From: a bacterium | GTDB taxonomy: Bacteria > SAR324 > NAC60-12 | Assembly (NCBI GenBank): GCA_965233585.1 | Contig: CBDDTI010000747.1 | Location: 544,001 to 608,000 of the forward strand | Length of the DNA stretch: 64,000 bases | Direction: 5' to 3' | Part shown: piece by piece, positions 1 to 64,000 of the stretch | Position numbering within the stretch: the first letter of the stretch is position 1 | Layout of the letters: the number at the start of each line of letters is the position of its first letter | Translations under genes and position numbers: made by a program | The notes under the pieces: model-generated | The model's database searches: none | The model's input: the letters and a program-made list of their open reading frames with translations, nothing else | Told to the model about the DNA's origin: nothing

Positions 1-577
1 CTCCCCCTATTTTTTGGAGCTTGATGGTCAGTTTCAAGACACTCGCAATCAAACTTTTCGGCAGCTGCTACGTGATGAACTGGTGCAAAACCATTTATCC
101 TCTGCATGGCAACAGCACTTAGCAATGTTGTTTCCTGAAGTGCGTTTGAAAACTTTTATTGAATTTCGTAGTTTTGATGCCATGCCTTTAGCCTTCATTG
201 ATGCACCCCCTGTTTTGCTGGGATTACTCAATTATCACGAAGCTGTTTTTGAAAAAGCGTGGTCAATGCTGATGGAACTCAAGGCTGATGATTATGAAAC
301 ATTTTGCCATGCGGCTGCCAAAGATGGCATGGTGGCAGAAGTTGGCGGGTTGCATTTGGGACGTTTGGCAAGGAGAATATACGAAATTGCTTTGGAACAT
401 GCCCCCGTTCAACATGCCAAAACACTCATGCCCTACTTTGAAACATACACCAAAGATTTACGTTCTCCTGCCGATGAAGCACTCACACGTTACGAACGTT
501 GCCAGCAGAATATTGAAAGTTATGTTTCAGAATGTTTTGAAAACAATCAGAAGTTTTTACAGTATTTGACTGAATAG
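1..577 (+). CDS. gshA: Glutamate--cysteine ligase (GCS2/plant-type), C-terminal part; gene begins before the window
   Basis: Motif WQQHLAMLFPEVRLKTFIEFRSFD resembles the HLTTLFPEVRLKxxxExRxxD signature of GCS2-type ligases. Confidence 0.75.
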   Translation, partial: SPYFLELDGQFQDTRNQTFRQLLRDELVQNHLSSAWQQHLAMLFPEVRLKTFIEFRSFDAMPLAFIDAPPVLLGLLNYHEAVFEKAWSMLMELKADDYETFCHAAAKDGMVAEVGGLHLGRLARRIYEIALEHAPVQHAKTLMPYFETYTKDLRSPADEALTRYERCQQNIESYVSECFENNQKFLQYLTE

Positions 578-586
578 GATTGAAAC

Positions 587-1018
587 ATGACTAAAAACCC
601 TATTTTTTCAAAAGACCTTCAGTTCTTGCTTCAAAAAAAAATTGAGTTGCTTCGTCAGTGGTTTGAGCTGGCACAACGGCAATTTACCTCCATAGATTCC
701 TCAAGTTTAGCAACCATTTTGCGTCAAAAAGATGACATCATTCAGCAGTTGGAACAAACAGACAATGCTTTGAGCTACTGGCATACAGAGCATTCAAGAC
801 GTTACACGGAGTCTGAGGAGAAGCTATTGTCAGGCATTGAACAGGCATTGCAAAACATTTCTCAAAGCGAGGAGCAATTTCAAGGTCATTTGCAAAAGCA
901 ACTTCATCAAGTGTCAGGGGAGTTGCAACGTCTTTCGCAACAAGAACAAGCAAGACGTTATTTCAAAACCCAAGCAAAAGCTGGGAAGGTTGGGAGACTC
1001 TTACGGCTCAAACAATAA
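587..1018 (+). CDS. FlgN-like flagellar export chaperone / helical coiled-coil protein
   Basis: 143 aa, all-helical, LxxILxQKxxIIQQL pattern; SD-like TAGGA upstream. Confidence 0.4.
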   Translation: MTKNPIFSKDLQFLLQKKIELLRQWFELAQRQFTSIDSSSLATILRQKDDIIQQLEQTDNALSYWHTEHSRRYTESEEKLLSGIEQALQNISQSEEQFQGHLQKQLHQVSGELQRLSQQEQARRYFKTQAKAGKVGRLLRLKQ

Positions 1019-1034
1019 TTTTATCAATCACTCC

Positions 1035-1862
1035 ATGTCTCTTTCAGGCTATCAAGTAGAATCGTTTTTGAATGAATTGCGTCAAATTTGGGGATTGCGT
1101 ACGAATGTTCCTGCATACTATGAACCTTCTACTATTTCTCAAGAAGGGAGGGTCTGGAGTCAAAACATGCCTAAACGAATCCCTTATACATTGCAAGAGA
1201 CGCAAGAGACGTGGATTGCCCCAAACCAAATTATTGAATTGATTGGTGATACGACTCCTTACGACCCAATCATAGAATGGGAGCGTCAAAGGCGTGCAGG
1301 GTTGTTTGTCAATCCTGTTTACGTCCCAGAAAATCCACCCCCTGCTTTTTCTCTTATTCATGCTCCAGAAATTCAAGCGAACGAGCCTAAATATCAAACA
1401 GAGTCATTGCCTGCTCAAACCCAATTATCTGAGCATCATCAGCTCCCTGCCCAAGAGACTCTGCCCGTTACGAAACCTCAAACTGAAGTCCCTCAACAAA
1501 ATGAAATGTTGCAAGAGCCTGTGGACTTGGAGGAGGATTTTCAAATAGATGAAAAGTCTGAGTCCAGTCAAGAGCAAATGGATGCTGATGTCATCTACGG
1601 TCATGGGAGAATTACAGAAGAAGCCACCATTTCATTTTTGAAAAATTACCCTGACAGTGCATTAAAATTCTTGTTTAGTAGGGAACTAGACGGTAAGGCA
1701 TTGAACCAAACAACATTGAAAATTCATGTGCATTGGCAAAAACGCGGGCTTTCTAAACAAAAACTTTACCACTACATTTGCGATATGATGAACTGGGAAA
1801 AGATTCCTAAACTAGACATTGCTGAACTGTTTTCTCAAATTCAAGATACTGTGCTAGATTGA
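1035..1862 (+). CDS. Hypothetical protein with Pro/Gln/Glu-rich central linker
   Basis: Long ORF 837..1862; the ATG at 1035 (MSLSGYQ) avoids overlap with the upstream gene. Confidence 0.6.
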   Translation: MSLSGYQVESFLNELRQIWGLRTNVPAYYEPSTISQEGRVWSQNMPKRIPYTLQETQETWIAPNQIIELIGDTTPYDPIIEWERQRRAGLFVNPVYVPENPPPAFSLIHAPEIQANEPKYQTESLPAQTQLSEHHQLPAQETLPVTKPQTEVPQQNEMLQEPVDLEEDFQIDEKSESSQEQMDADVIYGHGRITEEATISFLKNYPDSALKFLFSRELDGKALNQTTLKIHVHWQKRGLSKQKLYHYICDMMNWEKIPKLDIAELFSQIQDTVLD

Positions 1863-1889
1863 TTTGACAACCTATTTTCTAAATTTATT

Positions 1890-2324
1890 ATGGTACAAGC
1901 TCAAACTCTCAAACCTTTAAGAATTTTAGTGGTTGATGACGATGACAATGTGAGGTTACTTTTGCAGAGGTCATTAACCGATGCAGGTCATTATGTGAGT
2001 ATTGAACCAGATGGAGAGTCTGCCTTAGCCGCACTTGAAAGAAGCTACTTTCAAGTCGTGTTGACTGATATTTGCATGCCTGAAATTGACGGAATCACCT
2101 TGCTAAATGACATTAAATCATACAATCCTCTGATTCAAGTCTATATTATGAGTGCCTTTAGCAACTCTGAATATGTCATACAATGTATGAGGGGAGGAGC
2201 TTATGATTATTTTGAAAAACCTATCGTCATAGAACGAGTGCTTGAGGCAATCCAAGAGGCATCTTTGAGGGCGTCAAGGTGGGATTCCTTACTTTCCAAA
2301 TATTTGATGAATCCAAAAACTTAG
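1890..2324 (+). CDS. Single-domain response regulator (receiver)
   Basis: ILVVDDD...VLTDICMP...GAYDYFEKP receiver motifs intact. Confidence 0.92.
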   Translation: MVQAQTLKPLRILVVDDDDNVRLLLQRSLTDAGHYVSIEPDGESALAALERSYFQVVLTDICMPEIDGITLLNDIKSYNPLIQVYIMSAFSNSEYVIQCMRGGAYDYFEKPIVIERVLEAIQEASLRASRWDSLLSKYLMNPKT

Positions 2325-2347
2325 AAATTATCAAAAGATTGTCAGAC

Positions 2348-3397
2348 CTAATGAGGCTTCCAAATCAGTCCTTTGAGTAGAATCAAACTAAATAGCAAAT
2401 TGGCGCCCCATGCCCCCATAAAAGGAGAAAGGTCGCCAGACTTGCCAAGAGCAAACAACGTTTGGTTCAATATCCAAAATAACAGACCCAAAACCAAACT
2501 GATGGCAATGTTCTCTCCTGATTTTTGTTGTCTGTGATGAGACACACCCAAGATTGTTCCAATGCCAATCATCATCAAGACTGAAACAGGATAAGCTAAC
2601 TTATAGTGGAGTTCTGACTCCATCGCTGTTGAAGTCAGACCCAAGTTTTGTCTCTCTATGAGTTGTTGATAAAGCTCAAAAAAAGGCACATGGTGGTATT
2701 GCTGGTTGATCTGTTTCCCAATCCAGTCTAATTGTTCCATACTATTTTGCTCTTGCTTGGCGTATTGGTAGCCTATGGCTTTGTCAAAAAATTGACGACG
2801 ATACACTTCTTGTAAAAACCATTGGTCATCAAGACGTTGCCCACGTTGTGCAGAAATCGTCTCTAAAGGTGCATAAGAGTCTGGGTCCCAAGTGAAATAT
2901 TGAAGCGATTCTACAAACTCAAGAGAACTGGGACGTGTTCCAAAATAATAGACAGAGTTGAGTCCCAACTGCCAAGAATCTTCAAAGGTGTCTTCTTCTA
3001 CAATTCCTAAATGCTTGTCAAGCACAGGTTGAACATAATTTTGCACAAAATACATCATCAAGGCGATTCCAATCCCAATCAACAAAGCGGGTCTGCAAAG
3101 CCTCCAAATTCCCATCGTCGCAGATTGCATGGCAACTATTTCTGAAAAACGGCTTAAACTCCCAAATGTTGCGATTGCCGAAAGTAAGACGGTTAAAGGG
3201 ACAACTGACTCCAAGAAAAAGGGAATGAGCAAGGCGGTTTCCTTCAAAAAAAGAATCAGCTCTTCCCCTCCTGAAAAAGTCTCTTTGAGATGACCAAAAA
3301 AAATGGAAAACAAGGTAATAGATAAAAAAGTCGTTAAAAGCAAAGCAAAAAATTTGGTAAAATCTTTTGCAATGTATTTTGATAAAATCGTCATCAA
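2348..3397 (-). CDS. lptG: LptF/LptG family LPS export permease
   Basis: ILSKYI start, LSRFSEIVAMQS motif, 3+3 TM layout, C-terminal LSPFMGAWGAN. Confidence 0.8.
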   Translation of the reverse strand: MMTILSKYIAKDFTKFFALLLTTFLSITLFSIFFGHLKETFSGGEELILFLKETALLIPFFLESVVPLTVLLSAIATFGSLSRFSEIVAMQSATMGIWRLCRPALLIGIGIALMMYFVQNYVQPVLDKHLGIVEEDTFEDSWQLGLNSVYYFGTRPSSLEFVESLQYFTWDPDSYAPLETISAQRGQRLDDQWFLQEVYRRQFFDKAIGYQYAKQEQNSMEQLDWIGKQINQQYHHVPFFELYQQLIERQNLGLTSTAMESELHYKLAYPVSVLMMIGIGTILGVSHHRQQKSGENIAISLVLGLLFWILNQTLFALGKSGDLSPFMGAWGANLLFSLILLKGLIWKPH

Positions 3398-3501
3398 TTC
3401 ACCTATTCAAACAGATAAAAGTTTGCTTGCTATCAACAAATGTATAAGATATAGTTTTAGAAGCTGAAATTTTTCTTAACTTACTGCTCATTCCAGATAC
3501 G

Positions 3502-5682
3502 ATGCCACAGACTGTTCTGGTTCTTGAAGAAAGCCAAATTGTTCAAAATCTCATTGCACAAACGTTGAAACGTCATGATTTGGAGACTCATCAAGAACTT
3601 AATCCCCAAAAATTCTCTGATGCTCTTGCAGTTGGAGACCAAGTCCTTGTTCTCATAGACCTCAAACATTATTCTAAAATACAAACGTTATTAAGCTCAA
3701 GTATGCCTGCTGTGGCATTGCTAGATGCCAAGTCTCAAGTGGACAAACAAACGCTTCTTGACATGGGTTTTAAAGGGTGGCTTCGCCGTCCATTTGAGGC
3801 AAAAGACTTGATGAGCCAGATTCGTCTTGCATTGCCCGACCTCCATGCTCATTCGTCTGAAACTCTTTATGAAGAAGCATGCGAAACGCAAGATGTTGCA
3901 GGCGATGAGAAAAGCCTCATTCACAACCTCTTCTATGACCATTCGGAGACATCGCAGAAAGAGTTTGAAACCTTGAATCTTGAAGAAGTGCCAGATTTTG
4001 AAGATGACACGCTTTGTTTGGATAGCGAAGCATTAGAAGATGAACCTCAACTGGATTTTAGGGTGCCAGAATCCAACGAAGTATCGGAAGGTTTAGAGTT
4101 AGATGAGACATTCTCTGACAATTTTGGGACAGATGAAGGTCAAGATATTTTCAATGAAGAGGAGGAAGGTTTGGAGTTAGATGAGACATTCTCTGACAAT
4201 TTTGGAACAGATGAAAGTCAAGATGCTTTCAGTGAAAAAGAAGAAGGTTTGGAGTTAGATGAGACATTCTCTGACAATTTTGGAACAGATGAAAGTCAAG
4301 ATGCTTTCAGTGAAAAAGAAGAAGGTTTGGAATTGGACGAGATGCTTTCTGGCAATTTTGGGGCTGGGGACGAAGAAGACTTACCACAGTTTGATGCCTC
4401 CTCAAGTGAGACGTCACAATTTGAAAATGACATTCAGAGTTCAGTCATTGACGACTCAAATTCTGATTTAAATACCGATACCGATACAGAAGGTGACTTG
4501 TCAGATTTATTTGCAGAGAAAGAACACGGAATGCCTGATGCGATTCGCAAACACAGAGAAATGTCATTTGCTGGTAGCTCTTTGTTTCAAGCACATATTC
4601 CAGAAAAACAAAAGTTAAATCACGGTCTCACAGACATTAAATTGGGGCTGAATGACTTTGAATCAGAAATCAGCATTGATGATTACGACCCAGAACAAGT
4701 GCAATATCTCCGTAGAAGTGTCATGGATATTGTCCTCAATGCCAATGATTTTGACCCAGAAGTCCCTGATATTCCAGAAGAACAAAGTGAGTCTAGCATA
4801 CTAGAAATGGACTCTATGCTTTTGGAACTTGATGAAGATGAAAAATATGCAAACAGGGAATCCCAAAAAGAATCTTTGGAACAGCAAGTCGCAGATTTTG
4901 ATGATTTTGCAAGCCCCCCTGAACCAATGGAAGTTGGAGTTTTTGCCGAAGCAGAACCTTTTGGGTCTTTGAGCGATGAAGTGGAAATCAATATGCAACC
5001 TCAGGCGATGGCAAATTTTTCTCAAGAAGATGACATCAAACATTTGGAAAAGCAGATGCTAGACATGGAGCAAGGTAGCGACGTCCCAACCATAGACTTT
5101 GAAGAAGATGAAGAGTTTGACTTTGGAACAAGCCAACTAGATATTTCAGTGTCTGAAGAAAAGTCTGATGAAGAAGTCAATTTTGATGGCATCAATCCAG
5201 CTGAAACAGAGTCTTTGTCAATGTCTGCTGATGAATTGACTGATGACTTTTTTGAAGGTTCACAACAACTTGAACCTGAAAGTGAAGACGTAACAGACCC
5301 CAGTTTTGGGGTAGATTTTGAAATGCCGAGCAGTTTTGATGAGCAACCAGAGGATTCTGATGAAGTCAGTGGCACTGATGTCAATTTTGGTCAAGGTAGT
5401 GATGCCTTTGCCACAATGAACAGTTTTGATGAACAACCAGAGGCTGATGATGATGAGCTGTCTGTTGGTCTCCATCAAGAAGAAAGTCCCAGATTAGAGC
5501 TTGAGTCCCAAGATTTTCAAAATCCAGAAGCCAATCAATTCATTTTCCAGCCCAATACAAAAGGTTCGTTGGAAACAGCCTTGCAAAGTATGATCTCAAA
5601 CTCTGTGCAACAAGCCTTAAAAGATATGACTCCGCAACTTGTTGAACAAATTGCCAATCAGCTTAACTCACAAAAGGATTAG
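3502..5682 (+). CDS. Degenerate receiver domain + long acidic disordered linker + short C-terminal helical domain (RomR/PopZ-like polar scaffold)
   Basis: VLVLEES...WLRRPF pseudo-receiver; D/E-rich linker of over 500 aa; C-terminal VQQALKDMTPQLVEQI. Confidence 0.6.
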   Translation: MPQTVLVLEESQIVQNLIAQTLKRHDLETHQELNPQKFSDALAVGDQVLVLIDLKHYSKIQTLLSSSMPAVALLDAKSQVDKQTLLDMGFKGWLRRPFEAKDLMSQIRLALPDLHAHSSETLYEEACETQDVAGDEKSLIHNLFYDHSETSQKEFETLNLEEVPDFEDDTLCLDSEALEDEPQLDFRVPESNEVSEGLELDETFSDNFGTDEGQDIFNEEEEGLELDETFSDNFGTDESQDAFSEKEEGLELDETFSDNFGTDESQDAFSEKEEGLELDEMLSGNFGAGDEEDLPQFDASSSETSQFENDIQSSVIDDSNSDLNTDTDTEGDLSDLFAEKEHGMPDAIRKHREMSFAGSSLFQAHIPEKQKLNHGLTDIKLGLNDFESEISIDDYDPEQVQYLRRSVMDIVLNANDFDPEVPDIPEEQSESSILEMDSMLLELDEDEKYANRESQKESLEQQVADFDDFASPPEPMEVGVFAEAEPFGSLSDEVEINMQPQAMANFSQEDDIKHLEKQMLDMEQGSDVPTIDFEEDEEFDFGTSQLDISVSEEKSDEEVNFDGINPAETESLSMSADELTDDFFEGSQQLEPESEDVTDPSFGVDFEMPSSFDEQPEDSDEVSGTDVNFGQGSDAFATMNSFDEQPEADDDELSVGLHQEESPRLELESQDFQNPEANQFIFQPNTKGSLETALQSMISNSVQQALKDMTPQLVEQIANQLNSQKD
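4087..4362 (+). repeat. 78-bp (26-aa) intragenic tandem repeat, about 3.5 copies (EGLELDETFSDNFGTDESQDAFSEKE)
   Basis: Unit starts GAAGGT at 4087, 4165, 4243 and 4321. Confidence 0.9.
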
Positions 5683-5683
5683 T

Positions 5684-7141
5684 TTGGACATTCCATCTCT
5701 TTCTGACCCGCAAAAAGCGGCACAAACCATCTTTGAGCAACGTCTGGGAATCAGCGAACAGCTCATACGCAAAACCTTACAAACTGCCCTAAGTAGCTCT
5801 GGGAGCTTCGCAGAACTGTATTTTCAATACACACTTTCTGAATCTGTTGTTTTAGAAGAAAACCTTGTCAAGAGTTCATCTCAATCATTGGCAATGGGAG
5901 TGGGTATTAGAGTTTTGAAAGGAGAACAGACAGGTTATGCCTATTCTGAATCTTTTGATGAACGTTCTATGCAGAAAGCGGCATCAAGTGCGGCACAAAT
6001 TGCGTCAGGTGGACGTGTCAACCTTGATGATGCACAAATCTTTAATCAATCTGTCCCTAAAAACTATTACTCTGTTCAGCAGACCATTCACGACCTTCAA
6101 CTTGCTGAAAAGATTCGTTACTTGCGAATCATGGAACAAGAAGCACAGGCGTTTGATGAGCGGATTACAAAAATCACTGCCACTTTTTCCAATTCTCTTG
6201 AGTTCATACAAATTGTCAACTCCAATGGTCTATTTCTGCGAGATTCCAAGCCGATGTTTCGCATGTATGCACAATGCCTTGCACAAGAAAAAGACAATAG
6301 GCAGGTTGCAGGTTCGGGGGTTGGGGGACGCGTGGGATTAGACTTTCTCCAACAAAAAGATCATGCGATTCAGATTGCCAAAGAAGCCGCAAGTCGTGCA
6401 ACTCTGCTACTGGAAGCACAACAAGCCCCATCAGGGACGTTGCCTGTGGTACTTGGGGCAGGACAATCAGGAATCCTTTTGCATGAGGCAATCGGACACC
6501 CTCTTGAAGCTGATTTTAACCGAAAAGGTTCGTCTGCATACAGTGGAAGAATTGGAGAAAAAGTGGCATCAGACCTTTGTACAATCTATGATTCAGGGCA
6601 ATTTGAATACGATAGGGGGGCTATCAATTTTGATGACGAAGGCAACTTCCCCAAAGAAACGGTACTTATTGAAAATGGTATCCTCAGAGGATACATGCAA
6701 GACCACATCAGCGCACAAAGCTATCAAGTCAAGCCTTCAGGAAATGGAAGACGAGAATCCTTTGCCCACTATCCTTTGCCCCGAATGACAACAACCTATC
6801 TGAATGCAGGTAAATCTGACCCTGATGAAATCATTGCCAGTGTGGAAAAAGGTGTCTACTGTGAATCTTTTAGTGGCGGACAGGTGAATATTTCCAATGG
6901 AGATTTTGTTTTTGTGCCTGTCATTGCTTATATGATTGAACAAGGTAAGAAGACAGTCCCCATTAAAAATTTTACCTTAATAGGCAATGGACCTGATGTG
7001 ATGACCAAGCTGGTCATGGCAGGAAATGACTTTAAACTCAGTGAAGGGATTTGGACGTGTGGCAAAGATGGACAAGGTGTCCCTGTGGGTGTTGGGCTAC
7101 CTACTGTTTTGATCTCAGAAATGACGATTGGGGGCGCCTAA
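5684..7141 (+). CDS. tldD: TldD/PmbA family metalloprotease TldD
   Basis: LLHEAIGHPLEAD zinc motif, PRMTTT, CGKDGQGVPVGVGLPT; probable TTG start at 5684 after AAAGGA. Confidence 0.93.
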   Translation: MDIPSLSDPQKAAQTIFEQRLGISEQLIRKTLQTALSSSGSFAELYFQYTLSESVVLEENLVKSSSQSLAMGVGIRVLKGEQTGYAYSESFDERSMQKAASSAAQIASGGRVNLDDAQIFNQSVPKNYYSVQQTIHDLQLAEKIRYLRIMEQEAQAFDERITKITATFSNSLEFIQIVNSNGLFLRDSKPMFRMYAQCLAQEKDNRQVAGSGVGGRVGLDFLQQKDHAIQIAKEAASRATLLLEAQQAPSGTLPVVLGAGQSGILLHEAIGHPLEADFNRKGSSAYSGRIGEKVASDLCTIYDSGQFEYDRGAINFDDEGNFPKETVLIENGILRGYMQDHISAQSYQVKPSGNGRRESFAHYPLPRMTTTYLNAGKSDPDEIIASVEKGVYCESFSGGQVNISNGDFVFVPVIAYMIEQGKKTVPIKNFTLIGNGPDVMTKLVMAGNDFKLSEGIWTCGKDGQGVPVGVGLPTVLISEMTIGGA

Positions 7142-7856
7142 AAACAGTATGCAAACCATAGCAGAGTTGAATTTAGAGACTCGCATCAGGCAAAATGAAT
7201 ATACAGGTCGTGGTATTGTCATTGGCAGAAATTCTCAAGGACATTGGGTTCAAATTTACTGGATCTCAGGTAGGAGTTCAAATAGCCACAACCGTTGTCT
7301 AGTTGCCGAAGGGAGTGATTTACACGTCCAAACCATTAAACCCGAGATTGAACGTCCAGACTTGTTAGTTTATCGTGCTATGAGGGAGTCGGGGAGGCGT
7401 TACATCGTGTCAAATGGTCAGCACACTGACGCCATTTTTGAATCTGTGAAGGCTGGGAAGACAGTCGGAACAGGTCTTAAAAGATTTCAATATGAAGATG
7501 ACGAACCTCATTTTACACCGCGTATCGCAGGCTATTTGGATTGGTCTGGGTCAGAACCACTGTTGATGTTGGTCATTCTTAAAAAACACCCTCAATCCTC
7601 TGTATTGTTAAGGCAATTTTTTCTCTATGACAGTGTTCCATTAGGCTATGGCTATTGCCTCACCACCTATCAAGAAAATAGCAATCCTCTTGCTTCTTTT
7701 GAAGGCGAACCCTTTCTTGTGCCACTTTCAGGGGACGCTAACAGCATCTTGAAACAATATTGGCAGGCACTCAATCCAACTACAAAAATTGCTCTTGCTA
7801 CCAAAACAATAGACTCACAAAGTCAGTCTTCAATTTTCATTGAGAATAAATATTGA
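7128..7856 (+). CDS. IMP cyclohydrolase-like protein (PurO/Ntn-hydrolase family)
   Basis: YTGRGIVIG...YWISGRSSNSHNR...VSNGQHTD...YEDDEPHFTPRIAG; real start may be the ATG of MQTIA. Confidence 0.8.
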   Translation: MGAPKNSMQTIAELNLETRIRQNEYTGRGIVIGRNSQGHWVQIYWISGRSSNSHNRCLVAEGSDLHVQTIKPEIERPDLLVYRAMRESGRRYIVSNGQHTDAIFESVKAGKTVGTGLKRFQYEDDEPHFTPRIAGYLDWSGSEPLLMLVILKKHPQSSVLLRQFFLYDSVPLGYGYCLTTYQENSNPLASFEGEPFLVPLSGDANSILKQYWQALNPTTKIALATKTIDSQSQSSIFIENKY

Positions 7857-7863
7857 CTCTCGC

Positions 7864-7892
7864 TTGTCTTTTGAGTTCTTTTATTCTACACT
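7864..7892 (+). promoter_or_regulatory. Putative sigma70 promoter of the tRNA pair
   Basis: TTGTCT-N17-TACACT ending about 20 nt before tRNA-Cys. Confidence 0.5.
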
Positions 7893-7912
7893 AACAGGTT
7901 CGTTTCTTCATT

Positions 7913-7986
7913 GGCGATGTGGCCGAGCGGTTAGGCAGAGGTCTGCAAAACCTTCTACACCGGTTCAAATCCGGTCGTCGCCTCCA
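7913..7986 (+). tRNA. tRNA-Cys (GCA)
   Basis: GGCGATG...CGTCGCC acceptor stem, anticodon loop CTGCAAA, GGTTCAAATCC T-arm, encoded CCA. Confidence 0.96.
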
Positions 7987-8001
7987 CACTTCAACTTTTC
8001 T

Positions 8002-8085
8002 GCCCGGGTGGCGAAATTGGTAGACGCACAGGACTTAAAATCCTGTGTCCGCAAGGGCGTGCCGGTTCGATTCCGGCCCCGGGTA
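8002..8085 (+). tRNA. tRNA-Leu (TAA), CCA not encoded
   Basis: GCCCGGG...CCCGGGT acceptor stem, CAGGA-CTTAAAA-TCCTG anticodon arm, long variable arm, GGTTCGATTCC. Confidence 0.95.
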
Positions 8086-8176
8086 GTTTCAGCCAAGATT
8101 CCCCAACAAAAAATAGTGGACACAGGCAGGATTGAGCAGAATCATAGTTGAAGTAGCACAGCATAAGTGCATCAGG

Positions 8177-9820
8177 TTATTCATCACCAATGATGGAAGC
8201 CTCAGGCTCTAATTGCTCAATTTCCTCCTTTAGCTTATCGGCTTGGGCTTGTAGCTCGGCAATTTGTTGCTCTAGGGCTTGTTGTTGCTCTGCAGCAATT
8301 TGTTGCAGTATGTCGGGGTCTTTCTCATACAGTTTCAATAGCTCATAGTCGCTGCTTTCATGCAGAGTTTGCAAGGCTTCAATCAGCTCCAGCAGGCGTA
8401 TTTGCAAGCTCTGATACATCTGCTCTAGGGCATGCAGGTTGGATTCCTCGCCAAGCTCTATGGTTTGCCAGCCCTGCTGTTGAATAAACTGTTCGGGGTT
8501 GGCGGCTATCTCCTCTAACAGGGCCAAGTCGCCTTCATCTCTGGCATGGTTAATCACCGCCATGAGCTTTTGGTAGGTCTCCATTTTTTCGGGGTCATTG
8601 TGGTGGCGGTCGGGGTGAAACAGGCGGATGAGCTTGTTCCACAAGGGTTTGATAGCTTTTTTTTGTTCATCAGTTAAGTTCTTTTTGCCACTGGCAGCTT
8701 GCTCGGCTTGCTCTTGCTCTTGTTCGGCTTGCTCTTGCTCTTGTTGAAATGGCTCGTTGAGAGACTCTGCCTCCTCCATACCCTGCTGCATTAAAACATC
8801 TAGGTATTGACTGCGGTAATAAACTATCTGCTGGAGCTTGTTGCGTTTGTGGTGGTAGTGGCTGACCTGTAAAAACAGCTTGGCTTTGAGGGCATCTACG
8901 GCGTTTTTGTCGGTAGTGTATTGTGCCTCTAGCTCAGCTAAACGGTTGCGCAGATTGTTGATAAGGGCTTCTAGCTCTTGTTTTCGTTGCGTGCCATACA
9001 CGGTTAAACTGGTGACATTGCTTGGGCTGGATGTGGGGGTAGATGAGGGATCAAGGGCAATGAATTCTGCCAGTGCCTCCAGTTGTGTCAAATACCATTT
9101 GCCCATCGCTTGGCTACGTTCGTTGTTTGATGAGGCTAACCACTCCAGCCAATCTTTTAGTGCTTGATGACTGCGTGCCTCGCGAAAATCACAGCCCTTA
9201 TATTTTCCAAACGCCAAACGACTGGGATACCAAGGTTGCTGGCAAAAATCCACCACCGCCTGCCAAGTGTTTAGCTCTCGTTGGTCGGCTAGGGGTTGCA
9301 ACACTTGCTGCAGCAGGTCAATCACCGTTTGCACATCGTCTAAGGCAGTGTTTGTACCTCGCTCAGATAGGCGGTAAAACTGCCTTAAAGTTTGTAATTT
9401 GCAGTTGCCTGCGGCGACTGGGTCTAACAAACGTCTAGTGAGTTCCAAGGCACAAAAGCCGCGTCTGCCAATGGGTGCAATACCTAACCGTTGCCATTCG
9501 GGGGTGAGTACTTGGTTTAGGTCGTAGTTTAGGTTGTAGGTTACCAGCGGTGCATCAGCTACATACTGCCTCAATGCCTCGTGTACTTCGCTGGGTGGGT
9601 TGCCATCTCGTTCTAAAATCTCCCTTGTGTAACCGTTTGTGCGAGAGGCTTCGGGCGGTATAGCGGCATCGTGGTTTAATAATTGCCTAAACGGTTCTCC
9701 CACTGCTTGCCAGCCACACATAGTTTGGGCAGCGATCTCTAGGGCAAAAACGGGTCGCTTAAAGCCGGTGGTTTCGGTATCTAATAAGACCCATTTGGTG
9801 TTGTTTATCGGGGGAGTCAT
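8177..9820 (-). CDS. Fusion of DEDD 3'-5' exonuclease (DnaQ-like) + FGKYKG helical module + coiled coil + J-domain (HPD) + C-terminal coiled coil
   Basis: LLDTETTG (ExoI), YNLNYD (ExoII), NTALDD (ExoIII), LAFGKYKG, WNKLIRLFHPDRH...MAVINHA J-domain. Confidence 0.85.
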   Translation of the reverse strand: MTPPINNTKWVLLDTETTGFKRPVFALEIAAQTMCGWQAVGEPFRQLLNHDAAIPPEASRTNGYTREILERDGNPPSEVHEALRQYVADAPLVTYNLNYDLNQVLTPEWQRLGIAPIGRRGFCALELTRRLLDPVAAGNCKLQTLRQFYRLSERGTNTALDDVQTVIDLLQQVLQPLADQRELNTWQAVVDFCQQPWYPSRLAFGKYKGCDFREARSHQALKDWLEWLASSNNERSQAMGKWYLTQLEALAEFIALDPSSTPTSSPSNVTSLTVYGTQRKQELEALINNLRNRLAELEAQYTTDKNAVDALKAKLFLQVSHYHHKRNKLQQIVYYRSQYLDVLMQQGMEEAESLNEPFQQEQEQAEQEQEQAEQAASGKKNLTDEQKKAIKPLWNKLIRLFHPDRHHNDPEKMETYQKLMAVINHARDEGDLALLEEIAANPEQFIQQQGWQTIELGEESNLHALEQMYQSLQIRLLELIEALQTLHESSDYELLKLYEKDPDILQQIAAEQQQALEQQIAELQAQADKLKEEIEQLEPEASIIGDE

Positions 9821-11145
9821 CGGATCACCTCTACCTCATCATCGCAACCCAGCCATTTTAAGTTAGGGTTTTGGGAGACATCTAGTGCCGTGAGTTGGTT
9901 GTACTCGCACCACAGCCGTTCTAAGTTAGGGTTTTGGGAGACATCTAGTGCCGTGAGTTGGTTGTCCTCGCACCACAGCTCTTGTAAGTTAGGGTTTTGG
10001 GAGACATCTAGTGCCGTGAGTTGGTTCCTTCTGCAATCCAGCCGTTCTAAGTTAGGGTTTTGGGAGACATCTAGTGCCGTGAGTTGGTTCCTTCTGCAAT
10101 CCAGCCGTTCTAAGTTAGGGTTTTGGGAGACATCTAGTGCCGTGAGTTGGTTGCTTATGCAATCCAGCCGTTCTAAGTTAGGGTTTTGGGAGACATCTAG
10201 TGCCGTGAGTTGGTTGCTTCTGCACCGCAGACATTCTAAGTTAGGGTTTTGGGAGACATCTAGTGCCGTGAGTTGGTTGTACTCGCACCACAGCCGTTCT
10301 AAGTTAGGGTTTTGGGAGACATCTAGTGCCGTGAGTTGGTTGTCCTCGCACCACAGCCGTTCTAAGTTAGGGTTTTGGGAGACATCTAGTGCCGTGAGTT
10401 GGTTCCTTCTGCACCACAGCTCTTGTAAGTTAGGGTTTTGGGAGACATCTAGTGCCGTGAGTTGGTTGTCCTCGCACCACAGCCGTTCTAAGTTAGGGTT
10501 TTGGGAGACATCTAGTGCCGTGAGTTGGTTCCTTCTGCAATCCAGCCGTTCTAAGTTAGGGTTTTGGGAGACATCTAGTGCCGTGAGTTGGTTGCTTCTG
10601 CAATCCAGCCGTTCTAAGTTAGGGTTTTGGGAGACATCTAGTGCCGTGAGTTGGTTGTCCTCGCACCACAGCCGTTCTAAGTTAGGGTTTTGGGAGACAT
10701 CTAGTGCCGTGAGTTGGTTGTCCTCGCAATCCAGCCGTTCTAAGTTAGGGTTTTGGGAGACATCTAGTGCCGTGAGTTGGTTGCTTCTGCAATCCAGCCG
10801 TTCTAAGTTAGGGTTTTGGGAGACATCTAGTGCCGTGAGTTGGTTGGGGGTTTTGGAACCCGCTTCATTGCCACATTTGAGAATTTGCAGATTGGGATAG
10901 CGGCTCACATCCAGTTCGGTCAGCCCTTGGTCGCTGACATCCAGCTCCGTCACGCTGTAGTCCAAATGCTCGGCGACTTGGCTACTTTTTTGAACTAAGG
11001 CACGGGCGCGTGCTAGGGCATCGTTGGCGACCTCGTCTATATGCCGTTGAGCTGCCGGGCTGAGGCTTGGTTGGCTGCTTTGGCGAACAACAGGCAGTTG
11101 TTGGTCTGCTTTGTGGGTATGATCGCTGTTTTCATCACTGTTCAT
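9817..11145 (-). CDS. Cytoplasmic leucine-rich repeat protein (21-aa LxxLxCxxNxL repeats, IRREKO-like class)
   Basis: 16 NQLTALDVSQNPNL frameworks; no signal peptide; SD AGGAG upstream; stop overlaps the next ATG (ATGA). Confidence 0.93.
   Translation of the reverse strand: MNSDENSDHTHKADQQLPVVRQSSQPSLSPAAQRHIDEVANDALARARALVQKSSQVAEHLDYSVTELDVSDQGLTELDVSRYPNLQILKCGNEAGSKTPNQLTALDVSQNPNLERLDCRSNQLTALDVSQNPNLERLDCEDNQLTALDVSQNPNLERLWCEDNQLTALDVSQNPNLERLDCRSNQLTALDVSQNPNLERLDCRRNQLTALDVSQNPNLERLWCEDNQLTALDVSQNPNLQELWCRRNQLTALDVSQNPNLERLWCEDNQLTALDVSQNPNLERLWCEYNQLTALDVSQNPNLECLRCRSNQLTALDVSQNPNLERLDCISNQLTALDVSQNPNLERLDCRRNQLTALDVSQNPNLERLDCRRNQLTALDVSQNPNLQELWCEDNQLTALDVSQNPNLERLWCEYNQLTALDVSQNPNLKWLGCDDEVEVIR
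9859..10845. repeat. 63-bp tandem array: 16 identical 42-bp blocks separated by 15 variable 21-bp segments
   Basis: Constant TAAGTTAGGGTTTTGGGAGACATCTAGTGCCGTGAGTTGGTT at 9859+63n (n=0..15). Confidence 0.97.
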
Positions 11146-11223
11146 AGTTTAGCTCCTGTTAGGTTGATGTGAGTCGGTCTGTTGGTGATAGAGTCAATTC
11201 AGAAAGGTTTTGTTAGGGAATAC

Positions 11224-12630
11224 CTAATCTTCCATGAACACCGAATGAATCACTTGAAGTGCATGCAAGACAGACTTTTGCTCAATCACGCAGGAGATGT
11301 TAATTTCTGATGCACCTTGTGTGATCATCTCAATATTGATGCCTTCATTGGCTAATGCAGAAAACATTTCTCCTGCTGTGCCAATGGAATGTTTCATGTG
11401 CCTACCAACGAGACTGACGATGGCACGTTCATGCGAAACGTAGGGTTTTCCTAGAGCTTTCAGTCTTGGCACTAAAAGTGGCAGTTTTGAATACTCTGCA
11501 GTAGCACAGGAGATGACAGACTCAGACATAGAAATGAGATCAATGATGATAGATTCTTGGTAAAAGGCATCAAGCACGTATGCCAAAAATCTTGCGGGGT
11601 GGAGTCTTCTGTTTGAGACAAGCTGCACAACTGAAACAGGGTCTTTGGCTGTAACAGCAGTGGCAACAGGTTGTTTACTGGGTTGAATCTGTGAAGGGAA
11701 GTATTTTTTAATTTGGTCTTCAACCACGATGACGGTGCCTTTTTTTTCAGGGTAGAACGTGTTTTTAATGCGTACGGGGACGTCAACAGAAAGTGCTTGT
11801 TCCATTGTCATGGGGTGCAACACTTCTGAACCGAAGTATGTCAACTCTGAAGCCTCTTGTGGTGAGATATAGTCTAACACTCTTGCAGATTCTACTTTGC
11901 GAGGGTCTGCAGTGAAGATGCCGTCAACTTCTTTCCAAATTTGTAACTCATCAGCAATCTTTGCAGCCGCAATCAACGAGGCAGTAAAGTCTGTGTAGCC
12001 ACGTCCGATGGTATCAACAATGCCTCCTTTGACAAATCCCAAAAAACCTGTCACAACGGGAATCACATGAGGGCTGCTAGGTAATTTTTCAAGCACTTTC
12101 CTGCGAAGAGTTGGAATAAATTCAGAATCGGTAGTGTCTAACTTCCCCGGTATGATTTCAGACAAATTGACATACATGCTATGTTGACCCTGATCCTTCA
12201 AAATGCTTGCAAGAGCCATAGCAGACAGTCGCTCACCTGCACCAATGATGAGGTCTTTGGAACGGGGTGAAACCTCTTGAATAACGCCAATAGCTTGTAA
12301 AAATTGCCTCAGCGATTCTAACTCTTGCTTGATGAGTAGCTGGACTTCCCAAAAAATCTCTTGCGAATCAATCGCACCCTGAATGGCATTTAAATAAGTT
12401 TGTTCAATTTGTTCAAGGGGTTTGAAGTAATCCTTGCCTATGAGGGCTAAGCCACTGGCTTGTATGAGTCTGCTGGTTGTGCCTTCTTCTTTGATGTAAG
12501 AACTCATTGCAGAGACAACAGCAATGACAGAAGATTCTTTGGTAGTCTGGCAAATGATTTGAGCAACAGATTTGAGACGTTTGGCGTTCCCAAGACTTGT
12601 GCCTCCAAACTTTTGGACGATTAAAGACAT
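11224..12630 (-). CDS. lysC: Aspartate kinase
   Basis: VQKFGGTS, GRGYTD, EVDGIFTADPRKV, C-terminal ACT domains. Confidence 0.93.
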   Translation of the reverse strand: MSLIVQKFGGTSLGNAKRLKSVAQIICQTTKESSVIAVVSAMSSYIKEEGTTSRLIQASGLALIGKDYFKPLEQIEQTYLNAIQGAIDSQEIFWEVQLLIKQELESLRQFLQAIGVIQEVSPRSKDLIIGAGERLSAMALASILKDQGQHSMYVNLSEIIPGKLDTTDSEFIPTLRRKVLEKLPSSPHVIPVVTGFLGFVKGGIVDTIGRGYTDFTASLIAAAKIADELQIWKEVDGIFTADPRKVESARVLDYISPQEASELTYFGSEVLHPMTMEQALSVDVPVRIKNTFYPEKKGTVIVVEDQIKKYFPSQIQPSKQPVATAVTAKDPVSVVQLVSNRRLHPARFLAYVLDAFYQESIIIDLISMSESVISCATAEYSKLPLLVPRLKALGKPYVSHERAIVSLVGRHMKHSIGTAGEMFSALANEGINIEMITQGASEINISCVIEQKSVLHALQVIHSVFMED

Positions 12631-12726
12631 GCGGTGAGAAGGTCAGCAGAAGGTGTTGTCATTTTCAATTTCAATTCTTTTGAGAGTGTTCAAAACAGAG
12701 GTGATGAAAACAGATGGAAGTAGTTG

Positions 12727-13983
12727 CTAAGATTTTTTTGCTGGAGAAGTTGATTTTTTTTCTTCTGCCAGTTCTTTCATTTTTGCTTCTTTTTCCTTCT
12801 TTTTTTGGTGCAGCTTGATAGATTCCTCTCTTGCTCCTTTCAAGGCTAATTTATATTTTTCTGCTTGTGCAGAAGTTCCTGCCACCTTATGCAATTCAAT
12901 GGCAAGCTCCATGAGCTGAACTTTACCTGATGCCGCATCAATTTTTTGGATATTTCCCCGACCCAATGCTTTGATTCCATCTTCAACATACTTCAAGGCT
13001 TGTTTGTGTTGGTCAAGAGACATGCTGTTTTGAGCCATAGAATAATAGGCTTTGTAGGCTTTGGAAAATCGCTTGTTATTTGCTGCTTCTTGGTAATAGT
13101 GATTACTGATTTGAATCATACTTGATAACATTTTGTTGATAGAAATGGGATTTTTACCAGATGGCAGGACAATTTTACTTTTGGGAAAATCTTGGTTGAA
13201 ACGAGTGATGAATGATCGGAGCTTACCCATGTCTTTCACTTGCTGTTTTTGGGATTTTCCACTGACCACTGCCAGATAAAAATCAATGATGTCTTGAAAC
13301 ACCTTGGCTTTATAAATCTGGATTTCTCCACTCTTGAGTAAAAACATGGCACGGCTTTGCACTAGCATGATTTGTTCATACTCGTTCAAATGATAAAAGG
13401 CTTCATAGTGACGTCTGCCCTGCATGTAAAATTTGATGATTCTCTCACGTGATTCTAAGGCAACAAGGTCTTTGTTAACCAGCATCTCAGACATGAGAGA
13501 ATGCACTTTTTTTTCAACATGATACGGAGTGTTGTTAATCGGTGTTAGAACCTTGAAGGTGCTAACCATCAAAGAACATCCTGGTGGATAGACTTTGCGT
13601 GTTGCAGTTTGAACACTGGTTGAGGCAACATCAATGGCAGTGTAAAGCAAAAAAAGTTGCCTTGATACATTGGAGACCTCTTTTGAAGCGGCATCAATGA
13701 TCCATCTTGCAAGAACTTCTATGAATTTTTCACCATCTTTTTGCTGACGGTAAAAAGAGGCACAAATCTGAATGCCTTGTGCCAACAAATTCATATCTGT
13801 TGTGCTGTCAGCAAGCATCTGGGTCACTTGAGAGATGGGAACTTTGACTTTAGAGCTAAAAAGACGGTGCTGTCTTTTTTCCTCTGCTTCCATGATAGAG
13901 CTGGTTAATTTTTTGGTAGAAGCATCAAAATTAAACTCAAAGCATTGAAGTTCTTGATTTTGCGAGGAAGAATCTGCCGACAT
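12727..13983 (-). CDS. Hypothetical helical/TPR-like protein
   Basis: 418-aa ORF, TPR-like AYYSMA...ALKYVEDGI segment, Lys/Glu-rich tail. Confidence 0.55.
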   Translation of the reverse strand: MSADSSSQNQELQCFEFNFDASTKKLTSSIMEAEEKRQHRLFSSKVKVPISQVTQMLADSTTDMNLLAQGIQICASFYRQQKDGEKFIEVLARWIIDAASKEVSNVSRQLFLLYTAIDVASTSVQTATRKVYPPGCSLMVSTFKVLTPINNTPYHVEKKVHSLMSEMLVNKDLVALESRERIIKFYMQGRRHYEAFYHLNEYEQIMLVQSRAMFLLKSGEIQIYKAKVFQDIIDFYLAVVSGKSQKQQVKDMGKLRSFITRFNQDFPKSKIVLPSGKNPISINKMLSSMIQISNHYYQEAANNKRFSKAYKAYYSMAQNSMSLDQHKQALKYVEDGIKALGRGNIQKIDAASGKVQLMELAIELHKVAGTSAQAEKYKLALKGAREESIKLHQKKKEKEAKMKELAEEKKSTSPAKKS

Positions 13984-14090
13984 AGAGGTTGGAGCAACTA
14001 CAAAATTTGTGAGATTGCAAAATTTTGGAAATCATTTTGCATCGTTTCTCAAAAAGAGAAAGAGTATAACACAACACTATACAATTTGTC

Positions 14091-15353
14091 ATGGCTCATC
14101 TTGACCGTTTTTATTATCTTTTGTCCATCTTTTTTCAGCTAGGGTTTTTGGTCTTAACTTCTGAAGCCTATGCTCAATCTTCAGTAGAATCGGTAGAAAT
14201 TGAATCTATCATCATCTCAAAAAATTGCTCACAAGTCCGTTTTCCAGAATTGCACGACCAAGCACAGCAAAATCCTGATTGTCCGAAATATGGAGACATT
14301 CAGCTCATTCAAATTACCCTTCAAAACAATCTCTCCAAGGTCGTTCCCGCAGTTGTTCAAGTCATGGTTCATAGAGAAGGAGACTTATTGACAACTCTCA
14401 AAAAAGAACAACAGCTTTTGCCACGCTCCCAAGTGCGTTCACTGTTTCAGTACCAAATCCCTCAAGAAGGAGGGGAGTATCAAATTTCGGCAAAACTCTT
14501 AGACCTTGAAACCCCAGAGAACGTCATTGCTTTGTCAAAATTTGCGACCAATCAACGTTTTTATCTGCTGAAGCAGTCAGAACTTGACCGCGTGAAAGCG
14601 ACAGAGGAGCTGAGAATTGCAGAGGGTCAAAGGATTCCCCAGCAACTTAAATTTGACCCGCCAGACCTTAAATGGGAGCAAATCCATGTGTTCCCCAAAC
14701 ATGTTCTGCGTGGTGAAAAACTGCGTTTGCGGGTAGATTTGACCAACGTCGGTGGAGACCTTGCCCGAAATGTCAAATCTCGTGTGAGTTTCTATAATGT
14801 TCGTTTGCCAAGACGAAAAACGATTATTGCAGAGCCTGCTGTTGACCTTCTTGCACCCGGTGAGACAGCAACATTTGAGTTAGAATATACCTTCCCCGGG
14901 GACCAGATTTTAGGAGAGTACAAAATTGAAGCGGTTTCAGATGTTAGAAATCTGATTCCAGAGATTGATGAGGAAAACAATGCACTATCATCTGAACTGA
15001 TGCAGCTCAGCGACATTAAACTTCTGCTTCCACCTGATAAATTTTCATTTGAAGAAGAGGGGTTGTTTTTGTTTCAATGGGACAGCATCACCTTCCGAGA
15101 GTTTAAACTGCAGATTGGCATTAACAAAAAATTTGATGACCCTAACAACTACTTTGAGTTACCTCAAGGAGGACGTTGGGTCTCTGACAAGGAGCTTTCA
15201 CCTCTCAAAGGAGAACTTCCAGAGATGGGAATTGGTCTAACCAAAAGATTCCGAACCAGAACACTTTACTGGAGAATTGTTGGCAGACAATCCAGCGGGC
15301 AACAAACGCACTCTACTCCCCGAGAGTTTACCATCGGTCAGCAAGAAGACTAA
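14091..15353 (+). CDS. Exported CARDB (Ig-like) domain protein
   Basis: Signal-like N-terminus ending AYA; PDL...LTNVGG...LAPGET...D...IPEIDEENN CARDB motif. Confidence 0.7.
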   Translation: MAHLDRFYYLLSIFFQLGFLVLTSEAYAQSSVESVEIESIIISKNCSQVRFPELHDQAQQNPDCPKYGDIQLIQITLQNNLSKVVPAVVQVMVHREGDLLTTLKKEQQLLPRSQVRSLFQYQIPQEGGEYQISAKLLDLETPENVIALSKFATNQRFYLLKQSELDRVKATEELRIAEGQRIPQQLKFDPPDLKWEQIHVFPKHVLRGEKLRLRVDLTNVGGDLARNVKSRVSFYNVRLPRRKTIIAEPAVDLLAPGETATFELEYTFPGDQILGEYKIEAVSDVRNLIPEIDEENNALSSELMQLSDIKLLLPPDKFSFEEEGLFLFQWDSITFREFKLQIGINKKFDDPNNYFELPQGGRWVSDKELSPLKGELPEMGIGLTKRFRTRTLYWRIVGRQSSGQQTHSTPREFTIGQQED

Positions 15354-15402
15354 AAGATTTAGACTAAAAGATTTTGAAGACCTCCTTTCAGATGCTTCTT
15401 TT

Positions 15403-17592
15403 TTAAAATTCCACACTCATTTTAAAAACTTTAGAGATGTATTCTGCTGAGGCATCTCTGGCAATCCAATAAAGTTTCCCGCCATTTTCTGCCAAACGTG
15501 GAAGTGTATTTGCTTGGTCTTGTGAAAGGTCAAACCAACGGCAATTTGTTGGTTCATCGTTTGCATTGAAAGAGCAACGGAACAAATTGGAGCGAGTAGG
15601 GGCTTGCCTAGATTGAGTCAATACCAAAAGTTCATTGTCATTTCTGATGTATAAGTCAGGAGAAGCCATTTCTACCTGCTTTAATACTTGTCTCAGTGTC
15701 TGATTTTCTATCTTGTCAAGCAGGTCAAAATTTTCGCAAGAAGCAAAAAAGACAGTTTGGTCAGTTCTTCGGGTGCATCTTGTCAGTTGGGGTTGCCCCC
15801 CTTTCGTTTGATCAATAGAGGCAACCCAAACATAGTCAACTTCTCCACTTTTTAGGGCAATGCTTGGTGTCAGTCCTTGATTGTCATTGGCAGAAAGAGT
15901 GGAGGCTTGGCATGTTGTTGGTGTTAGGGAGGCAATAGTGCAATAAGCAAGGGCAAGTTTTCCTGTTTGGCTTTCTGTGGCGACATACACATAGTCGTTA
16001 TCCTCATTGAAAAAAGTGACAGACTTTGCTCGGGTCGGTTCAGCGACACTCAAATTTGTTGTGGTACAGTTGCCATCGTCAGGCTGATTACACTCTGACA
16101 AAAAGAGTCCGTTCACACTATGGCTAAACACCGTGTAAGTTTTGGTCACTTGACCGCTATCATTTGTCTGAAAAGACAGGTTGATTGTGCTTTCTGATGT
16201 TTGAGCAATAGATAACTTCTGGGGGTCAGTGCAGTTTTGGGGAAGTCTAGCATCATCTAGCTCGCAAGTTTTGATGGAAAGTGCGTTGGTTGTGTCTGCC
16301 ATGACAAAATAAAACTGGTCTTCAAGTGCCATGGTGATATGAATTGCAGCATCCGTTGTTGCGATTTCTTGTTCTGCAAGGAAGCCTATCTCGTCGCCTA
16401 CTCTGAGAATGGCACGATTTTGTGTGGCTTGAGAAAGCGCATAGATGTTCTCGCCTTTTGCTAAAATTTGGTGACTGGAGCTGACAAATCCTGTATGAGC
16501 AAAGTCAAAGATAGATTCTATTGTGCCAAGTGGGTTGTATTGATGGCTTGTTTGACTGGCTTCAAATCCTGTTTTGAGGTCTGAAATGATTTCAGCAGGT
16601 ATGGGCACCGTTCTGTCACTAAGAATTTGCTGCACGACAGCATCGTTGACAAACCCTTGTGGGTTTATATCATAATCACCATCTACCAATCGGACGTCCG
16701 AAGACACTTGACTCACATCAATCCCATTGGATAAATCATTGTCATTGTCAAGTACTACCAGCAACGTTTGCCGATTGATGACTTTGGACTCTATCAAGTT
16801 TGTTGTCGCTGCCAGATCTAAAACTGTCATTTCTTCTTTGGCAGTGACCTCTCCCAAATTGATTTCATCAATAAAAAAACGAATTGGTTGGCTGGCTTGG
16901 TAAAGAAATTTGCCCTCACTGTCTGTTTGACCAAGATAGCCAGAACTTAAACGATACCCCAAACCAATCACTGGGGTAGGTGATTTGAACGTCCCTGTTG
17001 CAAGTGAGTCTTGTGCATTATTGAACCTTCTTTGAAAGTGGGCGACTGCCTCTGATACCTTAACTAACGGACAGGAATTGCAAACTTGTTGTAGCAGTGT
17101 TCGTGCATCGTTCTCAAAAAGGGCTTGCTCTTGGTCAAAATTGATTGCTGATGCTGACCGACGTGTTGATTCTGTAATGAGAATGCCATTTGCAGGGTTT
17201 TGGTCGTTGTCTAAACTTTGGAGCAATCTGAGCCGATTGATGACCTCAGGAAAATTGATTGTGTTTCTGTTCGCAAGCTCAATGGGAGTGATGACAGCCT
17301 GAGCCTTAGTTTTTCCAAGATTCAGTTCTCCGATTTTAAACTCTATCTCATCGCCTGCAATATACTCAAAAGTGCCATGTTGGTCTGTCAACCCTTCTCT
17401 ATCGCTGGTCGTTCGGTACCCTACTCCAGAAACTTGAGAGTCAATCAACTGTCCTTGCAGAACTGTAGGCGTCTCTTGTGGTGTTGGCTCTTCTTCTTTC
17501 TCAATTAGATTCTCTTTTGACTCCATACAGCCGTTGAAAAACCACAAAACTACAATGAAAACAAACCAATTTTTTTGAATAGATTGACGCAT
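15403..17592 (-). CDS. Large outer-surface lipoprotein (adhesin-like; duplicated N-terminal module, Cys-rich beta-repeat C-terminus)
   Basis: Lipobox-like FNGC; two repeats of G(V/L)GYR...GxTDxxGxF...LDNDxxxxNGI. Confidence 0.6.
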   Translation of the reverse strand: MRQSIQKNWFVFIVVLWFFNGCMESKENLIEKEEEPTPQETPTVLQGQLIDSQVSGVGYRTTSDREGLTDQHGTFEYIAGDEIEFKIGELNLGKTKAQAVITPIELANRNTINFPEVINRLRLLQSLDNDQNPANGILITESTRRSASAINFDQEQALFENDARTLLQQVCNSCPLVKVSEAVAHFQRRFNNAQDSLATGTFKSPTPVIGLGYRLSSGYLGQTDSEGKFLYQASQPIRFFIDEINLGEVTAKEEMTVLDLAATTNLIESKVINRQTLLVVLDNDNDLSNGIDVSQVSSDVRLVDGDYDINPQGFVNDAVVQQILSDRTVPIPAEIISDLKTGFEASQTSHQYNPLGTIESIFDFAHTGFVSSSHQILAKGENIYALSQATQNRAILRVGDEIGFLAEQEIATTDAAIHITMALEDQFYFVMADTTNALSIKTCELDDARLPQNCTDPQKLSIAQTSESTINLSFQTNDSGQVTKTYTVFSHSVNGLFLSECNQPDDGNCTTTNLSVAEPTRAKSVTFFNEDNDYVYVATESQTGKLALAYCTIASLTPTTCQASTLSANDNQGLTPSIALKSGEVDYVWVASIDQTKGGQPQLTRCTRRTDQTVFFASCENFDLLDKIENQTLRQVLKQVEMASPDLYIRNDNELLVLTQSRQAPTRSNLFRCSFNANDEPTNCRWFDLSQDQANTLPRLAENGGKLYWIARDASAEYISKVFKMSVEF

Positions 17593-17612
17593 AGAATTTT
17601 TATGAGAGAAAA

Positions 17613-18179
17613 TTACAAAACCCCTAAAATCAAAACTGGAATATCAATGTCTGAAACACCTCTTTTTTCTAAATCCCAGACAAATTGTTCAAAATAAGAA
17701 ACTCCTGATGACATTTCATCGGCTAGTTCTTTAATCGGAACAATTTCTATGCCTGCATCAATAATGTTCAGCTTCTTAAAGATAGTCATCTTTGCACAGA
17801 CGTTATAAACCATAAACGCATACTTTCCAAATTGCACTTCAACTCCTAGTCTTTCTTTCACAAAATCCATATCTCTAAATGCACCTTGTTTTAAAGGTTT
17901 AGGTTGATAATTTTTTGTGTAATATTGTGTTGGGTAGTTACATTTTTCTTTATGATTGTGCCAATTTCTAGCTGAAAAATATTTTTTAAATTCTTGATTT
18001 AACATAGCAGGACTGTACAGTAGTTTGCCCTGCATTGTTTTCTCTTGACTTATTTTATCTTTGCACTTCTCAGAATCTACACATTGAACGACTTCATAAG
18101 TTTGACTCAACAATTCTGCAAAGTGATTTTGAATAAACTCCTTACCACCATTAAAGCTAAATTCTCCAGCAACAATCAT
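17613..18179 (-). CDS. Type II restriction endonuclease, BglII/BstYI family
   Basis: DMDFVKERLGVEVQFGKY (D...E-x-Q catalytic motif), IDIPVLILG; ATG at 18179 overlaps the MTase stop. Confidence 0.85.
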   Translation of the reverse strand: MIVAGEFSFNGGKEFIQNHFAELLSQTYEVVQCVDSEKCKDKISQEKTMQGKLLYSPAMLNQEFKKYFSARNWHNHKEKCNYPTQYYTKNYQPKPLKQGAFRDMDFVKERLGVEVQFGKYAFMVYNVCAKMTIFKKLNIIDAGIEIVPIKELADEMSSGVSYFEQFVWDLEKRGVSDIDIPVLILGVL

Positions 18180-19084
18180 AAGCTCCACTGCAATGGAAAT
18201 TGTGCGACTTTTTCGGTACCACTTGGCTGATGGATGGGTTTCCCGATTGGTCTTATTCTCAGGTTTCCCGAAAGAAATTGCTCAACTCTTTGCTTGGCAA
18301 TAGAGCAATACCTCTCTTCTTTTTCAACGCAAACAGGTAACCGATGATGCTTCAAACAAGCAATAGCAGTACTTCCTACCCCACCAAAGGGGTCTAGAAC
18401 CATATCATGTTTGTTGGTAAAAGCTAGGATGCAACGTTCCACTAACTCTATTGGGAATTGACAAGGGTGTTCTGTTTTTTCAGGGTGATTAGACTTGACG
18501 TTGGGAATATCAATCATACCTAAATCAAACTCTGTTTGAAGTAGCTCCCAATAATCTGATGGGTTTTTACCCTTTGGGTTTCCGCTTAATTCTCCTTTTC
18601 TTTTGCCTTTAAAATGTCGTTTCCCGGGATATTTTGAGGGAATACGGACTTCATCTAAATTGAAGATATAATTCTCATTTTTAGAAAACCAAAGCAAAGT
18701 TTCATAGCGTCCAGAAAGTCTTTTTTGTGCATGTAACCCATGGTTAAAGTGCCAAATGATACGGTTTCTTAACTGTAAACCTAGCTTTTTAAAAATGGGG
18801 TAAAAATACATATCCAGAGGAAAGATTTCCCCTTTTTCAACATAATTTCCCACTTGCCAACAAAAACTTCCTGTTGGCTTCAGTTTGGGAACAAGTTGAG
18901 AGATAATTGATTCTTGCCAAGCTAAATAATTTGCTAAAGACGTTTTTTCTTCGTAGTTTTTACCGACATTATAAGGAGGAGAAGTGATAATCAGCTGAAA
19001 TTGACCATCAGCAAAATCTTTGATTTTTTCTTCTATTTCTCCTTGAAAAATAGATTGGCTTTCATCAAAAAAACAACTCTGCAT
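18176..19084 (-). CDS. Site-specific DNA methyltransferase, beta class (N4-C/N6-A)
   Basis: ITSPPYN (motif IV) precedes HPCQFP and VLDPFGGVGST (motif I). Confidence 0.92.
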   Translation of the reverse strand: MQSCFFDESQSIFQGEIEEKIKDFADGQFQLIITSPPYNVGKNYEEKTSLANYLAWQESIISQLVPKLKPTGSFCWQVGNYVEKGEIFPLDMYFYPIFKKLGLQLRNRIIWHFNHGLHAQKRLSGRYETLLWFSKNENYIFNLDEVRIPSKYPGKRHFKGKRKGELSGNPKGKNPSDYWELLQTEFDLGMIDIPNVKSNHPEKTEHPCQFPIELVERCILAFTNKHDMVLDPFGGVGSTAIACLKHHRLPVCVEKEERYCSIAKQRVEQFLSGNLRIRPIGKPIHQPSGTEKVAQFPLQWSL

Positions 19085-19092
19085 TGTCAAAA

Positions 19093-20949
19093 TCAAGAAA
19101 GAAGTGTTAGTAATTCATGGTTTAGCAAAGAAAGCCCGTGTTGAGTTAGGACTGACTCAACGTGAAATTGCATAGTGCAGAAGTGTTGACCACGCAAGCC
19201 ATAAACTTCAAAAGACGTTTCATCGTAACAAATCTTTACTTTTTGAACAGCAGAAGAATGCTTCACAACAAAAGTGCAATAAAATCCAACTTTTTGAGAA
19301 GTTCCAAACCAGTTTACTTCTTTTTGAATGCCTTGCAAAGGAACATCTTTGCATGCTATGTCAAAACCTAAGAGAATGCTGGTAATTTGATGCCCTAAAC
19401 AGACTCCTAAAAATACTTTTTGACGTTCCAAAAGCGTTTTTGCAATGTCTTGAAGTGCCATGATTTTGGGAGATTTCAGGTCATTTGGATTTCCTGGACC
19501 TGGACCAAGGACTGTCAAGTCCGAATCATCTTTTTCTATGTTGTAATCTTTCCATGATACGACTTTGGTTTTGAATCCTAAATGTTTCAAAAGATGCTTT
19601 AGCATGAGGCAAAAATCATCTTCATTGTGAATCAATACCACCTGCTTATCTTGAAATTGAGCGGTGACGTCTTGTTCAGATTGATTGTCAAGCCAGAATG
19701 GAGACAAAAAGCGGTTTCTTTGTTCTAAAATTGCTTGTAAAGAAAATTGAGTTTGAAGAGTTGGCAACAAATTAGGTGGGGGTTGAGCAGGAGGGTTGAT
19801 GATATTTTCAAGCAATCCTGCCATTTTTGCTTCTGTTTCAAGTGTTTCTTCTGTGGGAATAGAGTCCCTCACCAACGTTGCACCAACACGGAAGCCACAC
19901 GTGCCGTTGCTGTCTATTTCTACAGTTCTAATCAAAATGGGGCTGTCAGCAGTTTCCCCTTGCTGGTCTCTTCCAAGCAAAAGCAAAGCGCTGGAATAGT
20001 ATCGTCTTGAATCAGTTTCATATTTGCGAATGATGCGGCAAGCATTTTCAACAGGACTACCTGTCACGGTGGCGGCATACATAGAATCACGCACCATTTG
20101 AATTAAATCTCTGTTGCCTGTGCCTTCTAAAACATATTCTGTGTGAATCAATTTGGACATTTCTTTGAGAAACGGACCTTGAATGCGTCCGCCATGATTA
20201 CAGATGTTTGCCATCATTTTAAGCTCTTCATCAAGCACCATAAACAATTCATTAATCTCTTTGGGATTTTCTAAAAATTTTAAAAAATCATCTTGAAATG
20301 TTTCAGGGGAAAAAGACTTGCCAACCTTCCTAAAGGTTCCGCTGATGGGGTTCATTTTGGCAAGAGACCCTTGCACTGTCAGATGCCTTTCAGGCGTTGC
20401 TCCAATGAAAAAACTTGAGCCATCAAAAAAGATAAAAACCCAGTATGCTCCTTGTTCATTCTGCAACAAATTACGATAGATGCTTAAGGCTTTGTTCAGA
20501 GAAAACTCTTGGATTTGTGCTGTGCCGTCCCGCATGATGACAAAGTTTGCTCCTTCTCCCCTGCCAATCTCATGCTCAATAATTTGCTGAACTAATCTAT
20601 TGTAATCCTGTTGAGAGGTTTTATAATTCATTCCATCTTGGAAGGCTATTTTTTCTTTTGGAAGAGATTGCAAGGCTTCCTGTTTATTCCACCAAGTTTG
20701 ATTTTCAACATGGAGAGTGAGAATGGGCAAATCATCTTCTTTTACCACAAAGTTTCTTTCGCGAATTTGTGAAAAAGGCAAAAGACTCAATGTGTCAAAA
20801 GTAGAGGTGCCAGTTGCTTGGGAATGTCTTGGAATATCTTGTAGTTTTTGAAATGATGAAATGAAGCCTTCTAAGGCAATAATGTCTTTTTCATCATGCC
20901 TTTTAATCAAGGCAAAAGGTTTTTCAAAAGTCATCGGTCTATGTGCCAT
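19093..20949 (-). CDS. PhzE-like / fused TrpE(G) anthranilate or ADIC synthase
   Basis: Chorismate-binding domain (GEGANFV, MNPISGT, ELFMVLDEELKMM, TVTGSP) fused to GATase (GPGPGNP, GVCLGHQ, QFHVES). Confidence 0.85.
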   Translation of the reverse strand: MAHRPMTFEKPFALIKRHDEKDIIALEGFISSFQKLQDIPRHSQATGTSTFDTLSLLPFSQIRERNFVVKEDDLPILTLHVENQTWWNKQEALQSLPKEKIAFQDGMNYKTSQQDYNRLVQQIIEHEIGRGEGANFVIMRDGTAQIQEFSLNKALSIYRNLLQNEQGAYWVFIFFDGSSFFIGATPERHLTVQGSLAKMNPISGTFRKVGKSFSPETFQDDFLKFLENPKEINELFMVLDEELKMMANICNHGGRIQGPFLKEMSKLIHTEYVLEGTGNRDLIQMVRDSMYAATVTGSPVENACRIIRKYETDSRRYYSSALLLLGRDQQGETADSPILIRTVEIDSNGTCGFRVGATLVRDSIPTEETLETEAKMAGLLENIINPPAQPPPNLLPTLQTQFSLQAILEQRNRFLSPFWLDNQSEQDVTAQFQDKQVVLIHNEDDFCLMLKHLLKHLGFKTKVVSWKDYNIEKDDSDLTVLGPGPGNPNDLKSPKIMALQDIAKTLLERQKVFLGVCLGHQITSILLGFDIACKDVPLQGIQKEVNWFGTSQKVGFYCTFVVKHSSAVQKVKICYDETSFEVYGLRGQHFCTMQFHVESVLTQHGLSLLNHELLTLLS

Positions 20950-20956
20950 AAAATCT

Positions 20957-21817
20957 TTATTGAAACAAAGTGAAATCTAAAATTGTTGCAATAAGTAAAA
21001 TGAAACTGATGGCAACATTGGTTTGGAAAAAAGCAATGTTGATTTTTGTCGTATCTTGAGGGTCTGCGAAACAATGCTCAAAAATCAACAATCCTCCACA
21101 AATGATGACTCCTGTCCAATATCCCCAACTTAACCCTAATTGCAACCCAAATGCACACCATGCCAGCCAAGCCAAAACGTGCGATGCACGTGCAATCTTC
21201 AGTGCGAGTGATTCACCAAAACGGACAGGAATGGAATGTAAGCCCAGACGCTTATCTACATCGCAATCTTGTAGGGCATAAATGATGTCAAAACCTGCAA
21301 TCCAGAACATCACAGAAAGGCTTAACCAGAAAGGAGCAAGGTCAATATTCCCTGACACTGCAATCCATGCGGCACTGGGTGCAATCCCGATAGCTACCCC
21401 TAACCAAAGATGAGACCAGTTTGTAAATCGTTTGGTGTAAGAATAAAAAAGGGTTGCTACTACCGCCACAGGTGAAAGGACAAATGCAAGAAAGTTCAGT
21501 TGATATGCAGAAAACACAAGCACAGCATAAGACAGGACAATAGAACACTTCATAGCATTGATAGAGACTTCTCCTGTGACAGAAGGACGATTTTGTGATC
21601 TTGGATTTTGAGCATCAAATGAACGATCAATCAGACGATTAAATCCCATTGCACCAGAACGTGCGCCTGCCATTGCTAAGACAATCCAGAACAACTTCAC
21701 GAAAGACACAGCACCTGCCGAAGCTGTCCATGCCCCAATCAATGCAAAAGGCAATGCAAATAAAGTATGCGAGAATTTAATGAGGGTGAGGTAATTCTTG
21801 AACGAATGAAATAACAT
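20957..21817 (-). CDS. ubiA: UbiA-family polyprenyltransferase (MqnP-like)
   Basis: IKFSHTLFALPFA, MGFNRLIDRSFDAQNPR, YSYTKRF, FDIIYALQD. Confidence 0.88.
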   Translation of the reverse strand: MLFHSFKNYLTLIKFSHTLFALPFALIGAWTASAGAVSFVKLFWIVLAMAGARSGAMGFNRLIDRSFDAQNPRSQNRPSVTGEVSINAMKCSIVLSYAVLVFSAYQLNFLAFVLSPVAVVATLFYSYTKRFTNWSHLWLGVAIGIAPSAAWIAVSGNIDLAPFWLSLSVMFWIAGFDIIYALQDCDVDKRLGLHSIPVRFGESLALKIARASHVLAWLAWCAFGLQLGLSWGYWTGVIICGGLLIFEHCFADPQDTTKINIAFFQTNVAISFILLIATILDFTLFQ

Positions 21818-21975
21818 GGAAGGTCAAAGCATCATGTGGCAGAACAACAAAATTAATTCTCATGCTAATTGATTCAAATCTTGATGATCAAATTTTATAC
21901 TTACCAAATTTTAGCATTGGGGGCGTGGCATTGTTCAAAAAGAAAAGCAAGAGGCAATCACGTTCAACGTCTTCA

Positions 21976-23484
21976 TCAATATTTGAAAAGAGAAAATGTA
22001 GATGTTTCTGAAGCAGTCTCAGAAGTTTCAAGCATCTTCTGAACACTTGGTTCAATTCTTTCAATCATAGGCTGGGGATAGACACCGATGACTAATACAA
22101 CCACTGCAAGAATTAAGAGAATAAAGGATTCTCTGAAATTTAAATCGGAAATTTTTGAACAAGGAATATTGACTTCTCCAAACATCGTTTGACGATACAT
22201 GGATAGCATGTAAACCGCAGAAAAAATCACCCCAAGTCCGCCCACAGCTGCCAGCAATAAATGTGTTTGAGCCGCTCCTAGCAAGATCAAAATCTCACCA
22301 ACAAACCCACTCAACCCCGGTAGTCCAATAGAGGCAAGCGTGAAAAAGAGAAAGAAAAAAGAAAGTTTTGGAGCAAATTTGACAACACCGCTATATGCCC
22401 CAATTTGATGAGTCTGCAAACGATGATAAAGCATTCCAGCTGACAAAAATAATCCTGAAGTGATGATGGTCTGATTTGCCATCTGCACCACGCTACCAGT
22501 CCACGCTTGGAGGTTAAAGGCAAAAAGTCCCAAAATCAATGTCCCTGCATGCGAGACAATGGAATAGGCTAGTACATTTTTAATGTCCTTCTGGATTGAT
22601 GCAATCCATGCCCCATAAAGAATAGTAAATGCCGCGACTACCAAAAATGGAATCATCATTTGAGCAGCAGCGTCTGGAAACAAAGGAATCGCAAACCTTA
22701 AAAAAGCATAAGGTCCAAGTTTAATCAACAAGCCCCCCAATTCCACCGCACCTGACGCAGGCGTTTGCCGATAGATAGAAACCCAAGTATGCAATGGAAA
22801 CAAAGGCGTTTTGACCGCAAAAGCAAAGGCAAAGGTTGCAAACAACCAAAATTGTAGGAAATAAGGAATGTTCAAACGTGTCAATTCTTGTATGTTAAAT
22901 GACCAGTTGCCTGTTGCTGTTTTGTAAAGCAAGCCCAAGTAAATGATTCCAACCAGCAACATCAACGACCCTGCAAGCATGTACAGAATATACTTAAAAG
23001 CAATGGCTTTGCGGTGTTCTCCACCCCAAGTGATAGTTAAGAAATAAATTGGAATGAGAGTGAGTTCAAAAAACATGTAAAACAGGAACAAATCCATCGC
23101 AAGTAATGACCCCAATATGGTGAATTGGAAGGACAAAATCAGGGCTTGGCTTTGCCAGACTCCAAATTTCTGATTCCACGATGCCATCAATGCCACAGGA
23201 GTCAAGAATGTAGATGCCATGACCAGAAAAAGGCTGATGCCATCTATTCCAATGTGATAATTCACACCAAGAAAACGAATCATCTCATGGAGTTCTACCA
23301 TCTGAAAGTTGGGAGATTGCGGTTGAAATTGTGAGAGCATCACCACTGACAAGATGAACGTGACAATGCTACTCAAGAAAGCACTCGTACGTGCAGGAAG
23401 GTCTTCACGAAAGACAAAGATTAACCCAATTCCAAACCATGGGGAAAAAAGCAAAGCAGACAGTAAATTGTTCTCAAAATCCAT
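21976..23484 (-). CDS. nuoM: NADH-quinone oxidoreductase subunit M (antiporter-like), outside a nuo operon
   Basis: GIDGISL, FYMFFE, AFAVKTPLFPLHTW, GLPGLSGFVGE. Confidence 0.85.
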   Translation of the reverse strand: MDFENNLLSALLFSPWFGIGLIFVFREDLPARTSAFLSSIVTFILSVVMLSQFQPQSPNFQMVELHEMIRFLGVNYHIGIDGISLFLVMASTFLTPVALMASWNQKFGVWQSQALILSFQFTILGSLLAMDLFLFYMFFELTLIPIYFLTITWGGEHRKAIAFKYILYMLAGSLMLLVGIIYLGLLYKTATGNWSFNIQELTRLNIPYFLQFWLFATFAFAFAVKTPLFPLHTWVSIYRQTPASGAVELGGLLIKLGPYAFLRFAIPLFPDAAAQMMIPFLVVAAFTILYGAWIASIQKDIKNVLAYSIVSHAGTLILGLFAFNLQAWTGSVVQMANQTIITSGLFLSAGMLYHRLQTHQIGAYSGVVKFAPKLSFFFLFFTLASIGLPGLSGFVGEILILLGAAQTHLLLAAVGGLGVIFSAVYMLSMYRQTMFGEVNIPCSKISDLNFRESFILLILAVVVLVIGVYPQPMIERIEPSVQKMLETSETASETSTFSLFKY

Positions 23485-23607
23485 AAATTGGCTCTCACCT
23501 AGAAGCTAAAAATCCTAACAAAACGGGTTAGTATAACGTATTTTTAGATTTTTTGTATATGACGCAGGAAGGAAAGGATAGCAGGAACTGATGAACCTGC
23601 TTGAGTT

Positions 23608-25017
23608 TTATTGAATGAGTAGCCAAGTAGAAACCTTTTCACCTGCATTGACAAGAGCCTTGACAGCACGCCTTGCCGCATTGCGTACTAACTCTGAAAG
23701 TGCGGGGTGAATGTGTATCGTGTCAAGCAGATGCTCAAGAGTTCCCCCAAAACGCATGACTGGCAAGACCTCGTGAATCAAAACACTAGCTTGTTCTCCA
23801 ATAATATGACACCCCAAAATTTTTCTTGTCTTTTGATGAATCAGGAGTTTGACAAATCCACTTTCAGAACGCAAAGCCATACCCATTGCACTTTGTGAAT
23901 AGTTGTTCAGCCCAACAACGTAGGGGATTTTTTGTTTTTTTAATTCCTCTTCTGTTGCCCCAACTCCTGCAATCTGTGGGGAAGAAAAAACAGCATAAGG
24001 CATCGCAGTATAGTCAATCGGTCTTGGGTTTTCTTGGTGAATGATGGTCTCCAAAAGATACTGCCCCTCATAATTGGCACTGTGTCGGAAGAGGTAATTG
24101 CCTGCCACATCACCAAAAGCCCAAATATTAGGGGTTGTTGTTTTAAGGTGTTCATCAACACAGATGAACTGTCCTTGATTGGTTTTCACCCCCGCCTTGT
24201 CTAAATCCAAATCATCAGTGTTGGGGACAACCCCAGTTGCCACAAGCAGTTGATCACATTCAATGATTTTAATCCGTCCATCTATCTCATACTCCATGTA
24301 AAAAATCTCTTGATGATGTTCAACTGAACGGATTTTGCTTTGCTGATGAACATGACAAATTTTGGAAAAATGTTTGTCAAACTCTTTTTGCACATCAGAA
24401 TCTACATGACGCAAAGGGATTGTTCTACAAAACAAGTGAGTTTCTGTTCCAAGTCCCGCAAAGTAAAACCCAAGCTCTGTTGCAATGTAACCTGCACCTA
24501 AAATGACAAGTCGCTTGGGCTGTGTTCTAAGCCTCAATGCTTCTGTGCTAGTGAGAAAGGGGGTCTTTGATAATCCTTCAATGTCAGGAATTTTAGGTCT
24601 TGCCCCTGTTGCGATAAAAATTTTATCCCCGCTGATTTCCTCATCTCCCACACAAATTGTATTGGGACTGGTAAATCTTGCGTGTTCACGATACCAAGTG
24701 AGATTTGGGTTTTTCTCAATGGCAGGTTCAATGCTTTGAGATTCGTCATCAATCGTTTGGCTGACCCACTCTACAAGGCTTGTAAAGTCAACAGAATACC
24801 CTTGTTGTTTCAAAAAATGATTAGAAGAGTTTTTGATAGTTTCAGCAATTTCTGAGACATGAATCAACATTTTTGAAGGAATACACCCACGATTGAGACA
24901 GGTACCACCCAATGCCCCTTTTTCAATCAGTGCCACGCGATGCCCCATTTTTGAGGCTGGTGTAGAGATCTTTGCACCCCCACCAGAACCAATGACAATC
25001 ACATCATAATGTTTCAT
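23608..25017 (-). CDS. Pyridine nucleotide-disulfide oxidoreductase (dihydrolipoyl dehydrogenase/mycothione reductase-like)
   Basis: GSGGG, GGTCLNRGCIPSK redox disulfide, HIHPALSE. Confidence 0.88.
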   Translation of the reverse strand: MKHYDVIVIGSGGGAKISTPASKMGHRVALIEKGALGGTCLNRGCIPSKMLIHVSEIAETIKNSSNHFLKQQGYSVDFTSLVEWVSQTIDDESQSIEPAIEKNPNLTWYREHARFTSPNTICVGDEEISGDKIFIATGARPKIPDIEGLSKTPFLTSTEALRLRTQPKRLVILGAGYIATELGFYFAGLGTETHLFCRTIPLRHVDSDVQKEFDKHFSKICHVHQQSKIRSVEHHQEIFYMEYEIDGRIKIIECDQLLVATGVVPNTDDLDLDKAGVKTNQGQFICVDEHLKTTTPNIWAFGDVAGNYLFRHSANYEGQYLLETIIHQENPRPIDYTAMPYAVFSSPQIAGVGATEEELKKQKIPYVVGLNNYSQSAMGMALRSESGFVKLLIHQKTRKILGCHIIGEQASVLIHEVLPVMRFGGTLEHLLDTIHIHPALSELVRNAARRAVKALVNAGEKVSTWLLIQ

Positions 25018-25267
25018 AAAAAATCCTAAAAATTTAAGTTGGTTTTAAAACAAGAGTGTAGTCTAGCATGCCTGACTTTTCTTTGTCTATTGACTCAAGT
25101 CTGTTATGACTTTGACATCATTAAATCATTGTCAAATTAAAATGATTTTGTCATAATTTGGGCTTTTGTAAAATTATGAGCAGAGTATCAGCTGCTTAAA
25201 AGCTCTTGTCCTTCTTCTTAAATCTAATCAAGTCTCATCTCAAAACACTTATGATCAGTCCATTCTT

Positions 25268-27241
25268 ATGAAGCACTTTAAAAGTTCTTTAAGTCATTTT
25301 TTCGTTGGTTTGTTATGGTCAGGGACAGCAGTTTTACACTATTGGAGCATCAATGGCAAACTGCATCACATTCTTAGCTTTTTTAAAGAAGCCCTTCCAA
25401 TCATTGTTGTTGGTGCGGTGCTTTATTGGCTTCTTTCGTTCTTCATTCTTTGCAAAGCGACCAAGAATCCACAACGTTGGTTGTCAGTGCAACTTGGCTT
25501 TTCTATCTTCTTTCTATTTATTGGACCTCATCGGCAATTAAACCATACGATACATGGTTTACTCTTCCTCACCTACGTCAGCATACTTGGATTTTTAGTC
25601 ATTTGGTTATGCTGGAGGTTTCACCAAAAAGTCAAGCCTCTTATCTTCATTTTCCTGCTTGCCTTTGGTGCATCAAGAGCATATGAATCGTTGGTCTTTT
25701 TAAATGAACAGTATCAGGACTATCAAGCCTTAAAAGCATCATTTTCAAGAGAAAGTGCCAAAGAGTTTCTTGACAAATTTAAGCAACATGATGACTTCCA
25801 ACACAAATTCAACATCTACCAGCTTTCTACTGACTCTTATCCCAGTTTAGTAGGAATCAAACGTTTTGGTATAGACAATTCTGACTTTTATCAATGGCTT
25901 GACGAAAAAGGATTTAGAACTTATCCAAATGCCGCATCAAATAGTGCTGATACATTTCGAACTTTGAACATGATGTGGAGAATGGAACTCTCATTTCCTG
26001 AACATTTAGAAAACCTCACTTACGAATCTTATTTTGGTAAAAATGAGGTCTTTGCAAGATTGATCAATCAGAACTATGCCATTTATTGTGATTATCCTTG
26101 TACAGCCCATGAAAGATCGCCCAAACCACCAATTTTTGCAAACTTAAAACCAGCATCAGGAACTAACACCACCTATTCTTTTTTCACAGGTTACTTTTTT
26201 GGATATTACTTTTCAAATGAGTTGGTTGAGTGGCTTGCAGGTCCAAGAGATGCTATGCCAAATGAAACGGGGGCATACGTTGACTCTTATCTTAACGCCC
26301 AAGCAGATTTTCAGCTTCTAAAGCAAGCTGGATTGGTGGAAAACACGTATATTTTTCTTCATAACATCACAGAATTTCCCAGACTGCAAAGTATAGCAGA
26401 GAGTATTAATTCGGGATTAAAAACCATCATTGAAGACATTTTAAAAAAAGATCCTGGGAGTATGATTATTGTGAGTAGCGATCATGGGAATCGTCCGGAA
26501 TGGACGGTGCCGTATGGTGATATTCCGCTACATAACTTTGGTGTCATTCAAGCCATCTATTGGCCCCAAGTTTGTAGGCGATTTCGTGATGTAGAAGTCC
26601 TCACAGGTGTTAATTTCTTTCGTTATATTTTTGCCTGTTTGAACGGCTGGAAAAAACCCAAACATTTGGAGCCTAACGATGGGCATATGGTCTACGTTTC
26701 AAAAAACGCTGACTTTCAGAAATATAATGGGATTTTTCTTGGGGTTAAAAATGGCAAATTTCTTGACTACCCCAAAGAAATTAATGGAAAGTTTAGTCAG
26801 CAAGAAATTATAGAACTTCTCACAGATTCATCGCAGCACAATATCTTTACTAAAAAACTATATTCTGTAGAAGGAGAATCTGCCATTAATTCAACAGGTC
26901 TTCGGCATTTATGCGATGGAGGAAAAAGTTTATGCATCATGGCTCCTTCAGAAGTCATTTATCCCCTTGAAGGTGATGAGTCTCATTTGAGTTTTAGTTA
27001 TGGAATTGAAGAAAACGCTCTATCAAATCAACACGAAGGAATCTATTTTCAAATCTTTTTAAAAAGTAGCAACAAAGAGGAGAAGATATGGGAAAGTTTT
27101 ATTGAACCTCAACAGCGATATGTCAAAAATGCGAGTATTGAGATTCCAATGAATACCTTTCAAGAAATAAGGTTCAAAAATAGCTGTCCCAAGCAATGTG
27201 TTGAGGCTTGGGGACTTTGGGGAGACTTCAAGATTCGCTGA
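25268..27241 (+). CDS. Membrane-anchored sulfatase/phosphoglycerol-transferase-like protein
   Basis: About 5 N-terminal TM helices; NIYQLSTDSY and IIVSSDHG alkaline-phosphatase-superfamily motifs. Confidence 0.6.
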   Translation: MKHFKSSLSHFFVGLLWSGTAVLHYWSINGKLHHILSFFKEALPIIVVGAVLYWLLSFFILCKATKNPQRWLSVQLGFSIFFLFIGPHRQLNHTIHGLLFLTYVSILGFLVIWLCWRFHQKVKPLIFIFLLAFGASRAYESLVFLNEQYQDYQALKASFSRESAKEFLDKFKQHDDFQHKFNIYQLSTDSYPSLVGIKRFGIDNSDFYQWLDEKGFRTYPNAASNSADTFRTLNMMWRMELSFPEHLENLTYESYFGKNEVFARLINQNYAIYCDYPCTAHERSPKPPIFANLKPASGTNTTYSFFTGYFFGYYFSNELVEWLAGPRDAMPNETGAYVDSYLNAQADFQLLKQAGLVENTYIFLHNITEFPRLQSIAESINSGLKTIIEDILKKDPGSMIIVSSDHGNRPEWTVPYGDIPLHNFGVIQAIYWPQVCRRFRDVEVLTGVNFFRYIFACLNGWKKPKHLEPNDGHMVYVSKNADFQKYNGIFLGVKNGKFLDYPKEINGKFSQQEIIELLTDSSQHNIFTKKLYSVEGESAINSTGLRHLCDGGKSLCIMAPSEVIYPLEGDESHLSFSYGIEENALSNQHEGIYFQIFLKSSNKEEKIWESFIEPQQRYVKNASIEIPMNTFQEIRFKNSCPKQCVEAWGLWGDFKIR

Positions 27242-27322
27242 CCTTGCTAAAATTGAGACCTTTTGTTAGAATGTCTTGTTTTGCCTTGAACAATGATTTC
27301 TCTGACGCTTTTCAAGTAGTTT

Positions 27323-27571
27323 ATGCCGAAAGTAAAAAAATCTGTATCGTTTGAAGACTCTTTACAAAAACTGGAGAAATCTGTTGAGCAATTAGAAAGT
27401 GGAACGCTTTCACTGGAAGAATCGCTGTCTCTTTTTGAAGACGGGATTCGTTTAAGCCGACAATGCAATCGTTTTTTAGAAGAAGCTGATAAGCGGATTG
27501 AAATGATTTTGAAGAATGAACGAGGTGAGTATATTCAAGAGGTCTTACCAATAGAAGAGTCTGATCTTTAG
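27323..27571 (+). CDS. xseB: Exodeoxyribonuclease VII small subunit
   Basis: SFEDSLQKLEKSVEQLESGTLSLEESLSLFEDGIRLSRQC. Confidence 0.95.
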   Translation: MPKVKKSVSFEDSLQKLEKSVEQLESGTLSLEESLSLFEDGIRLSRQCNRFLEEADKRIEMILKNERGEYIQEVLPIEESDL

Positions 27572-27689
27572 ATAGATTTACGACTTTTATTGTCACAGCA
27601 CCTTTCTCGTGTTGTGATTCTCATGCCCTTCCCTTCTAAAATTGCATGTTGGCAAACTCTATCTCTAATTTAGAATTAAGGTTTGACTC

Positions 27690-30350
27690 ATGGATGACAT
27701 GTTAAAAAAGCGGATGCTCATCAATGCAGAATATGATGAGACACGCATTGCAATAGTAGAAAATCAAAGACTAGAAAATTTTTACTTTGAAAAAATAGAG
27801 CAACACAGAAGGCGCGATAACATTTATTGTGCGGTTGTTGAAACGATTGAACCCTCTTTGCAAGCGGTGTTCATTAATTATGGTGGAAGAAGGCATGGCT
27901 TTTTGGCAATAGATGATGTCAATTTTGCTGCGCTTGGCATTGTGCAAGAGCCTCAAACAACTCTTAAAATTCAGGATATTCTCAAGATTGGGCAAAAAGT
28001 TTTAGTGCAAGGTCTGCGAGATGAAATTGGCAACAAATGTGCCTCTTTTTCAATGAATTTAAAGTTGCGTGGACGGTTCATGATTTTTTTGCCACACCAG
28101 AGGAACGGGATTGTCTCCAAAAAAATTACTGACCCCCAAGAACATCAACGTCTGAAGATTTTTATTGAGGGTTTAAAAAACTCTCATCAAGATTCCTCCG
28201 CTATCATTCGTTCCGTTTCAGAGGGGCGGAGTCTGTCTGACTTGAAAAAAGATTTTATTGCTTTGCAAGGTCAGTATCAAACCATCTGCCAGCAATTTTC
28301 CAAAGCAAGGGGTGGTTCTTTGCTTCAGCAGGAAGCAAGCACTGCGATACGCATCTTGCGTGAAGATTTTTCAGAAACTATGACAGAAGTTTGTGTTGAC
28401 CACCCTGAAACTTTTCAAGACGTCCAATATTTCTTCAAACAACACCTTCCTAAATACCAAAAGAACGTCAAACTTTATCTGGGGAATCGTTCTATTTTCA
28501 CAGAGTATGGAATTGAAAGGCAGGTTGAAGCCTTACAGTCTAGTCAGGTAGCGTTGCCCTCGGGTGGTGGAATTGTGATAGACCAGACGGAGGCGCTGGT
28601 TGCGATTGATGTCAATTCAGGCTCTGCACGACAAGGAGACTCTGTTGAAGAAACCGCCATTCGTACTAATCTTGAGGCAGTAGAAGAGATTGCCAAGCAG
28701 TTGCGGTTGCGAAATTTGGGCGGTTTGGTGGTCGTGGACTTCATTGATATGCGTTCTCCTGCCAATCGTAAAGAAGTTGTTGAGGCAATGCGGCTTGCAA
28801 CAAAAAGAGACCGCGCTCAGTTTAAACTTGGTGGAATTTCTAAGTTTGGCTTGTTTGAGATGAGTCGTCAACGCATGGACAGTAGTGTCATGCAAAATGT
28901 CCAAAACAGATGTCCAGCCTGTCGTGGTACAGGACTACAACCCACGTCTGAAACCAATGCAAATGATGTGTTGCGAAAAATCAGAGAAATTGCAGCACTA
29001 GAGCAGGTTATAAAAATTAAGGTCTTTGTTGACCATACTTTAGCAAGCCATTTGTTTAACTATAAACGTTCACATCTTGAAGAAATTGAATTGGCAAGCG
29101 GGGTGCAAGTCCTTTGGGAAATCAAGACACCTGATCTTTTGAATGGACAGACCATTTTTGAGTTTTTGCGTGCAGGGCAAAGCAGATACAAACAATTCGT
29201 TTTCCGAGATAAGCCTTTGCCCGCCCTTCCTAAAACTACTACACCTGAACATGACCCCGTTGAAAAAAAATTACCGGAGCCACCAGTCCCTAAAATACCT
29301 CACTTAAAGATCGTTTCAGAACAGACAGAAATTCCAAGTAAAAAGGAGGTTCCTACCCAAGAACAAACGTTGCAAATTCTTCCCTTCCCCCAAGAAAAGC
29401 AAGAGAAAGCAACGCCTCCAAAGACTGAAGAACGCATTCAAGTCATCTCTCAAGAAAAGACAGAATCAGCTCCGAACGAGGTCAAATCTGGCAAACTTTT
29501 TTCAAGTGTCCATCGTCCCTATCCTGAAGATGCAGTTCCCCTTCCTAAAATTCCTGAAAAGCAAAACCAGTGGCAGGACGTTCCTATCTTTACAACCATT
29601 TATCGCAGCGAACATCAAGAAGAAAACACTACCCAAGCACCTTTGATTGAAGCGATTGAAGATGAAGAGGCTCTGGCTAAACCTAAAAAGAAGGCAGTCA
29701 AAGCACCAACTAGAACAAAGAAGAAAGCAGATGCTTCCCCTGAAACAACAGAAGTCAATGCTGATGTGGTTCAACATAAGCAAACACCCGTTGAAGCCAA
29801 ACTTGATGAGTCTGTTCAAGCACCTTTGATTGAAGCGATTGAAGATGAAGAGGCTCTGGCTAAACCTAAAAAGAAGGCAGTCAAAGCACCAACTAGAACA
29901 AAGAAGAAAGCAGATGCTTCCCCTGAAACAACAGAAGTCAATGCTGATGTGGTTCAACATAAGCAAACACCCGTTGAAGCCAAACTTGATGAGTCTGTTC
30001 AAGCACCTTTGATTGAAGCGATTGAAGATGAAGAGGCTCTGGCTAAACCTAAAAAGAAGGCAGTCAAAGCACCAACTAGAACAAAGAAGAAAGCAGATGC
30101 TTCCCCTGAAACGACAGCAGTCAACGTTGATAGCAGTGCCTTAGCTGAACAAGCAACTGCTGAAACCAAACTTGATGAGTCTGTTCAAGCACCTTTGATT
30201 GAAGCGATTGAAGATGAAGAGGCTCTGGCTAAACCTAAAAAGAAAAAAACAACTACTGTTAAAAAAGAGGACAAACCTAAGAAGAAAGCAACCAGTAGAA
30301 AGAAAAAAACGGCATCTGATGACTCTGTTGCTGATGAAAAAAACTCATGA
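27690..30350 (+). CDS. rne: Ribonuclease E/G family with repeat-expanded C-terminal tail
   Basis: S1 domain (LQAVFINYG), TEALVAIDVNSG, LRLRNLGGLVVVDFIDM, CPACRGTG. Confidence 0.92.
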   Translation: MDDMLKKRMLINAEYDETRIAIVENQRLENFYFEKIEQHRRRDNIYCAVVETIEPSLQAVFINYGGRRHGFLAIDDVNFAALGIVQEPQTTLKIQDILKIGQKVLVQGLRDEIGNKCASFSMNLKLRGRFMIFLPHQRNGIVSKKITDPQEHQRLKIFIEGLKNSHQDSSAIIRSVSEGRSLSDLKKDFIALQGQYQTICQQFSKARGGSLLQQEASTAIRILREDFSETMTEVCVDHPETFQDVQYFFKQHLPKYQKNVKLYLGNRSIFTEYGIERQVEALQSSQVALPSGGGIVIDQTEALVAIDVNSGSARQGDSVEETAIRTNLEAVEEIAKQLRLRNLGGLVVVDFIDMRSPANRKEVVEAMRLATKRDRAQFKLGGISKFGLFEMSRQRMDSSVMQNVQNRCPACRGTGLQPTSETNANDVLRKIREIAALEQVIKIKVFVDHTLASHLFNYKRSHLEEIELASGVQVLWEIKTPDLLNGQTIFEFLRAGQSRYKQFVFRDKPLPALPKTTTPEHDPVEKKLPEPPVPKIPHLKIVSEQTEIPSKKEVPTQEQTLQILPFPQEKQEKATPPKTEERIQVISQEKTESAPNEVKSGKLFSSVHRPYPEDAVPLPKIPEKQNQWQDVPIFTTIYRSEHQEENTTQAPLIEAIEDEEALAKPKKKAVKAPTRTKKKADASPETTEVNADVVQHKQTPVEAKLDESVQAPLIEAIEDEEALAKPKKKAVKAPTRTKKKADASPETTEVNADVVQHKQTPVEAKLDESVQAPLIEAIEDEEALAKPKKKAVKAPTRTKKKADASPETTAVNVDSSALAEQATAETKLDESVQAPLIEAIEDEEALAKPKKKKTTTVKKEDKPKKKATSRKKKTASDDSVADEKNS
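29634..30243 (+). repeat. 183-bp (61-aa) intragenic tandem repeat, about 3.3 copies
   Basis: CAAGCACCTTTGATTGAAGCG starts at 29634, 29817, 30000 and 30186; first two units identical. Confidence 0.93.
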
Positions 30351-31219
30351 AGTGGGGAATCACTGGTGCAGGAGGAATGCTAGCACTGGATTTGCAAGAA
30401 GTTTTGAAATCTACCGAGAGAAAGTGGATTGCATGGGGAAGGTCAGAATTGGACATCGTCAACATGGAGAGTGTGCGGAACGCCTTGACACAGGAAAAAC
30501 CTGATGTAGTTGTGAACTGTGCCGCTTTCACCAAAGTTGACGAGGCGGAAGTCAGACAAACAGAAGCACTTGAGGTCAATGTTACAGGAGCAAAAAACCT
30601 TGCCAAAATCTGTGCAGACCTAAAAATCAAGCTCATTCATCTTTCCACAGATTTTGTGTTTGATGGCAATAGCAACTCCCCTTACGCTGTCCATGCTGAA
30701 TCAAACCCTATCAACTTTTATGGTAGGAGTAAGCGAGATGGAGAATTGGCTGTTTTACAAGCGGCTGACCAAAATCTTGTGTTGCGGGTGTCGTGGCTTT
30801 ACGGCAAGCATGGGACAAACTTTGTCAAAACCATGTTGAAGTTAGCCACCACTCAAAAAACTTTAAAAGTGGTTTCTGACCAACAGGGTTCTCCAACGTG
30901 GACGATGGACGCATCTCATGCACTGACCAAGCTGGCAGAAAGGAATGCCTGCGGCATCTTCCATTATTCAAATACAGGGATTTGTAGTTGGTACGAGTTT
31001 GCATCTAAAATTTTTCTAAAAGCTGATGAAGTAGGATTGATTCAGGACATTCCACAAATCCAACCCATTCCCACAACAGAATATCCAACGTTGGCAAAGC
31101 GTCCTGTGTTTTCAGCTTTGGACACAAGTGCCTATTACACACTTTGTCAAGAACAACCGCCTTTTTGGAAGGATAGTCTTGCACAAGCCCTTCCAAGTTT
31201 TTCAACTCCTTCAACTTAA
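30347..31219 (+). CDS. rfbD: dTDP-4-dehydrorhamnose reductase
   Basis: ITGAGGML, NCAAFTKVD, STDFVFDG, YGRSK, DQQGSPT. Confidence 0.93.
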   Translation: MKWGITGAGGMLALDLQEVLKSTERKWIAWGRSELDIVNMESVRNALTQEKPDVVVNCAAFTKVDEAEVRQTEALEVNVTGAKNLAKICADLKIKLIHLSTDFVFDGNSNSPYAVHAESNPINFYGRSKRDGELAVLQAADQNLVLRVSWLYGKHGTNFVKTMLKLATTQKTLKVVSDQQGSPTWTMDASHALTKLAERNACGIFHYSNTGICSWYEFASKIFLKADEVGLIQDIPQIQPIPTTEYPTLAKRPVFSALDTSAYYTLCQEQPPFWKDSLAQALPSFSTPST

Positions 31220-31226
31220 CTTCCCA

Positions 31227-32018
31227 TTGACCCAACTGCTCAAAACACTCATTGACCAGAGGTACATGATTCATGTCATGGCAATGAGTGATTTAAAAAA
31301 CCGCTATATTGAATCATTTTTTGGCTTTTTTTGGTCTGTGATTCAGCCGTGCTTACTAGTGGGAGTCTTTTGGTTTGTTTTTACACTTGGATTTAAAATT
31401 AATTCTCATGGAGAGTATCCTTTTCTCATCTGGTTTCTTTGTGGATTTGCACCATGGAGTCACTTTAGCGAGATGGTTCAACTGACAACACAATCTGTCG
31501 TCAATCACAAATCATTGATTAAAAAAACTCTTTTCCCTTCTGAAGTGCTTCCTTTTATTTACTTATTTTCCACAAGTGTCGGTCACTTCATCATGGTTGG
31601 TTTTTTGATTGTGATTGTTCCTTTTTATGAGATTCCTTTTTCGTGGTATTGGCTTCAATTACCATACTATTGGATTGCTATGAGCTTTTTTTCTGTAGGG
31701 TTAAGCTGGCTTGCCTCAGGTGTCAATGTGTTTTTGAGGGACATAGGTCAAATGATTCCAATCGTGATGCAGATTTGGTTTTGGGGAACACCTGTCTTTT
31801 GGCATCTTGGTATGTTTCCAGAAAGATACCACTGGATTTTAAAATCTAATCCTATGTTTTACATCATTCAAGGCTATCGTGATGCAGTCTTGTCAGAAAA
31901 ATGGTTCTGGGAGTCTAGCAATTTGACTCTGATGTATTGGATTGTGGCACTCACAGTTTTTATAGTTGGGGGGCTTTTATTTAAAAGATTGCAACGGGAA
32001 TTTGCTGACTTGATGTGA
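31227..32018 (+). CDS. wzm: Polysaccharide ABC transporter permease Wzm
   Basis: DLKNRY...GFFWSVIQP, LIKKTLFP, FLRDIGQ, NPM; start uncertain (TTG at 31227 avoids overlap with rfbD). Confidence 0.88.
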   Translation: MTQLLKTLIDQRYMIHVMAMSDLKNRYIESFFGFFWSVIQPCLLVGVFWFVFTLGFKINSHGEYPFLIWFLCGFAPWSHFSEMVQLTTQSVVNHKSLIKKTLFPSEVLPFIYLFSTSVGHFIMVGFLIVIVPFYEIPFSWYWLQLPYYWIAMSFFSVGLSWLASGVNVFLRDIGQMIPIVMQIWFWGTPVFWHLGMFPERYHWILKSNPMFYIIQGYRDAVLSEKWFWESSNLTLMYWIVALTVFIVGGLLFKRLQREFADLM

Positions 32019-32040
32019 CCCTTAAAAATTTGGAAACTGC

Positions 32041-33357
32041 ATGAAAACAGCGATTGAAGTCAACAACCTTTGCAAGTGTTACAAACTCTACAACTCCCAA
32101 CGAGAAAGGGTTTATGATTTTTTCAATCCTTTTCGTCAATACCACCGTGAATTTTGGGCATTGCAAGATGTCTCATTACAGATTGAATCAGGTCAAACAG
32201 TTGGGTTACTAGGCAAGAATGGTTCAGGAAAATCTACATTACTGCAAATTATTTCAGGCGTGTTGCATTCCACCCAAGGCAGTGTCAAAACTGACGGGAG
32301 AGTTGCGGCATTGCTTGAGCTGGGTGCAGGCTTTAATCCCAAATTTACAGGACGAGAGAATGTGATTTTAAACGGTGCATTGATGGGGCTGGGGCATCGT
32401 GAAATGAAGCAGAGACTACCCAAAATCATTGAGTTTTCAGAACTGGGAGATTTTGTTGACCAGCCTGTGTGGACGTATTCGTCAGGTATGTATGTCAGGC
32501 TTGCTTTTTCTGCTGCAATCCATGTTGATGCTGACATTTTAATTGTTGATGAAGCCTTAGCTGTGGGAGATGCCAAATTTCAACGAAAATGCTACCAGCA
32601 ATTTGAAAAATTCCGTGAACAAAAGAAAACAATTTTGCTGGTGACGCATGACACAGGAGCGGTAGCAAGGCATTGTGACCAAGTTGTCTTGATGAATCAA
32701 GGACGTTTAGTCAGCACGGGCGAACCACGTGAGATGATCAATCTTTATTCTGACCTCATGGCAGAAAAACTAGAAGATTTCAAAGCTGAGACAACCAGTA
32801 GCCCCAAAACTGATGCGACTCAAGAAGCAAAGCTGCAGCACTTTTTTGAATCAACTCATGCACAAGACCTTGTCTGCCAACGCAAAGCATACAACGAAAA
32901 AGAGTACAGATATGGAAGTTCGCAAGCTCAGATTATAGATTGCCTGTTGATTTGTGGGCATGAGCAAGACATCAGTGCTTTGACGTCTCACGATGAGTTA
33001 CAGATTTATCTCAAAGTATTGTTTCACCAAAAAGTAGAACAGCCCATTTATGGCATGAATATCAAAAGAGTTGATGGAATTGAGGTGTATGGCTCAAACA
33101 CACACTATGAAAAAGTCAATGTTTGTTCCCCTGATGCAGGGCAAACGATTGTTATTTCCATGTCTTTGACGATTCCCTTGACCAAAGGAGATTACTTTAT
33201 GAGCTTTGGCGTTGTTACAAGAGCAGGTCTTGAAGACATTGTACTTGACAGAAGATATGACATGATTCATTTACAGGTGCATCAATACAACCAAGCACTT
33301 GGGATTGTAGATTGTCGTGTTGCCATGAAACAACTTGAACCATCTTTTCATTCCTAA
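32041..33357 (+). CDS. wzt: Polysaccharide ABC transporter ATPase Wzt with C-terminal Wzt_C domain
   Basis: GKNGSGKST, YSSGMYVRLAFS, DEALAVGD. Confidence 0.92.
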   Translation: MKTAIEVNNLCKCYKLYNSQRERVYDFFNPFRQYHREFWALQDVSLQIESGQTVGLLGKNGSGKSTLLQIISGVLHSTQGSVKTDGRVAALLELGAGFNPKFTGRENVILNGALMGLGHREMKQRLPKIIEFSELGDFVDQPVWTYSSGMYVRLAFSAAIHVDADILIVDEALAVGDAKFQRKCYQQFEKFREQKKTILLVTHDTGAVARHCDQVVLMNQGRLVSTGEPREMINLYSDLMAEKLEDFKAETTSSPKTDATQEAKLQHFFESTHAQDLVCQRKAYNEKEYRYGSSQAQIIDCLLICGHEQDISALTSHDELQIYLKVLFHQKVEQPIYGMNIKRVDGIEVYGSNTHYEKVNVCSPDAGQTIVISMSLTIPLTKGDYFMSFGVVTRAGLEDIVLDRRYDMIHLQVHQYNQALGIVDCRVAMKQLEPSFHS

Positions 33358-33468
33358 CAAAATCTAATGAGAATTTTAGAACTTTGGTGAGAGTTTTGAA
33401 AAGTAAGGAATTGGTTTTGCATCTGACCTCCAATTAAGTTACAACGCTAGTTTTTTTTATTTTTTACT

Positions 33469-35100
33469 ATGACATATCCTATGAATTTCATACGTTTATT
33501 TTCTCTCTGTTCTTTGGGTCTTCCAATCTTTTTAACAGCATGTTCGTCTCTTTCTGAAAATGGCTCACTTCCCGTTTTCCAAGTTGACAAACCTTATACT
33601 GTGCCTGCCAGTCTTGTTGGGTCAGATTATCAAAAAAAAGTCTCATTCTCAGTTTTCAAAATAGACCCAGCTGAGTCTTATGCTTCCAATTTAGTTGGTG
33701 CAGAGTATGAAGTCGCTCCTGTTCAAATACAAAAAAAACCTCCCATTGTCGTTCCCCCTGTCAAAATAGTTTACAATCAGAGAGTGAGGCGATTGGTCAA
33801 CTTTTATTTGCATCGCAAACGTGAAGAATTAAAAAAAGGTATCAGACGTTCAGGGAGGTATGCAGAGCTGATCTCTCGTATATTGCGTGAAGAAAAAGCA
33901 CCTGCCAATTTAATCTACTTAGCAGGTGTAGAAAGCAATTACCAGATTCGTGCAAGGTCAAGAGCCAATGCTTTGGGAATGTGGCAATTTATTAGAAGTA
34001 CAGGAATTAGATTTAATTTAAAATCTAACCAATGGATTGATGAACGTTACGATGTGGAATCTTCTACGCGAGCAGCTGCGAGACTTTTGAAGTATCTTTA
34101 TAAACGTTTTGGCTCATGGGAGCTTGCTATGGCCGCTTACAATGCAGGTGGGGGCAGAGTACGCGCAGCCATTCGCAGAGCCAAAAGACTTGGGAAAAAG
34201 ACCGATTACTGGTCAATCATTCACTACTTACCACGTGAAACAAGGAATTATGTCCCAGCATTCATGGCTCTTAATATCATCTTCAATGATTTGGAGTCTT
34301 TTGGTTTATCAGATGTCAAGCTGGACAAGCCGATTCCTCAAGACCGAGTTGTCATTTCAACAAAATACTCACCTTATGAAGTGGCACAACGTCTCAAGCT
34401 ACGTTACCACGATGTGAAAGAACTCAATCATTTTTTGATTCGTGAGATTCCTCCTTTGACTGAAAAAACATATTATCTTTATATTCCCAAAGGTCACCAA
34501 GAGGCTCTTGAAGAATCTCTCACAAAGGATCCTAAACCTATTTTCGCCAAATGGAAGATTCAAGCAAGTTATGCTTATCGCTCTTCAACGATGATTCGTC
34601 TATTACAAAAACATGGCGACCGATTTTACGTAAGGGTGAGACGAGGCGACAGCTTGTGGTCTTTGGCAAGAAAATATCGCACCACGATTGGGCATTTGCG
34701 AGCATGGAATAACATCTATGGCACAAATCATCTTCACATTGGCAAAACCATTTCCCTTTATGCTCCAAACTGGAACTTTTTCCAGAAAATAGGTGCTTTG
34801 CAACAACAGCAAAACAAAAGGAAAAAAACCTTTGCCAGAAAAACTGTCAAAGTACCCAAATCAACTTATAGGTATCGTTCTACCCATCACATCAATTTGC
34901 TTGCAAAATATGGTGATAAATTTCATATTCGTGTCAGAAGAGGTGACAATTTATCAGTCATTGCCAAACGTTATCGCACGACAGTGAAACATCTTGTCAG
35001 GTGGAACAAAATCAAAAATGTCAGCTTTTTACGTATTGGACAACGACTTGTTGCATACCAACCAAATTCCAAATTTTTGCAAAAAATTAAAAAAACCTAA
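33469..35100 (+). CDS. mltD: MltD-like lytic transglycosylase lipoprotein with two LysM domains
   Basis: Lipobox LTAC, VES...ALGMWQF...AAYNAG...ETRNYV; VRRGDSLWSLA and VRRGDNLSVIA. Confidence 0.87.
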   Translation: MTYPMNFIRLFSLCSLGLPIFLTACSSLSENGSLPVFQVDKPYTVPASLVGSDYQKKVSFSVFKIDPAESYASNLVGAEYEVAPVQIQKKPPIVVPPVKIVYNQRVRRLVNFYLHRKREELKKGIRRSGRYAELISRILREEKAPANLIYLAGVESNYQIRARSRANALGMWQFIRSTGIRFNLKSNQWIDERYDVESSTRAAARLLKYLYKRFGSWELAMAAYNAGGGRVRAAIRRAKRLGKKTDYWSIIHYLPRETRNYVPAFMALNIIFNDLESFGLSDVKLDKPIPQDRVVISTKYSPYEVAQRLKLRYHDVKELNHFLIREIPPLTEKTYYLYIPKGHQEALEESLTKDPKPIFAKWKIQASYAYRSSTMIRLLQKHGDRFYVRVRRGDSLWSLARKYRTTIGHLRAWNNIYGTNHLHIGKTISLYAPNWNFFQKIGALQQQQNKRKKTFARKTVKVPKSTYRYRSTHHINLLAKYGDKFHIRVRRGDNLSVIAKRYRTTVKHLVRWNKIKNVSFLRIGQRLVAYQPNSKFLQKIKKT

Positions 35101-35957
35101 TGGATTCTAAAAAAAGCAAGCAAATTGGCATCATCTTTTGTTTGCTCTCTTTAGTTGGTTGTGGAGGTGGACTGTTTTTTTACCCTACGCAAGAAATTTA
35201 CACCCTGCCTGAACAAGTCAAGTTAGATTATGAAATTGTAGATTTTCAAAGCCGCGATGGCTTGCAGCTTAAAGGTTGGTTGATTCACTCCAAAACCCAA
35301 AAATCTCGTGGCGTTGTCGTGCAGTTTCATGGCAATGCAGAAAATATGACCTCGCATTTTCTATCGCTGGCATGGTTGCCCAAATACGGATTTGACCTTT
35401 TTGTTTTTGATTATAGAGGTTATGGAGCATCAGAGGGCAGTCCGACAATCAAAGGTGCGGTTTTTGACTCTGTTGCAGCAATAGAATACGTTGTCAAAAA
35501 ATTTCCAAATCAACCTATCATTTTAGTTGGTCAAAGTCTGGGAGGAGCATTGCTACTGGCGGCTTTGCATGAAGACCAAAGTCTTTTACAACAAGCCTCG
35601 TTTCAACTGATTGTGTTAGAAGGAGCATTTGCATCATATCAACAAATCATGCAAGAAAAGATGCAAGAGTCTTTCCTTCTTTATCCTTTCCAATGGCTGT
35701 CTTATGTCATGGTTAGTGATGTTTACGCACCAAAAAATTTGATTGCCAAAGAGAATGGTATCCCGTATTTAATCATCAGTGGAGACGATGACACGGTCGT
35801 CCCACCTCATCATTCCGACGCACTCTATCAACAAATTCAAGGCGAAAAATATCGTTGGAGTGTTCCCGGTGGCAGACATATAGACGCCTTTACAAGATTT
35901 GGAAAAATCTACCAACCTCGTTTTGACAAATTAGTACGCGAGCTTGCAACCCATTAA
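35100..35957 (+). CDS. Alpha/beta hydrolase lipoprotein
   Basis: LVGC lipobox, FHGNAEN, DYRGYG, GQSLGG, DTVVP, GGRH. Confidence 0.88.
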   Translation: MDSKKSKQIGIIFCLLSLVGCGGGLFFYPTQEIYTLPEQVKLDYEIVDFQSRDGLQLKGWLIHSKTQKSRGVVVQFHGNAENMTSHFLSLAWLPKYGFDLFVFDYRGYGASEGSPTIKGAVFDSVAAIEYVVKKFPNQPIILVGQSLGGALLLAALHEDQSLLQQASFQLIVLEGAFASYQQIMQEKMQESFLLYPFQWLSYVMVSDVYAPKNLIAKENGIPYLIISGDDDTVVPPHHSDALYQQIQGEKYRWSVPGGRHIDAFTRFGKIYQPRFDKLVRELATH

Positions 35958-35963
35958 AACTTC

Positions 35964-36902
35964 ATGCAATCACTTGCCTACAAACATTTATTGTTTGTCA
36001 TACCCTTACTTTTAATTCAGCCTTCCAATCCAATTGCTTTGAAGTATGCAATGTTTTCAGGTTGGCCTCCCTATTTGTTGGGAGCATTGCGTATGAGCAT
36101 GATTTCACTTTGTTTTATGATGTGGGTCTTGCTTGCCAAGCAATCCTTATTAGGTTCTGCCAAAGTGAGAAATTGGATTTTACCTGCCGCATTTTTCAAA
36201 GCACTTGGAATTTATTGCTTTTTCACGGCACTTAGTATGATTTCTGCAAGCCGTGTGATTATGCTTGCATCTTCTGCTCCCATTCTCAATTTGCTACTAG
36301 TGCAGATTTTTTTGAAACAAGAAAAAATTCGCTATCATCATGTGGTGGGGTTGCTCATTAGCCTTTGTGGTGTCACGCTTTTGCTCGCTTTTCGTTCTTT
36401 GCAAGAAGTCACTTTTGAGGACATTCACATTGAAGCAGGAGATTTGATTTTATTGCTTGGTCTGATTGCAACGGGATTTATGACGATTTGTGAAAAACAT
36501 GCTGTCACTCACGGTGCAACGCCTCAACAACTAGTCGCCTCAATCAATTTATTTTCAGTCCCTTTATTCGTCACATTGACTTTGTTTGAAGAACCAACCC
36601 AACAAAATTTTCCTACTTCTTTTGAATCATGGGGCGTCTTCATTTACCTTTTTTTGATTGGAACAATTCTTTTTTATTATCGCCGTTGGCTTTTGGTTCG
36701 TGTTCCTGTCACATTCCTCAACTCCTTAACGTATCTTGAAAGGGCTATCGGGATAGCCTATGCCATGATTTTTCTTGGTGAAACTGTTGCATTGATTAGC
36801 TTGATAGGATTTGGCATGATTTTAGGGGGTTCTACATTTGCAATCCAAAGAGATTTACTTCACAAATCTCCCAAATTACCAGCTTCACTAAGCCAATCCT
36901 AA
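35964..36902 (+). CDS. DMT/EamA family transporter
   Basis: About 10 TM helices in two EamA-like halves (FLKQEKI; IFLGETV). Confidence 0.8.
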   Translation: MQSLAYKHLLFVIPLLLIQPSNPIALKYAMFSGWPPYLLGALRMSMISLCFMMWVLLAKQSLLGSAKVRNWILPAAFFKALGIYCFFTALSMISASRVIMLASSAPILNLLLVQIFLKQEKIRYHHVVGLLISLCGVTLLLAFRSLQEVTFEDIHIEAGDLILLLGLIATGFMTICEKHAVTHGATPQQLVASINLFSVPLFVTLTLFEEPTQQNFPTSFESWGVFIYLFLIGTILFYYRRWLLVRVPVTFLNSLTYLERAIGIAYAMIFLGETVALISLIGFGMILGGSTFAIQRDLLHKSPKLPASLSQS

Positions 36903-37104
36903 CATCAAAAAATTTAGTTTTTTTAGAAAAAAAGATGGGTGAGAAAAAGTGAGATGAACAGCAAAGAAGTAGAAAAAGATTAGAATGAGAGGAGCAGAAG
37001 ATGTTATCATCAGTCCCTGAATCTTGTGCAAAGCCTGATTATCTGTTGCTCACTGCAAATCAGCAAATTTAGAACATTAAAACCAAATACTATTTAAAAA
37101 TCTT

Positions 37105-37518
37105 ATGGCTTCTATTTTTACAAAAATTATTCAAAATTCATTACCGTCTGAAAAGATTTATGAAACAGCATCAGAAATTGCATTTTTGGATATTGAACCT
37201 GTTGCTTATGGGCATACGCTTGTTGTACCCAAACGAGAAGTTGCCTTGTTAGAGGAACTTCCTACGGAAGAGGCAGTTTGTTTGATGAAGACGTTGCAGA
37301 AGGTTGCGAAAGCTGTTTCCAGTGCCTATCAGCAGGCACACTACAACATTCTTTTGAATAATGGGAAAGATGCGGGGCAGGAAGTCCCTCACCTCCATTT
37401 TCATATCATTCCCCGCTTGACAGGTTCTGTTTGGCAACCTAGCCAAAAAATGAAATATGGAGCAGAGGATCTTCAAAAAACGGGAGAATTGATACGTTCT
37501 AAATTACTGATCAGCTAA
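37105..37518 (+). CDS. HIT family nucleotide hydrolase
   Basis: SIFTKII, GHTLVVPK, AGQEVPHLHFHIIPR. Confidence 0.95.
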   Translation: MASIFTKIIQNSLPSEKIYETASEIAFLDIEPVAYGHTLVVPKREVALLEELPTEEAVCLMKTLQKVAKAVSSAYQQAHYNILLNNGKDAGQEVPHLHFHIIPRLTGSVWQPSQKMKYGAEDLQKTGELIRSKLLIS

Positions 37519-37884
37519 TGCAGAACGTGCTTTTTGTTCAGAGTAGAAAAGACGATCGTCATTTTCAATGACCCAAATCTGACGATGCAATCCTTCTGGA
37601 TTGAAGGTCAAGTTATTGTCATGATTTTTCAAGTCTCCTTTGTGTAAGACAATTCCAAACGATTTAGTATTGTCTTTGACCTTGATGACAACTTTAGAGG
37701 CTGTCTGTTTGTAAGGTTTCAAAGGCAGCGAATGCTCCCAGTCACAAGACACAGAACCATCTAACGCACCTTCATCAATGTCCCAAACATAAGCTGTCCA
37801 ATCTTGGTAATCATTTTGGGAGCGGAGGTAGTAAAGTTCAACAGTTTTAAATTGTCTTCTTTTTGTCATTTTGAGATTAGCCAT
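37504..37884 (-). CDS. Stand-alone pullulanase-associated (CBM41-like) domain protein
   Basis: YYLRSQNDYQDWTAYVW...FGIVLHKGDLKN...QIWV matches the pullulanase N-terminal domain pattern. Confidence 0.65.
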   Translation of the reverse strand: MANLKMTKRRQFKTVELYYLRSQNDYQDWTAYVWDIDEGALDGSVSCDWEHSLPLKPYKQTASKVVIKVKDNTKSFGIVLHKGDLKNHDNNLTFNPEGLHRQIWVIENDDRLFYSEQKARSALADQ

Positions 37885-37940
37885 TTTTAATTTAAAGAGA
37901 TAAGATGGGTCATTTTAACAATTTCTAGCTCAAGAGTAAA

Positions 37941-38315
37941 GTGATGCCTATAAAAAAAGTCATTTTAGTAGAAGATAACGAGAATAACCAGTTGTTGATA
38001 CAGGATATTTTTTATAAATATAGAAAGGAGTATGAGCTGGTTGTGATTGATTCATCAGAAGAGGCGTTGGCTTATTTAACCTCCAATTCATTTGATTTGC
38101 TCTTGCTGGATATGCGACTACCTAAAATTTCAGGTTGGGAAGTAGCTAGAATTTTGCGAGACCAACATCATTGCCAAAATCCTATCATTGCTGTTACAGC
38201 ACATGCCATGAAAGGAGACCGCGAACGTTCCCTTGAGGCAGGCTGTAATGACTTCATTACAAAGCCCATTCAAAAAGAGACTTTGCTTGAAAAAGTCAGG
38301 CATTGGACGTCCTGA
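37941..38315 (+). CDS. Single-domain response regulator (DivK-like)
   Basis: LVEDN, LLDMRLP, AVTAHAMKGDRERSLEAGCNDFITKP. Confidence 0.92.
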   Translation: MMPIKKVILVEDNENNQLLIQDIFYKYRKEYELVVIDSSEEALAYLTSNSFDLLLLDMRLPKISGWEVARILRDQHHCQNPIIAVTAHAMKGDRERSLEAGCNDFITKPIQKETLLEKVRHWTS

Positions 38316-39793
38316 TTTTTGTGCGTCTTTTGCTCGCTTCCTTTTTTCAAAAACCTTTCTTTCTCGTCTCTTCTTCTATTGTTCTACTTGGTTTGTCCCT
38401 TGAAGTTTCATGGATTGCATGGACTGCATGGACTCCTTTTTTTTATGGATTAAACCGACATTCAACAGCCAAAATTGTGCAAATGGCTTTTTTCATTTTG
38501 TGCAGTTGGCATGTCATCGCTTTCATCTGGCTGTTAGACATCACACATTGGGGATATTTAGTTGGTCTGGCGATGGTGCTTTCTATCATACCAGCTTTGA
38601 CATGGGTTTTTGCCAAATTCCTGTTACCAAGAAGCTATGCACTCATTGGTCTGTTATGGGTTTTGCAAGAGCAAATTTTGGAGGAATTGCCATTTGGAGG
38701 TGTGCCGTGGATGGTGCTTTCTGCATCACAACCTTTGGGGACGTGGCAAAGTGCAGTCGTTCAAATAGGTGGAAGTAGTCTGCTTTCTGCCATCTTGATT
38801 GCTTATTCTGCATGGCTTGCTAGTACTTTGCATCAGCGAGGCAAGCCAATGAGTCTTTGCCTCATCTTTGGAGGAATGGCATTGGGATTAGCCAATTTTC
38901 ATTTTGTCCCATCGTCAAATGACAAGCAGAAACCTTTGAAAGTCGCAGTTGTGACGGGAGATGTGTCATTGGAAGACCTTGCCAATGTCAAACGTTATCC
39001 AGCTATTTTAGAAAATTACCAAGCACGAGCATCAAAGTTGTTGGAAAAGGAACGTAGCGATTTGCTGATTTTTCCAGAAACAGCATGGGCAGGAGTTTTG
39101 GAAAAAGGTGAGACGTTGTTGAAACTTTTAGACTTCGCCAAAGAACATTCTTTAGATTTATTGCTGGGGTCAAATTCCCATCGCCTGATGCCTCCTGATT
39201 GGAAGTGGTTTAATTCTGCCTATTTGTTAAGAAGCGATGCCATGTCTTTTCAGCGATATGACAAAAGACAGCTCGTTCCATTTGGGGAATACACACCTGC
39301 ATTTTTAAAAAAACTGGGCATGAAGCAAGCCATTCCAATCCATGAATACCATGAAGGCAGAACAAAAACAGTGTTACATACCAGTTCTGCAAACATAGGA
39401 GTCTTGATTTGTTTTGAGTCGTTATTTACCAAACTTCGCCCTCATTTTGAGCAAAACCAAGTGGATATGTTTGTCGTCATTTCCAATTTACAATGGCTTT
39501 CTCAAGCAGGGGCAAATCGCTATTTGTTACTGACAAGACTCAAAGCGGCAGAAACTAGAAAGCCTTGGCTTGTTGTTGCCAATGGCAGTGTCTCTGCTTC
39601 TTTTTTTCCTAGTTTGTGGGGAATGAATGAAAGAAAAATCAAAGGGGAACAAGTGCTGACAGTTTATCAAAGTCAGCACGTCACGCCCTATGGACGTTAC
39701 GGACTCTTGCTGACCCTTGCAATTTTAGGAGGTTGTGTATTTGTTGAATTCTTTGCGAGAAGAAATGATTTTGTCCAACAAACCAAAGTCTAG
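38303..39793 (+). CDS. lnt: Apolipoprotein N-acyltransferase
   Basis: GGVPW, FPET, YDKRQLVPFGEY, LICFES catalytic E-K-C; 3' end overlaps convergent clpP by 69 bp. Confidence 0.88.
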   Translation: MDVLIFVRLLLASFFQKPFFLVSSSIVLLGLSLEVSWIAWTAWTPFFYGLNRHSTAKIVQMAFFILCSWHVIAFIWLLDITHWGYLVGLAMVLSIIPALTWVFAKFLLPRSYALIGLLWVLQEQILEELPFGGVPWMVLSASQPLGTWQSAVVQIGGSSLLSAILIAYSAWLASTLHQRGKPMSLCLIFGGMALGLANFHFVPSSNDKQKPLKVAVVTGDVSLEDLANVKRYPAILENYQARASKLLEKERSDLLIFPETAWAGVLEKGETLLKLLDFAKEHSLDLLLGSNSHRLMPPDWKWFNSAYLLRSDAMSFQRYDKRQLVPFGEYTPAFLKKLGMKQAIPIHEYHEGRTKTVLHTSSANIGVLICFESLFTKLRPHFEQNQVDMFVVISNLQWLSQAGANRYLLLTRLKAAETRKPWLVVANGSVSASFFPSLWGMNERKIKGEQVLTVYQSQHVTPYGRYGLLLTLAILGGCVFVEFFARRNDFVQQTKV

Positions 39794-40303
39794 TGCTTCT
39801 TTGGCAGTGAACCAGTTGTCTCTGTCTAGTGCTTCTTTGATTTCTTCATACGATTTGCCTGTGTGCTGACAATAAATTTCAATTGTTAAGTCTCGTGTTT
39901 TTAGAATTTCTTGGGCTTGAATCTCGCAGTCTGTCGCCCTTCCTTGATAGCCTGTCAACAAAGGTTGATGAATCATAATTTTTGCATGTGGCATGGCAAA
40001 TCGTTGTCCTTTGTCTGCAGAAAGACTTAACAATGACCCCATACTTGCCGCAAAGCCGCTCACTACTGTTGTCACAGGGCAGCTGATAAAGCGAAGCATA
40101 TCAAAAATAGCAAATCCTGAAAACATTTCGCCCCCTGGAGAATTGATCAACACTGTGATTCGTTTGTCAGATGCCAGTTGCTCAAGCAAGACAAGTTGTT
40201 CCAATATCTTTGATGCCAATTTTGAGTCCACTTGATTTGAAATAATCACAGTCCGCGATTCAAGAAGTTGTTCCTCAAGTGAGAAGTTTTTTTGATTTGC
40301 CAT
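39725..40303 (-). CDS. clpP: ATP-dependent Clp protease proteolytic subunit
   Basis: INSPGG, AASMGS, MIHQP, DRDNWFTAKEALDFGLLD. Confidence 0.95.
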   Translation of the reverse strand: MANQKNFSLEEQLLESRTVIISNQVDSKLASKILEQLVLLEQLASDKRITVLINSPGGEMFSGFAIFDMLRFISCPVTTVVSGFAASMGSLLSLSADKGQRFAMPHAKIMIHQPLLTGYQGRATDCEIQAQEILKTRDLTIEIYCQHTGKSYEEIKEALDRDNWFTAKEALDFGLLDKIISSRKEFNKYTTS

Positions 40304-40408
40304 AAATGGGGAGGATAAAGTTAAAAATTCAATAATCTATCAAGGAATTAGAATAGCGTGAAGCCGTTGTAAACACAAGCAACCTCTTCAGACATTGCCC
40401 AGAGAAAG

Positions 40409-41482
40409 TCAAGCGGTAGTTCTTCTGCCTTTGAGGCGGTAAACGTAAGACAGCACTTCTGCCACTGCACGGAAAAACTGGTCTGGAATCACCTCGCCCA
40501 CTTCTACATCGTTGTAGAGTTCACGTGCAAGTTTAGGTCTTTCTACAATAGGCACAGAGTTTTCACGGGCAATGACACGCATTCTTTGTGCAAGGTGGTC
40601 GCCCCCTTTGGCTGTGACGTGTGGTGCTGTCATTGTCTCTCGGTCATAACGAATGGCTACCGAATAGTGTGTCGGATTGGTCAAGATGGCATCAGCTTTG
40701 GGGACCTCTTGCATCATGCGTGCGCGTGCCATCTCTCGTTGTACTTGACGAATACGGCTTTTCACATGAGGGTCACCTTCTGTTTGTTTGTTTTCTTCTT
40801 TCACCTCTTGCTTTGTCATTCGTAGCTGTTGTTCCAAATACCAACGTTGGTAAAAGTAATCAATGACACTCAATGCAATGACCGTGAGCAAAATTTTTAG
40901 TGACACTTCGTTCAGCAGTTGGAAACAGTACACAATGATTTCAGAGGGAGGCAATGAAATGAGACCAGCCCATGCCTCTTTTTCTGCCTCAAATGTGTCA
41001 TAGCCGATGTACCCCAGTGCAGTGATTTTAAATAAACTTTTAAATAGTTCTACCAATCCTTGTGTAGAAAAAAGTCTTTTAATTCCACTCAATGGGCTGA
41101 TCTTGCTAAACTTTGGCATGAGAGGCTTCCAAGTCAAACGTAACCCTACTTGAAAGATAGATGCAAAAATTCCAATGATCACAGCTATTGCAAAGAAAGG
41201 GAGTAAAAGCCAGCCACCTATGCCGACCAAAGGGACGATTGTTGGCACAACAGACTGAATGGTGATTTCGTTGGTTGTCAAATTGCTGAAGGCTTCTACA
41301 AACAGTTGTTGCGAGTCTTCTAAAAGATTGGAAGACATGAAGTAAAAGACAGACAACGTTGCCGCTAACAATGCTGCTGACCCAACCTCTCTGCTAAAGG
41401 CGACTTGTCCTTCATTTCGGGCATCGTCTCTCTTTTTATCTGTGGGGTCTTCTGTTTTTTCTTGTCCTTCCTGTTCTGCCAT
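40409..41482 (-). CDS. flhB: Flagellar biosynthesis protein FlhB
   Basis: EKTEDPT, MTKQEVKEE, NPTH autocleavage motif. Confidence 0.96.
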   Translation of the reverse strand: MAEQEGQEKTEDPTDKKRDDARNEGQVAFSREVGSAALLAATLSVFYFMSSNLLEDSQQLFVEAFSNLTTNEITIQSVVPTIVPLVGIGGWLLLPFFAIAVIIGIFASIFQVGLRLTWKPLMPKFSKISPLSGIKRLFSTQGLVELFKSLFKITALGYIGYDTFEAEKEAWAGLISLPPSEIIVYCFQLLNEVSLKILLTVIALSVIDYFYQRWYLEQQLRMTKQEVKEENKQTEGDPHVKSRIRQVQREMARARMMQEVPKADAILTNPTHYSVAIRYDRETMTAPHVTAKGGDHLAQRMRVIARENSVPIVERPKLARELYNDVEVGEVIPDQFFRAVAEVLSYVYRLKGRRTTA

Positions 41483-41570
41483 AATTTATTTATAAGAATA
41501 TTTTACACATTTTTTAAAATTTCTACTTTTAATTAGTAATATCAAAAATTTAATCACACTATTACATTTT

Positions 41571-41819
41571 TTAGTTTTCTGATGGACTAGATAGTGGTAA
41601 AAGAGTTCTAATAGATTCTCCTAGAACTGGAACTCCTAAACACAATGAGACCATACTAGATAGTCTCCCTATTATATTCCAAAATTTTTCATTAATATCA
41701 TTACCTTTCTTTACTGTATCCCTAAATGATTTATTTGTAATGACATAACCATAAATCTTATCTATAGATTCTGTAATAGGAACAACACCAGAAATAAAAT
41801 ATTCTTCAATATTAATCAC
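41571..41819 (-). CDS. Small AT-rich hypothetical ORF or gene remnant downstream of the R-M gene
   Basis: 82-aa ORF (GTG start) in a very AT-rich stretch; no motif recognised. Confidence 0.3.
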   Translation of the reverse strand: MINIEEYFISGVVPITESIDKIYGYVITNKSFRDTVKKGNDINEKFWNIIGRLSSMVSLCLGVPVLGESIRTLLPLSSPSEN

Positions 41820-41884
41820 TATTTTTTGAATGAATTTAAACTTGTGATAACAATATAAAAAATCAAGTAAGTTTTATAAAAATT

Positions 41885-44800
41885 TTACAACTCCCTTTCC
41901 AAAACCGCCTCTTTCCTGCTCCCCGATGTATCCACCACATTTTGAGCTTCGTTTATTTTTTGTTCTAATTGTCCTACTTTTTGAACAAGGGATTTTTGAA
42001 TATTTAGAGGAGGCAAGGAGCTTTGAATATTGTAAATATTATTTCTATTGATTCCTCCTGAACCAGAACCTACTTTCATAGAAGGTAAGTTTAACGATTT
42101 CAATAGATAAAATATAAATTTTAATTCATTATCATCAGAATCCAATAACTTGACGTAAAAGGTAGTATCAATAGGAGTGCAATTTTTTTCTGACCAATTA
42201 ATTTCTCCTGCACTTCCTTTCCTACCAACTATAACACAAGGAGCTTTCACCTCAAAATTATTATGAGTTCCTACAATACCGTTTGAACCGTACACAGGAA
42301 ACTCTCCTTGTACTCTTTCATTCTCTGGTAATGAAATACCATATTCTAAAGTAAATACTTCCCCCAACTTTCTCACCTCATGCCCTCCATTTACTACCGC
42401 TTGAACTTCCTTTTCTATCTCATTTTTATAAGTGCTTATCTTTTCTTGTGCTTTTGCTACTTCCTTATCTATTGCTTCACACTTCACAACTATTTTTTGC
42501 TGAATATCTAAGGGAGGGAGTGGGATTTTTATTTGTTTCATCTTTTCAGCATTTAAGTTCGGTTGTGTTAATGCTATAGTTAAATTGTTGACTTGCTGCC
42601 AATACAAATCCGTATTGTAAAACGAAAAAAGATACGCTGGAAGTATTTTTTCATTTAAGGTTAATCTTACTAGATAAGAGGCGAAAATTAATTTTTCATT
42701 TATATTTTTATAGAAAAACATTCTTCCTGTACTACCACTTCTTGCGATAACAATATCATTCTGTTTTAGTAAAAAATCTTTTTTTATCTCTACGGTAGGA
42801 TTGATATATTTCTTATCCTCGTTTTTTAATGTTCCATCTTCATTAATATCTGTTATTCTTAAATATCTTATTTCTCCTTTGTTTTCTGCTTTTGCAGTAT
42901 ATCCATATTGAGTATTACAGACTTCTCCTAAATTTATAATTGGATACTTACTTTCTACCTCATTATGTATTTTAGGGTTTAAACTAAGGCTGTTACTAAA
43001 TTCCGTCCTTTCAAAATCCAGCATATCGGTTAAACGGGCAATTTTTACATGGTCTTTTAAGGTTTCGTCAACAGCGGTAATGGGCTGTTTTTCAAAGTGG
43101 TTTAAAATATAGCTATTGGCTTTTTCAGGGTTTAGATGATTGTTTTCATCAAACATTTTATTTTGGGCTTGTCCCTTTTCGTTTCGCTTGATTTTAATCC
43201 CTTCGCTTCCCTTTCTATTAGAAAATTCATAACCTAAAAAGTCTTTGGCGGTTTGTTTTTCACCCGATTGCACGATAATCGTTTGTTGATGCTTATAGGC
43301 TTCGCTTACAGTTTTCACTTTTCTAAAATCATCTTTTAAGGTCAGCATAAAATAATAGAATTTTTCCTGTTCTATTTCCAATACCTTATTTAAAAATGCT
43401 GTATTTAATCTTGTTTCTTGATCTTTAAGAGATAAATGTTTAAAACTGGTTTTCTTCTTTAAGTTTTCTGTGGAGGGTAATTTGTTAAACCAGTCTTGAT
43501 AATTTTTGTAAAAAGAAGCGTCTTGAATGTTTTCATTAGGGTTTTTATCAATCAGGGTTTTGTAATCTTCTTTATTCAATCCACGGTAAGATAAAAACAT
43601 ATCTAAAAGTTTATCCCTGTCTAAATAATTCTCTTTTTTCCCCGTGGTGAAAATTTCATCGGCAACCACCCCTCTATCATAGGCAAACCAAAAATGTCTT
43701 TTTTCTAAAAACAACACTACGGTATTGGTTCCCGTTGCTCCAAAAGTGCCGCTACCAAAAGAAGCAATGGCTTTGATATTAAAATGTTCTAAAATTATTT
43801 TTCGGGTCGCTCTATGTAAATCCGAATCATTGCTTAAAATAGAAGAAGGTAAAATAATCGCCGCCCTGCCACCTTCTTTTAAAAGTTGTGCCGTGCGTTC
43901 TATAAAAAGATTTTCTATTTCTTTGGAACTTTCGGTTAAATACTTAAAAAGCGAAAATTGTTTTTCATTAACGGGTAAATAGTTCTTAAAAGATTTAATG
44001 GAATAAGGCGGATTAGACAAAATCACATCAAACAGATTTTTTTCTTCCTTACAATCTAATCTGTCATGATCTTCCAACCCATCACCATAAATGATATTGG
44101 CATCGCCATCACCATTGAGAAAACAAGCAATTTGTGAAGTCCTTGCCAAACGGTAATCTTTCTCTATGCCAAAAATATAGTCCTTTGCCCAAAGCGTATT
44201 GTCTTTGTAAGATTTTGCATTATTCAATATAACTTCTTTGTCTCCCTCAACAACATCTATCTTGTCAATTTGGCTTAAATCCAATCGGTCAATGTTTTTT
44301 TGTAGTTCATCAATGCTTTCAGTTAAAAAATGCCCTGCACCACAGGCATAATCCAAAATTTTAGGTAGGAAACTTTTTGTTCCTGCTTGTAATTTTTTGT
44401 CTGTTATGTGATTCAATCCTAAAGACAAAATCATAAACCGAACAATCGGTACAGGGGTAAAAAACTGCCCTTCGTTTTGTTTGATCCCGTGATTTAGTAT
44501 CAATTCAAAAAAATCGCCCAGTATTTGTTGCTTTTTGGTATAGCGAAAACGGTAATTTTGTAGCATTTTTATCACTTCGTTTAACACCCTTGCGTTTTCT
44601 TTAAACAAGGTTTCGTTATGAACCTCTTTTAGAGCAAATTCATTTTGAGTGTAATACTTGATTTGCTTAAAAATATGTTCTATTTCTCGTATTTTTGATA
44701 CTTTTGAGTAAGAATCTATAATATCTTTAATTTTTTGATCTTCAAAATATACAATTTCTTGCCCTAAATGCTCTTCCATTCCCTTAGCATAAAGTCTTTG

Positions 44801-45724
44801 CAGTCTGTCTTGAATGTTTTCAGGGGTATCTTCTCCCTCCTTGACTTGAAAATCCAAAACGGCATGACCGCCTTTTTCTTCATCTACAATTTTACAAAGC
44901 AGCAAAGACAAAAACCTGTTAAACGCATTGGCGTTGTCCGAAATGTTGTTGTGCCTTAAAATTTCCATAAATTGGTTAAAAATCCCCGAAGCCCCCGTAA
45001 AGGGTTTTAAATCTTTCTTTTTTAGAGGCTTTAATTCAATTTCATAGGCATTAACATCGTATTCAAAAATACCGTTATAATGAAAATAGAGGTTGAAAGT
45101 TTCTTTCCAAACCTCAAAAAGTGCTTTGTTGTTTTTGGCTTTTTCGTATAGCTTAATGCTTTCATCTCCATTCTTAAATGCCTCTATGTCTTCTTTTCTA
45201 TCTTGAGTTTTGATGATGGCGTTTTCATAAGTTATTTTTTCTTCTTTAAAATCAGAAGCGTATAGACACAGGTATTTTGTATCTTTTTCTTGTTGAAAAT
45301 AAGAAAAAAGTTGTCCGCCATTGGATAGCATTTTTTGTTTTTCTTTTTCATATTCGTCGCCCCAAGTTTTGCATTCAATCAGAAGCAACGGTTTTTCTTC
45401 ATGATCTCTTACTAAAATATCGGCTCGTCCGCCACTTGCTCCGTGTCCTACTTTCCATTTTGGTTCAAGCTCTAAATGTTGAGGTAAATATCCTTTCTCC
45501 AAAAGTCTATGCACGCATTCAAACACGACAAAATTCTCTGCAGATGAAAAATTACAAGTTTGCCGTTCGTTAACTTTTAGCCCTTGATTTTCAGGGTAAA
45601 TGATTTGACCTTTGGCAAAATCTACTTGTAAACTAACTTCCTTAAAGGTTTTAGTAAAAACATTGTTCTTTTCCTCAAAAGCTAACTTTTGTAATAGTTT
45701 TTTAAAATTTTCTTTTGTTATCAT
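41885..45724 (-). CDS. Single-chain type IIG restriction-modification enzyme (HsdR_N nuclease + N6-A MTase + two HsdS-like TRDs)
   Basis: RADILV...LIECK nuclease; GQFFTP, LDYACGAGHF, NPPY; PLPPLDIQQKIV and LPPLNIQKSLV TRD repeats. Confidence 0.9.
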   Translation of the reverse strand: MITKENFKKLLQKLAFEEKNNVFTKTFKEVSLQVDFAKGQIIYPENQGLKVNERQTCNFSSAENFVVFECVHRLLEKGYLPQHLELEPKWKVGHGASGGRADILVRDHEEKPLLLIECKTWGDEYEKEKQKMLSNGGQLFSYFQQEKDTKYLCLYASDFKEEKITYENAIIKTQDRKEDIEAFKNGDESIKLYEKAKNNKALFEVWKETFNLYFHYNGIFEYDVNAYEIELKPLKKKDLKPFTGASGIFNQFMEILRHNNISDNANAFNRFLSLLLCKIVDEEKGGHAVLDFQVKEGEDTPENIQDRLQRLYAKGMEEHLGQEIVYFEDQKIKDIIDSYSKVSKIREIEHIFKQIKYYTQNEFALKEVHNETLFKENARVLNEVIKMLQNYRFRYTKKQQILGDFFELILNHGIKQNEGQFFTPVPIVRFMILSLGLNHITDKKLQAGTKSFLPKILDYACGAGHFLTESIDELQKNIDRLDLSQIDKIDVVEGDKEVILNNAKSYKDNTLWAKDYIFGIEKDYRLARTSQIACFLNGDGDANIIYGDGLEDHDRLDCKEEKNLFDVILSNPPYSIKSFKNYLPVNEKQFSLFKYLTESSKEIENLFIERTAQLLKEGGRAAIILPSSILSNDSDLHRATRKIILEHFNIKAIASFGSGTFGATGTNTVVLFLEKRHFWFAYDRGVVADEIFTTGKKENYLDRDKLLDMFLSYRGLNKEDYKTLIDKNPNENIQDASFYKNYQDWFNKLPSTENLKKKTSFKHLSLKDQETRLNTAFLNKVLEIEQEKFYYFMLTLKDDFRKVKTVSEAYKHQQTIIVQSGEKQTAKDFLGYEFSNRKGSEGIKIKRNEKGQAQNKMFDENNHLNPEKANSYILNHFEKQPITAVDETLKDHVKIARLTDMLDFERTEFSNSLSLNPKIHNEVESKYPIINLGEVCNTQYGYTAKAENKGEIRYLRITDINEDGTLKNEDKKYINPTVEIKKDFLLKQNDIVIARSGSTGRMFFYKNINEKLIFASYLVRLTLNEKILPAYLFSFYNTDLYWQQVNNLTIALTQPNLNAEKMKQIKIPLPPLDIQQKIVVKCEAIDKEVAKAQEKISTYKNEIEKEVQAVVNGGHEVRKLGEVFTLEYGISLPENERVQGEFPVYGSNGIVGTHNNFEVKAPCVIVGRKGSAGEINWSEKNCTPIDTTFYVKLLDSDDNELKFIFYLLKSLNLPSMKVGSGSGGINRNNIYNIQSSLPPLNIQKSLVQKVGQLEQKINEAQNVVDTSGSRKEAVLEREL

Positions 45725-45885
45725 TTTGACTAATGTTAAGGTAGGTTAAAAGTTTTTCTCATCACTTCACAAAATCAAAGTGTCGTTTGATTGGATTGAT
45801 TTTTAAATGATTCCACAAACGAGATGTATTATATTCTGCATTCAACTGACAATCAAAATTTGAACACTTCTAATTTTGAGCAAAA

Positions 45886-46314
45886 ATGTATCAAAAAGAA
45901 ATAAATCTGCAAGCCCGTTCCAGAGGCTTCCATCTGATCACTGATGAAATTATGCAACACTTGGAAGATTCACCTATTCAAAAAATTCAGACAGGGTTAC
46001 TCCATTTACTCTTGAAGCATACATCAGCATCATTGACTTTGAACGAAAATGCAGACCCCACCGTCAGAAAAGACTTTGAAAACTTTTTTCATCGCACAGT
46101 GCCAGAAAATGAACCCTACTACTTGCATACTTACGAAGGGAGTGATGACCTACCTGCTCATCTGAAAAGCAGTCTTTTAGGAACATCACTGACTCTGCCA
46201 GTCACATCAGGTCGTCTAAATCTTGGTACATGGCAAGGAATCTATCTGGGGGAACATCGCAATCATGCTTCATCACGAACTATTGTTGCCACATTGCAAG
46301 GTACGGGTTTTTAA
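45886..46314 (+). CDS. yjbQ: YjbQ/UPF0047 family protein
   Basis: [37 protein letters not shown]. Confidence 0.93.
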
Positions 46315-46487
46315 TAAACTGTTGCCGAAGCTGGGGCATGATTGATGACGAACAATGCTAGTCTAAAATGTTGGATAAGAGGAGTTATAAAAAAACATCT
46401 TGAAATATTGAAATAATTAGATTGACTATGATTATCATAGTTTTTTATACTTCTCTATTTTTCACTTTTTAAGTCACAATCAGGGAT

Positions 46488-46895
46488 ATGGAAGATCAAT
46501 CGCTCTTAGATATGAATTATTTAATAGGACTTTTAAATCAAGAAGGTTATGCAGAAGCAGAGTTACTTGGGGACGAGTGCATTGGTTTTAAATCAGATGG
46601 GTTAGCTGTGTTGCTTTTTCAATACAGCGATGGAGATTTACAACTGTATTTTTGCATCAGAATTGATGGCGTGTGGGGGCATGATTCTATGAATACTTGG
46701 AACTCTACCCATAGAATGAGCCGTGCTTATCTGGACAAAGACAAGCACCCTGTTTTGGAAAATGACATGTCTGGGGGGGCATCTGCTACTTCTGAATCTA
46801 TCATCAATTTTGTCAATGTCTTCACACAGGTTTCTATTCCTAGCTTCGTGCGTTTTTTGAGAGAAGGGGATTACAGCAACGAGACACTCAATTAA
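46488..46895 (+). CDS. YbjN-domain protein
   Basis: MNTWNSTHRMSRAYLDKD...LEND pattern of the YbjN family. Confidence 0.7.
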   Translation: MEDQSLLDMNYLIGLLNQEGYAEAELLGDECIGFKSDGLAVLLFQYSDGDLQLYFCIRIDGVWGHDSMNTWNSTHRMSRAYLDKDKHPVLENDMSGGASATSESIINFVNVFTQVSIPSFVRFLREGDYSNETLN

Positions 46896-47857
46896 AGCGA
46901 CTCTATCTGTTGTCCTTTAACCCATAATGAAATAGGTGGCCATTGCTGAAGCAACATCACATTTTCAGGTAACATGATGGTGGGGCGTTCCCAATAACTG
47001 CCGGGCGCTTTCCCTTCTGCGTCAATTTTTGCAGAAAGACCTTCTTCTGCCAATCTTTTCAACACATCTTTAGGACCTTCCAAATGGACATTAAACACTT
47101 CAGGATTGATCTTGACTTCATATTCTGAACCAACCACCCGAATTTGGACATTTTTAAACACCCGCCTTACAGGTAAAACTTTGATACGGACTTGTGCGAG
47201 ATAATCTGACCCATTTGCAAGCACGCGGATTCTTTTTGGCACATCAAGTGAAATGGTTTCAATAAATGACTCAGAACGTTCCTCAAGGTCAATGCTTCTT
47301 GTAAAAAGTTGTGTTAACTCTGAGACTTGTGATTGAACACCTTCAATCTGAGCCTGATTCGGAATAATCTCAAGAGATTGTAAAATGTATCCTTCTTTGA
47401 GGTTTCCATGATAGCGGGGGGTCAACGTCACAGATTTGGTCACAACCTGCTCAATGTCAAACTCTAATTTTGAGGGTGAAAGCGACAGAATCTCCATGTC
47501 TGAAGCACCTTCTACGTCTTGTTCAGAAAGAGTATGGGTAAAGTATCCGGGGTTGACACGTTCCATGTCAATAATGATTTGGATATTTTTAGACTGAAAA
47601 TCTTGACCAGACCGCCTGCCTAGCATACCTGTCAGCTGGACTGTAGAAGGAAAGTTTGAAGCAATTTGAAGTTTTTCAGGGAAATTTTGAAAGATAATTG
47701 GTGCAGAAAAACTCACTCTGGTCGGCTCAAATTTTCTTTTGGAAAGAAACCAGATGAACAATGCCATAAAAATAGAAATCAATTTCAGAGCCAAATGCTT
47801 ACGAAAGACTTTGAAATTGACAGGGGAATTGAAATTTAAGCGATTTTTAAATGGCAT
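46892..47857 (-). CDS. cdaR: CdaR/YbbR-like diadenylate cyclase regulator
   Basis: LKLISIFMALFIW anchor, repeated YbbR beta domains, follows cdaA. Confidence 0.82.
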   Translation of the reverse strand: MPFKNRLNFNSPVNFKVFRKHLALKLISIFMALFIWFLSKRKFEPTRVSFSAPIIFQNFPEKLQIASNFPSTVQLTGMLGRRSGQDFQSKNIQIIIDMERVNPGYFTHTLSEQDVEGASDMEILSLSPSKLEFDIEQVVTKSVTLTPRYHGNLKEGYILQSLEIIPNQAQIEGVQSQVSELTQLFTRSIDLEERSESFIETISLDVPKRIRVLANGSDYLAQVRIKVLPVRRVFKNVQIRVVGSEYEVKINPEVFNVHLEGPKDVLKRLAEEGLSAKIDAEGKAPGSYWERPTIMLPENVMLLQQWPPISLWVKGQQIESL

Positions 47858-48662
47858 GAGAGTCTTCTAAATCTGATGTGGATTTTGATGACAAAAATTG
47901 TTTTAAAATTTGACGCATGTCTGTGAGCTGTTCTCGTGAATAAATTTCTCCTCGGTAACAAACACTTAACTCACCTCTTTCTTCTGAAACCACAATCACC
48001 ACTGAATCTGTGGTTTCAGACAATCCTAGTGCAGCGCGATGACGTGTTCCAAATTGAGGAGCAAGTTCTGATATAGACAGAGGTAAAACACAACCAGCAG
48101 AGGCAATTCTGCCAGCAGAATCAATAATCAACGCACCATCATGCAAGGGTGATTGTGTTTGAAAAATGCTGATGAGTAAACTTTTATTGATTTGAGCGTC
48201 TAAAAATTGTCCTCTTTCCATAAAATTACGCAACCCCATTTCTTTTTCAAAGGCAATTAATGCACCAATCCTTTTCTCCGCTAGATAAACTGCACTTTGA
48301 ATGACAACTTCTAAATTCTCCTCTTGACGCCTTTGTGGCTTCCCAATTAAAAATGGCAAGACTCCAAAACGTGCCAAACCGTCTCGGATTTCTGATTGAA
48401 ACAAAATAATCAACGCTAAAGTCAAAGAGTTTGCAAGGTTATCCAAGAGCAGTTGTGTTGCAGAAAGTTCTAAGTAGATAGAAACAAAATACAAAATGAA
48501 TGCTAGCAAAAAGCCAACAAAAATTTGCATCGTCCGTGTGCCTTGAATCCAGAGCATCACACGGTAAAAGACAGCTCCCAACAACAAAACATCTACTGCA
48601 TCTTGCCAGACCAAAAATCCTAGCCATTTTTGCAAACTGACAATGTTCAAATATTCTTCCAT
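47847..48662 (-). CDS. cdaA: Diadenylate cyclase CdaA
   Basis: 3 TM helices, ILFQSEIR, IGALI, PLHDGA, GTRHRAALG, VVSEE; ATG at 48662 with AAGGGG SD. Confidence 0.93.
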   Translation of the reverse strand: MEEYLNIVSLQKWLGFLVWQDAVDVLLLGAVFYRVMLWIQGTRTMQIFVGFLLAFILYFVSIYLELSATQLLLDNLANSLTLALIILFQSEIRDGLARFGVLPFLIGKPQRRQEENLEVVIQSAVYLAEKRIGALIAFEKEMGLRNFMERGQFLDAQINKSLLISIFQTQSPLHDGALIIDSAGRIASAGCVLPLSISELAPQFGTRHRAALGLSETTDSVVIVVSEERGELSVCYRGEIYSREQLTDMRQILKQFLSSKSTSDLEDSHAI

Positions 48663-48717
48663 AACCCCTTGTAAAGCATAGATTGTTCCAAAATAGATTT
48701 TTTCTAGCAAATCCCTC

Positions 48718-48746
48718 TTGACAAATTTCATAAGATGTAAGATAAT
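48718..48746 (+). promoter_or_regulatory. Putative sigma70 promoter of the hrcA-grpE-dnaK-dnaJ operon
   Basis: TTGACA-N17-GATAAT; the -10 element touches the CIRCE. Confidence 0.7.
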
Positions 48747-48772
48747 TAGCACTCTATCGTGATGAGTGCTAA
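48746..48772. promoter_or_regulatory. CIRCE operator (HrcA binding site)
   Basis: Perfect TTAGCACTC-N9-GAGTGCTAA; arms extend to 15 bp (48740..48778). Confidence 0.97.
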
Positions 48773-48796
48773 TTATCTGGAGAGATTTTGTCAGAC

Positions 48797-49852
48797 ATGC
48801 AAGATTCAAAGTCTTTAGATGAAAGAAGATTTAAGATTCTTAGAGGGATTATAGAAAACTACATTGAGACGACTGAACCTGTTGGCTCAAGAATGCTTTC
48901 TAAAGACCCTAATATCAACCTTTCCCCTGCAACGATTCGCAATATTATGTCAGACCTTGCTGATATGGGTTTTTTGTGCCAATCCCACACTTCAGCAGGG
49001 AGGATCCCGACAGACAAGGCTTTCCGTTTTTATGTAGATACCGTGATTGACATTTCATCTCTGCCAGATGTGGTGCGTCAGAAAATTGACCAGCTTTCCC
49101 AGCCTGATGTGTTGCAGTTTGAAAGCTTTCTTCACAACGTCACACGCACCATTGCAGATTTGACCCAATTCATGTGTATTATCACCAAACCGCTGGCTGA
49201 ATTGAGTTTGCTCAAAAGAATTGAATTTTTGAGGGTGTCTGAAAATTCGGTGCTGGTCGTATTGGTGACTAAATCAGGAGTGATTCACAACAAAGTTTTG
49301 CAAATCCCTCAAGACCTTTCACAGTCTTTTTTAAACAAGATTTCAGAGTTTTTGAATGAACAGTTTCAAGACCATTCCTTGTTGGAAGTCAGAGACAAAC
49401 TTTTTAGTAGCATGCTGGAAGATAGAGTGCGTTATGATAAGATGCTTGCACAAGCCATTCGTCTTGGCAAAAAAGCATTTGATTTTGATGACACACCAGA
49501 TTTTTACATTGATGGACATATTGGCATGATTGTCAGTTCAGACCCGCAACGTCAAAGCTCTATCCAATCTATTTTGGAAATACTGAAACAAAAACAAACG
49601 GTCATGGATTTGATAGACAACACCATTCATGCAAACGGAGTCCAGATTTTCATTGGAATTGAAAACACATGTGATGAGCTTCAAGAACACACAATGATTT
49701 CTTCAGGTTATGGTTTCACAGGTAATCCTTTAGGTATGATTGGGGTCATTGGACCTACGTCCATGAATTATCAAAACATTGTTCCCATTGTAGATTACAC
49801 ATCACAAGTTTTATCAAACTCTCTTATTGAACAGACTGACTCACCAAAATAG
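48797..49852 (+). CDS. hrcA: Heat-inducible transcription repressor HrcA
   Basis: EPVGSR, SPATIRNIMSDL, HTSAGRIPT, GVIGPTSMNY. Confidence 0.96.
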   Translation: MQDSKSLDERRFKILRGIIENYIETTEPVGSRMLSKDPNINLSPATIRNIMSDLADMGFLCQSHTSAGRIPTDKAFRFYVDTVIDISSLPDVVRQKIDQLSQPDVLQFESFLHNVTRTIADLTQFMCIITKPLAELSLLKRIEFLRVSENSVLVVLVTKSGVIHNKVLQIPQDLSQSFLNKISEFLNEQFQDHSLLEVRDKLFSSMLEDRVRYDKMLAQAIRLGKKAFDFDDTPDFYIDGHIGMIVSSDPQRQSSIQSILEILKQKQTVMDLIDNTIHANGVQIFIGIENTCDELQEHTMISSGYGFTGNPLGMIGVIGPTSMNYQNIVPIVDYTSQVLSNSLIEQTDSPK

Positions 49853-49857
49853 CAACA

Positions 49858-50496
49858 ATGAACCAAGAACAACAAACAGACATATCAGAACAAGATAATC
49901 AAGTGACAGAACACGAGACAGAGCTTTCTGCTGACCCCCAAGAAGATGAACTTTCAGAAGCCGAAGAAACAGGCACAGAAAATGAGGCAGAACTTTCTGA
50001 AAACGTCCAAGAAGACAAGATTTCAGAGGAGCAAACACAAGAAGCTCAAATCAAAAAATTGACCGAAGATTTAGAAAAAGCACAAGCAGACCTCTTGCGT
50101 GAACGTGCAGAATTAGAAAACTTTAAACGTCGTTCTGCAAAAGCAAGCTCAGACACTTTAAAATATGCCTCCTCTGAACTCATCAAAGAGCTGTTGCCTG
50201 TGTTAGACAGTTTGGGAAAAGCCATTGAGTCTGCTCAAAATGAAGATACGTCTGTTACATCAATTAGGGAAGGCGTTGAAATGGTGTATAAGATGGCGCA
50301 AGATGCACTGACGAAACATGGTGTCACGCAGATCAACCCCGTTGGAGAACAGTTTGACCCAAATCAGCATCAAGCTGTTGGCATGGTTGCCTCAGAAGAA
50401 GTGCCAGAAGAACATGTTGTTGATGTGATGCAAAAAGGATATATGTTGTATGAGCGTGTGCTTCGTGCTGCGATGGTGCGTGTCTCTCAAAAATAA
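49858..50496 (+). CDS. grpE: Nucleotide exchange factor GrpE
   Basis: AELENFKRR, FDPNQHQAV, QKGY...RVLRAAMV. Confidence 0.96.
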   Translation: MNQEQQTDISEQDNQVTEHETELSADPQEDELSEAEETGTENEAELSENVQEDKISEEQTQEAQIKKLTEDLEKAQADLLRERAELENFKRRSAKASSDTLKYASSELIKELLPVLDSLGKAIESAQNEDTSVTSIREGVEMVYKMAQDALTKHGVTQINPVGEQFDPNQHQAVGMVASEEVPEEHVVDVMQKGYMLYERVLRAAMVRVSQK

Positions 50497-50524
50497 ATAA
50501 TTTAAACTTAGAAAGGAGTTTTTT

Positions 50525-52447
50525 ATGGGAAAAGTCATAGGTATTGATTTAGGAACAACCAACTCATGTGTTGCAATTATGGAGGGTGGAGACCCTAAAG
50601 TAGTTCAAAATGCAGAAGGAACACTGACCACACCTTCTATGGTAGCATTTAATGATTCAGGTGAACGTTTGATTGGGCAGGTAGCTAAGCGACAAGCTGT
50701 CACTAATCCTGCACGGACTGTCTTTTCAGTGAAACGAATGATGGGACAAAAAATTGGCTCAAAGGAAGTGCAAAAGCTCAAAGAAGTTGCCCCCTATCAT
50801 GTCAGTGAAAGCTCCAACGGTCTGGCTTGTGTAGAAGTTGATGACAAAAAATACACCCCCCCTGAAATCTCTGCATTCATCTTACAAAAAATCAAACAAA
50901 CTGCAGAGGACTATCTGGGAGAACCTGTGACAGAAGCAGTCATCACAGTCCCTGCCTATTTCAATGACAGTCAACGACAGGCAACCAAAGATGCAGGAAA
51001 AATTGCAGGTCTTGATGTGTTACGTATCATCAACGAGCCAACAGCCGCAGCGCTTGCCTATGGGCTAGAAAAAAACAATGACCAAAAAATTGTTGTGTTT
51101 GACTTGGGTGGTGGAACTTTTGATGTCTCCATTCTTGAAATTGGTGATGGTGTGTTTGAAGTCAAAGCGACCAATGGCGACACTTTTCTGGGTGGTGATG
51201 ACTTTGATACCAGAATCATTGACTTCCTTGCTGATGAATTTAAAAAGGAACAAGGAATTGACCTCCGTGCTGACAAGATGGCACTCCAAAGGCTCAAAGA
51301 AGCTGCAGAAAAAGCAAAACATGAGCTTTCCGCAAGTTCGGAGACAGAAGTCAACTTGCCTTTTATCACTGCTGACGCATCAGGACCCAAACATCTTAAC
51401 GTCAAAATCACACGGGCTAAGTTTGAGCAACTTGTTGCCGATTTAGTTGAAAAATGCCTTGTCCCCTGTGAAAAAGCATTAAAAGACTCTGGCTTCAGTG
51501 CAAGTGATATTCACGAAGTCATTTTGGTTGGTGGCATGACCCGTATGCCAAAAATTCAAGAAAAAGTGAAAGAGTTTTTTGGCAAAGAACCCCATAAGGG
51601 CGTCAATCCTGACGAAGTTGTTGCCATCGGTGCTGCAATCCAAGGTGGCGTTTTAAAAGGCGATGTCAAAGATGTTCTACTCCTTGATGTCACACCACTT
51701 TCATTGGGAATTGAGACATTGGGAGAAGTGATGACCAAGTTAATTGAACGCAACACAACTATTCCCACTAAGAAAAGTCAGGTGTTCTCTACTGCCGCAG
51801 ACAATCAACCTGCTGTAAGCATTCACATTCTACAAGGTGAACGAGAGATGGCACGGGACAACAAAACTTTGGGAAGGTTTGAGTTGGTTGGCATTCCTCC
51901 TGCCCCACGTGGCACCCCTCAAATTGAAGTGACTTTTGACATTGACGCCAATGGTATTGTGCATGTCAGTGCCAAAGACTTAGGGACAGGCAAAGAACAG
52001 CAAATCCGTGTCACCACTTCTAGCGGATTGTCAGAAAGTGAGATTGAGAAAATGGTGCAAGATGCAGAGAAATTTGCTGAAGAAGACAAGAAGACTCGCG
52101 CAAGAGTGGAAGCAAAAAATGAGGCAGAATCGTTGATCTATCAAACTGAAAAATCAGTGAATGAGCTTGGGGATAAACTTCCAGCAGAAGACAAAACTGC
52201 TGTTGAAAATGCCATCAGTGACTTGAAAGGTACGCTAGAAAATGGCGATGCTGAAGCCATTCGTGCAGGGACTCAAACTTTAACCGAAGCCTCTCACAAA
52301 CTGGCAGAATTGCTTTATGCCAAACCAGAAGAAGGTGCTGAACCCACTCCAGAACCAGAACCAGAACCTTCACAACAACAATCATCAAACGAGACTAAAA
52401 ACGATGATGATGTCATTGATGCTGATTACGAAGAAGTTAAAAAATAA
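50525..52447 (+). CDS. dnaK: Chaperone DnaK
   Basis: [32 protein letters not shown]. Confidence 0.99.
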
Positions 52448-52464
52448 CGAACCAAAGGAGTCCC

Positions 52465-53589
52465 TTGGCTGAAGACTATTACAGTGTGCTGGGCGTTTCC
52501 AAAAGTGCCTCTGCCGACGAATTAAAAAAAGCATATCGCCAAATTGCCAAAAAATATCACCCCGACCGCAATCAAGGTGATGCTGCAGCAGAAGCGAAGT
52601 TTAAAGAAGCGACAGAAGCATACGAGGTGCTGTCTGACTCCCAAAAACGTTCTCAATACGACCGTTTTGGACATTCTGCCTTCAAACAAGCAGGAGGCGG
52701 TGCTGGAGCGGGTGGAGGTTTTAGCGATATTTTTGAGGCGGCTTTCCAAGGTGGAATGGGCGACGTTTTTGAGTCTTTTTTTGGTGGCGGAGGTAGCAGA
52801 AAACGGAGTTCAGCACAACGTGGAGCAGACTTGCAATATCATACAGAAGTAGAATTTGAAGAGGCTGTTTTTGGTGCAAGTGTTGAGGTTCAAATTCCAC
52901 GCCTGTCTTCTTGTGAAGACTGTCGGGGACACGGAGCAAAATCGCAATCAGACATTGAGGTTTGTCAAAATTGTGGTGGTGCAGGTCAAGTGAGAGTGCA
53001 GCAAGGATTTTTCAGCGTCACCACAGACTGTAGCACCTGTCGTGGAGTGGGAAAAAGTATTAAAAATCCTTGCAAAAAGTGTCGTGGTGCAGGACGAATC
53101 CGCGAAAACAAAAATTTAAAAATCAACATTCCTGCAGGTGTTGAAGATGGCAATAGAATTCGGATGACTGGCGAAGGAGAAGCAGGTTTGCGTGGGGGAC
53201 CTCCGGGCGATTTGTATGTCAGCATTCAAGTCAAGCCTCACGAGATTTTTATGCGTGAAGGCAATCAACTTTCATGCGACGTGCCTGTCAGTTTTCCAAC
53301 ACTGGCTCTTGGGGGGGCTGTTGAAGTGCCGACGTTAGAAGGTGTTGCAGAAATTAAAGTCCCAGCAGGTACACAAAGTCATAAGATTTTTCGCTTGCGT
53401 GGAAAAGGCGTCACTCATGTTCAAAGCAACGTTCGTGGAGATTTGCATGCCAGAATTATCGCAGAAACTCCAACAAATCTGACTGAACAGCAAAGACAAC
53501 TGCTTGAACAATTTCAGGAAAGTATGAAAGAAAGCCATACTCCCATCCTTGACAAATTTAAAGACAAGATTAAAAACTTGTTTTCTTAA
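52465..53589 (+). CDS. dnaJ: Chaperone DnaJ
   Basis: YHPD, G/F region, four CxxCxGxG repeats; TTG start after AAAGGAG. Confidence 0.98.
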
Positions 53590-53619
53590 ATTTCTGCCTC
53601 TTCCTTCCTTCAAACCAAA

Positions 53620-53656
53620 GACTCTCTATTCTGGGTCATAGAGGGTTCCCTTTTTC
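53620..53656 (+). terminator. Possible intrinsic terminator after dnaJ
   Basis: CTCTCTAT...ATAGAGGG stem followed by a T-rich tract; imperfect. Confidence 0.3.
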
Positions 53657-53718
53657 CAGACTCAATCCAATTTAAATCTACTAAATCTGTCAAATCTGCC
53701 AAATTTTTAGAGTGTTTA

Positions 53719-55281
53719 ATGACAATGTTTAAAATGTTTCATCAGACGTTTTGGAAAAATCCTATAAGCTGGTGGGGTTTTGCTTTGTTCCTCTGGTTCA
53801 CAGGAATTGGAGGGAGAGATTTGTATGCCTTGCCTGCATTGGTTGGGTTAGTTTGCTTTCTCATTCAATCTTTTTGTATTGATGACTTGCTCAAAAAGTC
53901 TGATTTACTCCTGAAACATCGCAAAGTGATTTTTTGCCTTTTTGGTGGCTTTTCCCTGCTCCTTTTTTTCACAGTCATTGCCAAAACTTATGCGTTTGCA
54001 TGGAATATTTACGATGTTGGGGTCAATAGCAATGTTGCCTACAATTTAAGTCAAGGCATCGCTTACAACTCATTTTTGCAAATGAAAAGTTGGGCAGACC
54101 ACTTTGTGCCATCATTGTTTGTTTTTGCTCCATTTTACTGGTTGAATCCTAACCCGCTGTGGTTGTTGGTCAGCAAACTGCTTTCCTATCTAGCTGTTCC
54201 TTTTGCACTCAATTATTGGTTAAGTTTTCAAAAAATCACTTCTGAAAAACGTTGGGGGTTAGTTGTTTTGCTCAGTGTGTGGTGGTTGATTCTATACAAA
54301 CCCGCAGTCAGTGGAAGGATTTTTGAGTTTTCTACATCAGCTCTTGCCCCCGCCCTTCTCGTGTTGTCATATAGTTTTTTGGAAAGGCGAAAGTGGCTGT
54401 TGTTCCTGCCAATCATCTTGTTTTTACTTGGTTTGAAAGAACACATGGGAGTCGTTTTACTAAGTTTTGGATTGCACAGCTTCTTTGCACGAGATTGCAA
54501 AAAAAGTGGTATTTTGTTAAGTAGTTTAGGGTTTATGATTGCACTGGGCAGTATTTTGGTGCTGATGCCTTACTTTAGAGATTACCAAGAGTTTGGAACA
54601 AAGCTTGCCCCATTTAATGACCTGCCACAAAAATCGTTTTATCTCGTCAAGTTGCTTGCTCCTTTGGCTTTTCTTCCCCTCATTTTTTGGAGACATGGAG
54701 TGTTGGCATTGCCTGCGGTGGGTGTCAATTTGGTTGCTGACCGTCCCAACATGTACAGCACTTGGTATCACTACAACGATTTGGTTTCAACATTTTTGTT
54801 GATGGCAGTCGCTTTGATTCTGATAGAGCATCACACTGTGTTAGCTCGTTGGTTTCGGGGAAAGTGGGGCAAGGCTTCTTTCGCTGGGTTTGTTGCATCA
54901 GTTTTCGTCACTTTACCACCTTACAGTCCTGTCCTTGATTTTTTGAATCATCTGCCAACTGAAACACATTGGCAGGTGAGAAAAGAATTGAAGAAACTGG
55001 AGAATGAATTTGCCACCGAATCTTTGGCTTTACAAGCGGCACTCGGTCCACAGGTGTATCGTTTATTGGTGAGTCGTATCCTCCAAAACCAGCAAACCCA
55101 AGCATGTCAAGCAATTCCCATAGAAGGACAACCTCCCCAAATTTGGGTGCTATCTCGCCACGTTGGACACCACGAAATAGACGACTTGGAACAATGTATT
55201 CAAAGCCTTGAATCTTCCAATCAATTCACTAAAAAACTTGGCTATCAAACCTTGCTTGTCTTTGAACGAAAGGCATCATAA
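53719..55281 (+). CDS. DUF2079-like membrane protein (GT-C-like)
   Basis: YDVGVN...WADHFVP...LKEH...HY motifs, many TM helices. Confidence 0.7.
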   Translation: MTMFKMFHQTFWKNPISWWGFALFLWFTGIGGRDLYALPALVGLVCFLIQSFCIDDLLKKSDLLLKHRKVIFCLFGGFSLLLFFTVIAKTYAFAWNIYDVGVNSNVAYNLSQGIAYNSFLQMKSWADHFVPSLFVFAPFYWLNPNPLWLLVSKLLSYLAVPFALNYWLSFQKITSEKRWGLVVLLSVWWLILYKPAVSGRIFEFSTSALAPALLVLSYSFLERRKWLLFLPIILFLLGLKEHMGVVLLSFGLHSFFARDCKKSGILLSSLGFMIALGSILVLMPYFRDYQEFGTKLAPFNDLPQKSFYLVKLLAPLAFLPLIFWRHGVLALPAVGVNLVADRPNMYSTWYHYNDLVSTFLLMAVALILIEHHTVLARWFRGKWGKASFAGFVASVFVTLPPYSPVLDFLNHLPTETHWQVRKELKKLENEFATESLALQAALGPQVYRLLVSRILQNQQTQACQAIPIEGQPPQIWVLSRHVGHHEIDDLEQCIQSLESSNQFTKKLGYQTLLVFERKAS

Positions 55282-55338
55282 AGTTTTTTATGATTGTGAT
55301 GTGCAAATCTGGGTAGGGACTTCTTAAAGAATCAAAAT

Positions 55339-56247
55339 TTAAGAGTTTTGATTTTCAAGGTCAAAGTTATAAATGTGAGTGTCAAAGGTGTTGTAATCCT
55401 GATAGCCAAGAGTTTGATAAAGTTCTTGTCGTGTTTGCATCTGATGAAGCAAGTCATTTTGATGCCCTTTGTTGCGAATGTCTTGCAAGCCTTTAACTGT
55501 CGCATACATTGCCAAACGCCATGTTGTAACAGGATAAATGACCATGTTGTAACCCAAATCTTGAAGTTCTTGAAAGGTGAACAAATCAGACTTGCCAAAC
55601 TCTGTCATATTGGCAAGCAGTGGGACATCAGTTGCTTGGCGAACGGCTTCAAACTCTAAAAGATTGTTTAAGGCTTCAGGAAAAATCATGTCTGCTCCTG
55701 CATCAACGTATGCTTGAATGCGTTGAATCGTGCCTTCCAAGCCTTCACTAGCACGTGAATCGGTTCGTGCAATGATGAGGAAGTTTGGGTCTCTTCTGCT
55801 TTGGGTGGCGGCAATGATTTTTTTCACCATGTCATTTTGGCTAATGACCGATTTATGGTCTAAATGCCCGCACCGCTTTGGCATGACTTGGTCTTCAATA
55901 TGACAGCCTGCAAGACCTGCTTGTTCTAAAAGCTGAATAGTACGGGCTGTATTGATTGGTTCACCAAATCCTGTATCAGCATCAATGATGCAAGGCAGAT
56001 TTATGGCTCTGGCAATTTGCGACCCGCGATGTGCCACCTCGCTAACACTAGTCAAGCCTATGTCAGGGAGTCCTAAATCTGCAGCCAAAACTGCCCCAGA
56101 AATATACACGGCAGGAAATCCAGCCTTTTCAACTTCCATAGCAACCATTGGGGCAAAAGCCCCAGGAGCTTGCAAAAGTGTTCCTGATGCTAATTGGCGT
56201 CGCAAAGTCTGCCTTTTGGCAGAATCTGATTGATGAACATGTAACAT
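55339..56247 (-). CDS. prpB: 2-methylisocitrate lyase
   Basis: LGLPDIG, DADTGFG, IEDQVMPKRCGH, ANMTEFGK. Confidence 0.95.
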   Translation of the reverse strand: MLHVHQSDSAKRQTLRRQLASGTLLQAPGAFAPMVAMEVEKAGFPAVYISGAVLAADLGLPDIGLTSVSEVAHRGSQIARAINLPCIIDADTGFGEPINTARTIQLLEQAGLAGCHIEDQVMPKRCGHLDHKSVISQNDMVKKIIAATQSRRDPNFLIIARTDSRASEGLEGTIQRIQAYVDAGADMIFPEALNNLLEFEAVRQATDVPLLANMTEFGKSDLFTFQELQDLGYNMVIYPVTTWRLAMYATVKGLQDIRNKGHQNDLLHQMQTRQELYQTLGYQDYNTFDTHIYNFDLENQNS

Positions 56248-56248
56248 T

Positions 56249-57766
56249 TTAAAAAATCCCTTCGGCTTGATTGGTCAACAACTGTTCACAAGGAATAGTG
56301 ATATTGAGTTGTTGAACTTCTGATGCAGTCAAAAGCGGAAGACGTTGGACAAGGTTTAAAAAACGTTCCTGTTCTGGCTTGGAAACAATTCCATCAACAA
56401 GGCTTTGAAACTTTTTAAGATAATCTTGCCTTCCAAAAGGCTTCTTCCCCAAAGGGTGTGCGTTAGCAACAGCTTGTTCCTGCACAATCTTTTCACCATT
56501 TTTTAAAAAGATTTCAATACGTCCTCCAAATGCCTTAATTTTAGGGTCTGCTGCATGATAACGTTTTGTCCATGCTTGGTCTTCTATGGTTTGGATTTTA
56601 TGCCATAACTGGACTGTATCAGGACGTTTGGCTCGGTCTGGAAGGTATGAATGTTCGTGATGCCATCTTCCATCTTGGAGAGCAACTGCCATGATGTACA
56701 TAATGGAGTGGTCTAATGTTTCACGGCTAGCATCAGGGGCAAACTTTTGGGGGTCATTTGCACCTGTTCCAATGACATAATGTGTATGATGTGAGGTATA
56801 GAGAAAGATTTTTTGCACCTGACTCCAATCACCACCTGTTTTTGCATTGATGATCTTTCTTAAATCAAAGCATAAATCAATGATGGCTTGTGATTGATAT
56901 TCTGCAGAATATTCTTTGGTATAGGTTTCAAGAATGGCACGTTTCGCCTCTCCTTGTTCTGGGAGTGAGACAAAATATTGAGAATCCTTGCCATCTAAAA
57001 GCCATGCTAAGACAGAGTCTTCTCCTTCGTAAATGGGAGATGGTGCTTGCTCTCCACGCATACAACGATCCACCGCTTCAATCGCAAGTTTAGTCGCATG
57101 AGCAGGAGCATAAGCCTTCCAGCTTGAAATCTCTCCTTTACGCGATTGCCTTGTGGTGCAAGTCGTGTGTAATGCCTGTTGAATGGCTTGATAGATGATG
57201 TTAGTCTCCAAACAAAGCAATGTTCCCAAACCTCCTGCTGTTGCCACTCCAACATGGGCAATATGGTCAATTTTATGTTGATGCAAACAAATGCCTTTGA
57301 CCAGATTGACATGCAACTCATAAGCGGTTGCAATGGCATGAAGCAACGCATTGCCATCTTGTCCTTTTTGTTGTGCCACAGCAATCAATGGGGGAATGTT
57401 GTCAGCAGGGTGTGAGTATTCTGCCGCAAGAAACGTATCGTGATAGTCCAGTTCTCGCACAGCAGTCCCATTTGCCCATGCCGCCCATTCTGCACAAACA
57501 GTGACCCGATGAGGTAAGCCAAACAGTGTCGCTCCGTTTTCTCTGGGGTGTGCTAATGCCATCGCACGAGCAGACAGAACAGACTGACGATTAATTGAAG
57601 CCATTGCCACCGCAACATTGTCAATGATGCGATTGATTACCATGTCAGCTACATCTTCATCAACCTTTGCGTCATCGCTAGCCACGCATGCCATTTTCCA
57701 TGAAAATTGTTCTTCTTTTTTTAATAACGATGTTTCAGGGTGAACACAAATCGTGTGACGTTTCAT
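56249..57766 (-). CDS. prpD: 2-methylcitrate dehydratase (MmgE/PrpD)
   Basis: [36 protein letters not shown]; adjacent to prpB. Confidence 0.93.
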
Positions 57767-58015
57767 AGTATTTTTTTAAGATGTTGCAACAGCCTCTTTC
57801 AAGACCAGCTAAAGAAAACTCTTTTTGACCAATGCCATGCTGTCAAACCAACCGAACTACTTAAGACAGCTCGTTAGCGTTTCTCCTCCCTTATTTCTCA
57901 AAAGCCATTTGGCAAATCAAGTTTGATTTTGACAGACTGGCAATGACAAGTTAGCTCAACATGTCAAAGAATTATTTTTTATTTGACTTTGTTTATCTGA
58001 CTTTTGAGAAAGATT

Positions 58016-58849
58016 TTAGGCATTCACAGTGATTTGTTCTTGTGTGCCAAGTTTGTCAATAGTGAGTGTCATTTTTTGATTTGGCTTCAAGTAAAGAGGG
58101 TCAGGCTTTTGTCCCATTCCCACACCCGGAGGCGTGCCAGTAGAAATCAAATCACCCGGCAAAAGTGTCATAAATTGTGATAAATAAGCCACCAAAAAAG
58201 GAATTTTGTAGTGCATGTTATTCGTTGTGCTGTCTTGATAAACCTTGCCGTCAACGCTCAGTGTCAAATGCAAATCATCTTCATTGCCCACTTCATCTTT
58301 GGTGACCAAATAAGGACCGATTGGCGAAAAAGTGTCATGGCTTTTGCCCTTTGTCCATTGTCCACTTCGTTCAATTTGGAACTCTCGTTCTGAAAGATCA
58401 TTGACGATAGTATAGCCCGCAATATGCTCATACGCCTCTGCTTCTGTGATATATTTTGCTTTTTTGCCAATGATGACACCAAGCTCCACTTCCCAGTCTG
58501 TTTTTTTAGAGTTTTTGGGAATTTCTACATGGTCGTATGCTCCAACAATAGAGCTTGTTGCTTTCATAAAAATCATAGGTTCAGGTGGAATTTCAAGTCC
58601 ACTTTCCTTAGCATGGTCTGAATAGTTGAGTCCGATACAAATGATTTTACCAATCTGGTCAACAGGAGGTGCAATGCGGTCATATTGTTCCACCTTTGGC
58701 AACTTTTCTACATGGATTTGAGAAGACAAAAGTTTTCCTAACGTCTGCGGGTTGATGTCTTCTACAACAGAAGAAAGGTCATAAAAATCATCTTCCACTT
58801 TGATTGCAGGTTTTGTTTGATTCTGTGTTGTGTATCGTAAAAATTTCAT
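58016..58849 (-). CDS. Fumarylacetoacetate hydrolase family protein
   Basis: KIICIGLNYSDH, DWEVEL, NDLSER, GKSHDTF, TGTPPGVG. Confidence 0.93.
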   Translation of the reverse strand: MKFLRYTTQNQTKPAIKVEDDFYDLSSVVEDINPQTLGKLLSSQIHVEKLPKVEQYDRIAPPVDQIGKIICIGLNYSDHAKESGLEIPPEPMIFMKATSSIVGAYDHVEIPKNSKKTDWEVELGVIIGKKAKYITEAEAYEHIAGYTIVNDLSEREFQIERSGQWTKGKSHDTFSPIGPYLVTKDEVGNEDDLHLTLSVDGKVYQDSTTNNMHYKIPFLVAYLSQFMTLLPGDLISTGTPPGVGMGQKPDPLYLKPNQKMTLTIDKLGTQEQITVNA

Positions 58850-59046
58850 ATCGTTTTCTTGATTGAATGTTGAGTTTAAGTTGGATAGTTAAAATGATTT
58901 TAAAAAATAGACAAAATGAATAACAAAACATAAGGAATCATCATAAAAATTGGTATAAATTTCTCTATTTTTGTCAGTTGAAAATAGGTTTTCGTCTGTT
59001 GACCTTCTTTGAGTAACTCCCATTCTTTTTTATAAAACGGATATCT

Positions 59047-59806
59047 GGCATTGTTAAGTAATAAGTGATAGCTGATTATTCCGTTTTGCCATGAACAAAA
59101 GAACAGAATATTGTAATGCTTTAAGAGACTTGCTGTAACATTTGGTTTTCCTTCTCATTCTTGCCAAGAAATGTCTCAAGAGAGAATTATACCCTTCTAT
59201 CGTGTATGTTTCTGCCTTGGAACATGTATGAATTTCTTTGGGAATGACTTGTTTGTAAGCCTTGCAGTGATCAGTCATCACCTGAAGAGGTTTTGTTTCC
59301 TTGACCTTGTCCCATAAATGCCTACAGGCTTTTGAGTCTCTGTTTCCAAGCACACAATTGATAAATTGCTTCCCACATCTATCAACAGCAATCCAGAGCC
59401 AGCAGTAGTTTTTTTTGACTGGATGTAGGTGTGCATTTCATCAATTTCCATAATTTCAATGTCTGTGTCCTTTCTTAATGCCTTGAGCTGTTCGCCAAAA
59501 CTACAGACCCAATTATAAACTGAAACATGAGAACAATTCAGCAAACGACCGATTGACCTGAAACCAAGACCCTCCAAATACAACTCTAATGCTCTTCTTT
59601 TGATCTGTGGTGAGATTTGACCACGATAGGACTTGGTATATTGATAGTTGCAGGCATTGCAACGCCTCCTCGGTTTACCATATAAGAAACCATTCTTAAC
59701 CGTCTTCTCACTTTCACATCTAGGACACGACTTCATTGCTACACCATGACTATCAATTCAATTAAATGAACTTAATATCGCATATCACTTATAGTTTAAC
59801 AATACC
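59047..59806 (-). mobile_element. Complete IS1-family insertion sequence (760 bp)
   Basis: 24-bp IRs GGCATTGTTAAGTAATAAGTGATA / GGTATTGTTAAACTATAAGTGATA (20/24 match); 8-bp TSD GGATATCT at 59039-59046 and 59807-59814. Confidence 0.96.
59054..59736 (-). CDS. IS1 transposase InsA/InsB expressed by -1 frameshift
   Basis: InsA CPRC...CNAC Zn finger and HTH; A8C slippery site 59408-59416; -1 frame gives DEMHTYIQSKKNYCWLWIAVD...MTD...IEGYN DDE core. Confidence 0.92.
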
Positions 59807-60119
59807 GGATATCTTAATTGCTGCTCCAAACCATGAATTGCTTTAAACTTTCCAGAATTTAATTGCTTGTATGAATGAATATTAATCAGCCATATAAGGC
59901 AAAGGATCATGCCCAGAATAGAAAAAACAAGGAGTATGATTTTTCCATGCCATACAAGCAGATCTTTATTAAAAAGCAAGGTTACAAAAGCAAATAAACC
60001 TGACAATAAGGCAATGTAAAAACGATTTGTTTGTAACCGCCTTTGGCTCACTCTATCTGCCATTTCTACATGCAGTTTATAAATTTCTAATAATTCTTGT
60101 TGAGTTTCCATTTCACTAA

Positions 60120-60533
60120 CTATTTGGTTAATTTTTGAATTGCATCAACAATACTTTTTGTATTCCAACGAACGATTTCATCAGCATTGTCTTTGACATG
60201 TTGTGAAGTTCTTTCACTAGCCCATGGTTCTATTGCGACAATAGGTTTTTGCCATGTCTCACTTTTTTTAGCAACTTCTACTTCAATATTGATCCATTTA
60301 CTATAAGTGGAATAAACTCCTGCTAAAACTAAGACGACATGACAATTTCTTATTTTTTCTGTAATGGCTTCTCGTAATTCTTTGTTAGTACCATCGGTAT
60401 GAATAGGATTATCTTTCGGCACAGAAAAATTGTTATACTCAAAGCCATCTGCTTGATCCAACAAATTTACTAGATGATCATATTGTTGCTTATATGTCCA
60501 TGAATGACTAATAAATAAATTGTAAATTTTCAT
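60120..60533 (-). CDS. TIR-like domain protein (MTH538/DUF1863, Thoeris ThsB-like)
   Basis: LFISHSW, S-x-WINIE with putative catalytic Glu, KPIVAI, WNTKSIVDAI; SD AAGGA. Confidence 0.9.
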   Translation of the reverse strand: MKIYNLFISHSWTYKQQYDHLVNLLDQADGFEYNNFSVPKDNPIHTDGTNKELREAITEKIRNCHVVLVLAGVYSTYSKWINIEVEVAKKSETWQKPIVAIEPWASERTSQHVKDNADEIVRWNTKSIVDAIQKLTK

Positions 60534-60555
60534 ATTTATTCCTTATTTTAAGTTA

Positions 60556-61177
<622 letters not shown>

Positions 61178-61187
61178 AGTTTGTCCC

Positions 61188-62252
61188 TTATTTTAGTTGG
61201 GCACTCATTTTCTTTTCCCAATCCTTCACATTTTTCCAACTTCTTTTGAACCATTCAGATGTTAAGTAGTAGTCTTCACCTAAAAAACGATAAATCTTTT
61301 TATAATAACGAGGCAATTTTATCTCTCCGCCTTCTATCTTTCTTCTCAATACAGGATAATTGATATTAAAAACTTTTTTTGAATAATCTTTATCCAACAA
61401 ATTTTGAATTTCTTGTGATGTTAAATTTTTTTGAGTTTCTAGTTTTTCAAATAATTTTTGAACATATTTACCAATTTTCATTCCATCTTCAGTTGGCTGT
61501 TGTGGCACGAGTTTACAGTCAATAGCCTGATTTTGATTAGGTTTAGGAGATGTTGATGCTTCCCAACTTTTGATAGTACTTTGACATGTTTCTTGTTCGT
61601 CTTGACAGATCAATTTGACTTCTAATTCTCCAAACACCTCATCAATCACTTCAGGAGCATATTGATCTTGTAAAGAATTTTTAATCAATCTTGTTACAGA
61701 ATCTAAAAAACTTGTATCTTGAATGTGTTCTCTCAAATCTTGTTTTGCTTTTTGTCCTTGTACAAATTTTTCTAACTTATCAAAGCTAAAGCGAGATTTG
61801 TCAAATAACTCCACAAAACAATCTCCCTTTTTTGACTTTGTATTTAATGGGATTATCTCAATTAAAGTAGGCTCTTGGGATTGTTTTAATTTCCCATCAT
61901 AAAAAATCTGTATCTCACTTCCTATCAATAGTCCATAATCAAGTTTGAGCTGTCTCATGTATGAAAAAAGTTGTCCGTGATGTTGAGAGTTAATGTGAAT
62001 GCTTGGTCTTTTCACTTCAACAACAAACACAGGTTTTGAATCATCTGTTTTAAATAATAAATCAGGTTCAATTCTATTTTGAGAACCCACTCTAAGTGTG
62101 CGTCTCCTTTCAATATTTTTTAAATATTCTTTCCAACCTAATTCTCCGAATGCTTGAACAATTTTATCTTCAAATTGTTTTTCGTCAGTATTTTGATTGA
62201 TCCCTTGTAAAAGGTAAAAGTGAAATGCCGACCATTTGTTGTTGTTTTCCAT
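61188..62252 (-). CDS. Stand-alone HsdR N-terminal-like PD-(D/E)XK nuclease domain protein
   Basis: EPDLLF...VVEVKRP...QLFSYM...YGLLIG; no helicase motifs. Confidence 0.75.
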   Translation of the reverse strand: MENNNKWSAFHFYLLQGINQNTDEKQFEDKIVQAFGELGWKEYLKNIERRRTLRVGSQNRIEPDLLFKTDDSKPVFVVEVKRPSIHINSQHHGQLFSYMRQLKLDYGLLIGSEIQIFYDGKLKQSQEPTLIEIIPLNTKSKKGDCFVELFDKSRFSFDKLEKFVQGQKAKQDLREHIQDTSFLDSVTRLIKNSLQDQYAPEVIDEVFGELEVKLICQDEQETCQSTIKSWEASTSPKPNQNQAIDCKLVPQQPTEDGMKIGKYVQKLFEKLETQKNLTSQEIQNLLDKDYSKKVFNINYPVLRRKIEGGEIKLPRYYKKIYRFLGEDYYLTSEWFKRSWKNVKDWEKKMSAQLK

Positions 62253-62563
62253 AGCTACTTCTTAACGATTGGATAAAATTTGGAAGTCTAACCTACTGAA
62301 AAACTTTGGTCAAGACTTCTTGAATTTGAGAAGTAAAAAACCATTTTGACTAACCTAAAATTGACATTAAGGTTTTTAGTCAGCTTAGACAATTCTGCTT
62401 AATACAAAAGACTGAGCAGCCACATTGAAAAGTCAGGAATGAATGTCACCAACAAAAGTGTGATAAATAAGGGGATTAAAAATTTAATTTTAACAGCAAA
62501 AAAGAGTTAGGAAGGTTACTATTTGAGGTAAGGATTACAAAAATCTCTTGGGCTAAAGACGTG

Positions 62564-63532
62564 TTATTTGCAAAGATTCATGGTGGGGAGGTCGTGTTCT
62601 GTCTGGATTTTTATGCCTTCTTTCTCAAAATTAACAGAAACGTGTCCATGAAGTCCCGAGACATAGTTAGGAACTTTCCTTGATTCAAAATAAGTGCGTG
62701 GACGTTGACTTCGTTCAGCACAAAATAAACCTTTATGAGTAGAAGTCAAGGCGTATCTAGGATTCACTTTGTCAAAAAAAGAGTTGGGAGCTAAGCCTTC
62801 TGTGCCATGGTGAGGGACTTGGAGAATATCTGACTGTAAGTCTTTTCCGTGTTCTGCTAAAAATTTTCCATTAAAACGGTTTAAATCTCCTGTCAATAAT
62901 AGTTTTTTTTCATTCTTCTCTACTTTCATAATCAATGACATGTCATTGATGTCTAATTTTTCTGGAACATCAACCATGATGGGATCGTATTCTTTGAAGG
63001 CGTAGAGTAACCTAATCGCGACTTCTCCAAACTGGAAAGTTCTGGGCTCCCAAATCTCCAATACTTCTCCACCACTTTGTCGCAACATGTCTCTTGTCTG
63101 CAAGATGTGTTGATAATCACAACCCCATGGGATTTCTTTGCTACATTGTTCTTGGTCAGGTAAATTGAAGTAGGTGGTTTGAATTTTTATTCCGTGTTTC
63201 AGAAGGTCTGGAATGGAGCCGTAATGGTCTTTATGCGGGTGAGATACAAACAACAAATCAATCTTTTTGATTTGGTATTGGTCTAAAAATTCTAACAAAT
63301 TTGGGGCTTCAGAAGGGTAACCTGTGTCAATCAAAATAATTTTTTCTTCAGGTTCTTTGGCATAAACCAAAAACGCATCTGATTGTATTCCATGATTGAC
63401 ATTGATCATTGTAAAATCTGCTAAATCTTTTCTTGGATTTGTCAAAGAATTGAATCTCAAAGAATTTTGATTCCCACAAGCAAGATTTAAAAATAATATA
63501 AAAAACATGACGATAAGCAAACGATAGTGCAT
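62564..63532 (-). CDS. ComEC/Rec2-like metallo-beta-lactamase fold lipoprotein
   Basis: LIDTG, SHPHKDHYG, NDMSL, LLTGD, VPHHG; LAC lipobox-like. Confidence 0.85.
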   Translation of the reverse strand: MHYRLLIVMFFILFLNLACGNQNSLRFNSLTNPRKDLADFTMINVNHGIQSDAFLVYAKEPEEKIILIDTGYPSEAPNLLEFLDQYQIKKIDLLFVSHPHKDHYGSIPDLLKHGIKIQTTYFNLPDQEQCSKEIPWGCDYQHILQTRDMLRQSGGEVLEIWEPRTFQFGEVAIRLLYAFKEYDPIMVDVPEKLDINDMSLIMKVEKNEKKLLLTGDLNRFNGKFLAEHGKDLQSDILQVPHHGTEGLAPNSFFDKVNPRYALTSTHKGLFCAERSQRPRTYFESRKVPNYVSGLHGHVSVNFEKEGIKIQTEHDLPTMNLCK

Positions 63533-63577
63533 CTGTCAAATACCGAGAAAAGTTGGGAACATAAGAAAAAAATTTTT

Positions 63578-64000
63578 CTAAACCAAGAGAATATAATTTG
63601 TATCAATAGGCAATGTCAACGTGATTTGACAAAACTGCCCTGTTTTTGAGTCAACTTGAATCTGCCCAGAACAAGCCTCCATTTCTTTTTGAACAGCACC
63701 CATGCCCATTCCCCTTCCTGAAATAATGGAAATCTCATTTTTTGTAGAAACGCCGCTTGCGAAAATTAGCTTGGTTGACACGTCTTGGTCGTTCCTCAAG
63801 GCTGATATTTCATCTTGTGAGAAGTGATTTTGCTGAATGGCTTTTGCTATCAGTGATTCTGAATCAATTCCTCTGCCATCGTCCTTTAGGTAAAGTTTGA
63901 GTAAATTGCCATCTTGTACCACTTGGAGAGTCACGGTCGCTGTTGCTTTTTTTTGAAGTTTTTGACGTTCAGAGGCTGATTCAATGCCATGATCCAAAGC
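63578..64000 (-). CDS. CheA-type histidine kinase ATPase domain, 3' end (gene starts beyond the window)
   Basis: DHGIE, DDGRGID, IFASGVST, SGRGMGM; ends without a CheW domain. Confidence 0.8.
   Translation of the reverse strand, partial: ALDHGIESASERQKLQKKATATVTLQVVQDGNLLKLYLKDDGRGIDSESLIAKAIQQNHFSQDEISALRNDQDVSTKLIFASGVSTKNEISIISGRGMGMGAVQKEMEACSGQIQVDSKTGQFCQITLTLPIDTNYILLV

Follow-up and report, generated by a model that had tools for sequence, protein, structure and literature searches.

The window analysed here, a 64,000-nucleotide stretch of bacterial DNA, contains a two-gene operon in which an LRR protein is encoded immediately upstream of a protein, here called Exo-CC-J, predicted to combine a DnaQ-like exonuclease domain with coiled coils and a J-domain. 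Judged by its relatives, Exo-CC-J is not a one-off and belongs to a widespread, uncharacterised family of proteins of ~545 amino acids. We tentatively suggest that the pair could be a horizontally acquired, translationally coupled conflict module in which the LRR protein captures a ligand and the J-domain partner engages DnaK, a reading that we rate as possible but somewhat short of an even chance.

Operon layout and genomic setting

Both genes are on the minus strand. The LRR gene (9817 to 11145; 442 amino acids) has the sequence AGGAG 8 nucleotides 5' of its ATG, and its TGA stop codon overlaps the ATG of the Exo-CC-J gene (8177 to 9820; 547 amino acids) as ATGA at positions 9817 to 9820 (minus strand), suggesting translational coupling. 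GAGGTG is located immediately 5' of the Exo-CC-J ATG. Two tRNA genes on the plus strand, tRNA-Cys (gca) at 7913 to 7986 (ARAGORN; Rfam tRNA, 62.9 bits) and tRNA-Leu (taa) at 8001 to 8086 (ARAGORN and Rfam), are convergent with the operon and were the only Rfam matches, the gap between tRNA-Leu and the end of the Exo-CC-J ORF being 90 bp. The operon is flanked by housekeeping genes (PurO-like and aspartate kinase), and the promoter and terminator scans gave signals no better than those in shuffled sequences.

The GC content at 8 to 11 kb is 0.49 to 0.50, compared to ~0.40 across the window, and the GC3 values of the Exo-CC-J and LRR genes (0.527 and 0.560, respectively) are above those of ten other genes measured (0.328 to 0.409). 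Because this GC3 shift is common to both genes, they look as if they were acquired together. The overlap of the LRR stop and exonuclease start codons, the GC-richer block, and its start about 90 bp from tRNA-Leu had all been described in a sequence-only reading of this DNA, and the measurements agree with that description. The same reading placed the pair in a tRNA-associated horizontal island, which was borne out in part: the shift in GC and GC3 lies beside a tRNA gene, as looked for in such an island, but no integrase marks an island at the operon, no flanking repeats were found in the att-site and repeat search at the island borders, and the 3' end of tRNA-Leu (22 nucleotides) has no second copy in the window when up to 3 mismatches are allowed. 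Similarly, DnaK is encoded in the window (50525 to 52447), as had been stated, but the DnaK, DnaJ, GrpE, and HrcA genes at 48.8 to 53.6 kb form an ordinary chaperone operon 40 kb from the pair.

Domains and relatives of Exo-CC-J

The DEDDh (DnaQ-like) exonuclease domain covers residues 8 to 180 (9281 to 9799, minus strand) and was identified by Pfam, AF2 modeling, and Foldseek. RNase_T of Pfam matches residues 11 to 169 (E value, 2.6e-10; 41.5 bits against a cut-off of 24). The AF2 model of full-length Exo-CC-J (pLDDT, 72.5) had no PDB match in Foldseek at an E value of ≤0.001, after which the exonuclease unit (residues 1 to 262) was refolded alone. This model (pLDDT, 96.4) retrieved 258 PDB matches at the same threshold, with DnaQ, epsilon, and ExoX leading; the TM scores were 0.85 for DnaQ, 0.81 for Cas2-DEDDh, 0.79 to 0.80 for epsilon, and 0.76 to 0.77 for ExoX. 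At the level of the predicted structure, the RNase T/DnaQ fold of the domain is confirmed. All four acidic metal ligands are present (D14, E16, D100, and D162). However, codon 157, at the position of the catalytic histidine in motif III (H-x4-D), is AAC (9350 to 9352, minus strand) and encodes asparagine, whereas histidine is found there in 211 of the 216 aligned relatives and in 16 of 16 family members in alignment A1. The proposal of a DnaQ-like nuclease is sound with respect to the fold and the D/E/D/D ligands but not with respect to the catalytic histidine, which is replaced by Asn157.

The exonuclease domain is followed by a putative ExoX-like C-terminal module (residues 186 to 256; 9053 to 9265, minus strand), including the FGKYKG motif at residues 204 to 209 (9194 to 9211). 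The match of the window protein to PF20600 (ExoX-like_C) is below the threshold (E value, 0.02; 14.7 bits against a cut-off of 26.5), and 6 of 17 family members match this model at an E value of ≤1. F204, G205, K208, and G209 are conserved in 205 to 215 of 216 relatives. The NCBIfam ExoX model (PRK07983) aligns over residues 12 to 235 (E value, 8.2e-7; 28.4 bits against a cut-off of 202), and no solved structure of the C-terminal module surfaced in the Foldseek PDB search.

The rest of the protein is predicted to be a helical stalk (all minus strand) consisting of a first long, coiled-coil-like segment at residues 273 to 377 (8690 to 9004; AF2 helices 273 to 346 and 355 to 377; pLDDT, ~81 to 93), a J-domain core at residues 384 to 448 (8477 to 8671), with the HPD motif at residues 402 to 404 (8609 to 8617), and a second long helical segment at residues 462 to 537 (8210 to 8437; AF2 helices 462 to 488, 490 to 500, and 504 to 537). 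The Pfam DnaJ model (PF00226) matches residues 385 to 421 of the window protein below its gathering score (E value, 0.0019; 18.7 bits against 27.8); the model is matched at an E value of ≤1 by all 17 A1 family members, and relative P0288 reaches 36.7 bits. When the family profile was compared to solved J-domain chains, about two dozen matches were obtained (E values, 8e-4 to 0.9), the alignment spanning helix II, HPD, and helix III and leaving helix I unmatched. H402, P403, and D404 are retained in 215, 215, and 216 of 216 relatives, respectively, and the motif lies between modelled helices 384 to 398 and 410 to 429. The domain and model searches are thus in agreement with the initial view that a nuclease, an FGKYKG module, coiled coils, and an HPD J-domain are joined in one protein. 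A match to effector-associated domain 10 (EAD10; E values, 0.05 to 0.13) was treated as a chance match because it was present in just 1 of 17 family members.

The search for relatives gave 1168 matches at an E value of ≤1e-3 among 8000 scored, and 375 representatives were found at an E value of ≤1e-30. Among the matches listed, 119 relatives of 534 to 617 amino acids are full-length and 47% to 56% identical, and their names point to several proteobacterial orders; the best relative is only 55% identical. The family has a common architecture (DEDDh exonuclease, ExoX-like FGKYKG module, coiled coil, HPD J-domain, and second coiled coil). Few members had a record in the protein atlas, Verrucomicrobiota being the phylum seen most often among them, and such records are leads at the family level only. 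No family match was found in 72,556 plasmid records, and the 50,697 phage records gave only two weak matches, both to the exonuclease domain only, in Staphylococcus phages (28% identity). Two loci from a homology search of genome contigs, in which 32 and 39 residues matched (E values, 3e-4 and 8e-4), were considered spurious.

A family of this kind could also be cellular. Exo-CC-J would then be a conserved co-chaperone/nuclease that was transferred here, with the LRR protein as a lineage-specific adaptor or passenger and no immune role; for example, it might bring DnaK to protein-bound 3' ends of DNA or RNA for repair or quality control. The large size of the family, its full-length conservation, its absence from plasmid records, and the lack of a matching PADLOC system are in line with this, and so is the nearest named enzyme, ExoX, which is a repair exonuclease. 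We nevertheless regard this explanation as rather unlikely: the operon is foreign in composition and patchy, the closest relative is distant, Exo-CC-J is translationally coupled to a hypervariable LRR protein, and the module swapping seen among relatives (see below) is more typical of conflict systems.

No description of an architecture with an exonuclease, a coiled coil, and a J-domain was found in the literature searched, nor by term look-up in PMC13069673 and in the large J-domain protein survey PMC10410713 (main text plus one supplement). That the architecture is undescribed, as had been suggested, holds insofar as no named defence system or paper matched it, but it belongs to a widespread, conserved family and is not a local invention.

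The LRR protein and its coupling to the exonuclease module

LRR_4 of Pfam matches the LRR protein in 13 stretches (E value, 6.7e-67; 220.4 bits against a cut-off of 27). The array at 9838 to 10845 (minus strand) contains 16 tandem units of 63 bp (21 codons) each (TRF period, 63; 15.9 copies). Across the units, 50 of the 63 nucleotide columns are invariant, and all 13 variable columns fall within codons 15, 16, 18, 20, and 21, the x positions of LxxLxCxxN, which we take to form the ligand-binding (concave) face of the LRR; there is just one synonymous difference within the array. As read from these repeats, the LRR is an invariant scaffold with variation restricted to the predicted concave binding face. 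The description of the LRR as diversifying is accordingly apt only among the units of this single array, at the five concave-face codons. The nonrepeat N-terminal region (residues 1 to 62; 10960 to 11145, minus strand) is polar and rich in Ser and Gln and shares a weak motif with the region preceding the repeats in P0428-type LRR proteins. For P0428, 3 of 2000 shuffles reached the motif score, and for the three remaining proteins, 22, 88, and 106 of 2000 did so, which is no more than suggestive of a common pre-LRR motif.

The best family matches of the LRR protein are the LRR regions of internalin InlJ (E value, 1.5e-79), SlrP, and XopAC, and most of the LRR relatives found by searching are surface proteins that carry T9SS, SLH, or InlB-B domains. 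These matches, together with the polar N terminus, would suit an exported effector or adhesin directed against a eukaryotic host or prey, in which case the adjacency to Exo-CC-J would be functionally meaningless. However, the matches are confined to the repeats and are far under the family cut-offs (268 bits against 1700 for InlJ), and the LRR protein has no signal peptide, membrane segment, sorting domain, or anchor (longest hydrophobic stretch among the first 60 residues, 3; maximum KD19, 0.04). As also the ATGA coupling and the fusion of the same LRR type to a cytoplasmic exonuclease module elsewhere speak against export, we find this explanation improbable. Exo-CC-J likewise lacks both a signal peptide and membrane segments (longest hydrophobic stretch among the first 60 residues, 4; maximum KD19, 0.87), and these hydrophobicity checks agree with the earlier remark that both proteins lack signal peptides.

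Fusions were surveyed by Pfam scanning of the 150 best representatives. The exonuclease module is fused to an LRR in two of them (P0274 and P0332), to Sel1 and DnaJ_C in one (P0306), and to DnaJ_C in one (P0290). P0274 belongs with P0391 and P0392 to a single lineage of Exo-LRR fusions: its exonuclease half is 76% to 91% identical to 19 listed Exo-CC-J proteins (P0393 to P0411), and its LRR half, which is of the Cys-containing 21-residue type found in the window (50% to 54% identity), is 68% identical to the stand-alone LRR proteins P0428 and P0423. P0332 is an independent fusion carrying another LRR. The modules swapped among relatives include LRR, Sel1, DnaJ_C, GYF_2, YqaJ, and membrane tails. 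A Sel1-Exo protein (P0284) in which Sel1 runs directly into the middle of the exonuclease is apparently chimeric and was not counted. These comparisons support a functional link of the exonuclease module to LRR and chaperone modules that recurs as gene fusions, and the independent fusions in two lineages lend support to the LRR-exonuclease coupling proposed for this pair. Complex prediction for full-length Exo-CC-J and the LRR protein gave scores of 0.04 and 0.01, the mark being 0.32, and speaks neither for nor against an interaction.

The pair could alternatively be seen as a nuclease with a stoichiometric inhibitor, either ribonuclease-inhibitor-like or type II antitoxin-like, the exonuclease being silent until released. 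An upstream gene with an ATGA overlap onto a nuclease gene is the usual layout of toxin-antitoxin systems, and the binding of a nuclease by an LRR protein has a precedent in the LRR ribonuclease inhibitor. However, the window nuclease lacks the catalytic histidine, and therefore there would be little to inhibit; moreover, both proteins are far larger than those of usual toxin-antitoxin pairs, and the exonuclease and LRR are joined in one chain in other lineages. Inhibition is thus very unlikely to be the role of the LRR protein.

Proposed role and comparison with known systems

In the conflict module that we tentatively propose, Exo-CC-J would be a class C J-domain protein with an ExoX-like DEDDh 3'-5' exonuclease in its N-terminal half and a helical stalk with a central J-domain in its C-terminal half. 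As a cytoplasmic solenoid, the LRR protein would use its concave face to bind a specific ligand, either a protein or a nucleoprotein, and would pass it to Exo-CC-J. The J-domain of Exo-CC-J would trigger ATP hydrolysis by the host DnaK, causing DnaK to clamp or remodel the ligand, and the exonuclease unit would retain or trim a nucleic acid 3' end. Since residue 157 is Asn in the window copy, end binding would be likelier than fast cutting. The most likely setting would be the recognition of foreign proteins from phages or mobile elements, with Hsp70 providing the ATPase, and a putative immune role of the pair is plausible. On the other hand, the full-length conservation at 47% to 56% identity looks more like that of a conserved cellular gene than of a fast-evolving defence gene, and LRR fusions were seen in only 2 of the 150 best representatives, LRR being a promiscuous domain. 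The missing catalytic histidine, the absence of plasmid matches, the paucity and weakness of the phage matches, the generic or weak PADLOC matches, the lack of an integrase and att sites, and the housekeeping flanks also count against a conflict module.

J-domain proteins determine the site of Hsp70 action, and a family joining a J-domain to a DNA-end nuclease would tie the chaperone network directly to nucleic acid transactions. If the LRR protein is a receptor, it would make the pair a specific bacterial sensor built on the cell's own Hsp70 and not on a dedicated STAND NTPase. The array is also a clear natural example of an invariant scaffold in which only the predicted binding positions vary. 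In the most far-reaching version, which we consider doubtful, the pair would be the first immune sensor that lacks its own NTPase, having a TALE-like scaffold with a recombining hypervariable LRR, DnaK as an ATP-driven switch, and an ExoX-like 3'-end output, and the Exo-CC-J family with its Sel1, DnaJ_C, and GYF variants would represent a large and so far unrecognised class of conflict systems coupled to chaperones.

For Exo-CC-J, searches against PADLOC-DB 2.0 gave nothing beyond the generic DEDDh model (62.6 bits; E value, 1.4e-17) and a weak PDC-S48 match (37.8 bits). The LRR protein had a single marginal match, and neither protein matched a system-specific protein model of this database. 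PDC-S48 did not exceed 78 bits in any of the 32 relatives scanned, and its matches, weak and confined to the exonuclease part, were not accepted as identifying the protein. The PADLOC comparison is in keeping with the original impression that the pair is not a named defence system.

Escherichia coli ExoX resembles Exo-CC-J in having a DEDDh fold (4fzx/4fzy; TM, 0.76 to 0.77) followed by a small FGK[YFH]KG module. However, ExoX is ~220 amino acids long and lacks both the coiled coil and the J-domain, the ExoX and ExoX-like_C model matches are far below the family cut-offs, and Asn replaces the catalytic His in the window protein. The exonuclease domain has its best sequence match (8h18; E value, 2.5e-9) and its best structure matches among CRISPR-associated DnaQ/Cas2-DEDDh and polymerase III epsilon proteins, but this likeness is confined to the domain level, and none of the 40 other scanned window ORFs (≥150 amino acids) matches a Cas or polymerase family. 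The 21-residue units and the cysteine in LxxLxC are shared with the Cys-ladder LRRs of the internalin J type, whereas the window LRR lacks a signal peptide, an anchor, and a B-repeat, and 50 of 63 nucleotide positions are the same in all 16 of its units. Exo-CC-J has in common with class C (type III) J-domain proteins such as DjlA the HPD J-core, a basic helix II, and client or targeting domains other than those of DnaJ, but its J-domain is in the middle of a stalk of long helices and is partnered by a nuclease domain. Finally, bNACHT25 and other NLR-related and Avs sensors are similar in that a repeat-domain sensor is tied to a nuclease-type output, and bNACHT25 depends on DnaJ, a chaperone of the host, for phage sensing (PMC12169576), with which a receptor role of the LRR protein would be consistent. 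However, the pair has no NACHT or STAND NTPase, DnaK itself would have to serve as the ATPase, and the J-domain, instead of being borrowed from host DnaJ as in bNACHT25, is built into the putative effector.

Two overlapping genes beside tRNA-Leu

The gene for the LRR protein (9817 to 11145, minus strand; 442 aa) and that for Exo-CC-J, an exonuclease-coiled-coil-J-domain fusion (8177 to 9820, minus strand; 547 aa), share the ATGA at 9817 to 9820, which holds the LRR stop and the Exo-CC-J start, as the sequence-only reading had described. A Shine-Dalgarno-like GAGGTG lies directly upstream of the Exo-CC-J start, and AGGAG precedes the ATG of the LRR gene by 8 nt. The anatomy of the pair (two minus-strand ORFs, their domains, and the overlap) is confirmed. 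Since tRNA-Cys (7913 to 7986) and tRNA-Leu(taa) (8001 to 8086) are on the plus strand and the operon is on the minus strand, the operon converges on tRNA-Leu, from which its end is separated by 90 bp.

The block was also correctly described as GC-richer, with a GC content of 0.49 to 0.50 at 8 to 11 kb versus 0.40 window-wide. GC3 values are 0.527 and 0.560 in the pair versus 0.328 to 0.409 in ten other genes measured, and this shift is not caused by the repeats, because the LRR gene's repeat-free first 300 nt also have a GC3 of 0.55. The proposed tRNA-linked island holds as far as the compositional shift beside a tRNA is concerned, but neither an integrase, a transposase, nor a repeat of the tRNA 3' end was found at the operon borders by searching the window. 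The LRR protein and Exo-CC-J are probably a co-acquired functional unit.

The pair is flanked by an aspartate kinase gene and a PurO-like gene (7128 to 7856, plus strand; 242 aa), which weakly matches archaeal-type IMP cyclohydrolase (E 2.3e-15, below the cut-off) and overlaps the end of the TldD gene. An extremely acidic 726-aa protein (3502 to 5682, plus strand), in which a 26-residue unit (EGLELDETFSDNFGTDE...) is repeated three and a half times, had no NCBIfam match. The only mobile-element gene among the scanned ORFs of at least 150 aa was a 152-aa IS1-family transposase fragment (59278 to 59736, minus strand; E 6.5e-27, slightly under the cut-off).

Exo-CC-J and its family

The predicted DnaQ-like nuclease, FGKYKG module, coiled coils, and HPD J-domain were all recovered. 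Pfam placed RNase_T at residues 11 to 169 (E 2.6e-10), whereas its DnaJ core match at 385 to 421 stayed below threshold; the NCBIfam matches, of DEDD, epsilon, and ExoX types, were all far under their cut-offs. A model of residues 1 to 262 built from 94 aligned sequences (pLDDT 96.4) matched DnaQ of S. thermophilus (TM 0.85), Cas2-DEDDh (0.81), Pol III epsilon (0.79 to 0.80), and ExoX (0.76 to 0.77). FGKYKG lies within residues 186 to 256, a region weakly similar to PF20600 (ExoX-like_C; E 0.02, with E<=1 in 6 of 17 family members). In the full-length model, long helices (273 to 346, 355 to 377, and 462 to 537) surround a helix-loop-helix at 384 to 429 with HPD at 402 to 404, and the family profile matched about two dozen solved J-domain chains across helix II, HPD, and helix III.

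A word-indexed search yielded 1168 proteins at E<=1e-3 (8000 scored), and when 1.84 billion representatives were searched exhaustively with a profile, 6841 reached E<=1e-3, 375 of them E<=1e-30. Among the word-search matches listed, 119 relatives of 534 to 617 aa (47 to 56% identity; query coverage, 92 to 100%) came from Pseudomonadales, Haliea, Giesbergeria, Roseiarcus, and Lamprobacter and were named only "exonuclease domain-containing protein" or "DNA polymerase III epsilon-like." Judging from these matches, the architecture is not unique to the window. In a further group of relatives (P0292, P0297, P0298, P0307, P0281, P0302, and P0315), the CC-J-CC half occurs either as a stand-alone protein of ~275 aa or with N-terminal GYF_2 or C-terminal membrane segments (P0315, P0281, and P0302). 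In atlas clusters of this size, Verrucomicrobiota was the commonest phylum (few members had a record).

Across 216 aligned relatives of 500 to 620 aa, the metal ligands D14 (210/216), E16 (205/216), D100 (210/216), and D162 (203/216) were conserved, as were HPD (H and P, 215 each; D, 216) and FGK-KG (F, 215; G, 214; K, 197; K, 210; G, 205). Exo-CC-J could alternatively be a conserved cellular co-chaperone/nuclease with an incidental LRR partner, a reading that we regard as somewhat less likely than the one favored below. Position 157 is His in 211 of the 216 relatives and Asn (AAC, 9350 to 9352) in the window copy. A histidine of this type has an established role in DEDDh enzymes, and the window protein is probably a poor nuclease. 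Its metal ligands are retained, so it would keep its grip on 3' ends. That the LRR protein instead serves as an inhibitor of the nuclease seems improbable.

The LRR array and fusions of the exonuclease module

The array consists of 16 tandem units of exactly 63 bp (TRF period, 63). Fifty of the 63 columns are invariant, including all third-codon positions of 16 codons, and the 13 variable columns all fall within codons 15, 16, 18, 20, and 21. These encode the x positions of LxxLxCxxN, which in LRR structures are exposed on the concave face. Only one difference among units is synonymous, and several pairs of alternative codons agree at none of their three bases (GAT/TGG and AGA/GAG). This pattern implies a homogenized scaffold with retained or shuffled binding residues; in-frame unequal recombination could alter the number and order of units. 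A 336-aa ORF antisense to the array (9890 to 10900, plus strand) was rejected as a gene, being a by-product of the in-frame 63-bp repeats.

Relatives of the LRR protein resembled it only in the repeats, and most were surface proteins from Bacteroidota and Firmicutes; none of the 120 among the matches listed had an exonuclease domain. Neither protein of the pair has a signal peptide, as first stated, or a membrane segment, and we consider it improbable that the LRR protein is an exported effector unlinked to its neighbor.

Pfam was run on the best 150 representatives (23 at E<=1e-3 and 127 at E<=1e-4). The exonuclease module was fused to LRR_4 in two (P0274 and P0332), to Sel1 plus DnaJ_C in one (P0306), and to DnaJ_C in one (P0290); two had YqaJ. 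GYF_2 was found in nine, eight of them with the exonuclease module and the ninth (P0315) joined to CC-J-CC. Among the 120 matches listed for P0274, three clusters of one lineage were Exo-LRR fusions (P0274, P0391, and P0392). At least 19 Exo-CC-J proteins (P0393 to P0411) were 76 to 91% identical to the exonuclease half of P0274, and the stand-alone LRR proteins P0428 and P0423 were 68% identical to its LRR half, pre-LRR domain included. On the exonuclease side the junction directly follows the ExoX-like module, and on the LRR side it falls roughly ten residues from the protein's start; one deletion between neighboring genes would yield it and may be its origin. The fused LRR is of the window's Cys-containing 21-residue type (50 to 54% identity). 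P0332 lacks the FGKYKG module, has an LRR only 24 to 29% identical, and is an independent fusion. A short pre-repeat motif is weakly shared by the window LRR and P0428-type proteins (its score was reached by 3, 22, 88, and 106 of 2000 shuffles). These fusions offer independent, though sparse, support for a predicted functional tie that joins the exonuclease module with both LRR-type binding domains and the Hsp70 system.

Possible role and known systems

We tentatively favor a reading in which the LRR protein would act as an adaptor working with Exo-CC-J, whose J-domain would recruit DnaK and whose exonuclease part would bind a 3' end; mobile elements would be the likeliest opponents. The PADLOC search suggested by the earlier reading gave matches to only two models, the generic one for CRISPR-associated DEDDh and, at weak scores, PDC-S48, for which none of 32 relatives scanned exceeded 78 bits. 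The family had no match in 72,556 plasmid records and only two weak domain matches in 50,697 phage records; two loci matched in genome contigs by a single-protein query were spurious.

Elsewhere in the window, a 1279-aa chain (41885 to 45724, minus strand), ~30 kb from the pair, combines MADS MAD2-like/BREX-like DNA methyltransferase and type I restriction S-subunit-like regions (E 5.3e-35 and 3.3e-19, far under the cut-offs) and may be a fused restriction-modification or defense enzyme. An adenine-specific DNA methyltransferase-like gene (18176 to 19096, minus strand; E 1.3e-33, below the cut-off) overlaps an ORF (17613 to 18188; 191 aa) that belongs to no known family, and no restriction partner for it was recognized among the scanned ORFs.

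Full-text searches of the literature turned up neither an exonuclease-J-domain protein nor an LRR partner of one, although bioRxiv supplements and other files may list the architecture. In a large J-domain protein survey (PMC10410713), the main text mentions no exonuclease, nuclease, RNase_T, or PF00929, and one supplement no exonuclease, RNase_T, or PF00929. Of interest are the widespread, unstudied Exo-CC-J family, its repeated fusions to LRR, Sel1, and DnaJ_C, and an LRR array with an unusually clean hypervariable face. The component domains are already known; what is new is their combination. The antiphage protein bNACHT25 depends on host DnaJ for its sensing of phage coat protein (PMC12169576), a precedent for sensing through a chaperone.

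Follow-up and report, generated by a model that had tools for sequence, protein, structure and literature searches.

We examined a window of 64,000 nucleotides of bacterial DNA (the whole stretch analysed, to which all positions refer) and found on its minus strand a gene for a leucine-rich repeat (LRR) protein of 442 aa (9817-11145 in the ORF list, with an ATG start and the stop codon included). An AGGAG ribosome-binding motif, read from the sequence, is placed 7 nt upstream of the ATG (11153..11157, minus strand). The gene begins with a segment for N-terminal residues 1-59 (10969..11145, minus strand); in the AlphaFold model residues 1-25 are polar and disordered (pLDDT <50) and a helix spans residues 30-52. 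Next come degenerate N-cap LRR units (VTELDVSDQG, LTELDVSRYPNLQILKCGNEAGSKTP; residues 60-100, 10846..10968, minus strand), then an array of 16 repeats of 63 bp (residues 101-436, 9838..10845, minus strand), and last the C-terminal tail EVEVIR with the stop codon (9817..9837, minus strand). Each array unit is an invariant 42-bp framework (NQLTALDVSQNPNL) followed by a 21-bp cassette that encodes x x L x C x x. The 16 frameworks fall within 9859..10845 (minus strand), one every 63 bp from the first at 10804-10845 to the last at 9859-9900; the cassette of unit 16 is a C-cap variant, KWLGCDD (9838..9858, minus strand). The frame is intact over 1008 bp and both caps are in place. Reading of the LRR protein sequence revealed no Sec-type hydrophobic N-terminus, and a scan of the locus for promoters and terminators stayed at chance level. 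A shadow ORF of 336 aa on the opposite strand (9890..10900, plus strand) is kept open by the repeat; it was rejected as a gene because the LRR matches all lie in the minus-strand frame.

The downstream gene (8177..9820, minus strand) encodes a 547-aa fusion of a DEDDh (RNase_T) exonuclease with a J-domain, according to Pfam and NCBIfam, with the HPD motif at residues 402-404. The LRR stop codon overlaps its start codon as ATGA (9817-9820). Homologues of this protein number 1168 at E<=0.001; those listed apart from the self-match, 119 in all, are 47-55% identical, and D14, E16, H402, P403 and D404 are invariant in 37 exonuclease/J-domain sequences. The two genes make up a GC-rich island recognised by composition (8100..11223), with GC about 0.49-0.50 and GC3 0.53-0.56 against about 0.39-0.44 and 0.37-0.41 in the flanks; its composition is foreign to its surroundings. 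Genes for tRNA-Cys(GCA) and tRNA-Leu(TAA) (7913..8086, plus strand) directly adjoin the island and are all that an Rfam scan returned. Direct repeats of the tRNA 3′ end were sought at the island boundary, and none was found. We propose from the sequence that the LRR gene may have been acquired horizontally together with the exonuclease/J-domain gene.

Frameworks and cassettes

The preliminary description, made from the sequence alone, had reported 16 nucleotide-identical frameworks, and this is correct: the 42-mer is present in 16/16 copies with 0 mismatches at 63-bp spacing, while dinucleotide shuffles expect 0 copies. The Leu (CTG) and Cys (TGC) codons of the cassette are fixed in 16/16 units, again as described. 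The 16 invariant codons, which over all units offer about 187 synonymous sites, show no substitutions. The 13 nucleotide positions that vary are all confined to the final 21 nt of the unit, within five codons. The N-cap unit matches the array unit at 11/17 residues and uses different codons for 10 of these 11. Synonymous sites can therefore vary, and the framework identity is a recent one, reflecting common ancestry or homogenisation rather than codon constraint.

The 15 segments of seven codons between frameworks fall into the same nine types, with the same counts, as had been listed, and KWLGCDD after the last framework is a 16th segment. There are thus about 10 cassette types across 16 units, with recurring types found three, three, two and two times. 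Cassette classes are 5-12 nt apart within the 21 nt, and the single-step variants present are RS/RR, RS/IS and ED/EY. In units 1-15 each residue is always encoded by one codon, and each of the three single-step variants changes the amino acid. The claim that every difference is non-synonymous holds for these units but not for the whole array, where unit 16 brings in the sole synonymous difference, Asp GAC/GAT at codon 21. A dN/dS comparison across units had also been suggested; for the five variable codons pN is 0.417 and pS 0.285 (Nei-Gojobori, with path averaging over multi-hit codons), giving a formal dN/dS of ~1.5 that is not strong by itself.

The cassettes record past exchange. All four combinations are seen for codon 18 with codon 20, and likewise for codons 15-16 with codon 20. 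Sub-modules had been said to assort freely; the four combinations do all occur, but those of D/W with (AGA/ATA)/GAG stand at 6:1:1:6 (Fisher p=0.029), which is linkage with rare recombinants. The minority combinations D-ED and W-RR differ from the majority cassette types by blocks of 3-5 nt, unlikely products of recurrent point mutation, and exchange has thus taken place within the 21-bp segment. Neighbouring units are no more similar than distant ones (lag-1 permutation p=0.33), so the simple mark that recent duplication of adjacent units would leave is missing. Similarity at lag 6 (p=0.049) was not accepted as real, being uncorrected for six lags.

Fold and relatives

Pfam matches the LRR protein with LRR_4 (E 6.7e-67); its specific matches are LRR families, and other weak ones look like repeat artefacts. 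The best PDB sequence match is 3bz5, InlJ of Listeria monocytogenes (E 4e-58, residues 108-414), which is also Foldseek rank 1 (TM 0.71/0.70) for the AlphaFold model (pLDDT 91.3, pTM 0.85). The 16 units keep an exact 21-residue register with Cys in 16/16, and the protein is an InlJ-class cysteine-ladder LRR solenoid with turns LxxLxCxxNxLTxLDVSxNPx. As first described, the varied residues are x positions of LxxLxCxxN, namely x2, x3, x5, x7 and x8. These had been assigned to the concave face. The model has a beta-strand x3-L-x5 in every unit, recurring each 21 residues, and bears this out for x2, x3 and x5, which lie in or beside the strand; x7 and x8 we take to be at the surface from general LRR knowledge.

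Like InlJ, the array has 21-residue LRRs in which the sixth residue of LxxLxCxxN is Cys, replacing the third hydrophobic residue. Unlike InlJ, the LRR protein is without a readable signal peptide, internalin cap, inter-repeat region or LPXTG anchor, and the InlJ repeats are diverse rather than identical in the 3bz5 alignment. Membership in the class 1 internalins was rejected: the best NCBIfam model, internalin_J, scores 268 bits where the cutoff asks for 1700, the N-terminal stretch is polar and disordered, and the protein ends in EVEVIR without LPXTG. Pfam and NCBIfam found no NTPase domain (NOD/NACHT/NB-ARC) and no signalling domain, which places the protein outside the NLR/STAND class. As to its role, an adaptor or effector that binds proteins is our best guess.

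An array with this framework was found in none of 185,579 species-representative genomes, a collection without the source genome. A genome scan with the degenerate pattern NQLTxLDVSQNPNL gave 18 loci with one match each, 17 in Bacteroidota and one in a Clostridia MAG. These loci were fetched and yielded five LRR arrays of the same class, whose frameworks average 59-82% identity and are in no case identical. Whole-protein search matched 6989 LRR proteins, with a best identity of 62% among the 120 matches listed; the named ones among these 120 are T9SS-type proteins of Bacteroidota or InlB-B-repeat proteins of Firmicutes, and the matches were rejected as orthologues. The LRR protein is missing from a collection of 5.8 billion proteins in which the downstream exonuclease/J-domain protein is present. 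A plasmid collection held no DNA match for the LRR gene, its best match at the protein level being an internalin of the Listeria lmo0331 family (53% identity).

Residues 1-100 had no matches in a word-indexed protein search. Against 1.84 billion representatives they had 411 matches, and nearly all of the 150 listed cover cap LRR units at residues ~60-96. Among these 150 only P0256, a fragment of 125 aa, aligns from residue 19; it is the sole relative found for the N-terminal part (42% identity over 73 aa).

Internal identity of the array at the protein level is 0.86, the highest among 208 family proteins (those with at least 5 in-register units, from 269 examined), whose median is 0.59. Several relatives reach 0.79-0.82, and near-invariant frameworks are thus known at the protein level; internally conserved relatives from Bacteroidota include P0027, P0031, P0045 and P0079. 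P0254, P0270, P0273, P0333 and P0350 form a sub-family without signal peptides that has the same pattern, and P0254 ends much like the C-terminus of the LRR protein (…CDDELVLKNLHK).

Comparison with other repeat proteins

Fungal NLRs carry high-internal-conservation (HIC) repeats (WD40 in het-e and het-d as well as het-r; also ANK and TPR), described as having units 80-100% identical (PMC12222747, PMC4986451). Their variation is described as lying in a few hypervariable codons of the binding surface, and unequal crossing-over has been proposed as the route of their concerted evolution (PMC12222747, PMC4986451, PMC2873952). HIC repeats are defined by identity of at least 85% over at least 100 aa, and the array has 0.86 over 336 aa in 16 units. 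They are also defined by variation in few surface codons; the array varies in five, x7 and x8 being counted as surface from general LRR knowledge. Unlike the fungal HIC NLRs, the array is built on an LRR scaffold, belongs to a bacterium and comes with no NOD/STAND NTPase or effector domain; LRRs are not found in fungal NLRs according to PMC4986451. Neither a paralogous family nor an allele series is known for the locus, which is a single one here.

TALE and RipTAL proteins likewise have near-identical tandem repeats in which the specificity residues differ by multi-nucleotide codon changes. TALE repeats are helical, 33-35 residues long and read one DNA base each, whereas the array units are LRR turns of 21 residues with five variable residues. 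The protein was accordingly rejected as a TAL effector, there being no helical units of 33-35 residues with an RVD at positions 12 and 13. The likeness is limited to the repeat pattern, and no code of one unit for one monomer is seen here. Concerted evolution with retained binding-site diversity has been described for both TALE and fungal HIC repeats (PMC12222747, PMC4986451, PMC4987410). By analogy, our best reading is that a pattern familiar from TAL effectors and from immune receptors of fungi may appear here on a bacterial LRR scaffold.

The LGR genes of Protochlamydia amoebophila are described as large and more GC-rich than their genome, with an N-terminal part in common and with arrays that grew as neighbouring units were concatenated or recombined in one shared frame; their RI-like repeats are of 28 residues and non-identical, neighbouring units being most similar (PMC2216083). 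The gene found here resembles them as a bacterial LRR gene that is GC-richer than its surroundings (the flanks here, the genome for LGR). It was rejected as a member of that family, having units of 21 residues, a protein of 442 aa, identical frameworks and no neighbour effect.

Possible origins of the array

We think it reasonably probable that the array is modular and has undergone concerted evolution with diversity kept on its binding face, in a gene that was horizontally acquired, and that it is not the product of programmed, VLR-like assembly. The LRR protein would be a soluble solenoid of the InlJ cysteine-ladder class whose 16 central turns derive from the 63-bp tandem array. Units may be added, deleted, reordered and homogenised by slippage, by unequal exchange and by gene conversion over short tracts between the identical 42-bp frameworks. 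The codons for x2, x3, x5, x7 and x8, which would line the concave sheet and which differ by clustered multi-nucleotide blocks, appear to escape homogenisation, and the five residues may carry the putative binding specificity. About 10 cassette types would then build a modular binding surface changeable on a population time scale, as with the TALE and fungal HIC repeats. The gene presumably arrived by horizontal transfer along with the exonuclease/J-domain gene whose start it overlaps. The locus is known from one sequence; recombination as the mechanism, selection on the variable face and any ongoing variability are proposals.

It is unlikely that the array is in part an assembly product, in which the unit types would be real but their number or order misjudged by the assembler. 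Cassettes recur between exact 42-bp repeats, which leaves short reads with more than one path through the array; two relatives are known as fragments of 55 and 125 aa that end inside their arrays, and short-read assemblies of such arrays are described as unreliable (PMC12222747). However, the locus lies within a contig of 1,073,512 bp, a length more characteristic of long-read assemblies, arrays of this kind usually interrupt an assembly from short reads, and the intact frame and caps also speak against misassembly.

A similarly unlikely explanation dispenses with adaptive diversification: the five positions would be unconstrained, and old neutral differences would persist there. Frameworks could be homogenised while these differences are not because clustered mismatches block heteroduplex extension, and relaxed constraint combined with conversion limited by mismatches could produce the pattern in the absence of positive selection. 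Across the family, conservation is lowest in these same five columns, the formal dN/dS is only ~1.5, and the CTG and TGC codons between the variable ones leave too few synonymous sites for a test. On the other hand, the use of one codon per residue in 15 units and the three single-step variants, all non-synonymous, speak against this explanation. Internal conservation with hypervariable surface sites also recurs in independent relatives, and such a pattern has been tied to positive selection in fungal NLRs (PMC4986451).

We consider it improbable that the two genes are a sensor-effector module (e.g., anti-phage or stress-linked) in which the LRR protein senses a ligand and controls the exonuclease/J-domain protein. 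The ATGA overlap and the foreign composition of both genes would fit such a module, as would restriction-modification genes elsewhere in the window and the weak matches of the exonuclease to the PADLOC DEDDh model (62.6 bits) and to the candidate system PDC-S48 (37.8 bits). Against it, PADLOC gives no meaningful match for the LRR protein (21.7 bits), Pfam shows no NTPase or signalling domain in it, and the exonuclease/J-domain family has its 1168 matches at E<=0.001, the listed ones being about 545 aa long.

The preliminary description had proposed a receptor under continual re-patterning. Lamprey VLRs, the model for that idea, are assembled somatically from flanking donor cassettes in a deaminase-dependent manner. 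They resemble the array as LRR solenoids with concave-face diversity, and VLR chains are weak PDB matches (E 1e-6 to 4e-4). The gene found here, unlike a VLR gene, is complete and has no donor cassettes in the 64 kb. Silent donor copies of the 42-mer had been suggested as something to look for; none is present outside the array in the window at <=3 mismatches, nor is any cassette copy at <=4 mismatches. A diversity-generating retroelement was rejected: there is no reverse transcriptase among the ORFs of at least 150 aa, no second copy of the repeat in the window, and all four bases vary. A programmed system, with frequent re-patterning from donor cassettes or by a dedicated enzyme, is very improbable: identical frameworks with about 10 cassettes do resemble a designed library, with exchange points inside the 21-bp segment and all four gametes present, but linkage between the modules is strong (6:1:1:6), change at the variable sites is not specific to adenine, the species-representative genomes lack the framework array, and no reverse transcriptase, recombinase, transposase or deaminase was found among the window's ORFs of at least 150 aa. 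We see no sign of continual or programmed change.

More tentatively, the gene could belong to an undescribed bacterial family of signal-less LRR proteins with a conserved N-terminal helix or domain, in which DNA-identical 21-residue frameworks carry interchangeable five-residue cassettes that make up the concave face and are actively reshuffled, below the level of the unit, by intragenic recombination; such a protein might be a rapidly re-targetable effector or a sensor coupled to the exonuclease/J-domain protein. We regard this wider proposal as possible but not likely.

Genes of this kind break or mislead short-read assemblies and can drop out of protein catalogues, as here, which is a practical warning. 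If the array proves invariant, it is no more than a tandem amplification of unusually young age within an LRR gene acquired horizontally. If it varies between strains or cells, the principle of an invariant scaffold with recombining hypervariable binding residues, familiar from TAL effectors and from the immune receptors of fungi and plants, would be extended to bacterial LRR proteins, and the scaffold would be close to what protein engineers make by hand. The array would then offer, in natural form, a consensus-like LRR scaffold of 21 residues in which each turn has five defined variable positions. Should the family with reshuffled cassettes be real, it would stand beside the TALE code and the fungal HIC immune receptors as their counterpart among bacterial LRR proteins.

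The LRR gene and its repeat array

The LRR gene was parsed as a minus-strand ORF (9817–11145, 442 aa) with an ATG start and an AGGAG motif 7 nt upstream. Tandem Repeats Finder detected 15.9 copies of a 63-bp period at 9844–10846; in the parsed gene these become 16 units in exact 21-codon register, at residues 101–436 (9838–10845, minus strand). In each unit the 42-bp framework NQLTALDVSQNPNL precedes a 21-bp cassette. The frameworks are nucleotide-identical, as had been claimed: the 42-mer is present in 16 exact copies (shuffled sequence gave 0 occurrences), and none lies outside the array in the 64-kb window, allowing up to 3 mismatches. The nine cassette types of the preliminary description, with their counts, match units 1–15 exactly; a tenth type, KWLGCDD, appears in unit 16. 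The 13 variable nucleotide positions are confined to unit codons 15, 16, 18, 20 and 21, and the Leu CTG (codon 17) and Cys TGC (codon 19), described as fixed, are constant in 16/16 units. That every difference is non-synonymous holds for units 1–15, where each amino acid is always written with one codon, but not for unit 16, which brings in one synonymous pair, GAT vs. GAC (Asp). The repeat also keeps open a 336-aa shadow ORF on the plus strand (9890–10900), a likely source of mis-annotation. Other tandem repeats in the window are a 78-bp repeat (3.5 copies, 91% match, 4087–4361) within an orphan 726-aa ORF (3502–5682) that has no Pfam or NCBIfam match, and a 183-bp repeat (3.3 copies, 95% match, 29634–30244) where the RNase E gene (27690–30350) encodes the C-terminal region.

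The protein matches Pfam LRR_4 (E 6.7e-67), and its best NCBIfam model is internalin_J (268 bits vs. a cutoff of 1700). Among solved structures the InlJ LRR domain 3bz5 is closest in sequence (E 4e-58), and it is also the top Foldseek match (TM 0.71) of an AlphaFold model computed from a 44-sequence alignment (pLDDT 91.3, pTM 0.85); together these describe a 21-residue "cysteine-ladder" LRR solenoid. Identity as an internalin was rejected on the basis of the low internalin_J score, the polar, disordered N-terminus (residues 1–25, followed by a helix at 30–52) and the C-terminus, EVEVIR, which lacks an anchor motif. Every modelled unit has a beta-strand at positions 16–18 (x3-L-x5 of LxxLxCxxN), which places the variable residues x2, x3 and x5 in or beside the concave sheet; x7 and x8 would lie on its rim, as expected for LRRs in general. 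The proposal that the varied residues occupy the binding face is thus supported by the model. The five variable columns are also the least conserved across 120 homologues.

Genomic neighborhood and relatives

The product of the downstream gene (8177–9820, minus strand) is a fusion of a DEDDh exonuclease with a J-domain, and the start of this gene overlaps the LRR gene stop as ATGA. The family is large and apparently uncharacterised, with 1168 homologues at E ≤ 0.001; D14, E16 and the HPD motif are invariant in 37 sequences, the 119 homologues listed (self aside) are 47–55% identical and mostly ~545 aa, and the few of these with source names are all from Proteobacteria. GC3 is 0.55–0.56 in the LRR gene and 0.53 in the downstream gene vs. 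0.37–0.41 in flanking genes, and the two form a GC-rich island (8100–11223, GC ~0.50 vs. ~0.40 for the genome), directly adjoined by tRNA-Cys (7913–7986) and tRNA-Leu (8001–8086) genes; searches turned up neither an integrase nor boundary repeats.

The surrounding ~40% GC genome is of Gram-negative type, the window encoding LptG, Lnt, NuoM and MltD. A Type IIG restriction-methyltransferase (1279 aa, fused specificity domains; 41885–45724, minus strand) lies in a low-GC stretch (41001–46000, 0.31–0.35) that is probably another acquired segment, and a BglII-like endonuclease and methylase pair is found at 17613–19096. A lone FlhB/YscU-family export-apparatus gene (40409–41482, minus strand) adjoins clpP (39725–40303), with no further flagellar or injectisome genes nearby in the window. 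The c-di-AMP synthase pair cdaA-ybbR is divergent from hrcA-grpE-dnaK-dnaJ (46892–53589); this arrangement and several large orphan ORFs (837–1862, 3502–5682, 12727–13983 and 25268–27241) suggest a poorly studied lineage.

A word-indexed search of 5.8 billion proteins yielded no orthologue of the LRR protein. The protein itself is missing from that collection, and the neighboring gene product is present (database protein P0121); gene callers may have missed the LRR gene or chosen the shadow ORF. Exhaustive search with residues 1–100 found the fragment P0256, 42% identical over residues 19–91 of the LRR protein, and P0254, which has in common a "…CDDE…" C-terminal cap. The nearest relatives of the N-terminus, P0256 (125 aa) and P0361 (55 aa), are both short fragments stopping inside an LRR array, ends that would fit contig breaks at such repeats. 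From reading short matches, P0254, P0270, P0273, P0333 and P0350 form a loose sub-family lacking a signal peptide; its members have a helix, "ILSxMVxDALxxAR", at the N-terminus and share a domain, "RIGDYEF…PDYRQIL.WA", that is unannotated and has no Pfam match. Their 21-residue Cys-LRR units, NxLTELDLSxVPxLTxLxCxx, are internally conserved and vary mainly at x positions, so the pattern recurs at the protein level.

Framework identity and cassette variation

The framework identity is unusual by three comparisons. Among 18 loci from species-representative genomes, the five LRR arrays of the same class average 59–82% between-unit framework identity, their frameworks never being identical. Mean pairwise unit identity of the protein, 0.86, is the highest among 208 family proteins with at least five in-register units (269 examined; runners-up 0.79–0.82, median 0.59), a set whose selection by similarity to a repetitive query biases it in favour of consensus-like arrays. 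Just upstream of the array, the N-cap unit LTELDVSRYPNLQILKC matches the array unit at 11/17 residues yet encodes 10 of these 11 with other codons, so synonymous sites in the gene are free to vary; the ~187 such sites of the 16 frameworks show zero changes, which points to recent common ancestry or continuing homogenisation rather than codon constraint. The open-access literature searched held no account of nucleotide-identical frameworks in a bacterial LRR array, though printed reports may exist.

Two main cassette classes, D-R(S/R/I) (GAT…AGA/ATA) and W-E(D/Y) (TGG…GAG), differ by 8–9 nt within 12 nt, with single-step variants within classes (RS/RR, RS/IS, ED/EY). In the single sequence of the locus on which this analysis rests, all four combinations of codons 18 and 20 occur, confirming the four-gamete pattern, but their counts (6:1:1:6, Fisher p=0.029) show that modules are linked and do not assort freely across the Cys codon as had been supposed. 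Codons 15–16 and codon 20 likewise show all four combinations. Recombinant cassette types differ from majority types in 3–5-nt blocks, which makes past exchange within the 21-bp cassettes much more likely than recurrent mutation. For the five variable codons Nei-Gojobori pN is 0.417 and pS 0.285, the synonymous part coming solely from path averaging over multi-hit codons. Adjacent units show no excess similarity over distant ones (lag-1 p=0.33), and the changes at variable sites have no specificity for adenine.

Probable concerted evolution of the array

The preliminary description proposed that recombination re-patterns a binding surface in a diversifying receptor like the lamprey variable lymphocyte receptor (VLR). 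The binding face and past recombination stand, but a programmed system of the VLR or DGR kind finds no support: no silent donor copies of the framework (up to 3 mismatches) or of cassettes (up to 4 mismatches) lie outside the array in the 64-kb window, none of the scanned window ORFs of at least 150 aa was recognised as an RT, recombinase or deaminase, and 185,579 species-representative genomes yielded no array built on this framework. Arrays of such repeats are unreliable in short-read assemblies, according to PMC12222747; the megabase contig carrying the locus (1,073,512 bp) speaks in favour of long reads.

The evidence best supports concerted evolution of a tandem array. Units would be created, deleted, reordered and homogenised through slippage, unequal exchange and short-tract conversion between the identical 42-bp frameworks, and clustered cassette mismatches would limit heteroduplex extension; cassette diversity may be kept by selection or by lack of constraint. 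The same mechanism is proposed or shown for fungal high-internal-conservation NLR repeats (PMC12222747, PMC4986451, PMC2873952), TALE-like arrays (PMC4987410) and chlamydial LGR LRRs (PMC2216083).
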